Positions 1 to 52,332 of a stretch of DNA of 52,332 nt are shown one piece after another. Below the pieces are notes generated by a model. That model saw only the letters and a program-made list of their open reading frames with translations, was not told where the DNA came from and did not search any database. The stretch's first letter is position 1; each line of letters opens with the position of its first letter. A program made the translations under genes and the position numbers. The stretch comes from Gammaproteobacteria bacterium (GTDB lineage: Bacteria; Pseudomonadota; Gammaproteobacteria; Pseudomonadales; JADFDG01), in contig JBKHWN010000117.1 in NCBI GenBank assembly GCA_046566505.1, forward strand, positions 1 to 52,332. The letters run 5' to 3'.

Positions 1-164
1 CCGCAGTGCCTGCAGCAGGCGGTGCAGGCAGGAGCGGGCGGTCAGGTGTGCAAGGTCGGCGTTCAACATGGTCGGGGATGGCAGATGTGGCCGGTGTGGC
101 CCTCATGCTGCGTTCCGGGCACGACAGAACCCGTCGCGTCCGTTGTCGTCCCCGGCCAGCGGCC

Positions 165-185
165 ATGCGACAGGTTCTGTCGCAT
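165..185. promoter_or_regulatory. Candidate operator palindrome ATGCGACA-GGTTC-TGTCGCAT upstream of the WYL regulator gene
   Basis: Perfect 8-bp inverted repeat with 5-nt spacer read directly, ending 48 nt before ATG 233. The same GCGACA-N5-TGTCGC core recurs at 2868-2886. Extra CGACA/TGTCG half sites at 122-126 and 144-148. Confidence 0.45.
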
Positions 186-232
186 AAGGCGGGCATCATG
201 GCGGTCCTCCATCCGATGCCCGGAGAACACCC

Positions 233-1321
233 ATGACCAGCTCCGCCACCCGCCAGCCGCGCACCGCGAAGCGTGCGGCCAGCCGCCCGGAATCCGGCGG
301 TGTGCTCGAACGGATGCTCGACATGATGTCGATCATCCCGCGGGCGCCGCACTGGATTTCGACCGCCGACGTGGACCAGCGCCTGCGCGGCCTCGGCTAC
401 AGCGTGGACCGGCGCACGGTGGTGCGTGACCTGAACAAGTTGTCGGCACGTTTCGGTATCGAACGGCGCGGCGATTGCGATGCCGGGGAAGGCGGCAAGC
501 GCACGGCCCAGGCCTATGCCTGGCGCTGGCCGGCACAGAGCGCCGGCATCGGCGGCCCGGTGATGACCGAGACCGAGGCGCTGGCGCTGGTGATGGTGCG
601 CGACCGCCTGAATGACATGCTGCCGCCGATGGTGATCGATGCGCTGGCGCCGCAGATCGCCCGTGCCGAACGGAAACTGCGGGGCATCCCCGGCGTTGGC
701 CTGAACCACTGGCATGCCTGTGTGCGCGTGGTACAGCCGACCCAGCCGCTCGGCCGGCCCAGGGTCAGGCCTGCCGTGCGCGACGCGATCCATCTGGCGC
801 TGGCCACGGGCAAGCGGTTCACCGGCTGGTACCGGGCGCGAGGTGCGGCCGAAGCGAAGGAAATGCTGTTCAACCCGCTGGGCCTGGTCATCCGCGGGCA
901 GGTCGCCTACCTGGTGGCCACCAACTGGGAGTACGACGACCCGCGCATCTACCCGTTGCACCGTTTCGAGCGCGTGAAGCAGGAGGATGCGCCGCGTCGC
1001 GAGCCGCCGGGTTTCGACCTGGACACCTTTCTTGCCGCCCAGAACGGCCTGGGTTTCGCCACCGGCCGCGGCGACATCGCCTTGCGCCTGCGTTTCTACC
1101 AGGGCGCCGGGCAGCACCTGCTGGAAACCCCGTTGTCGGAAGACCAGTCGCTGACGGACCTCGGCGAGGGCACGCTGGAGGTGGCCGCGACGGTGCCGGA
1201 AACCAGCCAGCTCACCTGGTGGCTGCTCGGGTTCGCCGGGAACGTGGAAGTGCTGGCCCCCGCCGGACTGCGCGCCGCGATCAAGGAATCCGCAAACGCG
1301 ATGGCGAAGCGGTATCGCTGA
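233..1321 (+). CDS. WYL-domain transcriptional regulator (N-terminal winged HTH plus WYL domain)
   Basis: 362-aa ORF. HTH-like N-terminus LERMLDMMSIIPRAP..STADVDQRLRGLGYSVDRRTVVRDLNKL. WYL-type core GQVAYLVATNWEYDDPRIYPLHRFERV. Architecture as in PafBC/CapW/BrxR-type regulators. Alternative start at ATG 314. Confidence 0.8.
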   Translation: MTSSATRQPRTAKRAASRPESGGVLERMLDMMSIIPRAPHWISTADVDQRLRGLGYSVDRRTVVRDLNKLSARFGIERRGDCDAGEGGKRTAQAYAWRWPAQSAGIGGPVMTETEALALVMVRDRLNDMLPPMVIDALAPQIARAERKLRGIPGVGLNHWHACVRVVQPTQPLGRPRVRPAVRDAIHLALATGKRFTGWYRARGAAEAKEMLFNPLGLVIRGQVAYLVATNWEYDDPRIYPLHRFERVKQEDAPRREPPGFDLDTFLAAQNGLGFATGRGDIALRLRFYQGAGQHLLETPLSEDQSLTDLGEGTLEVAATVPETSQLTWWLLGFAGNVEVLAPAGLRAAIKESANAMAKRYR

Positions 1322-1422
1322 ACGCCGCGCCCCCGCATCAAGGGATCGGCGTGGTTCCGGTTTCGATCATCACTCGGACGTTTGTTGTCGGAGATCCTTG
1401 TCATTGCAGACAGGCCTGATGT

Positions 1423-2667
1423 TCATGGCGTGCCCGCTTCCCGCCACAACGCCGATACCGGAACGGCCCACAGGCCCTTGCCGAACGGCAGCACGTTCTC
1501 GCCCAGGTAGAAAAGCACGCCGGCTGAAAACTTGTCGCCGACCGCTTCCGCGAGCACGCGCAGGCCGCCGAAATCCGCGGCGCCGATATTCGCCGTCGCC
1601 TTGATTTCGATCCCGACGATCCGTTCCCCCGGTGCTTCCAGCACGAGATCGACCTCCTGCCCCGCCGCGCTGCGGAAGTGCCAGGCCGTCGCCGGTTGCG
1701 CGCTCCACGCCAGATGCTTGCGAATTTCCTGCACGACGAATGTTTCCAGCAACGGACCCAGGGCCGGCGAACGCGCCAGCGCCCCCGCGTCGGTCAGGCC
1801 AGCGAGGTGAGCGACGAGGCCCGAATCCAGCAGGTGGATCTTGGGCGACTTCACCAGCCGCTTGCCCAGGTTGGCCGACCAGGCCGGCAACGGCTGCAGC
1901 AGGAACGTCGCCTCCAGCAGCGACAGGTAACGGCGCAACGTCGAATGGGCAATGCCCGACGCCCGCGAAATCTCCGCCATGTTCATCAGCGCCGAAGGCC
2001 GCGCCGCCAGCAGGCCAAGCAGGCGCGGCATGTCGGTCAGGCCCTCGATGTGCGCCAGGTCGCGGATATCGCGCTGCAGGATGCTGGCGATGTAACTGCG
2101 GAACCAGGCATCCCGCCGCTCCGCGTTCTTGCGCTCGACCGCCTCCGGAAAACCCCCCGCAAGCAGCCGCCGGCACACATCGAGCCGGTCGACCGGCAGG
2201 GAGCCCGGCTTCCACGGCTGCCCGGAAAACAGGTCATCGACAAGGTTCGCCGACGTGCCCGCCAGTTCCGCCTGCGAAAGCGGATGCAGCGGCAGGATCT
2301 CCATGCGCCCCGCCAGCGACTCGGCCAGCCGGGGTACCAGGAACACATTTGCCGAGCCCGTCAGCAGGAAGCGCCCCGGGCGCGGATCGATATCGACAGC
2401 CCGTTTGATGGCCGGAAACAGACCCGGCGCGTACTGGACCTCGTCGATCACCGTGAAAGCCGCCGCCCCCTCCACCAGCGCCGACGGATCGGCACTGGCC
2501 AGCGCCAGCGTGGCCGGGTCATCCAGCGTCAGGTAATGGCCACCCCGCTCCGCCGCGACCTGCCGGGCCAGGGTGCTCTTGCCCGTCTGCCGAGCGCCAT
2601 TGAGGAGGACTACCCGGGTGTCGGCGAGGGCGGCCTGCAGGGCTGCGCGGATATGGCGTGGGTGCAT
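1423..2667 (-). CDS. AAA+ ATPase with C-terminal DUF4143 domain (COG1373-type ATP-binding protein)
   Basis: Walker A LLNGARQTGKSTLA, Walker B-like FTVIDEVQ, C-terminal EVDLVLE..IVGIEIKA signature typical of DUF4143. Start placed at ATG 2667 (MHPRHIRAAL). The 65 codons further upstream in the track ORF run into the WYL remnant. Confidence 0.8.
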   Translation of the reverse strand: MHPRHIRAALQAALADTRVVLLNGARQTGKSTLARQVAAERGGHYLTLDDPATLALASADPSALVEGAAAFTVIDEVQYAPGLFPAIKRAVDIDPRPGRFLLTGSANVFLVPRLAESLAGRMEILPLHPLSQAELAGTSANLVDDLFSGQPWKPGSLPVDRLDVCRRLLAGGFPEAVERKNAERRDAWFRSYIASILQRDIRDLAHIEGLTDMPRLLGLLAARPSALMNMAEISRASGIAHSTLRRYLSLLEATFLLQPLPAWSANLGKRLVKSPKIHLLDSGLVAHLAGLTDAGALARSPALGPLLETFVVQEIRKHLAWSAQPATAWHFRSAAGQEVDLVLEAPGERIVGIEIKATANIGAADFGGLRVLAEAVGDKFSAGVLFYLGENVLPFGKGLWAVPVSALWREAGTP

Positions 2668-2706
2668 GGCGGGATATTCGCCGCAGCGTGGCGAAATTGC
2701 AACAGC

Positions 2707-2823
2707 CGGGAGCACGACGACCCGCGCATCGACCCGCTGCACCGTTTCGGGCGCGTGAAGCAGGAGGATGCGCCGCGATGAAGGAATCCGCGAACGGGAT
2801 GGCGAAGCGGTATCGCTGAACGC
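2707..2823 (+). pseudogene. Decayed fragment of a WYL-regulator gene 3' end (second copy, internally deleted and frameshifted)
   Basis: Aligns by eye to 927-996 plus 1280-1325 of the intact WYL gene, with about 7 mismatches over ~116 nt. Track ORFs translate DPRIDPLHRFGRVKQEDAPR here versus DPRIYPLHRFERVKQEDAPR in the intact protein. Junction lies at the shared octamer GCGCCGCG. Confidence 0.75.
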
Positions 2824-2867
2824 GATCGGGTTGCGCGCAAAAAGTATGACGGTGAAGGTCATTCATG

Positions 2868-2886
2868 CGCGACACATCATGTCGCG
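2868..2886. promoter_or_regulatory. Candidate operator palindrome CGCGACA-CATCA-TGTCGCG upstream of the tandem AAA+ ATPase gene
   Basis: Perfect 7-bp inverted repeat with 5-nt spacer, ending 52 nt before ATG 2938. Same core and spacing as the site at 165-185. Confidence 0.45.
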
Positions 2887-2937
2887 ACGCAGCCGCATGA
2901 TGCAGTCCTTCACAGCACAGTCCCGGAGGACGCACCC

Positions 2938-5067
2938 ATGGCCACTCGTCGACGCCGCAAACTCAAGTTTCCGAACCTTTCCGGCAACGCTGGGCACGAA
3001 TACGAGTACGCGCGCCACAAGGCGCTGGTCGCGCTGTCGACGCCATCGACATTCCCGCGCGCGTTTGCCGACGCGCTGCGCCTGGTGGAACGCGATCCGG
3101 ACTCCAGCCTGCTTGAAGACGATCTGCTCGCCTGGCTGCAGGTGATCCCGGAGGATTCCGGCACCCAGGGGCCGGAACACATCCGTCGCCTGATGCTGCA
3201 GGAGACCCGCGGTGCGTCGAAGGGCCGGGTGTCCACGGTATGCAGGCGCAACATCGACTGGCTGGGTGACCTCGTCACGCTGGACAAGGTGGATCGAGAT
3301 TTGCTGGAGCTGGTGGTCACCACACGACAGAACGACATGCTGGCCAATGCCATCGACCGGTGTGGCGAGAAGAACATCCGTGGCGACGGCGAATTGCTGG
3401 GCCGGCTGATCGGTGCATCGGCGAACGCTGTGGTGGCCGCACTGGGTCGCCGGGGCAACCTGACGCGCTACGGCTTCCTGCGCTACGACCATGGTTACGA
3501 GCATTTCGGATCGCGCATCGAGATGCCCGGCGAGATCACCGCGAAGCTGGTCTATCCGTACGAGACGCGCGCGGAGTTCATCGACGGCTTTCTCAACCCG
3601 GCCGAGCCGGCGACGCTCGGCATGGATGACATGCCGCATCTGGCCGCGCACCTGGACACGCTGGTCAAGGTGTTGCCGGGCGCGCTCGCGCGGAACGAAC
3701 GCGGCATCAACATCCTGCTGCACGGCGTGCCGGGCACCGGCAAGACGCAGTGTGCGTCGCTGATCGCCATGCTGGCCGGGCTCGATGCCTACCGGATCGT
3801 CAAGCCGGACGAGGAAGACCCGCAGTCCGGCGGCGAGCGACTGGCGTATTACGCCATCGTGCAACAGATGCTCCGCACGCGCGGCGATGCCATTCTGGTG
3901 TTTGACGAGTTCGAGGACGTGGTGCCGGATGACAATCCGTTCGCCGGTTTCTTCGGCGGCCGTAGTGGCCGGCGCAGCGCACCGATGAAGTCCTGGCTCA
4001 ACCAGATGCTGGAGGACAACCCGGTGCCCACGATCTGGATCTCCAACTCGATCCGTCACATCGACCGCGCGCTGTTGCGTCGATTCACCTATGCGATCGA
4101 GTTCCGCACGCCGCCCGCGTCGGTGCGCCGTCGCATCCTGACCCAGGCCGTGGCCGGGCTGGAGGTGAGCCCGCAGTGGATCGAACGCCAGGCACACATC
4201 GGGAACCTGTCACCGGCGCTGGTGCGCAACGCGGCAAGGATCGCGACGCTGGCCGGTGGTACCGATGTTGCCGCCAACGAAGCGCTGCTCGACCGCACGA
4301 TCGCCGGCAGCCTGAATGCGCTCGGCATGGAGCCCGCGCATACCGGTCTGGTCCCGGTGACGCGCTACGATCTTTCCTTCGTCAATGCCAACCCCGGCCC
4401 GGACAAGGTCGCCGTCAACCTTGCGCGTACCGGCCGCGGCACGCTCTGCTTCTACGGCCCGCCGGGTACCGGCAAGAGCGCCCTCGCCGCGCATCTGGCG
4501 CGGCAACTGGACCGGCCACTGTTGATCAAGCGGGCATCGGACCTGCTCAGCAAGTGGGTGGGCGAGAGCGAGCAGAACATCGCCGCCGCCTTCCGCGAGG
4601 CGACCGACGAGCAGGCCGTGCTGTTGATCGACGAGGCGGACAGCTTTCTCGGCAGCCGCGCCAATGCCCGGCAAAGCTGGGAGGTCACCCAGGTCAACGA
4701 GATGCTGCAGCAGATCGAGCATTTCGACGGCGTGCTCATCTGCACCACCAACCGCATCGAACAGATGGATCCGGCCGTGCTGCGGCGTTTCTCGCACAAA
4801 GTCGGTTTCAGTTACCTCCGGCCCGAGCAGCGCACTGCCATGTTCTTCAGCGAGTTCGGTTCGGTGTTTGCCGAGGAGGAACATCGCGGCGTGGTCAGCC
4901 TGTCGCTGGACCGCCTGGCCAACCTCGCACCCGGCGACTTCGCCACCGTGCGCAAGCAGTTCGATGCGAGTGGCCAGGATCTCGCGCTGCATGAACTGCT
5001 GGCCATGCTCGCCAGCGAGTGCGAACTCAAGCCGGACCGCGAGCGCCGGGCGATCGGGTTCGCCTGA
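2938..5067 (+). CDS. Tandem (double) AAA+ ATPase with ~250-aa N-terminal region of unknown function
   Basis: 709 aa. Module 1: Walker A GVPGTGKTQ, Walker B ILVFDEFED, TIWISN, RALLRRF. Module 2: GPPGTGKSA, VLLIDEADS, LICTTNR, PAVLRRF, plus SKWVGESEQNI typical of classical-clade AAA. I recognise no family in the N-terminal part. Confidence 0.85.
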   Translation: MATRRRRKLKFPNLSGNAGHEYEYARHKALVALSTPSTFPRAFADALRLVERDPDSSLLEDDLLAWLQVIPEDSGTQGPEHIRRLMLQETRGASKGRVSTVCRRNIDWLGDLVTLDKVDRDLLELVVTTRQNDMLANAIDRCGEKNIRGDGELLGRLIGASANAVVAALGRRGNLTRYGFLRYDHGYEHFGSRIEMPGEITAKLVYPYETRAEFIDGFLNPAEPATLGMDDMPHLAAHLDTLVKVLPGALARNERGINILLHGVPGTGKTQCASLIAMLAGLDAYRIVKPDEEDPQSGGERLAYYAIVQQMLRTRGDAILVFDEFEDVVPDDNPFAGFFGGRSGRRSAPMKSWLNQMLEDNPVPTIWISNSIRHIDRALLRRFTYAIEFRTPPASVRRRILTQAVAGLEVSPQWIERQAHIGNLSPALVRNAARIATLAGGTDVAANEALLDRTIAGSLNALGMEPAHTGLVPVTRYDLSFVNANPGPDKVAVNLARTGRGTLCFYGPPGTGKSALAAHLARQLDRPLLIKRASDLLSKWVGESEQNIAAAFREATDEQAVLLIDEADSFLGSRANARQSWEVTQVNEMLQQIEHFDGVLICTTNRIEQMDPAVLRRFSHKVGFSYLRPEQRTAMFFSEFGSVFAEEEHRGVVSLSLDRLANLAPGDFATVRKQFDASGQDLALHELLAMLASECELKPDRERRAIGFA

Positions 5068-5107
5068 TGCCGGCATTGCCGGGGCGGCATCGCATGGTCG
5101 GCCACCA

Positions 5108-5133
5108 ACGAAAAACGCGCCGTGCGGCGCGTT
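5108..5133 (-). terminator. Putative intrinsic terminator downstream of tRNA-Ser
   Basis: 8-bp stem AACGCGCC/GGCGCGTT with 4-nt loop. On the minus strand it is followed by TTTTCGTT. Confidence 0.4.
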
Positions 5134-5142
5134 CGGGGATGC

Positions 5143-5236
5143 TGGCGGAGAAGGAGGGAGTCGAACCCTCGATACGGGTTTTAGCCCATATACTCCCTTA
5201 GCAGGGGAGCCCCTTCGGCCACTCGGGCACTTCTCC
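5143..5236 (-). tRNA. tRNA-Ser (anticodon GCU)
   Basis: Reverse complement reads GGAGAAG..CTCCC-CTGCTAA-GGGAG..long variable arm..GAGGG-TTCGACT-CCCTC-CTTCTCC-G-CCA. Cloverleaf folds by eye. Confidence 0.9.
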
Positions 5237-5247
5237 GGAAGCCGCGC

Positions 5248-5276
5248 ATGATACTGAAAACGGCCACGCTGCCCAA
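5248..5276 (-). promoter_or_regulatory. Putative sigma70 promoter of tRNA-Ser (TTGGGC-17-TATCAT)
   Basis: Minus-strand hexamers with 17-nt spacing. The -10 lies about 12 nt upstream of the mature 5' end and is followed by a GC-rich discriminator. Confidence 0.35.
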
Positions 5277-5311
5277 CAGTTTTTGCCCCGGCGGACATTT
5301 CCCCGGGTGCC

Positions 5312-5340
5312 TTGACGGAGCGGGGTGACCTCACGATAAT
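5312..5340 (+). promoter_or_regulatory. Putative sigma70 promoter of tRNA-Arg(ACG) (TTGACG-17-GATAAT)
   Basis: Near-consensus hexamers with 17-nt spacer followed by GC-rich discriminator GCGCGCC. Sits 30 nt upstream of the tRNA. Confidence 0.5.
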
Positions 5341-5369
5341 GCGCGCCTCTTGCGACACCGCTACATCCT

Positions 5370-5446
5370 GCGCCCGTAGCTCAGTTGGATAGAGTACCTG
5401 GCTACGAACCAGGTGGTCGGGAGTTCGAATCTCTCCGGGCGCACCA
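5370..5446 (+). tRNA. tRNA-Arg (anticodon ACG)
   Basis: GCGCCCGTAGCTCAGTTGGATAGAGTA-CCTGG-CTACGAA-CCAGG..GGGAGTTCGAATCTCTC-CGGGCGC-ACCA. Canonical 77-nt cloverleaf. Confidence 0.95.
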
Positions 5447-5454
5447 TCTACCGC

Positions 5455-5496
5455 AAACAAAAAGGCCGGCATGTAATTGCCGGCCTTTTTGTTTGC
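5455..5496. terminator. Bidirectional intrinsic terminator
   Basis: CAAACAAAAA-GGCCGGCA-tgtaat-TGCCGGCC-TTTTTGTTTG. GC stem flanked by an A-run and a T-run. Lies between tRNA-Arg (+) and the small minus-strand ORF. Confidence 0.7.
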
Positions 5497-5546
5497 CTGC
5501 GGGTTTTCCGGCGCGGTCTCGTCGCCGCAGCCCCCGCCAGGGCAGA

Positions 5547-5759
5547 TCAGCGCGTGGCGCTGGCCCTTTCTCGCAGCGAATCAAGGCTGTGTACCCGCGG
5601 CGCCTCGTGCTCATGGCGCGGCAGGTCGCGCAGCGCGGCAAACACCACGGCATCCGCATACCCGAGGAAGGCGCGCGCATGATCCGTGAGCCGCATGCGC
5701 GCCACCAGCGCGTCGAGCTCCCGCTTGGCTTCGTGTAGCTCCCGGTCCTGGTTGATCAT
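5547..5759 (-). CDS. Hypothetical small protein (70 aa)
   Basis: ATG preceded by AGGGGTGG. G/C-rich third codon positions. Ends before the bidirectional terminator. No family recognised. Confidence 0.45.
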   Translation of the reverse strand: MINQDRELHEAKRELDALVARMRLTDHARAFLGYADAVVFAALRDLPRHEHEAPRVHSLDSLRERASATR

Positions 5760-6009
5760 CGGTGGCCACCCCTGTCTGTTGTTTGTGCGTTGGCTGTTGC
5801 CGCTTGGCGTGGGTGTGTTTTAGCACTGACGTGTTACGTAAAGAATCCGGCGGGTGTCGGTTTTTGCCTGCGAATTACCCGTATCAGAAATTAATCGTAG
5901 GCGCCGGAATCTCGTTGTTTTGGCGGGGTCTTCCCGCTACATTGCGCGGCCTGAAGGCCGGAACTCACCGGTCACGCTGCCGCTCGTGGTGACCGACAGG
6001 GGCCTGCCC

Positions 6010-6255
6010 ATGAATCCGCTTCTCTCCCAGGGTATCGAACTCATGCTGGTCGGCATGGGTGTCGTGTTCGTCTTTCTGGTGATGCTGGTCGGCGCCGTGA
6101 CATTGATGTCGCAACTGGTTGCCCGGTTCGCGCCGGACGCGCCGCTGGCCGTCACCCCGCGCGGCCCGGTCGCCGCACCGGCCGGGCCGGGCGTCGATGA
6201 CCGGACGCTGGCCGTCATCCACGAGGCGGTGCGCCGCCATCGCGGGCAGGCCTGA
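6010..6255 (+). CDS. oadG: Oxaloacetate decarboxylase gamma subunit
   Basis: MNPLLSQGIELMLVGMGVVFVFLVMLV single-TM N-terminus typical of OadG, directly upstream of oadA/oadB. Start moved to ATG 6010 within the longer track ORF. Confidence 0.75.
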   Translation: MNPLLSQGIELMLVGMGVVFVFLVMLVGAVTLMSQLVARFAPDAPLAVTPRGPVAAPAGPGVDDRTLAVIHEAVRRHRGQA

Positions 6256-6314
6256 TCCGAGCACCCTGACCCCGTCCGTCGACCCGCTGTCTTCTGCGCG
6301 CCCGGAGTAGCCCC

Positions 6315-8099
6315 ATGAGCACGACCCCGAAGCCCCTTGGCATTACCGACGTTGTCCTGCGCGATGCCCACCAGTCCCTGCTGGCCACCCGCATGCGGCT
6401 GGAGGACATGCTGCCGGTGGCCGACAAGCTCGACCGCGTCGGCTTCTGGTCGCTGGAGTCCTGGGGTGGCGCCACCTTCGATGCCTGCATCCGCTACCTG
6501 GGCGAGGACCCCTGGGCGCGCGTCCGCGCGCTGAAGGCGGCGATGCCCAACACGCCGCAGCAGATGCTGCTGCGCGGGCAGAATCTGCTGGGTTACCGCC
6601 ACTACGCGGACGACGTGGTCGACCGCTTCGTCGAGCGCGCCGCAAAGAACGGCATCGACGTCTTCCGCGTGTTCGACGCGATGAACGACGTGCGCAACCT
6701 GGATCGCGCGATGAAAGCGGTGATCCGCGAGGGCAAGCACGCGCAGGGTACGATCTCCTACACGGTCAGTCCGGTACACACCATCGACATGTGGGTGGAC
6801 CTGGCGCGGCGCATCGAGGACCAGGGCGCGCACTCGCTGTGCATCAAGGACATGGCCGGCCTGCTGACGCCCTACACCGCGTTCGAACTGGTGTCGCGGC
6901 TGAAGCAGGCGATCGTGATTCCGGTGCACATGCATTGTCATGCCACCACGGGCCTGTCGACGGCGACCATCCTGAAAGCGGCGGAAGCGGGCATCGACAA
7001 CGTCGATACGGCGATTTCCTCGATGTCGATGACCTACGGGCATTCGGCGACCGAGGCGGTGGTGGCGATCTTCGCCGGCACCGGCCGCGACACCGGGCTC
7101 AACCTGGTACTGCTGGAGGACATCGCGGCCTGTTTCCGCGACGTCCGCAAGAAGTACGCGAAGTTCGAAGGTTCGCTCAAGGGCATCGATTCACGCATCC
7201 TCGTGGCGCAGGTGCCCGGCGGCATGCTCACCAACATGGAAAGCCAACTTCGCGAGCAGAAGGCCGAGTCGCGTTTCGACGAAGTGCTCGCAGAAATCCC
7301 GCGCGTGCGCAAGGACCTCGGTTACATCCCGCTGGTGACGCCGACCTCGCAGATCGTCGGCACCCAGGCGGTGCTGAACGTGCTGTCGGGCGAGCGCTAC
7401 AAGAGCATTTCCAAGGAAACCCAGGGCGTGCTGCGCGGTGAATACGGCGCGGCACCGGCACCGTTCGACGCGGCACTGCAGGCGCGCGTGCTGGAGGGCG
7501 CCTCGCCGGTGACCTGCCGGCCGGCAGACCTGCTGCAGCCGGAGATGGAAAAACTCACCACCGAGTTGCGCAAACTGGCCGACGAGCAGCGCATGCGCCT
7601 GGAAACCGGCGACCGGCTGCTCGACGACGTGCTGACCTATGCGCTGTTCCCGCAGATCGGCCTGAAGTTCCTGCAGAACCGCGGCAACCCGGCGGCGTTC
7701 GAGCCGGTGCCGACCGGCCGCGAGGGCCAGGCGCCGCAGGCGGCGAACGGCGACGAGATCTACACGGTGACCGTCGAAGGCCGAGCCTACACGGTGACGG
7801 TGAACGCAGGCGGTGACATCACCGGCATCGTGCCGCCGGCGGCGGTAGCGAATGCAGCGGCGTCCGTCGCGGTGCCGGTGGCCGATGGCGAGCCGATGCT
7901 CGCGCCGCTGGCCGGCAACATCTTCAAGGTCTTCGCCCGCCCCGGGCAGAGCGTGCAGGAGGGCGACCTGCTGCTGACGCTGGAGGCGATGAAGATGGAG
8001 ACCGAGATCCGCGCGCCGCACGCCGGCATCGTGGCGTCGGTGTCGGTGAAGGAAGGCGATGTCGTCGCCGTCGGCGACCTGCTGCTGTCGATAGGCTGA
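6315..8099 (+). CDS. oadA: Oxaloacetate decarboxylase alpha subunit (carboxyltransferase plus biotinyl domain)
   Basis: [39 protein letters not shown] carboxyltransferase N-terminus. C-terminal biotin attachment motif [10 protein letters not shown]. Confidence 0.95.
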
Positions 8100-8106
8100 G
8101 GCACCG

Positions 8107-9249
8107 ATGGAAATCCTGCTCAAGCTTTGGCAATCCACCGGCCTGTACCACATGGCGGTCGGGCAGCTGGTGATGATCGTTGTCTGCCTCGGGCTGATCT
8201 ACCTGGCCATCCGCAAGGGGTTCGAGCCGCTGCTGCTGGTGCCGATCGCCTTTGGCGGCCTGCTTGCCAACATTCCGGTCGCCAACATGGCCGAAGGCAC
8301 CGGCTTCCTGCACCTGCTCTATGAAATCGGCCTGCCGACCAGTGTGTTCCCGCTGCTGATTTTCCTCGGCGTCGGCGCGATGACCGATTTCGGGCCGATG
8401 CTGGCCAACCCGCGCACATTGTTGCTGGGTGCCGCCGCGCAGTTCGGCATTTTCGGCACCTTGCTCGGGGCCGTCGCACTCACGGTGTGGGGCGTGCCCG
8501 GCTTCGAGTTCACGATGCAGCAGGCGGCGTCGATCGCCATCATCGGCGGCGCCGACGGCCCGACCTCCATCTACGTGACGGCGCGTCTAGCGCCGGAGCT
8601 GCTCGGGCCGATTGCGGTCGCCGCCTATTCGTACATGGCGCTGGTGCCGCTGATCCAGCCGCCGATCATGCGCGCGCTCACCACCGAGGCCGAGCGCAGG
8701 ATCGTGATGCAGCAACTGCGTCCGGTCGGGCGCACGGAAAAGATCGTGTTCCCGCTGGTGCTGGTGCTGCTGGTCGGTTTCCTGCTGCCGGACGCGGCGC
8801 CGCTGGTGGGCATGTTCGCCTTCGGCAACCTGATGCGGGAGTGTGGTGTCGTCGAGCGTCTGGCAGACACTGCGCGCAACGCGCTGATCAACGTGGTCAC
8901 CATTGCGCTGGGCCTGACGGTTGGTGCCAAGCTCAGTGCCGATTCCTTCCTGCAGCTGACAACGCTGGGCATCATCGTGCTCGGGCTGGTTGCGTTCTCG
9001 CTGGGCACGGCGGCCGGCGTGATCATGGCCAAAATCATGAACCTGTTCTCGACGCAGAAGATCAACCCGCTGATCGGCTCGGCCGGCGTGTCGGCGGTGC
9101 CGATGGCGGCGCGGGTGTCGAACAAGGTCGGCCTGGAGGCGAATCCGCAGAACTTCCTGCTGATGCATGCCATGGGGCCGAACGTGGCCGGCGTGATCGG
9201 CTCGGGCGTGGCGGCGGGGATCCTGCTGACGTTTGCCGGCGGCCGGTAG
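8107..9249 (+). CDS. oadB: Oxaloacetate decarboxylase beta subunit (Na+-translocating membrane subunit)
   Basis: 380-aa polytopic membrane protein. [11 protein letters not shown] and [13 protein letters not shown] motifs are typical of the OadB/GcdB/MmdB family. Confidence 0.95.
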
Positions 9250-9300
9250 CGGCGTCGCGGGTTGCGCTCCGGCAGCGGCGCGCCGCCGTGCGTGCGGGAA

Positions 9301-9334
9301 ACAACCGCAATCGAGAAACAACAGCAATCGAGAA
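9301..9334. repeat. 17-bp tandem direct repeat ACAAC(C/A)GCAATCGAGAA x2
   Basis: Two adjacent copies with one mismatch, read directly. An A/T-richer patch that ends 1 nt from the 3' end of tRNA-Arg(CCU). Confidence 0.8.
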
Positions 9335-9335
9335 A

Positions 9336-9411
9336 TGGTGCCCCGGAGAGGACTTGAACCTCTGACCTTCCCCTTAGGAGGGGGACGCGCTATCCACTGT
9401 GCCACCGGGGC
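9336..9411 (-). tRNA. tRNA-Arg (anticodon CCU)
   Basis: Reverse complement GCCCCGGTGGCACAGTGGATAGCGCG-TCCCC-CTCCTAA-GGGGA..AGAGGTTCAAGTCCTCT-CCGGGGC-ACCA. Confidence 0.95.
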
Positions 9412-9534
9412 GAAGCGCGGCCATTCTAGCGGCGCAAACACAGCGCCGGAACCCGTCGTCGGCGAATTGCCCCTGCGCGTCGTGCGCCGGCGGCGACCGG
9501 CCCGGCGGCGCACGCTATATACTGCCGCGCCCCG

Positions 9535-10173
9535 ATGACCCGGTTTTCCGCGATGCCTGCCGATCCCCTGCTGCGTGCCGCCGGTCTCGTCGCGATCCGC
9601 GACGGGCGCACGCTGTTCGACGGGCTGGATGTCGAAGTGCACGCCGGCGAAGTCGTGCGTGTGGAAGGCCCGAACGGCGCCGGCAAGACCACGTTGCTGC
9701 GCATCCTCTGCGGGCTGGACCAGGATTTCGCCGGCGATATCGCTTTCCCCCGGGCGGACGGTGCCGGGCGCCCCTGGCGTGCCGACGTGCTGTTCCTCGG
9801 TCATTTGCCAGGCCTGAAGCCGACGCTGACCGCCGCCGAGAACCTCGACTGGCTGACCCGTCTGCGCGCCGCCGCGCTGCGCAGCAGTGTCTCCGACGCG
9901 CTGGCGACCGTGGGCCTGGCCGGTTACGAGGACGTGTCCGTCGCGCAGATGTCCGCCGGACAGAAGCGGCGCGTGGCGCTGGCACGGCTGCACCTGGAGC
10001 AGGCGCCGCTGTGGGTGCTGGATGAGCCATTCACCGCCATCGACAAGGACGGCGTCGCTGCGCTGGAAGCCACGCTGGCGCGCCATGCCGAACAAGGTGG
10101 AGCCGTGCTGGTCACCACCCATCACACGCTGGCGATCACGGCCCGACCGTTGCGGCTGGGGGCGGCGGCATGA
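9535..10173 (+). CDS. ccmA: Cytochrome c biogenesis heme-exporter ATP-binding protein
   Basis: Walker A GPNGAGKTTLLR, ABC signature MSAGQKRRVALA, Walker B LWVLDEP. First gene of a ccmABCDE run. Confidence 0.9.
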   Translation: MTRFSAMPADPLLRAAGLVAIRDGRTLFDGLDVEVHAGEVVRVEGPNGAGKTTLLRILCGLDQDFAGDIAFPRADGAGRPWRADVLFLGHLPGLKPTLTAAENLDWLTRLRAAALRSSVSDALATVGLAGYEDVSVAQMSAGQKRRVALARLHLEQAPLWVLDEPFTAIDKDGVAALEATLARHAEQGGAVLVTTHHTLAITARPLRLGAAA

Positions 10174-10838
10174 GTACGCCCGGCGCCCTGTTCCGGCGCG
10201 ACCTCGCGCTCGCCTGGCGTTCGCGCGGCGACCTGGTGAACCCGCTGGGTTTCTTCGTGGTCACGGTCTCGCTGTTCCCGCTGGGCATGTCGCCGGACCC
10301 GGCACTGCTGGCGCGCATTGGGCCGGGGCTGGTCTGGGTGGCGGCGCTGCTCGCCGTGCTGCTCTCCCTGGAGACGCTGTTCCGCAGTGATCGCGACGAC
10401 GGCTCGCTGGAGCAGATGCTGATGTCGCCGGCGCCGTTGTCGCTGCTGGTACTGGCCCGGGTGCTGGCGCACGTGCTGACGGTCGGACTGCCGCTGGTCA
10501 TCGTGGCGCCGGTGCTGGCGCTGATGCTGAACATCCAGGGCGATGCTTTCGGCGCGCTGCTGGCCGGCCTCGCGCTCGGCGTGCCGGTGCTGTGCCTGAT
10601 CGGTGCCATCGGCGCCGCGCTGACCACCGGTTTGTCGCGCGGCGGCGTGCTGGTGGCGCTGATCGTGTTGCCGCTGTACATACCCGTGCTGGTGTTCGGT
10701 GCCGGCGCCGCCGAGGCGGCCGGGCTGGGTATGCCGTACACCGGGCAGCTCGCCATCCTGGGCGCGTTGCTCGCTTCGTCCATCGCGCTGGCGCCTTTCG
10801 CGATCGCGGGAGCGCTGCGCATCAGCGTGAGCCAATGA
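10170..10838 (+). CDS. ccmB: Heme exporter membrane protein CcmB
   Basis: 222-aa polytopic protein with a 4-nt overlap with ccmA. FRSDRDDGSLEQM motif is typical of CcmB. Confidence 0.9.
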   Translation: MSTPGALFRRDLALAWRSRGDLVNPLGFFVVTVSLFPLGMSPDPALLARIGPGLVWVAALLAVLLSLETLFRSDRDDGSLEQMLMSPAPLSLLVLARVLAHVLTVGLPLVIVAPVLALMLNIQGDAFGALLAGLALGVPVLCLIGAIGAALTTGLSRGGVLVALIVLPLYIPVLVFGAGAAEAAGLGMPYTGQLAILGALLASSIALAPFAIAGALRISVSQ

Positions 10839-11593
10839 AAAAGATGTGGGCCTATCTCGAACGACTCTGGCACCGGCTCGGTTCGCCGCGCCACTTCCAC
10901 GATCTCAGCGGCCAGTGGTTGCCCTGGCTGGCGGTTGCCGCGCTGCTGCTGCTTGGCACCGGACTGGTCTGGGGACTGCTGTTCGCACCGGCCGATTACC
11001 AGCAGGGCAACAGCGTCCGCATCATCTACCTGCATGTGCCGGCAGCGAGCCTGGCGCTGAGCGGCTACCTCGCGATGGCCGTGTGCGGCATCGTCGTGCT
11101 GGTCTGGCGCATGAAGATGGCGGAGATCGTGCTGCAGGCGATCGCCGTGCCGGGTGCGGTGCTGTGCGCGATCGCCCTGTTTTCCGGCGCGGTCTGGGGC
11201 AAGCCGACCTGGGGCACCTACTGGTTCTGGGATGCGCGCATCACCTCGATGCTGATCCTGCTGTTCCTGTACGTCGGCATCATCGCGCTGGGCAGCGCCA
11301 TCGCCTCGCCGGTACTGGCAGCGAGGGCGACCAGCGTGCTGGCCATCGTTGGCGCGGTGAACATCCCGATCATCCGGTACTCGGTGGAGTGGTGGAACAC
11401 GCTGCACCAGCCGGCGACGTTCAAGGTTACCGGCAAGTCGGCGATGGCCCCGGAAATGCTGCAGCCGCTGGTCGTCTCTGCGCTGGGCTTCTACGTCTTC
11501 TTCGCGCTGGTGGTCATCCTGCGTACCCGCAACATCATCCTGGAGCGCGAGGCCGGCACCCGCTGGGTGCAGGACCTCGCCGGAGGCAAGTGA
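10835..11593 (+). CDS. ccmC: Heme exporter protein CcmC
   Basis: Start at ATG 10835 overlaps the ccmB stop (ATGA). WGxxWxWD tryptophan-rich motif present as WGTYWFWDARI. Confidence 0.9.
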   Translation: MKKMWAYLERLWHRLGSPRHFHDLSGQWLPWLAVAALLLLGTGLVWGLLFAPADYQQGNSVRIIYLHVPAASLALSGYLAMAVCGIVVLVWRMKMAEIVLQAIAVPGAVLCAIALFSGAVWGKPTWGTYWFWDARITSMLILLFLYVGIIALGSAIASPVLAARATSVLAIVGAVNIPIIRYSVEWWNTLHQPATFKVTGKSAMAPEMLQPLVVSALGFYVFFALVVILRTRNIILEREAGTRWVQDLAGGK

Positions 11594-11594
11594 C

Positions 11595-11810
11595 GTGGAA
11601 TTCGCATCCCTGGCCGATGTGCTGCACATGGACGGGCACGGTTTCTACGTCTGGCTGTCCTACGGGGTGACCGTGCTGGCGCTGGTCACCCTGGTAGTGA
11701 TCCCGCTCATGGCCCGGCGCCGCCTGTTGCGCGATATTGCCGGCCGCACCCGCCGGGACGCCGCCCGGGGGCGCAGCCGGCAGCCATCCGATTCAGCCGT
11801 CGAGGAGTAA
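11595..11810 (+). CDS. ccmD: Heme exporter protein CcmD
   Basis: Small single-TM protein ([20 protein letters not shown]) between ccmC and ccmE. GTG start. Confidence 0.75.
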
Positions 11811-11815
11811 CCGTC

Positions 11816-12286
11816 ATGCATCCCGTTCGTCGCCAACGCCTGTTGATCGTGCTGGGCGTGCTCGCCCTGGTCGGCATCGCGGTGGGGCTGGCCAGTTGGG
11901 CGCTCAGCGAGAACATCAACGCCTTCTACTCGCCGGAGGACATCGTCAGCGGCAAGGCTCCGGTGGACCGCCGGATCCGCGTCGGCGGGCTGGTCAAGGA
12001 CGGCTCGGTGCGGCGCGCGACGGACTCGCTGCACGTCGAGTTCGAGGTCACCGACGGCGCGGCCACGGTGCTGGTCACCTACGAGGGCATCCTGCCGGAC
12101 CTGTTCCGCGAGGGGCAGGGCATCCTGGCCACCGGGGTGCTGAAGGCGGATGGCGTGGTGCAGGCGCAGGAAGTGCTGGCCAAGCACGACGAGAACTACA
12201 TGCCCCGGGAAGTGAAGGACGCGCTGGAGAAGACCGGACACCCGATGGGTGGCGGCGCGGCCGCTGCAGGGCCGGCGGCGTACTGA
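11816..12286 (+). CDS. ccmE: Cytochrome c-type biogenesis heme chaperone CcmE
   Basis: N-terminal anchor, then [34 protein letters not shown] with the heme-binding His context. Confidence 0.9.
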
Positions 12287-12418
12287 TCGCCCCGGTGGTG
12301 GCTGCCCCCATGATCGCCGAATAGGTAATTGCCGATACCGATCGTCCGACAATTGGACGAATAACTCCGTGATCCGCTAGAGTTGCCGGACAGTCCGTCA
12401 TTTCTGCCCGGAATCCCC

Positions 12419-13120
12419 ATGTCTTCATTCAAAGCGCAGGAAAGCCTGTCCGAGCAGATCGCCCAGCATCTGGCGCGCCAGATCATCAGCGGCGACCTGC
12501 TGGCCGGCGACCGCATCCAGGAACTGCGCATCGCCGGCGAACTGGAGGTCAGCCGAGGCTCGGTGCGCGAGGCGCTGCTCATCCTCGAACGCTGGTACCT
12601 GATCGACATCCTGCCGCGGCGCGGTGCGGTGGTGAAGGACATGTCCGAGGAGCACGTGCGCTCGCTGTACGAGTTCATGTCGGTGCTGTTCAACTTCATC
12701 GCGCGCAAGGCGATCGAGGAGGTGGACGAGGAACAACTGGCGCCGTTCATCGAGTTGATCCGTGTCATGCAGGCGCAGGTGGCGGCGCGCCAGGTCGACG
12801 AGTTCTACGAGAGCGCCTTCCAGTACCTTGGCTATGCGTCGCGTTTCGCGGCCAACAGTTTCGTCGAGGAAATCCTCGACAACATGCAGCCGGCGATCCG
12901 TCGCGCGTTCTACCTGGCGCTGCACATCAACCGCGACGAGATGCAGTCGTCGCTGGCCTTCTTCAAGGCGCTGATCGAGAGCCTGCTGCAGCAGGATGTC
13001 GAGGCGGCGCGGGCGGTGATCGACGAGTTCGTCGGCCACCAGCGGGCGATCGTGCTGGATTCGATCATGCGCGCCCGGATGATCGAGGAAGCCTGGAACC
13101 AGCGCCACCGCCGGTCCTGA
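12419..13120 (+). CDS. GntR-family transcriptional regulator (FadR/FCD-type C-terminal domain)
   Basis: N-terminal wHTH SLSEQIAQHLARQIISGDLLAGDRIQELRIAGELEVSRGSVREAL followed by an all-helical C-terminal domain. ATG 12419 preferred over TTG 12383. Confidence 0.85.
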   Translation: MSSFKAQESLSEQIAQHLARQIISGDLLAGDRIQELRIAGELEVSRGSVREALLILERWYLIDILPRRGAVVKDMSEEHVRSLYEFMSVLFNFIARKAIEEVDEEQLAPFIELIRVMQAQVAARQVDEFYESAFQYLGYASRFAANSFVEEILDNMQPAIRRAFYLALHINRDEMQSSLAFFKALIESLLQQDVEAARAVIDEFVGHQRAIVLDSIMRARMIEEAWNQRHRRS

Positions 13121-13197
13121 TCCGCGGCAGCAGGCAAGGTTGACAAGGCCGGGTTCGAACCCGGTCGGCGGCACGGCACCACTTCCGGGGGATTTCC

Positions 13198-13746
13198 ATG
13201 TTGGCAAGACTGTTCAGGCTGGTGCGCAGCGGGTCCGCGATGCCGTCGGCGCTCGCTTTTTTCGCCGTGCTTTTCCTGGTGTCGCAGGTATCGATGATGG
13301 TGGTGCTGGCGCCGGTGGGCGTCGCGCACTTCATCGAAATGCAGACGACGCTGTCGCCCGCGCGTTTCGCCACGCTGGTCGAAAACATGTACCAGCGGGG
13401 CGTCGAGACCGCGTACATCGCGCACTTCTACTACGACTGGCTGCATCCGCTCTGGTACGGCGGGCTGCTGGCGCTGCTCATGGCCCGGGGCTTCGAGCGA
13501 CAGGCCGTGCCGGCATCGAGGGACTGGCTGTTGCTGGCGCCGTTCGCGGCCGGCCTTGCGGACCTGGTCGAAAACTCGCTGCACCTTTACATGGTGGTCG
13601 ACACCGCGAACATCTCGTCGCCGCTGGTGCTGGTGGCCAATGGCGCGGCACTGTGCAAGTGGGCGGTCATCACCGTCTGCGTCACGACGGCGCTGGTGAT
13701 GTTGCTGAAGCCGGCGGCGCCGGCTCGAAAAAATCCGCCCACATGA
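13198..13746 (+). CDS. Hypothetical membrane protein
   Basis: 182-aa ORF with several hydrophobic segments. No family recognised. Its 3' end overlaps the cysZ 3' end convergently. Confidence 0.5.
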   Translation: MLARLFRLVRSGSAMPSALAFFAVLFLVSQVSMMVVLAPVGVAHFIEMQTTLSPARFATLVENMYQRGVETAYIAHFYYDWLHPLWYGGLLALLMARGFERQAVPASRDWLLLAPFAAGLADLVENSLHLYMVVDTANISSPLVLVANGAALCKWAVITVCVTTALVMLLKPAAPARKNPPT

Positions 13747-14458
13747 TGGTGGCCGCGCAGACCGCGACCGGCATGATCACGAAGTTCACCACCGGCACCA
13801 GGGTCAGCCCGAACACGGCGGCACCAAAAACCAGGACGTCGGTCCGTCGCGTGTGCAGGCGGGCGATCATGCTCTCGAAGTCCACGCCGAGGTTGTCGGC
13901 CGGGTAGTCCAGGTAGGTCACCGCCAGCATCCAGGCGCCAAACAGGAACCACAGCAGAGGCAGCATGCCGTTCAGCAACGGGATCCACCCGATCAGCAGC
14001 GTGAACAGGCCCAGTCCCAGCGCCCGCACGGCCCAGTAGCGCAGTGCCTGCCATGAACGGGCCAGCGTCCGCCTGATCATCCTCGCCAGCGGTACGGCCG
14101 GCACGGGACGCCCCGTGTGCCGTGCCCAGGCCCGTTCGGCCAGCAGGCCGTTGATCGGCGCGGCGATGAGGTGCAGCACGCCGGTGAACACCCAGGCGGC
14201 CGCCAGCAGCAGCAACAGCAGTGCCAGCAGTTGCGCCAGGCCGGCCAGCAAATCGACGGCCCCGGCCAGCCAGCCGGGGGCGCCGGCAGTCAGTGCCGAC
14301 AGGCCCGCGAGCAGTTCGCCGGCCACGCCATGCAGCCAGCCGATGGCCAGCCCGAAGATCAGGATGTTGGCGGCCAGCGGCAGCAGTGCCCAGGGCCAGA
14401 GGCCGGGTTGGCGGACCAGCCGGGCACCGGCGGCCAGGGTGTCGAGCGGGGCATGCAT
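13682..14458 (-). CDS. cysZ: Sulfate transporter CysZ (EI24 family)
   Basis: Collinear with E. coli CysZ from memory: AAPINGLLAE, LLWFLFGAWMLAVTYLDYPADN, NFVIMPVAVCAATIMW. Start placed at MHAPLDTLAAG (14458). Confidence 0.85.
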   Translation of the reverse strand: MHAPLDTLAAGARLVRQPGLWPWALLPLAANILIFGLAIGWLHGVAGELLAGLSALTAGAPGWLAGAVDLLAGLAQLLALLLLLLAAAWVFTGVLHLIAAPINGLLAERAWARHTGRPVPAVPLARMIRRTLARSWQALRYWAVRALGLGLFTLLIGWIPLLNGMLPLLWFLFGAWMLAVTYLDYPADNLGVDFESMIARLHTRRTDVLVFGAAVFGLTLVPVVNFVIMPVAVCAATIMWADFFEPAPPASATSPAPS

Positions 14459-14625
14459 ACGGGCGGTTCCGTGGCCTGTGCAATGGCAGGGATGGGGGTG
14501 TCGGCGCGCGCAAAATACAACGGTTAGTGTGCGTCGGGGTAATTCCGCTACACTGCCGCCCAACTTTCGGGGCGGGCATGACAGCCCCTTCTGCACGCCT
14601 GCCAGGGACCCCCAAGAACGACGCC

Positions 14626-17600
14626 ATGCGCCTGAAAAGCATCAAACTTGTCGGCTTCAAGTCCTTCGTGGACCCGACCACCACCACCTTCCCGGACAAC
14701 CTGACCGCCATCGTTGGTCCGAACGGCTGCGGCAAGTCGAACATCATCGATGCGGCCCGCTGGGTGATGGGTGAGGCCTCCGCCAAGTACCTGCGCGGCG
14801 AGAGCATGGCGGACGTCATCTTCAGCGGCTCCAGCGCCCGCAAGCCGGTGGCCCAGGCCTCGGTCGAGCTGGTGTTCGACAACAGCGAGGGCAAGGTCGG
14901 CGGCGAGTACGCCAAGTACGCGGAAATCTCGGTCAAGCGCCAGGTGACCCGCGACGGCCAGTCCAGCTACTACCTGAACGGCACCAAATGCCGGCGCAAG
15001 GACATCACCGACATCTTCCTCGGCACCGGCCTCGGGCCGCGCAGCTACGCGATCATCGAGCAGGGCATGATCTCGCGGCTGATCGAGGCCAAGCCCGAGG
15101 AGCTGCGCATCTACATCGAGGAGGCGGCGGGCATCTCGCGCTACAAGGAACGGCGCAAGGAGACCGAGTCGCGCATGCGGCGCACCCGGGAAAACCTGGA
15201 GCGCCTGACTGACCTGCGCGAGGAACTCGAACGCCAGATCGCCCACCTGCAGCGCCAGGCGGCCACTGCCGAGCGCTACAAACAATTCCGGGAGGAAGAA
15301 CGGACGTTGCGGGCGCAGTTGCATGCGTTGCGCTGGCAGCATATCGATGCCGACGTCGGCGTGCGCGAGGCAGCGATCCGCGAGCTGGAAGTGAAACTCG
15401 AGGCGCAGATCGCCGAGCAGCGCCGAGCGGAAGCGGAAATCGAGAAATACCGCGAGGCGAACCACGAGCTTATCGAGGCGTTCAACGAAGTGCAGGGCCG
15501 TTTTTACGGCATCGGTGCCGATATCGCCCGCGTCGAGCAGCGCATCGAGGGATTGCGCCAGCAGCAGGCCCAGTACTCGGCGGAACTCGACCAGGCCGAG
15601 CGCAACCGGCGCGAAGCGGCCGAGCACCTGGAGCAGGATCGCGCGCAGATCGAGGAGATCGCCACGCAGCTGCTGGAGCTGGAACCCGAGCACGAACGTC
15701 ACCGCATGTCCGACGAGGCAGCCGCCGAGGCGCTGGCCGTTGCCGAGGATCGGATGCACCAGTGGCAGATCGCCTGGGATACCTTCAATCAGGTGGCTTC
15801 CCAGCCGCGCCAGCGCGCGGAGGTGGAGCAGTCGCGCATCCAGCACCTGGAAAAATCCATCCGCATGCTCGACGACCGCATCGAGCGGCTGGAGCAGGAG
15901 AAGAAGACGCTGTCGTCCGGCCCGCTGGCACAGGAAGTCGAGAACCTGTTGCGGCAGGTCGCCGAGATGCAGGCGCGCATCGACCAGCAGCAGGCGCAGG
16001 CGGACGAGATCGGCGTGGTGATCACGCGCCAGCGCGAGGAAAACAACCGCACCAGCAGCGAACTGGATGCGCGTCGTGGCGAGATGCAGGCACTCAAGGG
16101 CCGCCATGCTTCACTGGAAGCGCTGCAGCAGGCTGCCCAGAGCGACGTGCAGGGCGGCATCACGGCCTGGCTGCGCGAGCGCCGGCTGGACGGCCGCAAG
16201 CGGCTGGCAGAGAGCCTCGATGTCGACAGCGGCTGGGAGAAGGCCGTTGAGACCGTGCTGGGCGACACCCTGCAGGCCGTGTGTGTCGACGGGCTGGATC
16301 CGCTGGCCGGTGTGCTCGGTGGCGTGCAGCACGGCCACCTGATGCTGATCGAGAACCGCGCGATGACGGTGACCGGCGGCGACCGGTTCGCGCGCCTGTC
16401 GGATCGCGTGCGCGCCAGTGGCGGTGTCGACGTGCAGGGCCTGCTGGCCGGCGTCTACACCGCAGACTCGCTGCCGGATGCGCTGGCACGCCGCGCGCAA
16501 CTGGGTGCCGGCGAGTCGCTGGTGACCCGTGACGGCATCTGGATCGGCGCGAACTGGCTGCGGGTGACCGGCGAGAAGGATGCCGCCGGCGGCCTGCTGA
16601 TGCGCCGGCAGGAACTGGAAGAACTCGATGCGCGCATCGAAGAGAGCGAGGCGGTCATTGCCGAACTGGCCGAACGGCTGGCGGCCGGGCGTGAACTGCT
16701 GCGCGAGCGCGAGCAGGCCCGCGAGCAGGCGCAGCGGGAAATGTCGGCGGTCAGCCGCGAATACAGCAACCTGAGTGCGGAGGTCAGCGCACGCCAGGTC
16801 CGGCTCGAACAATTCACCGCGCGTCACGAACGCATCGAGCGTGAGCTCACCGAGACGCGTCGGCAGCAGTCGGAAGAACGCGAGCAGATCACCCTGTCGC
16901 GCAACCTGCTGCAGGAAGCGCTGGATGCGATGGAAGGCTCCTCCAAGGAACGCGAGGACCTGCTGCGCCGCCGCGACGAGCAGCGCGCGCAACTGGATGA
17001 CATGCGCCAGAGGGCCCGCCACGACCGTGATGCGGCGCACCGCGTCGAGATGGAAATCCAGAACCTGAAGACCCGCCAGGCGTCCATGCAGCAAGGGCTC
17101 GATCGCTGGGCCATGCAGCTGCGGCAGATGGACGAGCGACGCGATTTCCTTGCCGCGCAACTGTCCGGCGGCGATGACCCGGTCGTCGAGGCGAAGGAGC
17201 AACTGGAAGAACTCCTGTCGCGGCGCGCGGCGGTCGAGGAAGAATTGCGGGCGGCGCGCCAGCGTTCAGAGGCGGTCGACCACGACCTGCGGGAGATGGA
17301 GCAGCAGCGTTCGCGCTTCGAGCAGGGCGCGTACACGGTGCGCACCAACCTGGAATCGCAGCGCATGGAGTGGCAGGCACTGCAGGTGCAGCGGGCCACG
17401 GTCATCGAGCGGCTCAAGGAAGCAGAAATCACGCTGGAGGACGTGCTGGCATCGATGCCGGCGGAGGCAAACATCCCGCAGTGGGAGCAACGTGCCGACG
17501 AGATCGCCCAGCGCATCATCCGCCTGGGGCCGATCAACCTGGCGGCTATCGACGAGTACGCCGCGCAGAGCGAGCGCAAGAACTACCTCGATGCGCAGAA

Positions 17601-18138
17601 CGCAGACCTTGAAGACGCACTTTCCACGCTGGAAAACGCCATCAAGAAGATCGACAAGGAAACGCGCGCCCGTTTCGAGGAGACCTTTAACAAGGTCAAC
17701 AAGGGCCTGCAGGACCTGTTCCCGCGCGTATTCGGCGGTGGCCATGCCTATCTGGAGCTGACCAGCCAGGACCTGCTGGAAACCGGCGTGGCGATCATGG
17801 CGCGTCCGCCGGGCAAGAAGAACAGCACGATCCACCTGCTGTCCGGTGGCGAGAAGGCACTGACCGCGCTGTCGCTGGTGTTCTCCATCTTCCAGCTGAA
17901 CCCGGCGCCGTTCTGCATGCTCGACGAGGTGGACGCACCGCTGGACGACGCGAACGTCGGCCGCTACGCCAACCTCGTGCGCAGCATGAGCGACAAGGTG
18001 CAGTTCATCTACATCACGCACAACAAGATTGCGATGGAAATGGCCAGTTCCCTCATGGGCGTGACCATGCACGAGCCGGGCGTTTCCCGGCTGGTGGCGG
18101 TGGACGTCGACGAGGCGGCGGAACTGGCGGCCGTCTGA
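14626..18138 (+). CDS. smc: Chromosome segregation protein SMC
   Basis: MRLKSIKLVGFKSF..GPNGCGKSNIIDA head, about 900 aa of coiled coil with a central hinge, C-terminal LSGGEKALTALSLVFSIF..FCMLDEVDAPLD. Start moved to ATG 14626. Confidence 0.95.
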   Translation: MRLKSIKLVGFKSFVDPTTTTFPDNLTAIVGPNGCGKSNIIDAARWVMGEASAKYLRGESMADVIFSGSSARKPVAQASVELVFDNSEGKVGGEYAKYAEISVKRQVTRDGQSSYYLNGTKCRRKDITDIFLGTGLGPRSYAIIEQGMISRLIEAKPEELRIYIEEAAGISRYKERRKETESRMRRTRENLERLTDLREELERQIAHLQRQAATAERYKQFREEERTLRAQLHALRWQHIDADVGVREAAIRELEVKLEAQIAEQRRAEAEIEKYREANHELIEAFNEVQGRFYGIGADIARVEQRIEGLRQQQAQYSAELDQAERNRREAAEHLEQDRAQIEEIATQLLELEPEHERHRMSDEAAAEALAVAEDRMHQWQIAWDTFNQVASQPRQRAEVEQSRIQHLEKSIRMLDDRIERLEQEKKTLSSGPLAQEVENLLRQVAEMQARIDQQQAQADEIGVVITRQREENNRTSSELDARRGEMQALKGRHASLEALQQAAQSDVQGGITAWLRERRLDGRKRLAESLDVDSGWEKAVETVLGDTLQAVCVDGLDPLAGVLGGVQHGHLMLIENRAMTVTGGDRFARLSDRVRASGGVDVQGLLAGVYTADSLPDALARRAQLGAGESLVTRDGIWIGANWLRVTGEKDAAGGLLMRRQELEELDARIEESEAVIAELAERLAAGRELLREREQAREQAQREMSAVSREYSNLSAEVSARQVRLEQFTARHERIERELTETRRQQSEEREQITLSRNLLQEALDAMEGSSKEREDLLRRRDEQRAQLDDMRQRARHDRDAAHRVEMEIQNLKTRQASMQQGLDRWAMQLRQMDERRDFLAAQLSGGDDPVVEAKEQLEELLSRRAAVEEELRAARQRSEAVDHDLREMEQQRSRFEQGAYTVRTNLESQRMEWQALQVQRATVIERLKEAEITLEDVLASMPAEANIPQWEQRADEIAQRIIRLGPINLAAIDEYAAQSERKNYLDAQNADLEDALSTLENAIKKIDKETRARFEETFNKVNKGLQDLFPRVFGGGHAYLELTSQDLLETGVAIMARPPGKKNSTIHLLSGGEKALTALSLVFSIFQLNPAPFCMLDEVDAPLDDANVGRYANLVRSMSDKVQFIYITHNKIAMEMASSLMGVTMHEPGVSRLVAVDVDEAAELAAV

Positions 18139-18154
18139 CACGGGGGAACCAACG

Positions 18155-21705
<3,551 letters not shown>

Positions 21706-21721
<16 letters not shown>

Positions 21722-22176
21722 CCGGAGTGAAGCAGGTGGACCAGGAATCGATCGTCTACGGATGCATACGCGACCAGGCCGGTGACGATGCCGACCGCGA
21801 GGCACGCCGGCGCGCGAACGTCGAGGCGCTGGCGTCGCTGCCGGACGATGACGGCTTTCCGTTGCTGCCGCGAGCCATGTTCGGTGCCTCGGGTGTCGAT
21901 CGCTGCGACGGCACCTATCACACGCAGGTGATCCATTTCGGCGCCAGTTACCGTGCCATCGAATACGAATGGGAGCAGTGGCTGGCCCGCTTCGAGGCGC
22001 TGCTGTCGCGCATGTACTGGGTGAGCGCGGTGGTGCACCTGCAGACCGAGCTCTCGGGCAACCATACCTTCATCTACGAACCGCGCGGTGGCGTGCACCG
22101 TCCGGGCGATGGCCCGCTGGCGGTGCGTTGCGAGTGGGAACACGACGTCGTGTTGCGCCCCGGACGGCGATCGTGA
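21706..22176 (+). CDS. Hypothetical protein
   Basis: 156-aa ORF with coding-like codon bias. Its stop overlaps the yheU start (GTGA). True start uncertain (GTG at 21706, 21727 or 21736). Confidence 0.5.
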
Positions 22177-22415
22177 TCAGCGTGCCCTGGCGCGAGATTT
22201 CGCCGGAGACGCTGGATGCGCTCATCGAAGAATACGTGACGCGTGACGGGACGGATTACGGCGAGGCCGAGGTGCCGTTGACACGCAAGGTCGACGAAGT
22301 GCGCGCGCTGTTGCAGCGCGGCGAGGCGCTGGTGGTATTTGACGAATTGACCGAGACCGTCACCATCCTTGATCGCGAAACCTTTCGCTTGCGCAGTGCT
22401 GCAGCCGGCAGGTGA
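22173..22415 (+). CDS. yheU: YheU-family protein (UPF0270)
   Basis: ISVPWREISPETLDALIEEYVTRDGTDYGE..VRALLQRGEALVVFDELTETV parallels E. coli YheU from memory. GTG start at 22173. Confidence 0.8.
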   Translation: MISVPWREISPETLDALIEEYVTRDGTDYGEAEVPLTRKVDEVRALLQRGEALVVFDELTETVTILDRETFRLRSAAAGR

Positions 22416-22508
22416 CGGGCTACCGATCCTGTGGCGAGCCAGCCACGTCAGTGATCGCTCCCGGGTTCTGTGGCGAGCCGGCTACGCCGGCGACCCCGAG
22501 GTTACCGG

Positions 22509-24635
22509 TTACCGCTTCCCCCGCCGACGCGCCCGTTGCAGGAACCGGCCCGGCGCCAGCGCTGCTGCCACTTCGCTGTCCACCGGCAGCGGTTCGCCCT
22601 CGACTTGCGCGGCGATGATCTCCGCGCCAAGCAGTGAAAAACTGATCCCTTTCGCCCCCAGCGCGCCGAGCACATAGAGGCCCGGCAACGCGGGCGGCGC
22701 CTTACCGTCCGGTTGCGCTGCAAAGGCTTCGGCATCGGCTATTGGCCCGATCACCGGCAGGTAGTCCGGCGTCTGCGCGCGGAACCCGGTGCGTCCGCCG
22801 ACCACATCGCAGCCGGTGTCGCCGAGAGCCACGTATAGCGACGGGCAGGCGCTGGCGAGATCCGCCAGGTTTTCCGCGTGGTCGGTGCTGCGCACGGCGG
22901 GATCGTCGTCCCGCGGGCCGAAGGTGGCGCCGACGCAGTGCACGCCGTCGCGTGCTGGCGTCACATATCCCGCATGACAGACCACCGCGCGCAGCGCGAC
23001 GGATTCTCCGGTGGCGGCGACATGGGTCACCTGTCCGCGCACCCGGCGCAGCGGCAGCCAGCTCGTTTGGGCAAACGCACCGGCAGCGAGCGCGTTGGCG
23101 ACCACCACCACATCGAATACTTCCTCGTGTGCGTCAGCGTCACCGTCACCACGACCGGCAAGGCTGTCCTCGCCGTTCACGTCCTGCTGCCGTAGCGACC
23201 AGCCCGCTTCGCCACTCGACAGCGCCGTCACGCAGGTGCCGGCTTTCAGCGCGATGCCATCGTGTGTCGCCAGCGCGCGGCACAGCGCCGGCGGATGCAC
23301 CCAGCCGGCTCCGGCAAACCAGAGCCCGCCGCTTTCCATTTCGATGCCGGCCAGCGTGCCCGCTTCGGTGGCGTCGACCGCGCGCAGCACGGCCGCAGGC
23401 CAACGGCTACAGGCTGCAATGGCAGCAAACTTGCCGTGGTCGTCATCCTCCTCGCCACCGGGCAACTGCAGCAGGCCGCAGCGCGCCCAGTGCACGCCGT
23501 CCGGTACGCCCAGCACCTGCGGCAGCCGGGCCAGCGCATACAGGTAGCTGTCGCGGTACCAGCGGTTCTGCGCCGTCTCGTGCAGCGAGAACTTCGGGTA
23601 CACCGCGCCCGCGAGATTGCCGCTGGTTTCTGCCGCCAGTGCGTCGCGCTGCTCGATCAGCGTGACCTGCCAGCCGCGTTCGGCCAGCGCCCGTGCCGCC
23701 GCGCAGCCGGCGAGCCCGCCGCCGATCACGGCAGCGCGGCGTGCCGGGCGGGGTGCCGCGTCCTGCGGTGCGCGACTTGAGCGAGCGGCAGGCGCCAGAG
23801 CCGTCTCCGTTGGCACGACAGTGGCCAGCGCCTGCCCGAGCGAACCGGAGCGCGGAGCAGGATGCGGCACCCCGCCCGGCATTCCACGGGGCCTCTCGCC
23901 CGGCACATACCGCCCCCGCAACATGTCCCGCTTGCTGCCGAACCCCGCCGTCTTCTCCACCTCGAAACCGACCGCTGCCAGCCCGCGCCGCACATCGCCG
24001 GCCGCCGTGAAGGTGGCGAACGTCGCATCCGGCGCGGACAGTCGCGCGATTTCCGCGAACAGCCCGTCCTGCCACAAATCGCCGTTCTTCGCCGGCGCGA
24101 AACCGTCCAGAAACCACGCGTCAACGTGCGCCTGAAGACGCGGCAGCAGGGCCGTCGCATCGCCCAGCAGCAGCGTCAGCCGCACCCGCCCGCCGTACAG
24201 CAGGCGATGGTGGAAGCCGGTGACGGATGGCGGCAACGCCGCGCGCAGTTCTGCGGCGAGTGTCGCCAGTTCCGGCCAGCAGGCGTGCGCGCGTTCGAGA
24301 TCGTTGCTGGCCAGCGGAAATTTCTCCGTGGTCACGAAATGCAGCGTCGCGTCGTCCGGCGCCAGCGCCAGGAACGCCTGCGCCGCGACCAGGAAGTTGA
24401 GCCCGGTGCCGAAACCGGTCTCGCCGATGGTGAACGCGCGGAAATCGCCCAGTGCCAGGCGCAGGCGCAGCCGGTTGCCGTCGATGAACACGTGGCCGGT
24501 TTCCGCGATGGCGCCGTCCCGCGAGAAATACACATCACCGAAAGGGCGCGACACCGGCGTGCCGTCGCGCCAGTCGAGTTCGGCGTTTTCCAGTCGTTCG
24601 GGGAAGGGCGGCAACGGGCGTAGCGGTCCCGGCAT
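22509..24635 (-). CDS. mnmC: Bifunctional tRNA mnm5s2U34 methyltransferase / FAD-dependent cmnm5s2U34 oxidoreductase
   Basis: N-terminal DWRDGTPVSRPFGDVYFSRDG..ETGFGTGLNF methyltransferase. C-terminal DAO-type domain with AAVIGGGLAGCAAA dinucleotide fold. Confidence 0.9.
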   Translation of the reverse strand: MPGPLRPLPPFPERLENAELDWRDGTPVSRPFGDVYFSRDGAIAETGHVFIDGNRLRLRLALGDFRAFTIGETGFGTGLNFLVAAQAFLALAPDDATLHFVTTEKFPLASNDLERAHACWPELATLAAELRAALPPSVTGFHHRLLYGGRVRLTLLLGDATALLPRLQAHVDAWFLDGFAPAKNGDLWQDGLFAEIARLSAPDATFATFTAAGDVRRGLAAVGFEVEKTAGFGSKRDMLRGRYVPGERPRGMPGGVPHPAPRSGSLGQALATVVPTETALAPAARSSRAPQDAAPRPARRAAVIGGGLAGCAAARALAERGWQVTLIEQRDALAAETSGNLAGAVYPKFSLHETAQNRWYRDSYLYALARLPQVLGVPDGVHWARCGLLQLPGGEEDDDHGKFAAIAACSRWPAAVLRAVDATEAGTLAGIEMESGGLWFAGAGWVHPPALCRALATHDGIALKAGTCVTALSSGEAGWSLRQQDVNGEDSLAGRGDGDADAHEEVFDVVVVANALAAGAFAQTSWLPLRRVRGQVTHVAATGESVALRAVVCHAGYVTPARDGVHCVGATFGPRDDDPAVRSTDHAENLADLASACPSLYVALGDTGCDVVGGRTGFRAQTPDYLPVIGPIADAEAFAAQPDGKAPPALPGLYVLGALGAKGISFSLLGAEIIAAQVEGEPLPVDSEVAAALAPGRFLQRARRRGKR

Positions 24636-24711
24636 GAGGATCTCGATGGGTGGTCTCTGGACAGGCGGGCGGGCGATGCCGATAGTGCGCGCAGTCTAGG
24701 ACCCGCCGCGC

Positions 24712-25608
24712 ATGTTCGACACCATCCTCGCCATTGTCGCCCCCGTTGCCATTTGCGCCGCGGCCGGCTTCCTGTGGGTACGGTTCCGCCAGCCCTACGA
24801 CGCCGATTTCGTCGGCCGCCTGGTGCTGGCGGTTGCCGCGCCGTGCCTGACCGTCTCGGCGCTCGGCAAGGTGCGCCTGGGCACCGACGCCCTGCTGGCC
24901 ATGGCCGGCTACTGGGCCGTCACCTTCGTGCTGATGCTGGTGCTGGGCGCCGTGCTGGTGCGCCTGCTGCCGGCCGCCCGGCGCGCGCCCCTTGACCAGC
25001 GAGCCTACGTCGCCAGCCTGCTGTTTCCCAACGTCGGCAACATGGGCCTGCCGCTCTGCCTGCTGGCGTTCGGCGACGAGGGACTTGCGCTCGCGCTGGC
25101 CTGGTTCATGGTCAATTCGGTCGCGCACTTTTCGCTGGGCGTGGTCGCCTTCAGCGGCGGGCGCGCATCCCGCGAGTTCCTCGCCAACCCGATGGTGTGG
25201 AGCGTGTTCATCGCCGTGGCGATGGTGGTCGGCGACTGGCACCTGCCGCGCTGGCTGGGCAACACGCTCGAACTCATCGGCGGCATGACCATTCCGCTGA
25301 TGCTGGTGGCGCTCGGTGCGTCGCTGGCCAACCTCGACGTGCGACTGTTCGGCCGGGCGCTGCTGTTCAGCGTGGCGCGGGTCGGTGGCGGCTTCCTCGC
25401 CGGCCTCGTCGTGGTCCTGCTGTTCGGGCTGACCGGCACCGAGCGCGGCATCGTGCTGATCCAGGCGGCGATGCCGGTCGCGGTATTCAACTACCTGTTC
25501 GCCCAGCGCTACGGGCGCGCGCCGCAGGAAGTCGCCGGACTGGTGCTGGTGTCGACGCTGCTCTCGTTCGCGACCTTGCCGGCACTGCTCTGGTACGTGC
25601 TGCGCTGA
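24712..25608 (+). CDS. AEC-family (auxin efflux carrier-like) membrane transporter
   Basis: 298-aa polytopic protein. N- and C-terminal 5-TM halves resemble Mem_trans family members. Confidence 0.8.
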   Translation: MFDTILAIVAPVAICAAAGFLWVRFRQPYDADFVGRLVLAVAAPCLTVSALGKVRLGTDALLAMAGYWAVTFVLMLVLGAVLVRLLPAARRAPLDQRAYVASLLFPNVGNMGLPLCLLAFGDEGLALALAWFMVNSVAHFSLGVVAFSGGRASREFLANPMVWSVFIAVAMVVGDWHLPRWLGNTLELIGGMTIPLMLVALGASLANLDVRLFGRALLFSVARVGGGFLAGLVVVLLFGLTGTERGIVLIQAAMPVAVFNYLFAQRYGRAPQEVAGLVLVSTLLSFATLPALLWYVLR

Positions 25609-25769
25609 CGGGTACGGCTGCCGTCACCTGCCGTCAACGAAATTGAGCAGTCCCGTCATTGCCCCATGGCCCCCCGTCCGCCACCCTTCCGGCCGCTATG
25701 CCCGGGGGTTCGCCCCCGGCTGTTCCCGGCCCGCGCCAAGGCGGGCACCCACGACCCTGAGAGGAACCC

Positions 25770-26981
25770 ATGACCGAAGCCTTCATCTACGAAGCCCTGC
25801 GCACCCCGCGCGCCAAGGGCAAGAAAGACGGCTCGCTGCACACCGTCAAGCCCGTCGACCTGCCGATCACGCTGGTCAACGAGATGCGCCGCCGCTTCCC
25901 CAACCTGGACGTCAACACCATCGACGACATCATCCTCGGTTGCGTGGGTCCGGTCGGTGACCAGGGTTCGTGCATTGCGAAAACCGTCGCGCTGAAGGCC
26001 GGCCTGCCGGACACCGTCGCCGGCGTGCAGATCGACCGCTACTGCGCCTCCGGCCTCGAAGCCGTGAACATGGCCGCGCAGAAAGTGCGTTCGGGTTTCG
26101 ACAACCTGATCCTGGCCGGCGGCGTCGAGTCGATGTCGCGCGTCGCCATGGGCTCCGCCGGCGGCGCCTGGGCGATGGACCCGGAAACCAACTTCAAGAC
26201 CGGTTTCGTCCCGCAGGGCGTCGGCGCCGACCTGATCGCCACGCTGGAAGGCTGGAGCCGCGAGGACATCGACCGCTTCGCGCTGGAATCGCAGAAGCGC
26301 GCCGCCGCGGCCTGGGCCAATGGCTACGTGCGCAAGTCCGTCGTGCCGGTGAAGGACCAGAACGGTCTCACCATCCTCGACAAGGACGAGTACTTCCGCG
26401 TCGGCACCACGCTGGAAGCGCTCGGCTCGCTGCAGCCGTCGTTCGCCGTGATGGGCGAGATGGGCGGCTTCGACGCGGTGGCGCTGCAGAAGTACCACTG
26501 GGTCGAGAAGATCAACCACGTGCACACGCCGGGCAACAGTTCGGGCATCGTCGACGGTGCGTCGCTGGTGATGATCGGTTCGGAGAAAGCCGGCAAGCAG
26601 AATGGCCTGACGCCGCGCGCGCGCGTCATCGCCACCGCAGTTTCCGGCGGCGAGCCGACCATCATGCTGACCGGCCCCGCGCCGGCCACGCGCAAGGCGC
26701 TGGCGGTTGCCGGCCTGACCATGGACCAGATCGACCTGGTCGAGATCAACGAGGCATTCGCCTCGGTCGCCATGCGTTTCATGAAGGACATGAACGTCCC
26801 GCACGAGAAGGTGAACGTGAACGGCGGCGCGATCGCGCTGGGCCACCCGCTCGGCGCCACCGGCGGCATGATCATCGGCACGGTGCTCGACGAACTCGAG
26901 CGACGCAACCTCAAGCGCGGCCTGTGCACCCTGTGTGTCGGCGGCGGCATGGGCATCGCCACCATCATCGAGCGCGTCTGA
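25770..26981 (+). CDS. Acetyl-CoA C-acyltransferase (3-ketoacyl-CoA thiolase)
   Basis: Active-site Cys context [13 protein letters not shown]-terminal [17 protein letters not shown] and CVGGGMG thiolase signatures. Confidence 0.95.
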
Positions 26982-27012
26982 GCGTCCACGGCTGAATTCG
27001 GAGAATAGAGAA

Positions 27013-29178
27013 ATGACTGAACAGACTTCGATCCGCTGGGAAAAGGATGCGGACAACATCGTCACCCTGACCATTGACGATCCCACCCAGAATGCCAACA
27101 CCATGAACGAGCTCTACGGCCGTTCGATGCTGGCAACCGTCGAGCGCCTGGCGAAGGAAAAGAACGACATCGCCGGCGTGTACGTCACCTCCGGCAAGGA
27201 GATGTTCTTCGCCGGCGGCGACCTGAACGACCTCTTGAAGGCGAAGCCGGAAGACGCGCAGAAGTTCCAGGACGGCGTCACCGAGATCAAGCGGCAACTG
27301 CGTGTGCTGGAAACGCTGGGCAAGCCGGTGGTCGCCGGCATCAATGGCCACGCGCTCGGCGGCGGCCTGGAGATTGCGCTCGCGGCGCACCACCGCATCG
27401 CCATCGACAATCCCAAGACCAAGATCGGCCTGCCGGAAGTGAAGCTCGGCCTGCTGCCGGGTGGCGGCGGCGTCACCCGCGTGGTGCGCATGCTGGGCAT
27501 CCAGAACGCGCTGATGAGCGTGCTGATGGAAGGCAAGGAGTTCGACCCAAAAGGTGCGAAGAGCGCCGGCCTGGTCAGCGATCTCGCCACCGACCGCGCA
27601 GACATGGAAGCGAAGGCCAAGGCCTGGATCAAGGCCAACCCGTCCGCGCAGCAGCCGTGGGATGTGAAGGGCTACAAGATGCCCGGTGGCACGCCGTCGA
27701 CACCGGCACTGGCGATGAACCTGCCGGCCTTCCCGGCCAACCTGAAGAAGCAGCTCAAGGGCGCCAACTATCCGGCGCCGCAGAACATCATGTTCGCGGC
27801 GGTGGAAGGCGCGCAGGTCGATTTTGACAACGCGCTGAAGATCGAGGGACGCTACTTCACGGAGCTCGCCGTCGGTCTTGTCGCCAAGAACATGATCAAG
27901 GCGTTCTTCTTTGACCTGCAGGCGATCAACAAGGGTGGTTCGCGTCCGAAGGGCGTGCCGAAGTACACCGCGAAAAAAGTCGGCATCCTCGGCGCCGGCA
28001 TGATGGGCGCGGGTATTGCCTACAGCTGCATGCGCGCCGGCATGGACGTCGTGCTCAAGGATGTTTCCCTTGAAGGTGCGGAGAAAGGCAAGGCCTACTC
28101 CGCCAACCTGCTCGACAAGTCTGTGTCCAAGGGCCGCATGACGAAAGAGAAGCGTGACGAGCAACTGGCGCGCATCAAGCCGACCGCGACCGCCGCCGAT
28201 CTCGCCGGCTGCGATCTGGTGATCGAGGCCGTGTTCGAGTCGCAGGAACTCAAGCACAAGGTGTTCCAGGAAATCGAGGGCGTCGTCGCGAAGGACTGCC
28301 TGCTCGCGTCCAACACCTCGTCGCTGCCGATCACCGGCCTTGCGGAAGGCGTGAAGGACCAGCCGAACTTCATCGGCCTGCATTTCTTCTCGCCGGTCGA
28401 CAAGATGCCGCTGGTCGAGATCATCCGCGGCCAGAAGACTTCGGACGAAGCGCTGGCGAAGGCCATCGACGTCGTGCTGCAGATCAAGAAGGTGCCGATC
28501 GTCGTCAACGATGCGCGCGGCTTCTACACCACGCGCGTCATCGGCACGCAGATCAACGAAGGCATCGGCATGCTGGCCGAGGGCGTGCACCCACTGTCGA
28601 TCGAGCAGGCCGCCGCGCAGGCCGGCTATCCGGTCGGCCCGCTGGCGATCATGGACGAGCTGACGCTCACCCTGCCGCGCAAGCTGCGCGAGGAAACGAA
28701 GAAGGCCATCGAGGCTGCCGGCGGCAAGTACACGCCGAGCGCGTCCGATGCCGTCGTCGACACGCTGATCGACAAGTTCGACCGCAAGGGGAAGTCGACC
28801 GGCAAGGGCTTCTACGATTACCCGCAGGGTGGCAAGAAGGCGATCGCGGCCGAAGTCGTCAGCGAGTTCTGGAAGCCGGGCACCGAGTTGCCGATGGAAG
28901 ACATGAAGGAGCGCATGCTCTTCATCGAGGCCATCGAGACGGTGAAGTGCTGGGAAGAGAACGTGATCCGCAATGTGGCCGACGCCAACATCGGTTCGAT
29001 CATGGGTATTGGTTTCCCGGCGTGGACTGGCGGCGTCATCCAGTACATGAACAACTACCCGGGCGGCATGAAGGCCTTCGTCGCACGTTCGCGTGAACTC
29101 GCGAAGAAGTACGGCGAGCGGTTCAATCCGCCGAAGCTGCTGGTGGAGAAGGCGGAGAAGGGCGAGCTGTTCGAGTAA
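27013..29178 (+). CDS. Multifunctional fatty-acid oxidation protein (enoyl-CoA hydratase / 3-hydroxyacyl-CoA dehydrogenase), FadB/FadJ-like
   Basis: N-terminal crotonase fold (FFAGGDLN, GHALGGGLEIALA). Central Rossmann motif VGILGAGMMGAGIA and the 3-HCDH C-terminal domain. Start moved to ATG 27013. Confidence 0.95.
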   Translation: MTEQTSIRWEKDADNIVTLTIDDPTQNANTMNELYGRSMLATVERLAKEKNDIAGVYVTSGKEMFFAGGDLNDLLKAKPEDAQKFQDGVTEIKRQLRVLETLGKPVVAGINGHALGGGLEIALAAHHRIAIDNPKTKIGLPEVKLGLLPGGGGVTRVVRMLGIQNALMSVLMEGKEFDPKGAKSAGLVSDLATDRADMEAKAKAWIKANPSAQQPWDVKGYKMPGGTPSTPALAMNLPAFPANLKKQLKGANYPAPQNIMFAAVEGAQVDFDNALKIEGRYFTELAVGLVAKNMIKAFFFDLQAINKGGSRPKGVPKYTAKKVGILGAGMMGAGIAYSCMRAGMDVVLKDVSLEGAEKGKAYSANLLDKSVSKGRMTKEKRDEQLARIKPTATAADLAGCDLVIEAVFESQELKHKVFQEIEGVVAKDCLLASNTSSLPITGLAEGVKDQPNFIGLHFFSPVDKMPLVEIIRGQKTSDEALAKAIDVVLQIKKVPIVVNDARGFYTTRVIGTQINEGIGMLAEGVHPLSIEQAAAQAGYPVGPLAIMDELTLTLPRKLREETKKAIEAAGGKYTPSASDAVVDTLIDKFDRKGKSTGKGFYDYPQGGKKAIAAEVVSEFWKPGTELPMEDMKERMLFIEAIETVKCWEENVIRNVADANIGSIMGIGFPAWTGGVIQYMNNYPGGMKAFVARSRELAKKYGERFNPPKLLVEKAEKGELFE

Positions 29179-29190
29179 TCGGGGTTCGCC

Positions 29191-29315
29191 CCCTCACCCC
29201 AACCCCTCTCCCCGCCGGGGAGAGGGGCATTCACGCCAAGCCTTCTCCGCCGGCAGTGAGAGAGGCGCTTGCTCCAACCCCTCTCCCCGTCGGGGAGAGG
29301 GGCAGGGGAGAGGGG
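29191..29315. repeat. Cluster of REP-like palindromic elements (CCCCTCTCCC-N5-GGGAGAGGGG family)
   Basis: Hairpins at 29203-29227 and 29278-29302 plus a degenerate copy between them and flanking GGGGAGAGGGG/CCCTCACCCC half sites. Same family recurs at 51287-51325. Confidence 0.8.
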
Positions 29316-29404
29316 TGCTTCATGACTTTGTCCGATGCGGTGGCGGCCGGCGCTGCCTATGCTTGCCGGCCTTCCTGTTGTCCGCCGCCCACGGGTCCGT
29401 CCGC

Positions 29405-30139
29405 ATGAAGTTCGCTTGGTACGCACTGCGTTCACTGGTTTTCTACATCGGCTACGCCTTCATCATGATCACGCAGACGCTGGCGTCGGTGGCGATCATG
29501 CCGTTCGTGTCGAAAGAGTTCCTGCACCGGTTCACGGTCACCGCCTGCCGCGTTTCCGTGCGCTGGGCGCGCATCGCCTGCGGCATTCGTTACGAACTCA
29601 TCGGTGCCGAAAATATTCCGCCGACGCCCTGCGTCGTGCTCGCCAAGCACCAGAGTGCCTGGGAAACGCTGTACCTGCAGGGCTGGCTGCAACCGGCAAC
29701 GACGGTGGCCAAGCGCGAATTACTGCGCATCCCGGTGTTCGGCTGGGGCATGGCGCTGACCGGGCCGATCGTGATCGACCGCGGGCAGCGCAGCAGTGCA
29801 CTGAAAGAAGTCATCCGCCAGGGCACCGAGCGGCTGCATGGCGGACAGCACGTGATCATCTATCCCGAAGGCACGCGCATGCTGCCGGGCCAGCAGGGCG
29901 AATACTCCGCCGGCGGCACGATGCTGGCGGTGAAGGCCGGTGTGCCGGTGCTGCCGGTCGCGCTCAATTCCGGTGACTGCTGGCCGCGCGGCACCTTGAT
30001 CAAGCGGCCGGGCCTGATCCGGGTGGAGATCGGAAAGCCGATCGCCAGTGAAGGGTCGTCCGCCAAGGAACTCATCACCCAGGCGCGCGACTGGATCGAG
30101 CAGACCCTCGCGGCGCGGACGCCCACCGCGTCGCCATGA
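29405..30139 (+). CDS. plsC: 1-acyl-sn-glycerol-3-phosphate acyltransferase
   Basis: AKHQSAWETL (HX4D-type variant), IDRG, IYPEGTR acyltransferase blocks. Start moved to ATG 29405, since the upstream part of the track ORF translates the REP elements. Confidence 0.85.
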   Translation: MKFAWYALRSLVFYIGYAFIMITQTLASVAIMPFVSKEFLHRFTVTACRVSVRWARIACGIRYELIGAENIPPTPCVVLAKHQSAWETLYLQGWLQPATTVAKRELLRIPVFGWGMALTGPIVIDRGQRSSALKEVIRQGTERLHGGQHVIIYPEGTRMLPGQQGEYSAGGTMLAVKAGVPVLPVALNSGDCWPRGTLIKRPGLIRVEIGKPIASEGSSAKELITQARDWIEQTLAARTPTASP

Positions 30140-31062
30140 GTCCGTTGCACGATATTCCGGTCAACCTGGTCACCGGGTTCCTCGGTGCCGGCAAGACCAC
30201 GCTGATCCGTCACCTGCTCGCCCATCGTCGTGACGGCGAGCGCATTGCGGTGCTGGTCAACGAGTTCGGTGAACTGGGTGTCGACGGTGCGTTGCTGGCG
30301 CAGGACGGTGTCTTTGTCCGGGAAGTGCCCGGCGGCTGCCTGTGTTGCGCGAACGGTGTGCCGTTCCGCATCGCGCTGAACCTGCTGCTGCAAAGGGCAA
30401 AGCCGGATCGCCTGCTGATCGAGCCCACCGGGCTGGGCCACCCGCTGCAATTGCTGGCGCAACTGGAGTCGCCGGAATACCGGGGCGTGCTCGATATCCG
30501 GGCCACGCTTTGCGTGGTCGATCCGGTCGCCGCACGAGACCCGCGGGTGGCCAGCAGCGCGATCTTCACCCAGCAGGTCGCCAGTGCGGATGTCATCGTG
30601 CTCGGCCACGCGGACCGCGCCACGGCCGATGACGAACAGGCGGCCCGCACGCTGCTGGCCGGCCTGCGTGCCGATGCCGCGGCGCTCACGGTGGTCAGCG
30701 TGGCGAAGGGCGCAATCGACCGGGCGTTGCTCGACACACGCCGTATACCGCGCGGCTGGATGCTGCTGCCGCCGCCGGCAGCGCACGACATGGAGCATGC
30801 CGGCGCCACCTGGCCGGCCGAGGCGGTCTTCGCCCATGACGACATCCTGGCGCTGCTGCTGGCGTTGCCGGTGTCCCGGCTCAAGGCCGTGCTGCACACC
30901 GACTGTGGCTGGCTGGAGATCAACGCGACACCGGAGGTCAGCGACTGGCGTGAGCGCGAGCCGGCGGCTGATTCCCGGGTCGAGGTGATTGCGCCGCGTG
31001 AACTGGCGTTGCCGGACCTGAAATCCATTCTCGACGGCCTGCAGCGCGGCGCCGACCGGTAG
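30136..31062 (+). CDS. COG0523 (CobW/ZigA-like) GTPase metallochaperone
   Basis: P-loop VTGFLGAGKTTL, metal-binding GGCLCCANG (CxCC), IEPTGLGHP. 4-nt overlap with plsC. Confidence 0.85.
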   Translation: MSPLHDIPVNLVTGFLGAGKTTLIRHLLAHRRDGERIAVLVNEFGELGVDGALLAQDGVFVREVPGGCLCCANGVPFRIALNLLLQRAKPDRLLIEPTGLGHPLQLLAQLESPEYRGVLDIRATLCVVDPVAARDPRVASSAIFTQQVASADVIVLGHADRATADDEQAARTLLAGLRADAAALTVVSVAKGAIDRALLDTRRIPRGWMLLPPPAAHDMEHAGATWPAEAVFAHDDILALLLALPVSRLKAVLHTDCGWLEINATPEVSDWREREPAADSRVEVIAPRELALPDLKSILDGLQRGADR

Positions 31063-31094
31063 AATCGTCGGCCTCGTCCTTGCCGGTTGCTCCC

Positions 31095-32018
31095 ATGCGT
31101 TACGACCCCGCGCTCCATGATCCCGTCGACAATGCGCGGCTGCTGCGGCTGGTCAGCCTGGCATCAGTACTCACGGCGCTGTTGCTGATCGGCGTGAAGT
31201 CGGCTGCCTGGGTGCTGACCGACTCGGTCAGCCTGCTGGCCTCGCTGGTCGATTCGGTGATGGATTCCGCTGCGTCCATCGTCAACTTCATCGCCATCCG
31301 CTTCGCGCTGACACCGGCGGACGATGACCACCGTTACGGCCACGGCAAGGCGGAGGCGTTGGCCGGCCTCGGACAGGCGGCATTCATCGCCGGCTCGGCC
31401 GTGTTCCTGATGGTCTACGCCGTCGACCGCATCCTGCATCCGGTGCCGGTGGCCGATACCGGCACCGGCATCGCGGTGATGCTGTTCTCCATTCTGGCGA
31501 CCGGTGCGCTGGTGCTCTTCCAGCGCCATGTGATCCGGCGCACGAAGTCGACTGCCGTCAGCGCCGATTCGCTGCACTATCTTGGCGACCTGCTGGTCAA
31601 CGTCAGCATCATCATTGCCCTGCTGGCGGCCGGTGCGGGTTACCTGTCGGTGGACGCCTGGATGGGCATCGCCATCGCGTTCTACATCGTCTGGAATGCG
31701 TGGGAAATCGTGCGCGATTCGCTGGCCCACCTGCTGGACCGCGAGGTGGGCGAGGAGGTGCGCGAGGAAATCCTGCGCATCGCCGGAACCCGGCCGCAGG
31801 TGCGTGGCGTGCATGACCTGCGCACGCGCCTGTCCGGTCAGCAGATGTTCGTGCAGTTGCACATGGAACTGGATCGCGACCTGCCGTTGTGGCGCGCACA
31901 CGAGACGGCGGATGCCGTCGAGCGAGCCATCCGGGAGCGCTTTCCAGGCTGCGACGTGATCGTCCATCAGGACCCGGTGTCGATCGCGCCGGCGTGCGCG
32001 GTGCCCGGGGAACACTGA
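31095..32018 (+). CDS. Cation diffusion facilitator family transporter
   Basis: Six TM segments with SLLASLVDSVMDS and HYLGDLLVN metal-site motifs, plus a C-terminal cytoplasmic domain (VHDLRTR..GQQMFVQLHMEL). Confidence 0.9.
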   Translation: MRYDPALHDPVDNARLLRLVSLASVLTALLLIGVKSAAWVLTDSVSLLASLVDSVMDSAASIVNFIAIRFALTPADDDHRYGHGKAEALAGLGQAAFIAGSAVFLMVYAVDRILHPVPVADTGTGIAVMLFSILATGALVLFQRHVIRRTKSTAVSADSLHYLGDLLVNVSIIIALLAAGAGYLSVDAWMGIAIAFYIVWNAWEIVRDSLAHLLDREVGEEVREEILRIAGTRPQVRGVHDLRTRLSGQQMFVQLHMELDRDLPLWRAHETADAVERAIRERFPGCDVIVHQDPVSIAPACAVPGEH

Positions 32019-32021
32019 GGC

Positions 32022-33692
32022 ATGTCGGGCACCTTCGACATCTGGCTGTTCGGTGCCGGCCTTGGCCTGTTCCTGCTGGGCATGGACCAGCTCGAACGTG
32101 GCGTGCATGCGCTGGCGGGCGATTCTTTCCGCGGGATGCTGCGTCGTGCCACGGGCCACCCGTTGCGGTCGATCTTCATCGGCCTGTTCGCCACCGGACT
32201 GTTGCAGAGCAGCTCGATCCTCGGGCTGATGGTGCTGGCGCTGGTCGGCGCATCCATTCTGCCGATGCGCAACGCGATCGGCGTCATCCTCGGTTCCAAT
32301 GTCGGCAGCACGCTGACCGGCTGGCTGGTGGCCGCCATCGGTTTCAAGCTCGACCTGGAAGCGATGTCGCTGCCGTTCATTGCGCTGGGAGCGCTCGGCG
32401 TGGTGTTTGCCGTCGCCGAAAGCCGCGTGCACAGCTGGTCATCGGTGCTGCTGGCGCTGGGCCTGCTGCTGCTGGGCATGCAGAACATGATCACCAGTGC
32501 CGACGCGTTCGCGCAGGGTTTCGATCCGGCCGCCCTCGCCGGCAAGCCGGTGCTGGTGTTCTTCGCCGCAGGCATCCTCATCACCGTGGTGGTGCGGACC
32601 AGCGCCGCGACCATCATGATCGCGTTGTCGGCGATGAATGCCGGCGTGCTGGACCTGCACCAGGCAGCGGCGGTTGCCATTGGTGCCGACCTGGGCACCA
32701 CCAGCACGATGATGATCGCGGCAGTGCGCGGCATCGCGGCGAAAAAGCAGATTGCCCTTTGTCATGTGCTGTTCAACACCATCACCGATGTGCTGGCGCT
32801 GTTCCTCCTGCTGCCGCACATCGACACGCTGGTGGGCTGGTACGGCATCGAGGATCCGCTGTTCGGGCTTACGGCATTCCACACCACCTTCAACGTGCTG
32901 GGCGTGCTGCTGTTCTACCCGTTCATCCCGCGGCTGGGGACGTTCCTCGAACGCCGCTTCCAGGGCGGCGAGGAAAGCGTGGCGCTGTTCCTGTCGAAAG
33001 TGCCGGCCAGCGAAAAGGCGGTCGCGTTCTCGGCGCTGGACGACGAATTGCGCGCGTTGTACCGCCGGGTGCTGGCGCTGAACCTGCGTGCGATGAAGCT
33101 GGAAGTGCCGGATGTGCTGGCGACTGTGGCGGCGGCAGGTTCGCCGTCGGAGCGGCTCGGCGAACTGTTTGGCGCAAGGCAGACTTTCAGTGAGGACTAC
33201 GAGTCCATCAAGCGGCTGGAAGGCGAGGTGCTGGACTTCGTCCGGCGACTGCAGTCCCAGAAACTGACCGACGACGAGTCACATCGCCTTTCGCTGTTGT
33301 TGATCAGCACTCGTGAGGCGGTTCAGGCGGCCAAGGCGATCAAGGACGTGCGCGGGAACCTGGTCGAATTCCGGCACTCGGGCAATGACTGGCTGCAGGA
33401 ATATGTTGCCGGATACAACGCGGCCGTACTCGACTTCTACCGTTCGCTGGCAGAACTGATGCTCAGGCCGCATCACGAGTTGCTGGTGACCGACATGCTT
33501 GAGCGGCTGTCCATGCAGGAAGCGGGCATGCACGAGGCGATGAAGCAGCGCACCTATACCGACGACCTGCGCAGCGGACTCAGCGATCTGGAGTTCTCGA
33601 CGGTGCTCAACGTGCTGCACGAGGTGCATACGGCCAACCGGGCCCTGCTGCGGGGCGCACGGGCACTGATGCTGGACGAGATCCCGGGCTGA
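32022..33692 (+). CDS. Na+/phosphate symporter family protein with PhoU-like C-terminal domain
   Basis: Duplicated Na_Pi_cotrans repeats (LLQSSSILGLMVLALV / VVRTSAATIMIALS) and a helical C-terminal half. Confidence 0.88.
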   Translation: MSGTFDIWLFGAGLGLFLLGMDQLERGVHALAGDSFRGMLRRATGHPLRSIFIGLFATGLLQSSSILGLMVLALVGASILPMRNAIGVILGSNVGSTLTGWLVAAIGFKLDLEAMSLPFIALGALGVVFAVAESRVHSWSSVLLALGLLLLGMQNMITSADAFAQGFDPAALAGKPVLVFFAAGILITVVVRTSAATIMIALSAMNAGVLDLHQAAAVAIGADLGTTSTMMIAAVRGIAAKKQIALCHVLFNTITDVLALFLLLPHIDTLVGWYGIEDPLFGLTAFHTTFNVLGVLLFYPFIPRLGTFLERRFQGGEESVALFLSKVPASEKAVAFSALDDELRALYRRVLALNLRAMKLEVPDVLATVAAAGSPSERLGELFGARQTFSEDYESIKRLEGEVLDFVRRLQSQKLTDDESHRLSLLLISTREAVQAAKAIKDVRGNLVEFRHSGNDWLQEYVAGYNAAVLDFYRSLAELMLRPHHELLVTDMLERLSMQEAGMHEAMKQRTYTDDLRSGLSDLEFSTVLNVLHEVHTANRALLRGARALMLDEIPG

Positions 33693-33795
33693 CCGGTTGC
33701 CGGTACCATCGGCCGTCCGCCGGGCGGCAGGTGCGGCAGCGCGCCGACCCGGGGTATCGTTGCCCGCCTGTCAGGAATGCTCGAAAGGGAACTCG

Positions 33796-35691
33796 ATGCT
33801 CCATCTCGCTCGGCTGCTGTTGATCTCTGTCTCGCTGTTCGTCGGCGCCCTGGCGACCGGCGCGCCGGTGGATACCGGCCCGCAGCGCCTGCTCCTCTCT
33901 CCGCATGTGCAGTGGTTGCCTGAACCCGGTGTCGCCACGCTGGAGGATGCGCTGGTGCGGCGGGATGGGTTCATCGACATCGTCGACGACGCCAACTTGG
34001 GCCGCATGCCCGGCCGCTGGTGGTTCCGGGTCGCGTTGCGCAATCCGTCGTCCACTGCACAGGACTGGCTGCTGGTCATCCCGTTCGGGCACCTGGAGAC
34101 GGTCGATTTTCACCAGTTGCGTGCCGGCGGTGAGGTCGCCCGCATCCAGACGGGAACAACCCGTCCGTTCAGTTCACGGCCGGTGCCGGTTGAAGACTTC
34201 GTTTTCCCCTTGCACCTGGCGGCGGGCGAGACATCTGCGGTCTATCTGCAGGTCGAGGGACGTGTTGCCCTGAACGTGCCGCTCCTGCTGTTCAGCCCGA
34301 CGGCCTTCGCCGAGGAAGCAGCACAGGAATCCTGGTGGCACGGCCTGTTCTACGGGCTGATTGCCGGCCTGCTGGCCTACAACCTTTCGCTCTGGCTGAC
34401 CACCCGCGACCCGGCCTTCCTCTACTTCATCGGGACCGGCGTTACCGCCCTCGGTTTCTTCGCCGGCTATGACGGACTGTTCCGTCCCTTGTTGCCGGAT
34501 GCCGTCTGGTTCAACCAGATACTGATGTTCGTGGCCGGTGCGCTGTCCGTGGGCATGACGCTGCAGTTCACCCGGCATTTTCTCGACACGCCCCGCATCC
34601 TGCCGGAGCACGACGGGAAACTCCGCGCGGTCGCCATCTCGGCCGTGCCGCTGGCGCTGCTGGTGCCGTTCATTCCGCTGGATGTGACGATGGCGCTGGT
34701 GCTGGCCGCCAGCCTGCTGATGGCCTTGCTGATGCTGCTGGCCGGGTACACCGCATGGCGTGCCGGTGAACCGCTTTCGCGCCTGTTCATGACGGTGATC
34801 TCCATCCACTTCTCGGTGCTGCTGTTGCTGGGCCTGGGCGCCTCCGGGCTGGTGGAAGGGCTCTTTGCCCTGTCCACGCTGATACACCACGTGTCGTTGG
34901 CGGTGATCCTGAGTCTGTTCTCGATGGCGCTGGGCGAGCGGGTCAAGGCGACGGCGCGTGCGCGCCGGGTGGCAGAGGCCGAGGTGCTGCAGAGCCGCGC
35001 CGATGCCCGTGCCCGCAACGAGTTCCTCGCCAAGATGAGCCATGAACTGCGCACGCCGATGACCGGTGTCCTTGGCATGGCGGAACTGCTGGAGCACACG
35101 GAGCTGCAGCCGCAGCAGCGCCGCTACCTGTCGACGCTGCGCTATTCCGGCGAAATGCTGCTCAACCTGATCAACGACGTGCTCGACCACGCGCGCATCG
35201 AGGCCGGTCGCCTGCAGATCCGGCGCGAGGCGTTCGACCTGCTGCGGCTGGTCGATGACTGCCGGCTGCTGTTCGAGCAGCAGCCGCGTGAAAACAAGGT
35301 TGTGTTGCACATCGACATCGCCAGCGGCGTGCCGCGCATCGTCGTGGGCGATGCCCAGCGGATCCGGCAGATTCTGGTCAACCTGTTGTCGAATGCCTTC
35401 AAGTTCACCTCGGCCGGCTCGGTCACGCTGCACATTGCTCCGCTGCCGTCGGGTTGGTTGCGCTTCGAGGTCCGTGACACCGGGGCCGGCATCGAGCCGG
35501 CGGATCGCGAGCGGTTGTTCAGGTTGTTTTCGCAGGCGACGGAAGGGCGTTCCGTGAAGGGCGGCTCCGGGTTGGGGCTGGCCATTTGCCGCCAGTTGAG
35601 CGAGTTGATGGGCGGGCGCATCGGTGTTGAGAGCGTGCCGGGGGAGGGTTCGGTTTTCCGGGTCGAGTTGCCGCTGCACGCGGCGGGGTAG
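33796..35691 (+). CDS. Sensor histidine kinase, 7TMR-DISM type
   Basis: Signal peptide, periplasmic beta-rich domain, seven TM helices, H-box FLAKMSHELRTPMTGVLG, N/G boxes (LLSNAFKFT, DTGAGI, GSGLGLAIC). No receiver domain. Confidence 0.9.
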   Translation: MLHLARLLLISVSLFVGALATGAPVDTGPQRLLLSPHVQWLPEPGVATLEDALVRRDGFIDIVDDANLGRMPGRWWFRVALRNPSSTAQDWLLVIPFGHLETVDFHQLRAGGEVARIQTGTTRPFSSRPVPVEDFVFPLHLAAGETSAVYLQVEGRVALNVPLLLFSPTAFAEEAAQESWWHGLFYGLIAGLLAYNLSLWLTTRDPAFLYFIGTGVTALGFFAGYDGLFRPLLPDAVWFNQILMFVAGALSVGMTLQFTRHFLDTPRILPEHDGKLRAVAISAVPLALLVPFIPLDVTMALVLAASLLMALLMLLAGYTAWRAGEPLSRLFMTVISIHFSVLLLLGLGASGLVEGLFALSTLIHHVSLAVILSLFSMALGERVKATARARRVAEAEVLQSRADARARNEFLAKMSHELRTPMTGVLGMAELLEHTELQPQQRRYLSTLRYSGEMLLNLINDVLDHARIEAGRLQIRREAFDLLRLVDDCRLLFEQQPRENKVVLHIDIASGVPRIVVGDAQRIRQILVNLLSNAFKFTSAGSVTLHIAPLPSGWLRFEVRDTGAGIEPADRERLFRLFSQATEGRSVKGGSGLGLAICRQLSELMGGRIGVESVPGEGSVFRVELPLHAAG

Positions 35692-35697
35692 GGGGCG

Positions 35698-36057
35698 ATG
35701 GAATTGCCGGGACAGGGAGTCTCATTCACCGAACAGGTTGCGCGGCATCTGGAGGCCCGGCTGGGCGAGGCTCCCATCGGGGTCGAGGACATTGCCGGCC
35801 TGTTCAACATGACCGGCCGCACGCTGCAGCGGCGCCTGCAGCGGGAGCAGGCGAGTTTCGGCGAGTTGCGGGAGAGCCTGCGCCGCCGCGTGGCTCGGCA
35901 CCTGCTGGCCGATCCGGCAGTGGACATGAGCGAGGTTGCCCGGCGGCTGGGGTTCTCGGACACCGCGAACTTCTACCACGCCTTCCGCCGCTGGGAGGCG
36001 CGCACCCCTGGTGCCTGCCGGCGTGAACTGGCCGGGGCCCGGCAGGGCGATGCGTGA
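35698..36057 (+). CDS. Stand-alone AraC-type HTH domain protein
   Basis: 119 aa containing only the tandem HTH_18 region (IAGLFNMTGRTLQRRL..VARRLGFSDTANFYHAFRRW). Starts 7 nt after the kinase stop. Confidence 0.75.
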   Translation: MELPGQGVSFTEQVARHLEARLGEAPIGVEDIAGLFNMTGRTLQRRLQREQASFGELRESLRRRVARHLLADPAVDMSEVARRLGFSDTANFYHAFRRWEARTPGACRRELAGARQGDA

Positions 36058-36160
36058 ACGACGGCGATCGGTGGCCGGGCTGCTGGTTGGCCCCTATACT
36101 CCAGCCTAGTTAATTTTTCGCAGTGCCCGTTCACGGGCTCATCCGGAAGGCTGTTCACGC

Positions 36161-37858
36161 ATGCAATTACCTGGCTACAAGATCCTGCGCGAACTGGGGC
36201 GCGGGGGGATGGCGACGGTCTACCTCGCCGAGCAGGAAAAGTTCGAGCGTCAGGTCGCGCTCAAGGTGATGTCCCCCTCGCTGGGCGCAGACCCCGGCTT
36301 CAAGGAGCGCTTCATCCGGGAAGCCAAGCTGGTGGCGCGTCTTTCGCACCCGAACATCGTCGCGGTGTACGACGTCGGCGAGAGCGACGGCCAGGTTTAC
36401 ATGGCCATGGAGTACCACACCGGCGGCGACCTGAAGGCGAAGATCCAGGAAGGACTCACGCCGCTCGATGCGGCACGCGTGATCTGCGAGATTGCCCGCG
36501 CACTGGAGTTCGCGCACTCGAAGGGCGTCATCCACCGCGACATCAAACCCGACAACATCCTGTTCCGCAGCGACGGCAGTGCGGTACTGACGGACTTCGG
36601 CATCGCCAAGCAGGGTGATGCCAACACCCAGTTCACGCAGATGGGCATGGTGGCGGGCACACCGAAATACATGAGCCCCGAGCAGGCGCGCGGACAGGCG
36701 TTGCATCCGGAAAGTGACCTGTACAGCCTGGGTATCGTGTTCTATGAGGCGCTGACCGGTACCGTCCCTTTTCAGGCCGAGGATTCCATCGCGCTGGCGA
36801 TCAAGCACATCAAGGAGCCGCCACCGCCGCTGCCATCGCCGCTGAAGAAATTCCAGCCTTTCCTGAACCGCCTGCTGGCAAAGGAGCCGGCGAACCGTTT
36901 CCACCGCGGAGGGGAGGTGGCGCAGACGCTGGAGCAGATCATGGCCAGCGGCGCCATGCGCAACCTGCGTGCCCATCCGCCGGCGGCGCAGGAGGCGACG
37001 CAGATGCGCCCGGCACTGTCATCGGCGCAGATACGGGCAGCAGGCGAGCAGGGGAGTCCGGCGCGTACCGGCATCGCCGCGGTCGTCTTGTTGCTGGTCG
37101 CTGCGGGCGGCGGAGCCGGCTGGTATTTCACGATGGGGCCGGGGGCCGCGCTGCTGGAGCCGGAAGTCGTACCGCTGCCGGTCGTGGTGGAAGCGGCACC
37201 CGAACCGGAGCCGGAACCGGAACCCGTGCCGGAGCCTGAACCCGAACCTGAGCCGGAGGTCGTGGTGGAAGAGCCACCGGCACCTCCGGCCCCGCCGCCC
37301 ACGCCGGCTGTCGATGTGAAGGCGCTGCTGGCGAAGGCCTCGTCGGCGCTGGCAGCCGATCGCCTGGACAGCCCGCCGGGCAACAACGCCGTCGATTTCT
37401 ATCGACTGGCCCTCGCGTCGGACGCGAAAAACAAGGTGGCACAGGACGGGTTGCGTCGTGTTGCCGACCGCTATGTGCAGTTGATCGACGTGGCCCTGGC
37501 CAAGGGTGCCATCGCGCAGGCGACGGACTACCTCAGGTCAGCCGAGCGGATCGTGCCGGGATACCCGCCACTCGCCGACGCGGCGACCCGCATCGTCAGC
37601 GCGGAGACCGCAGCGCAGGCTGCCGCTGCCGCGCCCGCAGTTGTCGAGGACGATCTTGGCGCATCTGCGGATGCTGCCCTGGCCCGCAACCGCCTGCGTG
37701 CCGGCGGACTGGCCAGTCGTGGCCACACGCTGCTCAGGCAGAGCGACTACGCGGCCGCAAAGGAGCAATTCGAGCAAGCGCTGGCACTGGATCCGAGCAA
37801 TGCCGCCGCCCGCGACGGCATGGCGCGCCTCGGGCAGCTTGGCGTAGGCAACCTCTGA
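36161..37858 (+). CDS. Ser/Thr protein kinase (Hanks type) with TM segment, PE-repeat linker and TPR-like C-terminal domain
   Basis: GRGGMATVY..VALKV, HRDIKPDNIL, DFGIA, GTPKYMSPE. TM GIAAVVLLLVAAGGGAGWYF. Linker APEPEPEPEPVPEPEPEPEPE. Confidence 0.9.
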   Translation: MQLPGYKILRELGRGGMATVYLAEQEKFERQVALKVMSPSLGADPGFKERFIREAKLVARLSHPNIVAVYDVGESDGQVYMAMEYHTGGDLKAKIQEGLTPLDAARVICEIARALEFAHSKGVIHRDIKPDNILFRSDGSAVLTDFGIAKQGDANTQFTQMGMVAGTPKYMSPEQARGQALHPESDLYSLGIVFYEALTGTVPFQAEDSIALAIKHIKEPPPPLPSPLKKFQPFLNRLLAKEPANRFHRGGEVAQTLEQIMASGAMRNLRAHPPAAQEATQMRPALSSAQIRAAGEQGSPARTGIAAVVLLLVAAGGGAGWYFTMGPGAALLEPEVVPLPVVVEAAPEPEPEPEPVPEPEPEPEPEVVVEEPPAPPAPPPTPAVDVKALLAKASSALAADRLDSPPGNNAVDFYRLALASDAKNKVAQDGLRRVADRYVQLIDVALAKGAIAQATDYLRSAERIVPGYPPLADAATRIVSAETAAQAAAAAPAVVEDDLGASADAALARNRLRAGGLASRGHTLLRQSDYAAAKEQFEQALALDPSNAAARDGMARLGQLGVGNL

Positions 37859-37894
37859 CTCGACGATGTGACTCGACGATGTCGCCGCCCGCAG

Positions 37895-39784
37895 TCAGCG
37901 GGCGAAGCCCGTGGCAGAAGCGTAGCGCTTGAGTTCAACGAGATGGGCCGACGCATCCTGTTGCTTGCGACGGGCCACGGCAACTGCGGACGCGTACCGC
38001 TCGGCCGCCTCGATCGTGTTGCCGTTGGCGCCAGCCATGCGTCCTTCCTCGGCGTAGCGAGCTTCCAGGTTGCCCAGTTGTTGCGCCAGGCGCTTGCCGA
38101 TTTCCGCTGATGCCTCGTTGGTCAGCTGGCTGAGTATCTCGATGTCGGCAGGCAGCGCCGCCGCGCGTGCGGGCAGCACGAACTGGCCGAGCTCGACACC
38201 TTCGTTTCCTTCGTCGGCCATCTCGCGCTTGATCGTCAGCGAATCGGTGAAAACGACCTTGCCGCTGGCCGCATCAACAACCCGGAATGCCACCGAGAAA
38301 TGGCCCACCTTGCGCAACTGCGTGACCGTGTAGGAAATGTCCTCCTGGCGATCCACGGGGAGCTGGGCCGGTGGTTGCGGTACGCGCTGGCGGTCCCGCT
38401 CGGCAAGTTTCAGCCATTCGTCATACTTCGGGTTGCGCGTCATCACGCCCTTCTGGGTCACGACGCGCATGGTCTTGCGAACCTGTTTGTCGTCGGTTTC
38501 GACGCGCGCTTCGTCGATGTTGCCGCTGACGATGTAGTTCAGCGGGGCGCTGGTGTTGTCGGACGCGATGATGCGCAGGTCCTCGGGAATCTGCTGGAAC
38601 AGGTGTTCGGTGATGCGGGTGGCAATCGTGCCCGAGTAGTCGGCAATGCCTGCGGCGCTGCCGAAGACGGCAATGCGTGCGCTGCGGATTGCCGCGCGAT
38701 TGACTTCATCCTCGGCCGCGCGGATATCACGGGCGAGCGTGGGGAACGCCGGGTCAAAATCCTGGACGACGTAGACGTGGCCGAGCGCCACGCCCCAGAG
38801 GTTTTCCTTCTTCGCATTGTCATGGCCGCGCTGCATCCGCGTGACAAAGGGCTTTTCCTCGGGCACGGCTTCCGTCCGGCCATCCAGCCGCTTGCGCACG
38901 TCGCGGGCCTGGGTGAACCAGCGCCAGGCGTCGCCCATGTTGCCGGCAGCGACCGCATTGGCGCCCAGCGCCACGAAATAATTGGCCATGTCCGTGCCGG
39001 TGGGGCCGATGCGCTCCTTCACGTCATTGAAGTACGGCGACTCGGCCAGGGTCAGGAACAGGCGATAGGCCTCGTCCGGGCGGTCATCGGCGAGTGATTC
39101 GTTGAATCGCCGCTCGAACAGTCGGGTCTGCAGGTCGACGCGGGTCAGTTCGGTATTGGCATCGGGGGGAAGTTCGTCCAGCAGCTTGAGCGCCGTGTCG
39201 AAATTGTCCGTGGCAAAGGCTTCGTCATATTGCGCGCGCAGCCGCGCGAGCATCGTGTCGCGGCGATCACCGTAACGGGTGTCGCCGGTCAGTTGCTCCA
39301 GTTCCGTCAGCACGGCGCGCTGCTTGAGCTGGGCTGTCTCCGGCAGGGCCACCAGCCGTTGCCCGGCTTCATGCACGGCCTTGTCGGTGATGGCCGATTC
39401 GCGTGCGATGTCGCGGGTCAGGATGTCGTGGCGCGCGGGATCCCACACGCGCATGGGTTCTGCCGCAGTGCGTGCCTCGCCCAGGACATTGAGCGGGGCA
39501 ATCCCGCTGAGCAGGCGCGACTGCTCGATCTGCCCGCGCAGGCGTTCGTCGAGATCGGCGGACAGCTTGCGGCCGATGGCGTCCAGTTGCGCGAAGAGCG
39601 GCGCGTCCTTTGCCCTGTTGCGATCCTTGCCGACGAGGCCGGCCTTGGCCTGGTTGTACAGCGAGGAGAGCGTACCGGTGCGCTCGGCCTGGGCGACCTG
39701 CTCGGGTGTGACCAGGGGCTTGGGCGGCGAACAGGCAGCGAGTGCGGCGATGGAAAGAACGAGCAGGAGGTGGCGCAGGCGCAT
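37895..39784 (-). CDS. Large lipoprotein of unknown function
   Basis: Start at MRLRHLLLVLSIAALAAC (lipobox). 629 aa. Helical N-terminal half. C-terminal half has IAVFGSAAGIADYSG.., resembling CsgG/LpoB-like periplasmic lipoprotein folds (weak, by eye). Confidence 0.65.
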   Translation of the reverse strand: MRLRHLLLVLSIAALAACSPPKPLVTPEQVAQAERTGTLSSLYNQAKAGLVGKDRNRAKDAPLFAQLDAIGRKLSADLDERLRGQIEQSRLLSGIAPLNVLGEARTAAEPMRVWDPARHDILTRDIARESAITDKAVHEAGQRLVALPETAQLKQRAVLTELEQLTGDTRYGDRRDTMLARLRAQYDEAFATDNFDTALKLLDELPPDANTELTRVDLQTRLFERRFNESLADDRPDEAYRLFLTLAESPYFNDVKERIGPTGTDMANYFVALGANAVAAGNMGDAWRWFTQARDVRKRLDGRTEAVPEEKPFVTRMQRGHDNAKKENLWGVALGHVYVVQDFDPAFPTLARDIRAAEDEVNRAAIRSARIAVFGSAAGIADYSGTIATRITEHLFQQIPEDLRIIASDNTSAPLNYIVSGNIDEARVETDDKQVRKTMRVVTQKGVMTRNPKYDEWLKLAERDRQRVPQPPAQLPVDRQEDISYTVTQLRKVGHFSVAFRVVDAASGKVVFTDSLTIKREMADEGNEGVELGQFVLPARAAALPADIEILSQLTNEASAEIGKRLAQQLGNLEARYAEEGRMAGANGNTIEAAERYASAVAVARRKQQDASAHLVELKRYASATGFAR

Positions 39785-39849
39785 GGTATTGCTCCGGGTG
39801 TTCCGGTTCGGGCGGGTGAAGGGCCGAAGTGTACAGGGTCGCCGAGAGC

Positions 39850-40233
39850 TCATGACATCCGCATCGGCGGCTCCGGCATGCCGCGCCCCCAGCGCGCGCC
39901 GAGCAGGGCGGCAGTGAAGGCCGCGCTGATCACGACGATCTCCAGCATGCCCAGCCAGCGCACGGGCGGTGGGGACATGGCATCAATGACGGCCGCCAGA
40001 AAGTAGGCGCAGAGCACGAAGCACAGCCAGACGGCGGCACGGGTGCTCCCGCGCACCAGCGGCGGCAGCAGCACTAGCAGCGGCCCGCACTTCACCAGGG
40101 TCCACAGCACCCCGGCATAAAGCGCAGCCTCCGGTGGCGCCTTGCGCAGCGTCCAGACGGTGATCAGCAGGATCTCGGCCAGCGTTGCGGCGGTGGCGAT
40201 GCGCAGAGCGGTGATGTATCGCAGACGGGTCAT
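39850..40233 (-). CDS. DUF2069-like small membrane protein
   Basis: Four hydrophobic segments. The pattern GPLLVLLPPLVRGSTRAAVWLCFVLCAYF resembles DUF2069. Start ambiguous (ATG 40233 or GTG 40248). Confidence 0.55.
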   Translation of the reverse strand: MTRLRYITALRIATAATLAEILLITVWTLRKAPPEAALYAGVLWTLVKCGPLLVLLPPLVRGSTRAAVWLCFVLCAYFLAAVIDAMSPPPVRWLGMLEIVVISAAFTAALLGARWGRGMPEPPMRMS

Positions 40234-40362
40234 GTGCGGACAGGTCACTTGAAGGTATCGGGTTATTATCGGGCGCTCGCCGGTGGCCGCATCAAGGCAC
40301 CACGGTTGCCGGCACCGTGACGGCCGGGATTGTGGCGCCCCAGCCCCTCAAAAGGAATGTCG

Positions 40363-41607
40363 ATGGCAGTTTCAGCCGATATCCGGCGCACATGGCGATT
40401 TCTGGTCTCGCTGGTGCGCGAATACGAAGAAACGGGCTGTGACGACAGCGCCGCGAAGTTGACCTATACCACCCTGTTCGCCGTGGTCCCGACACTGACA
40501 GTCGCCTGGGCCATCGTGCGGGCGCTGCCGCAACTGGGTGATATCGGCATCGATCTTGACCGCCTGCTGTTCAGCAACCTGGTGCCGGCGACCGGTGACC
40601 AGGTGCGCGAGTACATCAGCGCCTTCGCCGAGCAGGCGGCCAACCTGACCGGGATCGGCGTCGCGTTCCTCGCGGTGACCGCCGTGATGATGCTGCTGAC
40701 CATCGAGCGTCGCATCAACGCGGTCTGGCGACTGCATCGCGAGCGCAGCCTCGTGTCCAGCCTGCTCGTGTACTGGGCATTGCTGACACTCGGCCCGGTA
40801 TTGCTCGGCGCGGGCATCGGCGCCAGTTCCTACCTGCTCTCGACCGAACTCTGGGGCGAAGACGTGCAGCGGCGGACGGCGGTCGTCGTGCTGCTGGGCG
40901 CCGTCCCGTTCCTGGTCGAGGTCATCTTTTTCTCGCTGTTGTACATCGTTGTGCCCCACTGCAGCGTACCGATCCGCGATGGCGTCATCGGCGGGATTAT
41001 CGCGGCGCTGCTGTTTGAAATCGCCAAGGCGGGCTTTACCTTTTTCGTCACCCGCTTCAACAGTTACGAACTCGTCTATGGCGCGTTTGCCGCGGTGCCG
41101 TTGTTCCTGTTGTGGATCTACATTTCCTGGTCGATCACCCTGTTCGGTGTCGTGCTGGTCTACACGCTGTCGAACCACGACGACGAAGTCGTCCGCCGCG
41201 GCACGGCGTTCCCGGCGCTGCTCAAGGTGCTGGGGCTGTTCCACCAGCGACAGCGTGAAGGCCGCCCGGTCGCCGACGCCGAGGCCCGGCGCCTCGCGCG
41301 GGCCTCGGGCATCGGTAACTGGCACGACTGGCGGGAAACGCTGCTGCGCCGGCGGCTGGTGGAGCGGTTGGCCAATGGTGAACTGGTGCTGGTGCGTGAC
41401 CTGCACGCGGTCACGCTTGCCGATCTGGTGCGGTTGCTGTCCTGGCCGCAGATTGAGCGTGCCAATGATGGCGGGCAGGAGCCGGATGCGTTCGCGCAGG
41501 CGCTTGCCCAGACCCTCACCGACGCGCTGGCTGTCTTTGACGCCAGGCTCGGGGACTCGGTGGCTTCCGTACTCGAATCACCCCTCGCGCAGGAAATTGC
41601 CACATGA
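40363..41607 (+). CDS. YihY/BrkB-family membrane protein
   Basis: AAKLTYTTLFAVVPTL..ERRINAVW..WALLTLGP..YGAFAAVPLFLLWIYISW motifs. AAGGA lies 6 nt upstream of ATG 40363. Confidence 0.85.
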   Translation: MAVSADIRRTWRFLVSLVREYEETGCDDSAAKLTYTTLFAVVPTLTVAWAIVRALPQLGDIGIDLDRLLFSNLVPATGDQVREYISAFAEQAANLTGIGVAFLAVTAVMMLLTIERRINAVWRLHRERSLVSSLLVYWALLTLGPVLLGAGIGASSYLLSTELWGEDVQRRTAVVVLLGAVPFLVEVIFFSLLYIVVPHCSVPIRDGVIGGIIAALLFEIAKAGFTFFVTRFNSYELVYGAFAAVPLFLLWIYISWSITLFGVVLVYTLSNHDDEVVRRGTAFPALLKVLGLFHQRQREGRPVADAEARRLARASGIGNWHDWRETLLRRRLVERLANGELVLVRDLHAVTLADLVRLLSWPQIERANDGGQEPDAFAQALAQTLTDALAVFDARLGDSVASVLESPLAQEIAT

Positions 41608-42494
41608 CGATACGCGACACGGTGGTCACCGTCGGCGACCTTCGCTTCCCGGTGCGCGAGGCAGGCCCGTCCTGCGGCGTGCCGGTCCTGCTGTTGCACG
41701 GGTTTCCCGATTGCTTCCACAGTTTCGATGCGCAACTGGAAGCACTCGCTGCGGCCGGTTATCACGCTGTTGCCCCGGCGCTGCGCGGCTACGCCGCATC
41801 GGCCATCCCCGATGACGGCGACTACTTCCTCGAAACCATCGTCGGTGACGTAGTCGCGCTGCTGGATGCGCTGGGCGTCGAGCGCGTGCACCTGGTCGGG
41901 CACGACTGGGGCGCCGCCATCGCCTGGCTGGCGGTGGCCATGCACCCGGATCGTTTTGTTACCGTGACCAGCATCGCCATCCCGCCGCTCGGCGGCATGC
42001 TGAAAGCCGTGCGTCGCTACCCGGGCCAGGCGCGCAACAGCTGGTACATGGCGTTCTTCCAGTTGCGCGGCATCGCCGACCGCGCCGTGGCACGTGACGA
42101 CCACGCGTTCATCGAGCGCCTCTGGCGCGACTGGTCGCCGGGTTGGGCGTGGCCTGCGGAGACGATGGAGCGCGTGAAGCAAACCTTCCGGCAGCCCGGC
42201 GTGCGCACGGCCGCGCTCGGCTATTACCGGCACCTGTTCCGCTGGTTTGCGGCGCCGAACAAGCGCGCGCGTGCACGGATCGCGCACCCGGTGGCGATGC
42301 CGGCGCTGGTGCTGCACGGACAGACCGACGGCTGCATGGACGCCCGCCTGCCGGCGGCGGCCATTCAGGCGGCAAGGTTCGACGCCGGCGTCCGGCTCGC
42401 CATCGTGCCCGGGGCCGGCCACTTCCTGCACCAGGAACAACCGGAACGCACCAGCACGCTGCTGCTCGACTTTTTCGCCGGCCATCCGCTGTAG
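41604..42494 (+). CDS. Alpha/beta hydrolase (epoxide-hydrolase/haloalkane-dehalogenase-like)
   Basis: LLLHGFPD oxyanion motif, nucleophile elbow VGHDWGAAIAW, C-terminal GAGHFLHQEQPE. Confidence 0.88.
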   Translation: MTIRDTVVTVGDLRFPVREAGPSCGVPVLLLHGFPDCFHSFDAQLEALAAAGYHAVAPALRGYAASAIPDDGDYFLETIVGDVVALLDALGVERVHLVGHDWGAAIAWLAVAMHPDRFVTVTSIAIPPLGGMLKAVRRYPGQARNSWYMAFFQLRGIADRAVARDDHAFIERLWRDWSPGWAWPAETMERVKQTFRQPGVRTAALGYYRHLFRWFAAPNKRARARIAHPVAMPALVLHGQTDGCMDARLPAAAIQAARFDAGVRLAIVPGAGHFLHQEQPERTSTLLLDFFAGHPL

Positions 42495-42508
42495 CCGGCC
42501 GCCCGGGC

Positions 42509-42530
42509 CTGCTGCGGCCAGCAGTTTTTT
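42509..42530 (+). terminator. Intrinsic terminator after the hydrolase gene
   Basis: CTGCTG-cggc-CAGCAG followed by TTTTTT. Confidence 0.55.
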
Positions 42531-42537
42531 GACCGTG

Positions 42538-42602
42538 GTGAGCGGGCCATGCCCGCGATAAACCCCGCACTGTAGTGAGCGGGCCATGCCCGCGATAAAC
42601 CC
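42538..42602. repeat. Two copies of a 28-bp REP-like unit GTGAGCGGGCCATGCCCGCGATAAACCC (37-bp period)
   Basis: Identical copies at 42538-42565 and 42575-42602. Each contains the hairpin GCGGGC-cat-GCCCGC. Confidence 0.85.
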
Positions 42603-42693
42603 GCAGGCCGGCGCCTGCGCCGGGTCAGCCATCCGCGCTAGAATCGCGCCACTTTTTTGCCACCCCTTTCTGCCACCCTTTCCGAGGCCCGCC

Positions 42694-44205
42694 ATGACCG
42701 TCATCCAGCAGGACGACCTGATCGAATCCGTCGCCGACGCGCTGCAGTACATCTCGTACTACCACCCGGTCGACTTCATCCAGGCCGTCAACGCCGCCTA
42801 CGAGCGCGAGCAGAACCCGGCGGCAAAGGACGCGATGGCGCAGATCCTCATCAACTCCCGCATGAGCGCCGAGGGGCACCGCCCGATCTGCCAGGACACC
42901 GGCATCGTCACCGTGTTCGTCAAGGTCGGCATGAACGTGCGCTGGGACGGCGCCACAATGAGCGTCGACGACATGATCAACGAGGGCGTGCGCCGCGCCT
43001 ACCTGAATGCGGACAACCCGCTGCGCGCCTCCATCCTCGCCGACCCGGCCGGCAAGCGGCAGAACACGAAGGACAACACGCCGGCAGTGATCCACTACAG
43101 CATCGTTCCCGGCGACACGGTCGACGTGCAGATCGCGGCCAAGGGCGGCGGCTCGGAGAACAAATCGAAGATGGCGATGCTCAACCCGAGCGATTCCATC
43201 GTCGACTGGGTGCTGAAGACGGTGCCAACCATGGGCGCCGGCTGGTGCCCACCGGGCATGCTCGGTATCGGTATCGGCGGCACGGCGGAAAAGGCGATGG
43301 TGCTGGCCAAGGAAGCGCTGATGGATCCGATCGACATCCAGGAGCTCATCGCGCGCGGGCCAAAAAATCGGGTCGAGGAACTGCGCATCGAGTTGTATGA
43401 AAAAGTGAATGCACTCGGCATCGGTGCCCAGGGCCTCGGTGGCCTCACCACGGTGCTCGACGTGAAGATCCTCGATTACCCGACGCACGCCGCCTCGCTG
43501 CCGGTGGCGATGATTCCCAACTGCGCGGCGACCCGGCATGTGCATTTCGAGCTCGACGGCTCCGGCCCGGCGGAACTGGAGGTGCCGAAACTGTCCGACT
43601 GGCCGCAGATTACCTGGGATGCGTCGAAGGCGCGTCGCGTCAACCTCGACACGGTGACGAAGGAAGAGATCGCCACCTGGAAGACCGGCGAGACGCTGCT
43701 CTTGTCCGGGACGATGTACACCGGCCGCGATGCCGCCCACAAGAAGATGACCGACATGATCGCGAAGGGCGAGCCGCTGCCGGTCGACCTCAAGGGCAAG
43801 TTCATTTACTACGTCGGTCCGGTCGACCCGGTGCGTGACGAAGTCGTTGGCCCGGCCGGCCCCACCACCGCCACGCGCATGGACAAGTTCACGCGCACGA
43901 TGCTGGAAAAAACCGGACTGATCGGCATGATCGGCAAGAGCGAGCGCGGCCCGACGGCGATCGCCGCGATCCGCGACAACAAGGCCGTCTACCTGATGGC
44001 TGTGGGCGGCGCAGCGTATCTCGTGTCCAAGGCGATCCGAAAGTCGAGGGTCGTCGGTTTCCCGGAACTCGGCATGGAGGCGATCTACGAATTCGTCGTC
44101 GAGGACATGCCGGTGTCGGTGGCGGTCGACGTGAACGGCGAATCGGTGCACGAGACGGCACCGAAGATCTGGCAGTCGAAGATCGGCAAGATCCCGGTGG
44201 CCTGA
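42694..44205 (+). CDS. fumA: Class I (Fe-S dependent) fumarate hydratase
   Basis: 503 aa. ICQDTGIVTVF and GGGSENKS in the N-terminal half, GTMYTGRDAAHKK in the C-terminal beta-type domain. Start moved to ATG 42694. Confidence 0.93.
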   Translation: MTVIQQDDLIESVADALQYISYYHPVDFIQAVNAAYEREQNPAAKDAMAQILINSRMSAEGHRPICQDTGIVTVFVKVGMNVRWDGATMSVDDMINEGVRRAYLNADNPLRASILADPAGKRQNTKDNTPAVIHYSIVPGDTVDVQIAAKGGGSENKSKMAMLNPSDSIVDWVLKTVPTMGAGWCPPGMLGIGIGGTAEKAMVLAKEALMDPIDIQELIARGPKNRVEELRIELYEKVNALGIGAQGLGGLTTVLDVKILDYPTHAASLPVAMIPNCAATRHVHFELDGSGPAELEVPKLSDWPQITWDASKARRVNLDTVTKEEIATWKTGETLLLSGTMYTGRDAAHKKMTDMIAKGEPLPVDLKGKFIYYVGPVDPVRDEVVGPAGPTTATRMDKFTRTMLEKTGLIGMIGKSERGPTAIAAIRDNKAVYLMAVGGAAYLVSKAIRKSRVVGFPELGMEAIYEFVVEDMPVSVAVDVNGESVHETAPKIWQSKIGKIPVA

Positions 44206-44226
44206 ACCGGGACCGGGAATAAAAAA

Positions 44227-44255
44227 GGCCCGGCGCAATCGCGCCGGGCCTTTTT
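44227..44255. terminator. Bidirectional intrinsic terminator (fumA / ancestral tRNA-Asn 3' end)
   Basis: AAAAAA-GGCCCGGCGC-aatc-GCGCCGGGCC-TTTTT. Confidence 0.75.
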
Positions 44256-44256
44256 G

Positions 44257-44305
44257 TTTGGCTCCGCCTGCTGGGCTCGAACCAGCGACCCACGGATTAA
44301 CAGTC
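44257..44305. repeat. Left att repeat (orphan 3' part of tRNA-Asn)
   Basis: TTTGGCTCCGCCTGCTGGGCTCGAACCAGCGACCCACGGATTAACAGTC, identical to 51048-51096. The tRNA 5' half is missing here. Confidence 0.9.
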
Positions 44306-44317
44306 GTCTCAGGGCGT

Positions 44318-44344
44318 GTTTGCGGCGGTTTGCGCCCGTTTGCG
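44318..44344. repeat. Three 10-bp-phased GTTTGCG repeats next to the left att core
   Basis: GTTTGCG at 44318, 44328 and 44338, with a fourth at 44401. A related GTTTGCA is at 50960 near the right end. Confidence 0.6.
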
Positions 44345-44423
44345 AGCGGGTGAAATCTATTGTTTTATCATTGACTTAGCGTTGTTCGTCGCCCTACCGT
44401 GTTTGCGTTCGTTTTCATTCGCC

Positions 44424-44445
44424 CGCCTACATGGCGCCTACATGG
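44424..44445. repeat. Tandem 11-bp repeat CGCCTACATGG x2 (candidate arm-type integrase site)
   Basis: Perfect tandem copies 28 nt upstream of the int start. The same pair, with one mismatch, is at 50973-50994 in the same orientation. Confidence 0.55.
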
Positions 44446-44472
44446 GCGGAAATATGACGCGAGGGGCACGCC

Positions 44473-45738
44473 GTGAAACTCACTAAGAAACTGATAGAGG
44501 CAACCGCGCCGGGCGCGCGCGTCCTGTTCCTCCGGGACGATGACGTGCCGGGCCTGGCTGTTCGTATCACCCCGGCAGGGCACCGGGCGTTCGTGTTCGA
44601 GAAGCGGGTAAACGGCCGTAACCGGCGGATGACCCTGGGCACCTACGGGGCGTTGACCCTGGAGCAGGCCCGGCAGTTGGCCCGGGTCACGGCAGGCGAG
44701 ATTGCCGGCGGCGCCGATCCGGTGGCGGAGAAACGGAAGCGGGCTCACCGGGCGGTAACGCTGGGGGAGGTTTTCGAGGAATACCTGCGAGTGCGAGAGT
44801 TGCGCCCCCGAACGATTCAGGACATGCGCTGCGCGCTGCGGGATTTGTCGGACTGGACCGCGCGCCCGGTGACGGAAATCACCCGAGACATGGTGACCGC
44901 CCGGCATATGCGCCTCGGGGAGCGGAGCAAGGCCCGTGCGAACGGGACCATGCGCTACCTGCGGGCGTGGCTCAATTTTGCGGCGGAGCGCTACGCGACA
45001 ACGGACGGCCCATTGCTGACTCACAACCCTGTTAAGCGCTTGTCCGCTGTGCGCGGGTGGTATCGGGTTGACCGGCGCCGGACCTTCATTAAACCGCACG
45101 AGCTGCGTCCGTGGATGCTGGCCGTGCAAGGCTTGGGCGAGGTCCCGGACCGTGCACCCGGTACAGGCTGGGACATGCCAAAGCTGCGGCATGGTGACAT
45201 GCAACGGGACTTCTACATGCTGTTGGCCCTGACCGGCCTGCGGCGTAGCGAGGCGCTGGGGTTGCGTTGGGTAGACGTGGACTTTGCCGGCCGCACCCTC
45301 ACCGTGCGAGGCACGAAAAACCACCGGGACCATACATTGCCGCTGCCGGGCTACCTGGTCGATATGCTGCGCGAGCGGAAGGCGCAGGCTGGCAGCGCGT
45401 TCGTGTTCTCAGAGAGCGATGGCCAGCGGCTGCAGAACCTGCGTTACGGGCTAGAGAGGATCGAAAAGGTAAGCGGGGTGAAGTTCTGTCCGCATGACCT
45501 GCGCCGGACGTTCGCCACCGTCGCGGAGAGCCTGGACCTGCCGGCCTATGCCCTCAAACACCTGTTGAACCATTCCAGCGGGGCGGATGTGACGGCGGGC
45601 TATGTCGTGGTCACCACCGAGCGCCTGCGCGCGCCGATGGAGCGGATATGCGACTACATGCTGAAAACGGGCGGGCTGCGCGAGGTCGCGCCTGTGGTGA
45701 GCCTGCAGGCACGGAGGGTGGGCGGCGATGGGGCATGA
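44473..45738 (+). CDS. int: Tyrosine site-specific integrase, P4-like (DUF4102 arm-binding N-terminus)
   Basis: LTKKLIEA..FLRDDDVPGLAVRITPAGHRAFVFEKRVNGRNRRMTLG N-terminal domain. Catalytic-domain motifs LALTGLRRSEALGLRW, HDLRRTF, LNHS. GTG start with GAGGGG 6 nt upstream. Confidence 0.92.
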   Translation: MKLTKKLIEATAPGARVLFLRDDDVPGLAVRITPAGHRAFVFEKRVNGRNRRMTLGTYGALTLEQARQLARVTAGEIAGGADPVAEKRKRAHRAVTLGEVFEEYLRVRELRPRTIQDMRCALRDLSDWTARPVTEITRDMVTARHMRLGERSKARANGTMRYLRAWLNFAAERYATTDGPLLTHNPVKRLSAVRGWYRVDRRRTFIKPHELRPWMLAVQGLGEVPDRAPGTGWDMPKLRHGDMQRDFYMLLALTGLRRSEALGLRWVDVDFAGRTLTVRGTKNHRDHTLPLPGYLVDMLRERKAQAGSAFVFSESDGQRLQNLRYGLERIEKVSGVKFCPHDLRRTFATVAESLDLPAYALKHLLNHSSGADVTAGYVVVTTERLRAPMERICDYMLKTGGLREVAPVVSLQARRVGGDGA

Positions 45739-46531
45739 TTCGCGGGAGATTGTGGCGGCAGAGGTATGCAGGTGGGCCCGGGACATGCCCGAGCAGTTGC
45801 GCGCACATATCGAGCGGCGAGCGGGGCGGCTATCGGCGCGCGAGCTTGTGGAGGTGCTGCCTACGCTCGAGAAAACGGCGGAGCATTGGCGGCGAGTTGT
45901 CGCGTGGTGGCCGGATGGTGGGGCGTTTCTGTTTGACCTGCTGGCTCGATCGGAAAGCATGTATGCGGCGGCAGGGGGGGATGGCCGGCACGAGGGCGCC
46001 AAGCGGGACGTGCGCTACCAGCACTTGGGGGTGGCGGCACGAAAGCTGGATGCCGCGGTGAAGTCCTTTCAGGTGGCACTGGAGAAAATGCCGGATGCAC
46101 GGATGATGTTGCATGAGGCGGGCGAGAGCGTTGCGCAAGACGCGGATGATCGGGCGGCGCTGGAGGCATTGCGCGCACTGGCCGGCGGTGCATGGCGTGG
46201 GCGACTGCAGCGCGCGCTTTCAATCCTGGACGGAACGGAAAACGAGGGGCTGGCCGTGGGTAAGTTGGGCTCTCTCGAACGGGTCAAAGCGCGTTCTGCC
46301 CTGCGCAAACTGCCCACGAGGGGTGGCTATGTTCGTCGCACGATTGTCGTGGCCTGTTGCCGCTGGGAGGCACGCGAGCGTAGCGAGGGGCGGGAGCCTG
46401 GCGATTGGCCGATGGTTGCACTTTCCGAGATATTGTCCGCGGCCGGTGTCGAACGGGTAGGCGTGAAGAATCTGGACGATATCCGCCGCGAGGAGCGCCC
46501 CAAGGTGACTGCGGCATTTGAGCAGTCTTGA
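45728..46531 (+). CDS. Hypothetical protein (267 aa), island cargo of unknown function
   Basis: ATG overlaps the int stop by 11 nt. Coding-like codon bias. Mostly helical-looking sequence. No motif recognised. Confidence 0.6.
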   Translation: MGHDSREIVAAEVCRWARDMPEQLRAHIERRAGRLSARELVEVLPTLEKTAEHWRRVVAWWPDGGAFLFDLLARSESMYAAAGGDGRHEGAKRDVRYQHLGVAARKLDAAVKSFQVALEKMPDARMMLHEAGESVAQDADDRAALEALRALAGGAWRGRLQRALSILDGTENEGLAVGKLGSLERVKARSALRKLPTRGGYVRRTIVVACCRWEARERSEGREPGDWPMVALSEILSAAGVERVGVKNLDDIRREERPKVTAAFEQS

Positions 46532-46632
46532 CCCCGCCCCGGGATTCGCGCTCTGCCTAAATTGCGAATCACGGTTATCCACCGCTAACGGACGCGCAAT
46601 GCTGCCCACGTATTCAGACACGAGGGCAGTCC

Positions 46633-46851
46633 ATGAAATCCCCCACCGTTACCCTGCCGGCGCTCCTGACCCAACGCGAGGTCGCGGAGTACCTGCACAA
46701 ATCCGAGGCATGGCTGGAGCGCGCCCGCGTTGAAGGCGGCGGCCCTAAGTTCATCAAGTGCGGGCGGGCGGTGCGCTACCGCGCCGATGACCTGCAGGCC
46801 TGGATGGAAGATAACGCGCGGCAGTCGACCGCGGAGGCGCGCCGCGCATGA
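46633..46851 (+). CDS. alpA: AlpA-family / excisionase-like HTH regulator
   Basis: 72 aa. LLTQREVAEYLHKSEAWLERARVEGGGPKFIKCGRAVRYRADDLQAWM matches the HTH_17/AlpA pattern. Stop overlaps the primase start. Confidence 0.8.
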   Translation: MKSPTVTLPALLTQREVAEYLHKSEAWLERARVEGGGPKFIKCGRAVRYRADDLQAWMEDNARQSTAEARRA

Positions 46852-48233
46852 CGGACGCCGGCACCCCGGGAGCGCAACGCAAGGCGCGAACGGTTGCCGC
46901 GGGCGCCGTGCCGTCTACCGAGTTCGCCCTGGCGCAGACCTTCGCGCAGGCATTTGCCGACCGGTTGCGCTATGACCACACGGCCGGCGCTTGGTACGTC
47001 TGGAGCGGGACTTGCTGGCGCCGCGATACCGTGGGGAAGGCGCACGACATGGCGCGCGTTCACTGCCTGCTGGCGTCTCAGGGGACGGAAAAGCACCAAC
47101 GTGCGGCCACCGTGCGCAACGTGCTCGAATTGGCGAGTCGGATGGATCCCCTCGCCGTTGACCATGGCGCATGGGATAAGGACCCATGGCTGCTGGGGAC
47201 GCCGGGCGGGATTGTCGACCTGCGCACCGGAGCCTTGCGCAGGCCGGCGCCGGAAGCGCTGATTACCAAGGTCACGGCGGTTGCACCTGCCGCACCGGGC
47301 GTTGTGCCGGCTCTATGGACGGAGTTCCTTTCGTTTGTGGCGGACGATGACCGAGAGCGGCCGTTGTTCCTCCAGCGCTTCCTCGGTTACTGCCTCACGG
47401 GCGACGTGCGCGAACACGTCCTGATGTTCCTGTGGGGGGGCGGAGGTAACGGCAAGTCAGTGCTGCTTAACACGGTCCTGCACATTCTGGCGGACTATGG
47501 GCGCGTTTCTCCGGTCCAGACGTTCACGTCCGGGGCTCAGGATCGGCACCCGGTCGACAAGGCCATGCTTGCCGGCGCGCGCCTGGTGGCGGCAAACGAA
47601 ACCGAGCAGGGGCGGGCATGGGCGGAGGCTGAGTTGAAGTCACTCACGGGCGGTGATCCGATAACCGCCCGTTTCATGCACAAGAATCCGTTTACCTTCC
47701 TGCCGACCTTCAAGCTGCTGATTGTCGGGAACCACCGTCCGACCATTCAGAGCGTGGACGATGCAATGCGGCGGCGCCTCGTGCTGGTGCCGTTCAATCG
47801 GAAGCCGGCCGCTCCTGATCCTGAGTTAGAGGCCAAGCTGCGTGCAGAGGCGCCTGCAATTCTCCGCTGGATGATCGACGGTTGCCTGGACTGGCAGGAG
47901 CACGGGCTACCACGGCCGGCAGCGATTGCCGCGGCAACGGCGGACTATTTCGAGGCTCAGGATTCTGTCGGGCTTTGGCTGTCCGAGTGCTGCGAGGTCG
48001 GCCCGACCATGCACGATTCCAGCCGGTCCCTGTTTCAAAGTTGGGAAGCATTCCAGCACGCGGCTGGCGAGCATCCAGGCTCTGGCAAGTCGCTGACCGA
48101 GGCCTTGAAGAAACGCGGCTTTGAGCAGTTCCGTAGCAGTCTTTACCGCGGATTCCGTGGGCTCCGCGTGCGTGCGTCCGGTGTAAGCGATCCGCGCGAC
48201 CGTGACGGGTGGGTGACGCATGATGACGCATGA
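46848..48233 (+). CDS. Phage/plasmid primase, P4 family (D5-like helicase C-terminal domain)
   Basis: FLGYCLTGDVREHVLMFLWGGGGNGKSVLLN Walker A, ANETEQGRAW, LKSLTGGDPITARFMHKNPFTFLPTFKLLIVGNHRP. Typical of the COG3378/TIGR01613-type domain. Confidence 0.9.
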   Translation: MTDAGTPGAQRKARTVAAGAVPSTEFALAQTFAQAFADRLRYDHTAGAWYVWSGTCWRRDTVGKAHDMARVHCLLASQGTEKHQRAATVRNVLELASRMDPLAVDHGAWDKDPWLLGTPGGIVDLRTGALRRPAPEALITKVTAVAPAAPGVVPALWTEFLSFVADDDRERPLFLQRFLGYCLTGDVREHVLMFLWGGGGNGKSVLLNTVLHILADYGRVSPVQTFTSGAQDRHPVDKAMLAGARLVAANETEQGRAWAEAELKSLTGGDPITARFMHKNPFTFLPTFKLLIVGNHRPTIQSVDDAMRRRLVLVPFNRKPAAPDPELEAKLRAEAPAILRWMIDGCLDWQEHGLPRPAAIAAATADYFEAQDSVGLWLSECCEVGPTMHDSSRSLFQSWEAFQHAAGEHPGSGKSLTEALKKRGFEQFRSSLYRGFRGLRVRASGVSDPRDRDGWVTHDDA

Positions 48234-48402
48234 CGTGAGCCAACCCGTCACTGCGCAAGCGGCGGTATTTACTGCGATTTTCGTCCGTGCGCTGCCGTTT
48301 ATGACGGGTGTGACGGGTTATCGGGGGCAATTCGTTAACGCGCGCGTGCGCGCACACGCGGGACTTTTGCCTAGTACCCGTCACAACCCGTCATTCCGTC
48401 AC
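48202..48402. repeat. Iteron cluster (TGACGGGT / ACCCGTCA), candidate replication origin of the island
   Basis: TGACGGGT at 48203, 48302 and 48311. ACCCGTCA at 48243, 48376 and 48386, plus CCGTCA at 48396 (10-bp phasing). TGACGCA variants at 48214 and 48224. Alternating GC palindrome at 48338-48360 between the opposed arms. Confidence 0.5.
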
Positions 48403-48757
48403 TGTGAGCGAACGGCCGTGCGCATTGTCCTGCCGGCCGCTGTTCGTATCGCGCCGCGCAGGTTGGCCGGCAGGACAGGGCGCATCCCCCCCCCGCCCCC
48501 GGTCGCGGCTCCCTCCGCAGGCACTACCCGGGCATGGGGAATTAAGTCCGTGTTTTCGCCCCATATACCGGCATCCCTATGGGGGATTCCGACCTATTCA
48601 CGATTGGCCCGGCCTGGCGGTGCCGGCTCTTGTGCGGCTATCCGGTCCGCGCTTGAGGAATACCGCTTGTACCGGCCCGGCGGGTGCCGGGCCTGCGATG
48701 GCTGCCACTCCTGCGCAGGCGAAACCCGCCACCCTTTTCCCAACGGAGCGTTGAACG

Positions 48758-49465
48758 ATGCAAACCGACAATGACCTGGCGCCACTGCTGGCGCCCCGCA
48801 CGGCGGCCGACGCTGCCGACAACATCAATACCCTGCAGGCGCTCTATGAGGCGCAAGGTCGCGTCTTGGCAGCATTGCAGGCGGAACGGCGAGACGTGCT
48901 GTTGCATGGCACCGACGATGCCCTCGCGGCCCACGATGCGGAGATTCGCGCGGCGGAGGTATACCGGGAGCGCTGTGCTGCAGCGGTGCAGGCGTTGCGT
49001 GAGCGCGAGGCCGAATTGCGGCGAACGGAGCGGCAAGCTGCCGTGGCTGCACGGGTGAGGGAGGCGGCGCAGGCGCGGGTCCGTGGGGTGGAGATTTACC
49101 ACGAGTTTGACCGCAAGGCCCGCGAGTTGCGGGAGCTTGTCGAGGAGTTGCGGAGCGTTCACCAGGTCATCGAGCAGGCGCGCGCTGCCGCTGACTCTGC
49201 AGGCGTGCCGTGCAATGTGTCTCTGCCGGCAGCGGACTTTCACGTCCCTGACCGCCATGAGGAGTTCACTACGGAAACTCGTGGGCCTGGCATTTATGAC
49301 GCGCACGGTCGCCCGGTTGGTCGGGCGGGTGAAAAGGCCCCCGAGGTGCGCGCTGTTCGCCATACGCGCCTTGTGCGTGGCCGGCGCCCGGCAGACCTGA
49401 CCGCCTGTGAAATCGTGCTGCCGGATCCGATGGACGCACGTATGTCGATCCTGCGGCAGGGCTGA
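48758..49465 (+). CDS. Hypothetical protein with long coiled-coil-like N-terminal half (235 aa)
   Basis: Heptad-like, Ala/Arg/Glu-rich residues ~20-140 (LQALYEAQGRVLAALQAERRDVL..RELRELVEELRSVHQVIEQAR). No family recognised. Confidence 0.6.
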   Translation: MQTDNDLAPLLAPRTAADAADNINTLQALYEAQGRVLAALQAERRDVLLHGTDDALAAHDAEIRAAEVYRERCAAAVQALREREAELRRTERQAAVAARVREAAQARVRGVEIYHEFDRKARELRELVEELRSVHQVIEQARAAADSAGVPCNVSLPAADFHVPDRHEEFTTETRGPGIYDAHGRPVGRAGEKAPEVRAVRHTRLVRGRRPADLTACEIVLPDPMDARMSILRQG

Positions 49466-49476
49466 GGCTCCCCTCC

Positions 49477-49962
49477 GTGAATGACAACCCCGGCGAGGTA
49501 ACGACCGACGCGCTTGCTGTGCTGTTGGGCGTTACCGCGCGCACGGTGACCGAGTTGGGGCGCCGCGGTGTGATTCCCCGGGGCTCACGCCGGGGGCGCT
49601 GGCCCGTTTCGCAGTGTGTGCCGGCCTATTGCGCTCACCTGCGCGAGCACGCGGCGGGCCGCGCCGGGATCGACGATGACGGGGAGCCCTTGGACCTGGC
49701 CACTGAGCGGGCAAAGCTGGCCCGTGCCCAAAGGTTGAAGTTGGACATGGATGCTGCGCGAGCGCGTGGCGAGTTGGTCGACGCTGAACACGTGCGCGTG
49801 CGCCTGACCGCGATGGTCGCTCAGGCGCGGAACCAGCTATTGGCAGTGCCTGGCAAGGCCAAGGCGATCGTGCCGGCGCTTACTGTGCGAGATGTTGAGG
49901 CGATCGAGGCGCTAATAACCGAAACCCTGGAGGGGCTGGCAAATGCAACCATCAACCCGTGA
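49477..49962 (+). CDS. Small terminase (Nu1-like) / packaging-redirection protein homologue
   Basis: N-terminal HTH (LAVLLGVTARTVTELGRRGVIPRG) then ERAKLARAQRLKLDMDAARARGELVDAEHV, which parallels lambda Nu1 (ERHRLTRAQADAQELKNA..) from memory. GTG start. Confidence 0.6.
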   Translation: MNDNPGEVTTDALAVLLGVTARTVTELGRRGVIPRGSRRGRWPVSQCVPAYCAHLREHAAGRAGIDDDGEPLDLATERAKLARAQRLKLDMDAARARGELVDAEHVRVRLTAMVAQARNQLLAVPGKAKAIVPALTVRDVEAIEALITETLEGLANATINP

Positions 49963-50467
49963 GCAGTTGGAAACGGTGCGCGCTGGGCTGGCGCACTATG
50001 AGTCGGTCGCGGCGCCGGCATATGAGAGCGTCCGGCTGTTCTATGAGCAGCACTGCCACCAGGACCCCCGCCGGCTGCCTGTGGGTGTGCGCCGGCAAGC
50101 GGAGCAGGACGCGCTCCGGGCGTTCTACATGATCGAGGTGCAGCGTCGACTAGCACGTGCCAGCGGTTGCGAGGGCGATGGCCTGCTGGCCATCCTGCAG
50201 GAGACGGTCGCTGCAGTGCTCGAATGGTTGGAAACGGGCAATCCCGTGCCGGCCTATGATTTGCGCGATCGTTTCGACCTGGAGAATGCCGCCTTAGTCG
50301 ATCGGACGCGCGGCACCCTGCAGGGCGTGCTGGACGATTCGCTGCGCCTAGCACACGAGGTCAAGGGCGACCTGGACCGGGAGGCAATTTTTCGGGCGGG
50401 CGTTTCCCCCATCCGTGCCCGCGTGCGTGTCCTGCTGGCTGACTTGGCTTTCTTCCGGGTCGGTTGA
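49943..50467 (+). CDS. Hypothetical protein (174 aa)
   Basis: Overlaps the TerS-like gene by 20 nt. Strong G/C third-position bias. No motif recognised. Confidence 0.6.
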   Translation: MQPSTREQLETVRAGLAHYESVAAPAYESVRLFYEQHCHQDPRRLPVGVRRQAEQDALRAFYMIEVQRRLARASGCEGDGLLAILQETVAAVLEWLETGNPVPAYDLRDRFDLENAALVDRTRGTLQGVLDDSLRLAHEVKGDLDREAIFRAGVSPIRARVRVLLADLAFFRVG

Positions 50468-50972
50468 CGCTGGGGGCGCGGCCAACGTCCCGTCAGGAGC
50501 ATGGCGAGCGCGCCCGACACGGCTCCGCCTATGTAGGTCGCCAGTTGCAGGGCGACGTCTGCCGGCACTTCCAGGGTTAGGGTTACGGGGTCGGCCATAG
50601 TTCGATCCTCGGTTGCTGTTCGCGCGCATGGTGCCGGGAGCGCGGTGAGTGACCGTGTATCCGGCCGACCTAGTGTCCCGTCACGACTGCGACATATCCG
50701 CACGGGGTTTCCCATCCGAGCGGCGGCCCAACTTCGCCTGCCCGACGCGATGCCGCAACCTGTGACCATTCCTCGCCGGGCGCGCCGAATTGCGCCCATT
50801 GTCGGCGGTATGCCTACGGCTCGGTTGTTGCGTTTTTCTCACACGGACCGGTAGCGCCGACCTGCCTTGCTGCCGATGGCGCGCGGGCGCGGCAGCGCTT
50901 TGGGGCACATTGGGATAGGGATGGGGTGGATTCGCCCGAACGGGCCTTGCCGTCTGTCGGTTTGCAATCGGG

Positions 50973-50994
50973 CGCCTACATGGCGCCTACACGG
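50973..50994. repeat. Tandem 11-bp repeat CGCCTACATGG-CGCCTACACGG (candidate arm-type integrase site, right arm)
   Basis: Same unit and orientation as 44424-44445. Lies 54 nt from the right att repeat. Confidence 0.55.
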
Positions 50995-51005
50995 CCGTGC
51001 CGGGG

Positions 51006-51041
51006 CACAAAAAGTAAGGGGGCGCTAACCAGCGCCCCCTT
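51006..51041 (-). terminator. Island-borne intrinsic terminator now serving tRNA-Asn
   Basis: AAGGGGGCGCT-aacc-AGCGCCCCCTT. On the minus strand it is followed by ACTTTTTGTG. Lies inside the island, 9 nt beyond the tRNA 3' end. Confidence 0.6.
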
Positions 51042-51047
51042 GTCTTA

Positions 51048-51096
51048 TTTGGCTCCGCCTGCTGGGCTCGAACCAGCGACCCACGGATTAACAGTC
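51048..51096. repeat. Right att repeat (inside the intact tRNA-Asn)
   Basis: Identical 49-mer to 44257-44305. Confidence 0.9.
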
Positions 51097-51125
51097 CGTT
51101 GCTCTACCGACTGAGCTAAGGCGGA
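51050..51125 (-). tRNA. tRNA-Asn (anticodon GUU)
   Basis: Reverse complement TCCGCCTTAGCTCAGTCGGTAGAGCA-ACGGA-CTGTTAA-TCCGT-GGGTC-GCTGG-TTCGAGC-CCAGC-AGGCGGA-G-CCA. Confidence 0.95.
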
Positions 51126-51286
51126 ATTGATCGTTTCACGCAGTCCCCGCTTCGGTGGCGGGCCGTGCCCATCGGGATGGGCGTCGTGAGGGCGCGTATC
51201 TTAGTGAGCCGGCGGGGGAGGGGTCAACGGTTTGTGATCGACGAATTGCCAGTTTTCCGTCATCCCCGACCCCTTGGTCGCCTTCG

Positions 51287-51325
51287 CCCCTCTCCCGCGC
51301 GCGGGAGAGGGGTTGGGGAGAGGGG
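51287..51325. repeat. REP-like palindrome CCCCTCTCCC-N6-GGGAGAGGGG plus TTGGGGAGAGGGG
   Basis: Same family as 29191-29315 but in the opposite orientation. Lies 7 nt downstream of the aminotransferase stop. Confidence 0.8.
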
Positions 51326-51331
51326 CGGGCG

Positions 51332-52332
51332 TTACTTCGCCAGCGCCTTGCGGATCCGGCCCATCGCGTCCTTGAGCGTGTCCAGGCTGGTGGCGATCGA
51401 GATGCGCGCATAGCCTTCCGAACCGAAGGCCGATCCTGGCACCAGCGCGACGCCAACCTCGTTCAGCAGGTATTCGCACAACTCGATGTCGTTGCCGATG
51501 CCCGCCTTCTTGCCGATCACGCCCTGGAAGTTGGCGAAGGCATAGAAGGCGCCATCGGCCGGCACGCAACTCACGCCCGGCATGCTGTTCAGCTCGGCGA
51601 TCACGTAGTCATGCCGCTCCTTGAACGCCTTGACCATCGGCACCAGGCAGCCCTGGTCGCCATTCAGCGCGGCTTCCGCGGCGTACTGTGAAATCGAGGC
51701 CGGGTTCGACGTGCTCTGCGACTGCACCTTGTTCATCGCCTTGATCAGTTTCGCAGGGCCGGCCGCGTAGCCGATGCGCCAGCCCGTCATGGCGTAGGCC
51801 TTGGACACGCCGTTGAGCACGATGGTGCGTTCGTAGAGGTCCGGGCAGGCGTTGAGGATGTTGCTGAAGGGCTCGTTCGCCCACCAGATCTTCTCGTACA
51901 TGTCGTCGGTGGCGATCAGAACATGCGGGTGCTTGCGCAGCACGGCGCCGAGCGCTTCGAGGTCCTTGCGGGTATAGGCGACGCCGGTCGGGTTGGACGG
52001 GCTGTTCAGCACCAGCAGGCGGGTTTTCGGCGTGATCGCCTGTTCCAGTTGCGTGGCGGTGATCTTGAACCGGCTGGCGTCGGTGGTCTGCACGATGACC
52101 GGGGTCGCGTCGGCGATGATCACCATGTCCGGGTAGCTGACCCAGTACGGTGCCGGGATGATGACCTCGTCACCCTTGTCCAGCAGCGCCAGCGCCATGT
52201 TGAAAAAGCTCTGCTTGCCGCCGCTGGACACCAGGATCTGCTCCGGCTTGTAGGCCAGGCCATTGTCGCGCGAGAGCTTGTTGATGATCGCCTTCTTCAG
52301 CGACGGCGTGCCATCTACCGCGGTGTACTTGG
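51332..52332 (-). CDS. Class I/II pyridoxal-phosphate aminotransferase (aspartate aminotransferase-like), 5' end outside the window
   Basis: SSGGKQSFFN, NSPSNPTG, VSKAYAMTGWRIGY (PLP lysine context), SAFG. The frame stays open to the window edge (..KYTAVDGTPSLKKAIINKLSRDNGLAYKPEQILV). Confidence 0.9.
   Translation of the reverse strand, partial: KYTAVDGTPSLKKAIINKLSRDNGLAYKPEQILVSSGGKQSFFNMALALLDKGDEVIIPAPYWVSYPDMVIIADATPVIVQTTDASRFKITATQLEQAITPKTRLLVLNSPSNPTGVAYTRKDLEALGAVLRKHPHVLIATDDMYEKIWWANEPFSNILNACPDLYERTIVLNGVSKAYAMTGWRIGYAAGPAKLIKAMNKVQSQSTSNPASISQYAAEAALNGDQGCLVPMVKAFKERHDYVIAELNSMPGVSCVPADGAFYAFANFQGVIGKKAGIGNDIELCEYLLNEVGVALVPGSAFGSEGYARISIATSLDTLKDAMGRIRKALAK

Follow-up and report, generated by a model that had tools for sequence, protein, structure and literature searches.

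The window analysed here, a stretch of 52,332 nucleotides, holds at its left edge the right half of an ~8.5-kb accessory cassette, the edge cutting through the insert. The missing part is carried by a public contig (L004), which matches the window without a difference over 5218 nt (subtracting 3846 from an L004 coordinate gives the window coordinate). There, lysC-csrA is followed by the DUF2779 and PcfJ-like genes and, beyond the divergent PcfJ-like/WYL junction, by the WYL, DUF4143 and AAA+ genes and tRNA-Ser. The cassette sits in the spacer of ~50 bp that separates the csrA terminator from the 3' end of tRNA-Ser(GCU) (5143-5236). Since this tRNA gene lies on the minus strand, its 3' end faces the block and forms the right-hand insertion boundary, 76 nt from the stop codon of the AAA+ gene; tRNA-Arg(ACG) (5370-5446) comes next. 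In the closest relative, assembly GCA_018262975.1 (OadA 83% identical), the site is empty: the order is alaS-lysC-csrA-tRNA-Ser-tRNA-Arg-oadGAB with nothing inserted, and the alignment picks up again exactly at the tRNA-Ser 3' end. The island insertion on the tRNA-Ser flank suggested by the initial annotation, whose listed elements were all present at their positions, is thus an accessory insertion. A homologous WYL/AAA/DUF2779/PcfJ module is present in the relative on a different contig. Neither an integrase nor an att repeat was found in the cassette and its flanks.

The leftmost gene of the window is the PcfJ-like gene, represented by its 5' end (first 23 codons, 1-69, minus strand), with the remainder beyond the left edge. 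On the public contig it encodes 612 aa (L004 2077-3915, minus strand), and behind it lies a DUF2779 gene of 507 aa (L004 488-2011, minus strand). The PcfJ domain match is limited to one C-terminal domain (residues 474-583, E 7e-14), and this domain occurs twice in the module of the relative. The DUF2779 protein combines Cas4-like and DEDD-like/3'-5' exonuclease-like features; its gene was found in 22 loci of the ATPase family, often directly downstream and on the same strand. In other lineages, the ATPase gene shares an operon with DUF2779, with a DEDDh exonuclease gene or with a sirtuin (Sir2) gene, the product of the last matching PF02146 and no PADLOC model.

A transcription regulator of 362 aa with wHTH-WYL-WCX architecture is encoded at 233-1321 (plus strand). 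It matches the Pfam families WYL (E 7e-13) and WCX (E 2e-16), and a PADLOC WYL model spans residues 25-344. Its best solved homologues are DriD chains (7TZV, 7U02, 8TP8 and 9PFQ; E 1e-7), followed by PafC, and no solved structure beyond these two proteins matched at E < 0.01. Identity to DriD is low and restricted to the WYL-WCX part, while the alignment retains the WYL-motif Tyr and the equivalents of Arg204 and of the aromatic residue 206. With DriD as nearest solved homologue and the same box, the regulator is, by sequence, of the DriD/DdaA kind, which comprises ssDNA-activated DNA-damage activators, and not of the CapW/BrxR type to which it was initially compared. The WYL-repressed defence systems CapW-CBASS and BrxR-BREX likewise have a WYL regulator adjoining accessory genes, but the box used here is that of activators, and the Pfam models WHD_BrxR and BrxR_CTD gave no match in the window's regulator.

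The predicted operator of the regulator is a perfect palindrome, CGACA-N5-TGTCG, and equals the published motifs of DriD (CGAC-N7-GTCG) and DdaA (CGWCA-N5-TGWCG). Two exact copies were found in the 52-kb window (0.3 expected), both 50-53 nt ahead of a start codon. More specifically, the predicted promoter of the WYL gene (168-199, plus strand) consists of the box CGACAGGTTCTGTCG (168-182), 11 nt and the -10-like hexamer CATCAT (194-199), with 50 nt from the box end to the ATG at 233. That of the AAA+ gene (2870-2901, plus strand) consists of the box CGACACATCATGTCG (2870-2884), 11 nt and CATGAT (2896-2901), with 53 nt to the ATG at 2938. A third box, of DriD type, faces the PcfJ-like gene (CGACAGAACCCGTCG, 122-136) in a predicted promoter at 105-136 (minus strand) with a -10-like CAGCAT (110-105), and a fourth lies upstream of DUF2779 on the public contig. 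All four stand 11 nt before a -10-like hexamer; the spacing at the PcfJ-like gene was read straight from the sequence and obeys the rule derived from the family-wide set of 28 promoters.

In that set, which is non-redundant, the box is followed after 11 nt by nAnAnT (A 21/28, A 16/28, T 21/28). The same spacing was read in a published DriD-activated promoter sequence, and DriD boxes are known to overlap the -35 position with a constant spacing to the -10 element. Exact boxes number 40 in 2.47 Mb of family loci, where 2.4 would be expected, and 31 of the 40 stand immediately before an AAA, WYL or DUF2779 gene. On independent plasmid loci from alpha-, beta- and gamma-proteobacteria, the WYL gene adjoins the AAA gene and the box lies 45-50 nt upstream. 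The orientation of the two genes varies between loci (divergent, convergent or co-directional), so their link outlasts rearrangement. Given that both genes are preceded by the same perfect palindrome, which is conserved before homologues throughout the family, the AAA+ gene is very probably controlled by the WYL regulator, in line with the original proposal. The accompanying idea of a single-gene system had to be given up, since the cassette extends past the left window edge and includes PcfJ-like and DUF2779 genes, each with its own box. WYL regulators can also be repressors (CapW, BrxR), and a repressor, too, could act from a box over the -35 position. Unlike Caulobacter DriD, which does not activate its own gene, the WYL gene here has a box at an activating position.

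The AAA+ gene (2938-5067, plus strand) encodes a protein of 709 aa with two PF00004 modules (Pfam, E 1.6e-44 over two stretches). D1 (approximately residues 233-470; 3634-4347, plus strand) contains the Walker A motif GVPGTGKT (G263-K269), the Walker B motif VFDEFED (D323/E324), the sensor-1 residue N370 and LLRRF (R381/R382). D2 with its lid and C-terminal tail (residues 471-709; 4348-5067, plus strand) contains GPPGTGKS (G507-K513), LIDEAD (D565/E566), N605 and VLRRF (R616/R617). These residues are invariant in 92 homologues; the motifs of both modules, earlier described as apparently complete, are intact. D2 has a canonical pore loop (K539-W540-V541-G542), a conserved PGDF (665-668) and a near-invariant C-terminal IGF (G707, F708); in D1, no aromatic pore loop was found.

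The AlphaFold model of the whole protein (pLDDT 90.8, pTM 0.84) was matched best by Rix7, Cdc48, NVL, p97 and Afg2 in Foldseek (~550 columns, E 1e-17), and phmmer returned VAT, Cdc48 and p97. The ATPase is thus modelled with confidence as a Cdc48/p97/Rix7-like type II AAA+ protein. It has in common with them the tandem D1-D2 arrangement with intact Walker A/B, sensor-1 and arginine fingers, as well as the aromatic-hydrophobic-Gly pore loop in D2. Identity is only about 15-21% over the aligned structure, however, and D1 differs in having no aromatic pore loop. The arginine-finger motif is a further difference, being of the RRF type known from Vps4, spastin and SpoVK, and the C-terminus ends in the conserved IGF and not in an HbYX-type tail.

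The N-terminal domain (residues 1-232; 2938-3633, plus strand) is predicted to be all alpha-helical (AlphaFold, pLDDT 88), in contrast to the double-psi-barrel of Cdc48, and is family-specific. No match was obtained with Pfam, NCBIfam or PADLOC for these ~230 aa, which had already gone unrecognised in the initial annotation, nor with PDB and BFVD structures (best E about 1). A profile search retrieved 2363 representative clusters, and in all of the best 150 of the listed matches, mostly proteins of ~700 aa, the domain is N-terminal. With a net charge of -2 the domain is not basic, and no DNA-binding fold could be detected in it; nothing therefore points to a direct link with DNA. For the protein as a whole, the proposed HMM searches place it, by sequence, in no named family of PADLOC or NCBIfam; only PHROG phrog_10401 ('ATPase') matches, over residues 98-708. 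PADLOC-DB 2.0.0 gave no full-length match. The best PADLOC/NCBIfam matches, through the classic AAA module, were IetA/IteA of the IetAS anti-phage system and TRIP13/Cap6 of CBASS, confined to residues ~500-648 in D2 (125 bits against the NCBIfam cut-off of 510). Unlike those systems, the cassette contains neither an IetS protease nor a HORMA partner.

To place the cassette among its relatives, neighbourhood statistics were compiled from the 80 best-scoring loci of each collection using ORFs that we called ourselves in high-GC DNA. A beta-proteobacterial clade (Variovorax, Ramlibacter, Ralstonia, Cupriavidus and others) makes up 68 of the 152 sampled family members (~45%) and has conserved, core-like synteny. 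Here, a WYL gene, box or DUF2779 gene was found in 0 of 54 loci with adequate flanks, and a box in 0 of 68, so the ATPase family is not bound to the regulon. Conserved core contexts without WYL neighbours, named at the outset as evidence against such a module, are thus seen in part, and for this clade only. Outside it, 26 of 39 loci with adequate flanks have at least one of box, WYL and DUF2779; a DriD-type box stands at the gene start in 26 of 84 loci (1.45 expected); and WYL, DUF2779 and PcfJ-like genes accompany the ATPase in 4/4 contexts seen for the window's own clade (55-71% identity).

As a whole, these data point to a widespread, so far unstudied stress-response or defence module. At roughly even odds (about 0.5), we favour a self-contained DriD/DdaA-type regulon in which an ssDNA-induced, Cdc48-like unfoldase acts together with nucleases. 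The WYL protein would sense, as a homodimer, ssDNA arising from DNA damage or from replicating or invading foreign DNA. Bound to its boxes at the -35 position, 11 nt upstream of the -10 element, it would recruit RNA polymerase and switch on four promoters, which drive the 709-aa ATPase, the DUF2779 nuclease, the PcfJ-like gene and the regulator itself. The ATPase would assemble into a Cdc48/p97-like double-ring hexamer with both rings hydrolysing ATP, hold clients through its helical N-domain and thread polypeptides through the D2 pore (KWVG loop). Its most likely task would be to pull proteins off damaged or foreign DNA or to unfold them there, letting the co-induced nucleases act, and it may also clear those proteins afterwards.

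Regulator architecture, operator and promoter geometry (box over -35, 11 nt before the -10 element) are shared with the DriD/DdaA systems. Unlike DriD and DdaA, the regulator described here is borne on a mobile cassette, serves an apparently local four-promoter regulon and is not known to be a master regulator of the whole chromosome. Tandem AAA+ ATPase, DUF2779 and PcfJ-like genes are absent among the published targets in the portions of the literature compared (didA, bapE, recJ, dnaG, recA, CCNA_03891/01149, aciT, ssb, uvrA/C, and RM and Cas genes). An analogy, and only that, can be drawn to the actinobacterial PafBC/Pup-proteasome locus, where genetic linkage joins a DNA-damage regulator of the WYL type to an AAA+ unfoldase system removing repair proteins after damage (PMC8223512). 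PafBC differs in being a heterodimer and in having another, non-palindromic motif, its Mpa/ARC ATPase is a single-ring proteasomal activator as opposed to the predicted double ring, and proteasome/Pup genes are absent here.

A possible, less probable alternative is anti-phage or anti-plasmid defence. The WYL protein would hold the cassette off or primed until infection ssDNA appears, and the conserved core ATPase would serve as sensor, activator or dismantler of phage protein assemblies, paired with effectors that can be exchanged, namely the DUF2779 nuclease in this cassette and either a sirtuin or a DEDDh exonuclease in other lineages. In favour of this reading, the module is mobile and accessory (the relative's site is empty, and 22 plasmids carry family members), and effector-like partners are exchanged between lineages. 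Several contexts also speak for defence more than for repair: BREX-2, DISARM-like genes with BrxR, GmrSD, McrBC, PDC-S01, toxin-antitoxin pairs (MazE/PIN, HipBA) and Sir2. Next to one distant member are a BrxR gene and DISARM-like genes; another member is encoded downstream of BREX-2. Furthermore, DdaA-type regulators have been reported to drive RM and CRISPR-Cas genes besides repair genes. Against this stand the IetA/TRIP13 matches to D2 only, the sirtuin partner outside the PADLOC models, the many loci among housekeeping genes, the core-like beta-proteobacterial clade and the DNA-damage activators as closest characterised relatives of the regulator. The near absence of the family from phage genomes is neutral in this respect.

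It is improbable that the ATPase is a bacterial counterpart of Cdc48 acting in general proteostasis, as chaperone or segregase, with an incidental WYL link or mere stress-inducible expression: the beta-proteobacterial loci would fit, but the association with box, WYL and DUF2779 outside that clade, its constancy in the window's own clade and the missing gene at the relative's syntenic site argue against it. Slightly less probable still is a cassette serving a mobile element, for instance in establishment or anti-restriction functions induced by incoming ssDNA, for although the PcfJ family is named for a gene of the conjugative plasmid pCF10, its domain recurs in the relative's module, family members occur on plasmids and ssDNA-responsive promoters would suit conjugative entry, the PcfJ match covers one C-terminal domain only, PcfJ itself has no known function, no conjugation, replication, integrase or transposase genes were found in or adjoining the cassette, and most plasmid matches are on large non-mobilizable replicons or chromids.

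The DUF4143 ATPase is a passenger inserted between the WYL and AAA+ genes. It comprises 414 aa (1423-2667, minus strand, as called on the identical contig) within an open reading frame of 1423-2862, matches Pfam AAA_14 and DUF4143, and belongs to the PADLOC candidate family PDC-S01 (E 9e-166). Inspection of 2668-2869 showed no -10-like hexamer at the box spacing and hence no DriD-type promoter for this gene. Upstream of it, at 2700-2823 (plus strand; repeat families D1 and D2), lies the remnant of a second WYL gene copy. It consists of the equivalents of 919-996 (91%) and 1272-1325 (94%), which meet at the 8-bp repeat GCGCCGCG; it is thus 91-94% identical to the intact gene and includes that gene's stop codon.

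We interpret the locus as a regulon of the DriD/DdaA type, the class of the WYL activators DriD (Caulobacter) and DdaA (Acinetobacter), with a new effector family. Rechecking the ORFs, Pfam matches and tRNA positions bore out the coordinates and gene content of the initial annotation. More specifically, the window carries a 362-aa WYL regulator (233-1321, plus strand), an ATPase with AAA_14 and DUF4143 domains on the minus strand (Pfam; ORF 1423-2862, called as 1423-2667, 414 aa, on an identical public contig; PADLOC PDC-S01, E 9e-166), and the 709-aa ATPase with two PF00004 AAA modules (2938-5067, plus strand). The exact 709-aa protein is also encoded by three Logan contigs. At 76 nt from the ATPase stop codon lies tRNA-Ser(GCU) (5143-5236, minus strand), its 3' end towards the block, and downstream of it follow tRNA-Arg(ACG) and then oxaloacetate decarboxylase genes.

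The identical public contig, L004, matches the window over 5218 nt with zero mismatches and reaches 3.8 kb further left. Its order is the lysC 3' end, csrA with a terminator, a DUF2779 gene (minus strand, 507 aa), a PcfJ-like gene (minus strand, 612 aa), the WYL gene (plus strand), the DUF4143 gene (minus strand), a WYL remnant and the AAA gene (plus strand). This order identifies window positions 1-69 as the minus-strand start of the PcfJ-like coding sequence, and the window splits the cassette unit in half. The ATPase had been proposed as the effector of a WYL-controlled single-gene system, a view that did not hold, as L004 adds the DUF2779 and PcfJ-like genes beyond the left edge of the window.

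The WYL protein has a wHTH-WYL-WCX architecture, in which Pfam recognizes WYL and WCX, the PADLOC WYL model covers residues 25-344 and the wHTH itself is without a Pfam match. In a PDB search, DriD chains were the top matches (E 1e-7), PafC scored far weaker, and no other solved structure was found at E < 0.01. The suggested likeness to CapW- or BrxR-type regulators was dropped, since the protein has no WHD_BrxR or BrxR_CTD Pfam match and its solved homologues are DriD and PafC only. Of the seven residues with which DriD contacts ssDNA, a pairwise alignment shows three to be kept (the equivalents of Tyr192, Arg204 and the aromatic residue 206) and the others not. By analogy with its family, the regulator would be activated by single-stranded DNA.

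DdaA of Acinetobacter binds CGWCA-N5-TGWCG and DriD binds CGAC-N7-GTCG. The 52-kb window contains exactly two copies of the perfect palindrome GCGACA-N5-TGTCGC, against 0.3 expected for the degenerate form, and the core of the palindrome, CGACA-N5-TGTCG, equals the published operator of the DriD/DdaA class. One copy (167-183) ends 49 nt before the WYL ATG, and the other (2869-2885) ends 52 nt before the ATPase ATG. A looser DriD-form site, CGACAGAACCCGTCG (122-136), faces the PcfJ-like gene, and a fourth site, an exact one on L004, lies 44 nt upstream of the DUF2779 start. Far from the cassette, and apparently within ORF 40330-41607, a DriD-type site CGACACTGACAGTCG (40490-40504) is probably a chance match.

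The predicted boxes also share a fixed promoter geometry. Alignment of 28 non-redundant promoters on the box revealed, after 11 nt, a hexamer nAnAnT (A at position 2 in 21, A at position 4 in 16 and T at position 6 in 21), which is a predicted -10 element. All three hexamers in the window obey this spacing, namely CAGCAT for the PcfJ-like gene, CATCAT for the WYL gene and CATGAT for the ATPase gene. The published DriD-activated driD/CCNA_03891 promoter, as read here, consists of a box, 11 nt and CAATCT. According to cryo-EM work, the distance between the -10 element and the DriD boxes, which overlap the -35 position, is constant, and the boxes recruit RNA polymerase.

Across the family, 40 exact boxes were counted in 2.47 Mb around 177 members, compared with 2.4 expected from base composition, and 31 of the 40 stand immediately upstream of an AAA, WYL or DUF2779 gene. 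Plasmid members in Sphaerotilus (beta), Novosphingobium (alpha) and Pseudomonas luteola (gamma) have a WYL gene adjoining the ATPase gene and a box 45-50 nt before the start. Taken together, the conserved predicted boxes, the fixed promoter geometry and the homology to DriD place the AAA gene in a DriD/DdaA-type regulon. Control by the SOS response was rejected, as the regions upstream of family members yielded no LexA box (CTGT-N8-ACAG), bar one match at chance level.

Several individual loci deserve mention. The box of the Sphaerotilus plasmid ATPase (contig L214, 5645) is the identical 15-mer, CGACAGGTTCTGTCG, found in the WYL promoter of the window (168-182), with the proteins only ~37% identical. 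A Rhodanobacteraceae contig (L065, 13786 and 16972) holds four exact boxes in 10 kb: one upstream of DUF2779, one in the WYL/AAA intergenic region, one ~46 nt upstream of a sirtuin-like gene, and one not assigned to a gene. This cluster suggests a larger local regulon. On contig L002, two ATPase paralogues of 690 and 710 aa (5847-7919 and 8001-10133) stand in tandem on the same strand; a box or near-box precedes each, and the WYL gene upstream of them is divergent.

The ATPase itself retains intact catalytic motifs. In both modules, D1 and D2, the Walker A and Walker B motifs, the sensor-1 Asn and two SRH arginines are invariant in 92 sequences. An AlphaFold monomer model built with 92 homologues (pLDDT 90.8, pTM 0.84) matched Rix7, Cdc48, NVL, p97 and Afg2 in a Foldseek search of the PDB (E 1e-17 to 1e-15, ~550 columns, TM 0.4-0.6), and phmmer matched the ATPase to VAT, Cdc48 and p97. 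D2 carries a canonical aromatic-hydrophobic-glycine pore loop (K539-W540-V541-G542), and D1 is without one. Given the intact motifs and the pore loop confined to D2, the protein is best described as a predicted type II classic-clade AAA+ motor in which the D2 ring would translocate the substrate.

The two ends of the protein are distinctive. The N-domain (residues 1-232) is all-helical, with a model pLDDT of 88, unlike the double-psi barrel and beta-clam of Cdc48, p97 and VAT, and Foldseek searches with it against the PDB and BFVD returned nothing below an E value of about 1. A winged helix considered at residues ~145-195 was discarded because no structural match supports it. As the domain lacks a fold match and is not basic, we take it as a client- or partner-binding domain. 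At the C-terminus, members of the family share a near-invariant R-x-I-G-F with 0-7 residues behind it (here residues 703-709, window 5047-5067), and this tail is disordered or of low confidence in the model. ClpX has an IGF loop that docks onto ClpP, and the IGF tail of the ATPase resembles that loop by analogy; it could otherwise be an inter-subunit tail.

Comparison with named families revealed no match that covers the protein in full. The NCBIfam CDC48 model scored 77 bits against a cut-off of 803. Assignment to IetA/IteA was rejected, as NF042959 reached 125 bits against a cut-off of 510 and covered residues 502-648 only, the same stretch as the PADLOC IetA match; the IetS protease gene is absent from the cassette, which comprises the DUF2779, PcfJ-like, WYL, DUF4143 and AAA genes. 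TRIP13 membership was likewise rejected, with the match restricted to D2 and no partner genes. A search of PADLOC-DB 2.0.0 gave no full-length model match for the ATPase, DUF2779 or PcfJ-like proteins: the ATPase obtained partial AAA matches, DUF2779 a weak Cas4 match (E 3e-5) and the PcfJ-like protein no match at all, and the DUF4143 protein matched PDC-S01. In the published CoCoNuT-associated Cdc48-like ATPases, unlike in this ATPase, only the C-terminal module is active and extra C-terminal domains are present. We found no publication naming the ATPase family, including in searches that combined DUF2779, PcfJ and WYL, Cdc48-like and WYL, or PcfJ and pCF10, and the portions of the DriD and DdaA papers available to us mention no AAA+, DUF2779 or PcfJ gene as a target. 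Judged against the accessible literature and libraries, no named family fits the ATPase.

The family is large. A first homology search gave 407 clusters at 90% identity (E < 1e-10), at least 536 matches occur in species-representative genomes, and an N-domain profile retrieved 2363 representatives at 50% identity, 1506 of them with E < 1e-10. In the best 150 N-domain matches, the domain is always N-terminal and mostly part of a protein of ~700 aa. GTDB representative genomes and JGI metagenome contigs yielded no relative of more than 50% identity, and the close clade was seen in four contexts only. A phage origin of the gene was rejected, with one match in 50,697 phage records and a handful of IMG/VR contigs, mostly at contig ends; given this rarity, the PHROG match reflects rare or prophage-border cases.

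Neighbourhood counts come from ORF calls and HMMs of our own and cover, per collection, the 80 loci with the highest scores, and loci of high GC were annotated by clustering and pre-computed gene calls. A rough neighbour-joining distance tree of 152 members contains a beta-proteobacterial clade of 68 (Variovorax, Ramlibacter, Polaromonas, Ralstonia, Cupriavidus and others) with conserved synteny. In this clade, a WYL gene, box or DUF2779 gene was found in none of the 54 loci with adequate flanks, and boxes were found in none of the 68. The other branches have at least one of the three in 26 of 39 loci with adequate flanks, and a DriD-type box at the gene start in 26 of 84, compared with 1.45 in shuffles. 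The WYL gene is divergent, convergent or co-directional to the ATPase gene depending on the locus, which argues for a functional link rather than an inherited arrangement. In some beta-clade genomes (L087 3330-4742; L012; L015), the ATPase gene is preceded, at a distance of 0.1-2 kb, by a fusion of a DnaQ-like exonuclease and a Cho/UvrC-like nuclease, which hints at a DNA-repair connection even without the WYL gene and box.

Nucleases recur among the partners. DUF2779, in which a Cas4-like PD-(D/E)XK domain is joined with a predicted 3'-5' exonuclease domain, accompanies the ATPase in 22 loci; in seven of these it directly follows the ATPase gene on the same strand, and in two it stands directly upstream. 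Other partners are a DEDDh exonuclease, a PF02146 sirtuin that is translationally coupled in some loci and, in one case, a TM0106-type RecB-like nuclease.

With a probability of roughly one half, we infer that the locus is an ssDNA-responsive, WYL-activated cassette in which a Cdc48-like unfoldase would act together with co-induced nucleases. The observation that underlay the initial annotation, a WYL regulator beside a tandem AAA+ protein, is confirmed, and its interpretation as a stress or anti-phage module is supported in part only. The main rival, which we consider possible and rather unlikely, holds that the same machinery serves phage or plasmid defence. Only recently was it recognized that WYL activators of the DriD and DdaA type sense DNA damage independently of SOS and that, in Moraxellaceae, they also drive defence genes. 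The wider contexts of the family are mixed, some resembling defence islands (BREX-2, BrxR with DISARM-like genes, GmrSD, McrBC and toxin-antitoxin pairs) and others being plainly housekeeping. These two explanations differ in biological role and share the same regulatory and enzymatic logic. A more speculative proposal, to which we give little credence, would see in the family the bacterial counterpart, in function, of eukaryotic Cdc48/p97, working in genome maintenance or immunity. Here, an ssDNA-induced segregase would pull proteins such as trapped enzymes, DNA-protein adducts or phage replication and packaging complexes off DNA for the co-induced Cas4-DEDD nuclease, its IGF tail perhaps docking ClpP as in ClpX. 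If such docking were true, the ATPase would be a previously unrecognized damage-inducible ClpP partner.

The locus suggests that the box and its promoter logic are used well beyond Caulobacter and Acinetobacter. In alpha-, beta- and gamma-proteobacteria they are apparently carried by plasmids and mobile cassettes and drive a large unstudied protein family of at least 1,500 clusters at 50% identity, in which a predicted Cdc48-like double-ring motor is joined to a new N-terminal fold and accompanied by nucleases or a sirtuin. Should the predicted regulation be borne out, three boxes, one regulator and one ATPase make a directly testable entry point to the role of a protein unfoldase in a bacterial ssDNA-triggered response, be it repair or immunity.

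The comparison with related strains that had been proposed for the tRNA-Ser flank uncovered an empty site in GCA_018262975.1. The OadA protein (oxaloacetate decarboxylase alpha subunit) of the window is 83% identical to that of this genome and 76% identical to Alcanivoracaceae, Microbulbifer and Pseudomonas proteins, a placement within the gammaproteobacteria. The relative has the order alaS, lysC, csrA, tRNA-Ser(GCU, minus strand), tRNA-Arg(ACG), oadG, oadA and oadB, with only ~90 bp from the csrA stop codon to the tRNA-Ser 3' end. In the alignment, homology with L004 stops just past the csrA terminator and homology with the window restarts exactly at the tRNA-Ser 3' end, so that the ~8.5-kb cassette is absent from the syntenic site; the spacer there is poorly conserved and the cassette ends are therefore approximate. 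The relative carries its own module on another contig (L001), comprising a 713-aa ATPase (62% identical), a WYL gene, a DUF2779 gene and two PcfJ-like genes. From the empty site and this second location, we conclude that the module is accessory and moves between sites.

Next to the L001 module stand a second WYL gene accompanied by an AAA gene of one module, a helicase of the NERD/UvrD type and a MazE/PIN pair. In that region (1077-3346), the second WYL gene, a 317-aa single-module AAA protein with AAA_lid_3 and small unknown genes precede the NERD/UvrD_C_2 helicase, and they may form a second WYL-ATPase module of a different type.

The flank had been regarded as an island insertion. Insertion at the tRNA 3' end, absent from the relative, agrees with this, and the hallmarks of a classical integrative island are missing, for which reason that class was rejected: no integrase or transposase is present among the cassette genes on the L004 stretch, an att-repeat search gave no flanking direct repeat including the tRNA-Ser 3' end, and block GC (0.66-0.70) shows no anomaly against the rest of the window (0.63-0.72).

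The WYL remnant (2700-2823) records an earlier arrangement. It consists of two pieces, one equivalent to 919-996 (91% identity) and one to 1272-1325 (94% identity), joined at the 8-bp repeat GCGCCGCG, with a 275-bp internal deletion between two such repeats. Its last bases are the WYL stop codon, ~50 nt short of the AAA box, which indicates that the AAA promoter was once directly preceded by a second WYL gene in the same orientation; the DUF4143 gene now stands where the 5' part of that gene used to be. The 91-94% identity to the intact copy would reflect either an old duplication or the fusion of two related modules. The repeat lies at 2770-2777 at the remnant junction and at 989-996 and 1272-1279 in the intact gene, which suggests a microhomology-mediated deletion. 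Inspection of the sequence upstream of the DUF4143 gene revealed no DriD-type promoter facing it, and the gene is therefore regarded as a passenger. Another module, on contig L003, is also accompanied by a DUF4143 gene.

Around the tRNA genes, three further features were seen. The three independent contigs L004, L005 and L006, all carrying the identical ATPase, end at the same base, window position 5218 inside tRNA-Ser and 151 nt past the ATPase stop, which may mark an assembly-graph branch, e.g. from tRNA strain variation or repeats common to tRNA-Ser genes. Directly after tRNA-Arg, a perfect 19-nt inverted repeat, GCAAACAAAAAGGCCGGCA / TGCCGGCCTTTTTGTTTGC (5453-5496), looks like a bidirectional terminator. 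Finally, a 70-aa ORF (5547-5759, minus strand) between tRNA-Arg and oadG, without a Pfam family, is probably a real small gene, and the relative has a gene called at the same position and strand (L218 9286-9498, minus strand).

Follow-up and report, generated by a model that had tools for sequence, protein, structure and literature searches.

A 6.8-kb element integrated in a tRNA-Asn gene resembles a minimal PICI-type phage satellite with a Nu1-like small terminase

The window, the whole 52,332-nucleotide stretch of DNA analysed here, comes from a bacterium of 66.6% GC and contains a compact element in a tRNA-Asn gene, between fumA and an aminotransferase gene and not downstream of fis. The 6.8-kb element is enclosed by direct repeats (att cores) at 44257–44305 and 51048–51096 (spacing 6791 bp), which are identical over 49 nt, as the original prediction had it, and extend to 52 nt with one mismatch. 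ARAGORN and Rfam place an intact tRNA-Asn(GTT), the integration target, at 51050–51125 on the minus strand; the right repeat therefore opens with the final 2 nt of the 5' anticodon stem and closes 2 nt beyond CCA. The left repeat, an orphan 3' half of tRNA-Asn, directly follows the fumA terminator (44222–44256), a strong hairpin with a U-run (−31.8 kcal/mol, z −5.0). The tRNA calls and the hairpin agree with the predicted intact tRNA on the right and orphan half beside the fumA terminator on the left.

Arm-type integrase sites lie on the plus strand at 44424–44448 (left; two tandem copies of GCCTACATGG, 11-bp spacing) and at 50973–50997 (right; GCCTACATGG and GCCTACACGG). Specifically, a count of the motif GCCTACAYGG gives four sites in the element versus 0.15 expected across the whole window, and the left sites are invariant in relatives L002, L006, L007 and L135. 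Read from the sequence, integration is established as a tyrosine-recombinase crossover in a 49-bp core, which corresponds to the tRNA-Asn 3' half. An element-borne bidirectional terminator (51014–51043; −23.5 kcal/mol, z −4.8), kept at the L135 junction described below, stands in for the fumA terminator as the terminator of tRNA-Asn.

The element contains seven co-oriented ORFs, all intact and closely packed, with overlaps of 11 nt (int/p267), 4 nt (alpA/helicase) and 20 nt (terS/p174), in line with the predicted 6.8 kb or so of co-oriented, tight or overlapping genes. HMMs confirm four of them: the integrase, the AlpA-like regulator, the SF3 helicase and the small terminase. The proteins of 267, 235 and 174 aa stay below the thresholds of Pfam, PHROGs, NCBIfam and PADLOC (sub-threshold matches only, E 3e-4 or weaker) and have at most six relatives among 5.8 billion sequences; the original prediction had likewise counted three of seven genes without recognisable function. 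All seven ORFs that it listed are present, but it overlooked a probable eighth gene on the minus strand (50254–50598). Also as predicted, profile searches of Pfam, PHROGs, NCBIfam and PADLOC found no capsid, tail, large terminase (TerL) or lysis gene in the element. Pfam, PHROGs and NCBIfam gave no match to a capsid, scaffold or protease gene, to a portal, holin, head-tail connector or tail gene, or to a relaxase, oriT or partition gene, and PADLOC matches none of the element's proteins to defence genes.

The first gene (44473–45738, plus strand) encodes a tyrosine integrase with an N-terminal arm-DNA-binding domain (Arm-DNA-bind_3 and Phage_integrase; PF13356 and PF00589) that matches phrog_1 at 3e-56. 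It had been called P4-type; it shares the architecture of P4 Int, including the arm-binding domain, at ~25% identity, but nothing in the element is P4-specific. The gene for p267 (45728–46531, plus strand) overlaps int, and its all-helical product has no family match and an unusable AF2 model (pLDDT 49). Only six clusters in 5.8e9 proteins and one more relative in 1.84e9 representatives were found; in L054 a relative is accompanied by int and an HTH_17 gene. In position, p267 corresponds to the 'integrase-overlapping gene' (iolg) of PICMIs. Position and co-occurrence make it a candidate accessory factor for excision or regulation.

The 101-bp spacer between p267 and alpA contains a conserved 9-bp inverted repeat (GGGATTCGC / GCGAATCNC; 46541–46571). 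The spacer is nearly invariant, even in a lineage with 63–86% protein identity, and the inverted repeat, which folds weakly better than shuffles, is a candidate operator of the alpA-helicase operon. The predicted AlpA-like regulator/excisionase (46633–46851, plus strand) is borne out by matches to HTH_17 (PF12728, 6.8e-10) and phrog_66 ('excisionase and transcriptional regulator'). It is not Phage_AlpA (PF05930) and has no BLAST similarity to P4 AlpA/ORF88.

The next gene (46848–48233, plus strand) encodes an SF3 replicative helicase/origin-binding protein with D5_N and DUF5906 domains, and matches TIGR01613 ('P4-family primase C-terminal') at 253 bits (cut-off 108.7). It aligns to positions 338–765 of the 772-position phrog_6088 profile and to residues 413–643 of P4 alpha (25% identity over 242 aa, E 4e-10), the helicase domain alone aligning. 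No primase domain was found with Pfam, PHROGs and NCBIfam profiles or in the P4 alpha alignment. The predicted P4-family primase/helicase is thus right for its C-terminal helicase part, which matches P4-alpha-type proteins, but not for a primase.

The block between the helicase and p235 genes (48234–48757), the 520-bp iteron-rich non-coding block of the original prediction, is indeed non-coding: the relatives differ in it by indels whose lengths are indivisible by 3, and no codon bias is visible in GC3. Motif clustering places a putative replication origin at 48202–48394, with six CCCGTCAY iterons in both orientations (six copies in 193 bp versus 13 across the 52-kb window). The iterons flank a GC-rich palindrome (48341–48360), and the origin begins within the 3' end of the helicase gene. 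A joint swap in variant L002 covers both the iterons (GGGACAG there) and the helicase C-terminus, with the remaining genes 91–100% identical; the helicase-iteron module is exchanged as a functional unit. Folding and variant comparison show that 48419–48484 is occupied by a 20-bp inverted repeat, which forms a hairpin of −49.4 kcal/mol, and then by a poly-C tract, the length of which differs among variants.

The packaging operon begins with a conserved non-coding leader (48485–48757, plus strand), with conserved blocks in the window, L002 and L007. The leader is a candidate late promoter and/or cos/pac packaging recognition region; it does not resemble the sequences that precede phage TerS genes, and a cos/pac site was not located in that comparison. 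The following gene encodes p235 (48758–49465, plus strand), for which AF2 (pLDDT 75) gives the expected coiled coil, a hairpin of residues 16–148, and a small conserved C-terminal domain. Structure searches gave no match at E<0.01, and IMG/VR contains no p235 relative. A p235 homologue lies directly upstream of an orphan TerS in L054, L010 and L136–138. The pair is found on four backbones with different integrases and replicases, and p235 and TerS therefore form a conserved cassette.

The small terminase subunit (49477–49962, plus strand) is Nu1-like with an N-terminal HTH. It matches phrog_57 at 1.6e-29 over its full length (residues 2–159), beyond the HTH. Both this call and that of the replicase (D5_N, DUF5906, TIGR01613) survive HMM verification. 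TerS has no match to Pfam Phage_Nu1 (PF07471) at E<=0.01, and its homologues in L054 and L010 reach 28.5 and 22 bits, below the cut-off of 30. Of 193 TerS homologues, 155 (80%) are immediately upstream of a gpA-type TerL; these partners have GpA_ATPase and GpA_nuclease domains, and the portal is Phage_portal_2 (lambda-family). The expected helper is therefore a lambda-like phage. The predicted Nu1-like TerS thus holds as a terminase by phrog_57, but it falls below PF07471, and its Nu1 character comes from the sub-threshold matches of its homologues and from gpA synteny. The orphan homologues number 31 of 193, and many are in 8–10 kb islands bounded by tRNA-derived repeats.

The last co-oriented ORF encodes the helical protein p174 (49943–50467, plus strand), and its overlap with terS probably reflects translational coupling. 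p174 falls in three clusters in 5.8e9 proteins, and its positional counterparts in L054 and L136 have no detectable homology to it. The arrangement shows a three-gene operon, p235-terS-p174, with a TerS in the family that partners lambda gpA-type large terminases. Convergent with p174 on the minus strand is a candidate gene for a small membrane peptide (50254–50598), with its RBS and start conserved in four variants. The conserved part, the first 35–45 residues, contains one hydrophobic helix. The ORF has no family match and 14 synonymous versus 7 non-synonymous codon changes and is probably the eighth gene of the element.

The seven-gene set recurs at 6.5–6.8 kb in at least five independent Logan assemblies and in the 63–86% identical sister lineage, which sits in the 3' half of a tRNA with a CAT anticodon, not tRNA-Asn. 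In a JGI metagenome contig, L135, a relative (85–89% identical) with intact terS and p174 has its right end joined through a single 49-bp core to its left end. This join appears to be a circle, concatemer or tandem junction; instead of a circle it could reflect a tandem in the chromosome or a chimeric assembly, and its two ends overlap at only 89.6% identity. Of the junctions for which read mining was originally proposed, an attP-type or tandem one exists in this metagenome contig of a relative; sequence searches found no empty attB. No relative lies inside a larger prophage, and the element is not a fragment of one. Relative L006 adjoins Lamassu-like genes, and the Fulvimonas relative L010 carries a tape-measure-domain protein. 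No helper phage was identified, including within the 52-kb window, and identity to the closest TerS of a phage does not exceed 43%. No virion-derived sequence of the element was found, and IMG/VR has no close TerS relative; its contigs >30 kb with a TerS of the same family are mostly 34–45 kb.

Scored here from Pfam, PHROGs and NCBIfam families against the SatelliteFinder definition (PMC10085698), the element has four of the five PICI core components, namely integrase, regulator, primase-replicase-type gene (helicase part only) and small terminase. Capsid morphogenesis is absent, as are the forbidden components (tail, holin, portal, head-tail connector). Because it has no capsid-morphogenesis gene, the element falls into 'type B', which makes up 74% of catalogued PICIs (PMC10085698). 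For the functional hallmarks of a PICI, namely induction, packaging and high-frequency transfer by a helper phage, the attP-type junction in L135 is indirect evidence only. Like the PICIs of Proteobacteria, it has co-oriented int, alpA-type regulator, replicase-type gene with adjacent ori and terS module, no structural or lysis genes, and site-specific integration with direct repeats. It differs in its size (6.8 kb and 7–8 genes versus a PICI median of 9.5 kb and 15 proteins), in the missing capsid-morphogenesis gene and primase domain, in a host that is neither Enterobacteriaceae nor Pasteurellaceae, and in its TerS, which belongs to the lambda Nu1/gpA-partner family and follows a conserved coiled-coil protein without counterpart in described PICIs.

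The gene content also agrees with the PICMI model, in which int, alpA (PF05930 or PF12728) and primase (DUF3987 or DUF5906) are co-localised (PMC10803314); here the families are PF12728 and DUF5906. PICMIs of Vibrionaceae are likewise ~6 kb, with int, an int-overlapping ORF, alpA, a DUF5906 'primase' and two or three unknown genes. Neither they nor the element have capsid-remodelling genes, and concatemer packaging in full-size heads is therefore the likely mode; such packaging of 6-kb satellites is documented (PMC10803314, PMC9618062). In contrast, PICMIs integrate beside fis and explicitly lack terS, sid and ppi homologues (PMC10803314), whereas the element uses tRNA genes as targets and has a TerS cassette. 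Marine VEIMEs (virion-encapsidated integrative mobile elements; PMC9618062) are similarly small and integrase-bearing; some have primase/helicase, AlpA and TerS homologues, lack capsid genes and are packaged as concatemers. VEIMEs are defined by virion recovery, whereas the element is known from sequence alone, and hosts and gene families differ.

P4 shares an arm-binding-domain integrase that inserts at a tRNA 3' end, the alpha helicase domain, a three-gene late operon with similar gene sizes, and short iterons that face both ways immediately 3' of the replicase gene (8-bp type-1 repeats of crr after alpha). The element differs in having no Sid, Psu, delta, epsilon, cI or alpha primase domain and in carrying a TerS, while P4 has none and uses a P2-type cos. 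Of the seven core components that SatelliteFinder sets for P4, the element has three at most: int, an AlpA-type regulator recognised only by its fold, and a portion of alpha. Pfam and PHROGs gave no match to psu, delta, sid or epsilon, and hhalign probabilities did not exceed 4%, with 0.35% for p235 versus Sid and 4% for p174 versus Psu. A P4-like identity was rejected on the absence of Sid, Psu, delta and epsilon and on the partial, distant alpha match, and a cfPICI identity on the absence of an own capsid, portal, head-tail adaptors and TerL. Of the predicted PICI/P4-like architecture, the PICI-like half stands and the P4-like half does not. By its gene content the element would be a PICI-like (type B) minimal satellite with a backbone that is also PICMI-like, a known kind and not a new one.

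We consider it likely that the element is a helper-dependent PICI-type phage satellite reduced to about eight genes; helper dependence itself we infer. The originally proposed satellite reading is strengthened by HMM-verified genes, a discrete recurring unit, a second tRNA target, the L135 junction and the lack of any larger prophage. An unlikely alternative is a non-phage integrative element (a small replicative genomic island or integrative plasmid) whose transfer, if there is any, takes place without encapsidation and whose TerS-like protein is a co-opted MerR/HTH transcription or excision factor. The N-terminus of TerS does have the HTH_17-type fold common to AlpA and excisionases, the annotation 'MerR family regulator' is given to some homologues from Fusobacterium phages, and the searches run found no helper, cos site or virion evidence. 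However, the phrog_57 match is not confined to the HTH, 80% of the homologues adjoin a gpA TerL, orphan TerS genes occur in many independent small tRNA islands, as packaging hijackers would predict, and relaxase, oriT and partition gene are absent.

Even less probable is an island mainly for defence or cargo, selected for its unknown genes or its small membrane peptide, while the phage-like genes do no more than maintain it. Defence genes are frequent behind terS in satellites (PMC10085698), the slot of the convergent membrane-peptide ORF, and the Lamassu-like neighbours of L006 fit such a role, but PADLOC matches no protein and the coding capacity of about eight genes is nearly all core int/rep/packaging. 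This reading complements the satellite reading and does not replace it. Most improbable is a larger lambda-like prophage that has decayed down to int, terS and a replication gene. The genes for TerS and the SF3 helicase are of phage type, and L010 has its tape-measure domain; yet every ORF is intact, the genes are packed tightly, the 49-bp repeats are identical, the same content recurs at the same size in the assemblies and the sister lineage, the latter in a different tRNA, the L135 junction exists, the helicase-iteron module is swapped as a functional unit, and no relative sits within a larger prophage.

For the favoured helper-dependent satellite, the life cycle would start when a lambda-like helper (gpA terminase, lambda-family portal, ~34–45 kb) infects the cell or is induced. 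A helper signal would turn on the alpA-helicase operon, and AlpA, Int and probably p267 would excise the element. The SF3 helicase would melt the iteron origin, and host primase and polymerase would copy the circle into multimers. The satellite TerS would bind a satellite-specific site and recruit the helper TerL, and p235, possibly with p174, may act at the packaging step, e.g., by blocking or out-competing the helper Nu1 or by bridging to gpA. With a unit of only 6.8 kb and no gene recognisable as setting capsid size, a helper head of normal dimensions would be filled by five or six copies joined head to tail; experiments have shown this for PICMIs and marine VEIMEs. What p235, p174 and p267 are proposed to do draws on position and co-occurrence only. 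A more speculative proposal, less likely than not, is that p235, possibly with p174, is an undescribed packaging-redirection factor, the obligate partner of a satellite Nu1-type TerS that captures lambda-like gpA terminases, and that the cassette marks an unrecognised clade of minimal satellites (6.8–10 kb) in environmental Proteobacteria, spreading as concatemers without capsid remodelling.

The element leaves the current picture of satellites unchanged. It is close to the smallest gene set that still bears its own terminase small subunit, is intermediate between PICMIs (no terS) and classical PICIs (terS and capsid remodelling), and helps to define the minimum for parasitising a lambda-type packaging motor. 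Because the p235-TerS cassette is kept on four unrelated backbones, p235 stands out as a clear candidate for a function in hijacking or interference that would be new. The 31 orphans among the 193 homologues suggest that islands bounded by tRNA sequences and bearing an orphan Nu1-like TerS are found repeatedly in Beta- and Gammaproteobacteria, and such islands may supply satellites from beyond the enteric and marine hosts that have been studied well.

The element is bounded by direct repeats derived from a tRNA gene. The repeat finder returned two direct copies of 52 nt that differ at one position and agree perfectly across 49 nt (44257-44305 and 51048-51096); they are spaced 6791 bp apart. 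Both ARAGORN and Rfam located a tRNA-Asn(GTT) gene at 51050-51125, on the minus strand. Within this tRNA, the right repeat thus reaches from the end of the 5' anticodon stem to slightly beyond CCA; the left copy is an orphan. Directly before the orphan repeat, the fumA stop is followed by a strong hairpin (-31.8 kcal/mol, z -5.0) that is bidirectional and has an A-run as well as a U-run. The element has a hairpin terminator of its own at 51014-51043 (-23.5 kcal/mol, z -4.8), which occupies the corresponding place after the intact tRNA. The perfect 49-bp repeats, the intact tRNA-Asn on the right and the orphan half beside the fumA terminator are therefore as the original prediction described them.

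Near each element end, GCCTACAYGG occurs as a tandem pair 11 bp apart (four copies, versus 0.15 expected). These repeats are unchanged across all relatives and are the expected arm-type integrase sites. The sequence places integration at the tRNA core, with these predicted arm sites. Elsewhere the window has housekeeping genes (oxaloacetate decarboxylase, ccm, SMC), and no TerL or portal gene was found inside or outside the element within the 52 kb. Neither of two alternative FumA starts gave a record in exact-protein look-ups, and the exact 74-nt pattern of the empty attB junction had no match in metagenome contigs. No Rfam family was found inside the element.

All seven co-oriented ORFs that had been called are present, with overlaps of 11, 4 and 20 nt. 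The integrase has Arm-DNA-bind_3 and Phage_integrase domains; its assignment as P4-type holds for domain architecture, at only ~25% identity to P4 Int. The AlpA-like regulator (72 aa) matches HTH_17 and phrog_66 (“excisionase and transcriptional regulator”). It is thus AlpA-like by fold, but it does not match PF05930 and has no BLAST similarity to P4 ORF88. The 461-aa protein, predicted as a P4-family primase/helicase, contains D5_N and DUF5906 and matches TIGR01613 at 253 bits (cut-off 108.7). Its alignment is limited to positions 338-765 in the 772-position primase PHROG profile and to residues 413-643 in P4 alpha. Because these matches are confined to the C-terminal part, it is an SF3 helicase and origin-binding protein; the helicase part of the call stands, while the primase domain is absent. 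Virion genes are absent from the element. PADLOC was negative for all element proteins. The products of 267, 235 and 174 aa (p267, p235 and p174) have no above-threshold match in Pfam, PHROGs, NCBIfam or PADLOC, with sub-threshold matches only (E 3e-4 or weaker).

The block at 48234-48757 is non-coding and rich in iterons, as predicted. GC content is flat by codon position and indels among relatives are not multiples of 3, and a 184-aa pipeline ORF in 48220-48774 was rejected on the same grounds. Six CCCGTCAY iterons lie within 193 bp in both orientations, flanking a GC palindrome; the whole 52-kb window has 13 copies, versus 5.5 expected by chance. The layout parallels that of P4, in which crr has 8-bp type-1 repeats just downstream of alpha. 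In one variant of the element (L002/L003), the iterons are replaced by GGGACAG instead of GTGACGGG (L002 3880-4200, compared with window 48150-48400). The helicase of this variant is 85% identical to that of the window, with its last ~20 residues replaced, and its other genes are 97-100% (int, alpA, p235, terS) or 91-93% (p267, p174) identical. Joint replacement of the helicase C-terminus and the iterons is what a replicase-origin specificity pair predicts. The element has a helicase-iteron module, and the comparison indicates that replicase-origin specificity was exchanged by recombination.

Other non-coding features were also compared. The p267-alpA spacer is nearly unchanged even in a divergent lineage and holds a 9-bp inverted repeat, a candidate operator; GGGATTC was rejected as a shared operator motif because it is not enriched. 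A search for cos or pac sites by blastn-short, with three non-coding regions against the fetched TerS-bearing loci, gave chance 13-19-mers only. A poly-C tract at 48485-48500, just after a 20-bp inverted repeat, is C9 in the window and C5 in L002; it lies in the packaging-operon leader and may be prone to slippage.

The 161-aa TerS matches phrog_57 (“terminase small subunit”) along its whole length (1.6e-29). We gathered 193 homologues from species-representative genomes, IMG/VR and metagenomes: 155 are immediately upstream of a large terminase gene, 31 are orphans and 7 are truncated at a contig end. The partner TerL contains GpA_ATPase and GpA_nuclease; the portal belongs to the lambda family. 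The window protein falls below the family threshold of PF07471, and its close homologues have sub-threshold Phage_Nu1 matches. Considering these matches and the gpA partners, the predicted name “Nu1-like” is apt functionally, although not by PF07471 membership. A PDB sequence search with TerS returned nothing. IMG/VR contigs longer than 30 kb that carry the TerS family are mostly 34-45 kb.

For many orphan copies, a tRNA gene, an integrase gene or both are only a few kb away. The four orphan-TerS islands examined are 7.9-9.7 kb long with tRNA-derived repeats at their bounds, at tRNA-Phe (Fulvimonas), tRNA-Asn (a Burkholderiaceae MAG and Thiobacillus) and tRNA-Leu (Azonexus). Several orphan TerS proteins are 59-82% identical to phage TerS, which indicates that TerS has been captured repeatedly. 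The islands in the Thiobacillus, Burkholderiaceae and Azonexus MAGs (L025, L042 and L045; 7.9-9.2 kb, tRNA-Asn or tRNA-Leu repeats) have TerS proteins 59-71% identical to phage TerS; these suggest independent captures and point to candidate helper lineages. The window TerS clade differs: its nearest relatives (59%, 53-55%) are orphans without exception, the closest phage TerS reaches no more than 43% identity, and the cognate helper is unsampled. The closest named relative of the int, alpA and TerS genes is in Fulvimonas; nothing relevant on PICIs in Xanthomonadales-type hosts came up in a literature search.

The p235 gene accompanies orphan TerS genes on several backbones. For each of p267, p235 and p174, 5.8 billion proteins yielded six clusters at most. 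When HMMER was run with a p267 profile across the full set of 1.84 billion representatives, one clear relative was added, in a tRNA-Thr island (L054) with an unrelated integrase and a Toprim/AAA_25 replicase. The gene order of this island nonetheless matches: int is followed by a p267 homologue with 35% identity, then by an HTH_17 gene, a p235 homologue (32%, E 5e-13) and TerS (58%). A p235 homologue is also directly upstream of orphan TerS in the Fulvimonas island (hhalign probability 98.6%) and in three loci next to tRNA-Arg (L136-138; E 1e-21). No p235 relative was found at any locus with TerS followed by TerL, or in IMG/VR. Thus, p235-TerS is a satellite-specific cassette, present on four backbones.

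In agreement with the predicted coiled coil, the AlphaFold2 model of p235 (pLDDT 75) contains a confident helical hairpin (residues 16-148); its C-terminal beta region is predicted weakly. Foldseek against PDB and BFVD gave no match at E<0.01 and a PDB sequence search returned nothing. P4 Sid, Psu and cII were tried by hhalign as counterparts of the unknown proteins, with negative results. The p267 model is unusable (pLDDT 49). p267, with its 11-nt int overlap, resembles the integrase-overlapping gene of PICMIs by position; the PICMI gene is needed for excision (PMC10803314). p174 is confined to the element's own family, and positional counterparts elsewhere have no detectable homology to it.

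The Fulvimonas yonginensis island (L010; NZ_JBBBNY010000002.1, 4511-14289) is 9.7 kb long, has 47-bp tRNA-Phe repeats and carries int, alpA, an AAA_25 helicase, the p235 homologue and TerS. A further gene at 11416-13164 encodes a protein of 582 aa with a tape-measure (TMP_3) domain, which is not a usual cargo of satellite-like islands.

A small minus-strand ORF (50254-50598), convergent with p174, is plausibly an eighth gene. Its RBS (GAGGA) and ATG are conserved in four variants, and the window and L002 differ by 14 synonymous versus 7 non-synonymous codon changes. It has no family match; the N-terminus, MADPVTLTLEVPADVALQLATYIGGAVSGALAMLL, forms one hydrophobic helix, and the product may be an accessory, toxin or exclusion peptide that acts at the membrane. 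In satellites, this slot is often taken by accessory or defence genes (PMC10085698). At 3400-3700 on the minus strand of a JGI metagenome contig (L135), the small ORF has a tandem PRQL x5 expansion and an altered hydrophobic segment.

The exact TerS protein is present on contigs of five sequencing runs, with an identical gene set wherever the contig extends. A divergent sister lineage, complete in L007 and ending at alpA in L006, keeps gene content and order, with identities of 86% (int), 84% (helicase), 80% (TerS) and 57-64% (p267, p235 and p174). It is bounded by a tRNA 3' half with a CAT anticodon instead of tRNA-Asn (L006 8530-8570, L007 1-50), so target specificity has switched between close integrases. 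The neighbours in L006 are Lamassu-like genes (CTD7/MC3/LmuB_C), which may be a second island inserted at that tRNA.

Two kinds of contig could be read as excised circles. The Logan contigs of 6.5-6.8 kb were discounted: by hand-checked coordinates, one element variant (L001) ends exactly 30 nt inside each repeat, as expected from a k=31 de Bruijn graph break at a 49-bp repeat. The L007 ends differ from this pattern. The 7043-bp contig L135 (JGI 3300048587, Ga0498925_0035862) is a circular permutation of a relative at 85-89% nucleotide identity. Specifically, it runs from helicase through p235, terS, p174 (the latter two intact), the right arm sites, the terminator, one 49-bp core, the left end, int, a p267-like gene and alpA to helicase, with right end joined to left end at 3960-4240. 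Such a junction can only arise via site-specific recombination at the predicted boundaries; its source could be a circle, a concatemer or else a tandem insertion. The contig ends (1-221 and 6823-7043) overlap by 221 nt at only 89.6% identity; L135 therefore mixes two variants, being either a heterogeneous tandem or an assembly chimera, and does not tell circle, concatemer and tandem apart.

Compared by definition with the PICI model of SatelliteFinder (int, regulator, primase-replicase, capsid morphogenesis, terS; PMC10085698), the element has four of the five components and zero forbidden ones. It is on this comparison a putative PICI type B, the commonest class (PMC10085698), and is not a cfPICI. 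The P4-like architecture in the original prediction is not borne out. The backbone resembles a PICMI plus a packaging cassette, but the element lies outside PICMI sensu stricto, as it lacks a fis site and has terS.

We consider it likely that the element is a satellite; confidence in the particular roles given to p235, p174 and p267 is much lower. A helper cue would switch on alpA; Int and AlpA, perhaps with p267, would excise the element, and the SF3 helicase would replicate it with host primase. TerS belongs to the family with gpA partners and is encoded in an operon with two family-specific genes. It would steer the helper gpA terminase to satellite DNA, and p235 and/or p174 would act at this step. 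No size-redirection gene was recognisable in the element, and 5-6 copies of the 6.79-kb unit make 34-41 kb, which matches helper genome sizes. Thus, packaging of concatemers into unmodified heads would be most economical, as documented for PICMIs (PMC10803314) and VEIMEs (PMC9618062).

The element is of a known kind and unusually small among PICI-type satellites. Two points are modestly new: the cassette of p235 and TerS is conserved, and the evidence points to a wider set of tRNA islands in environmental Proteobacteria that carry an orphan Nu1-like TerS.
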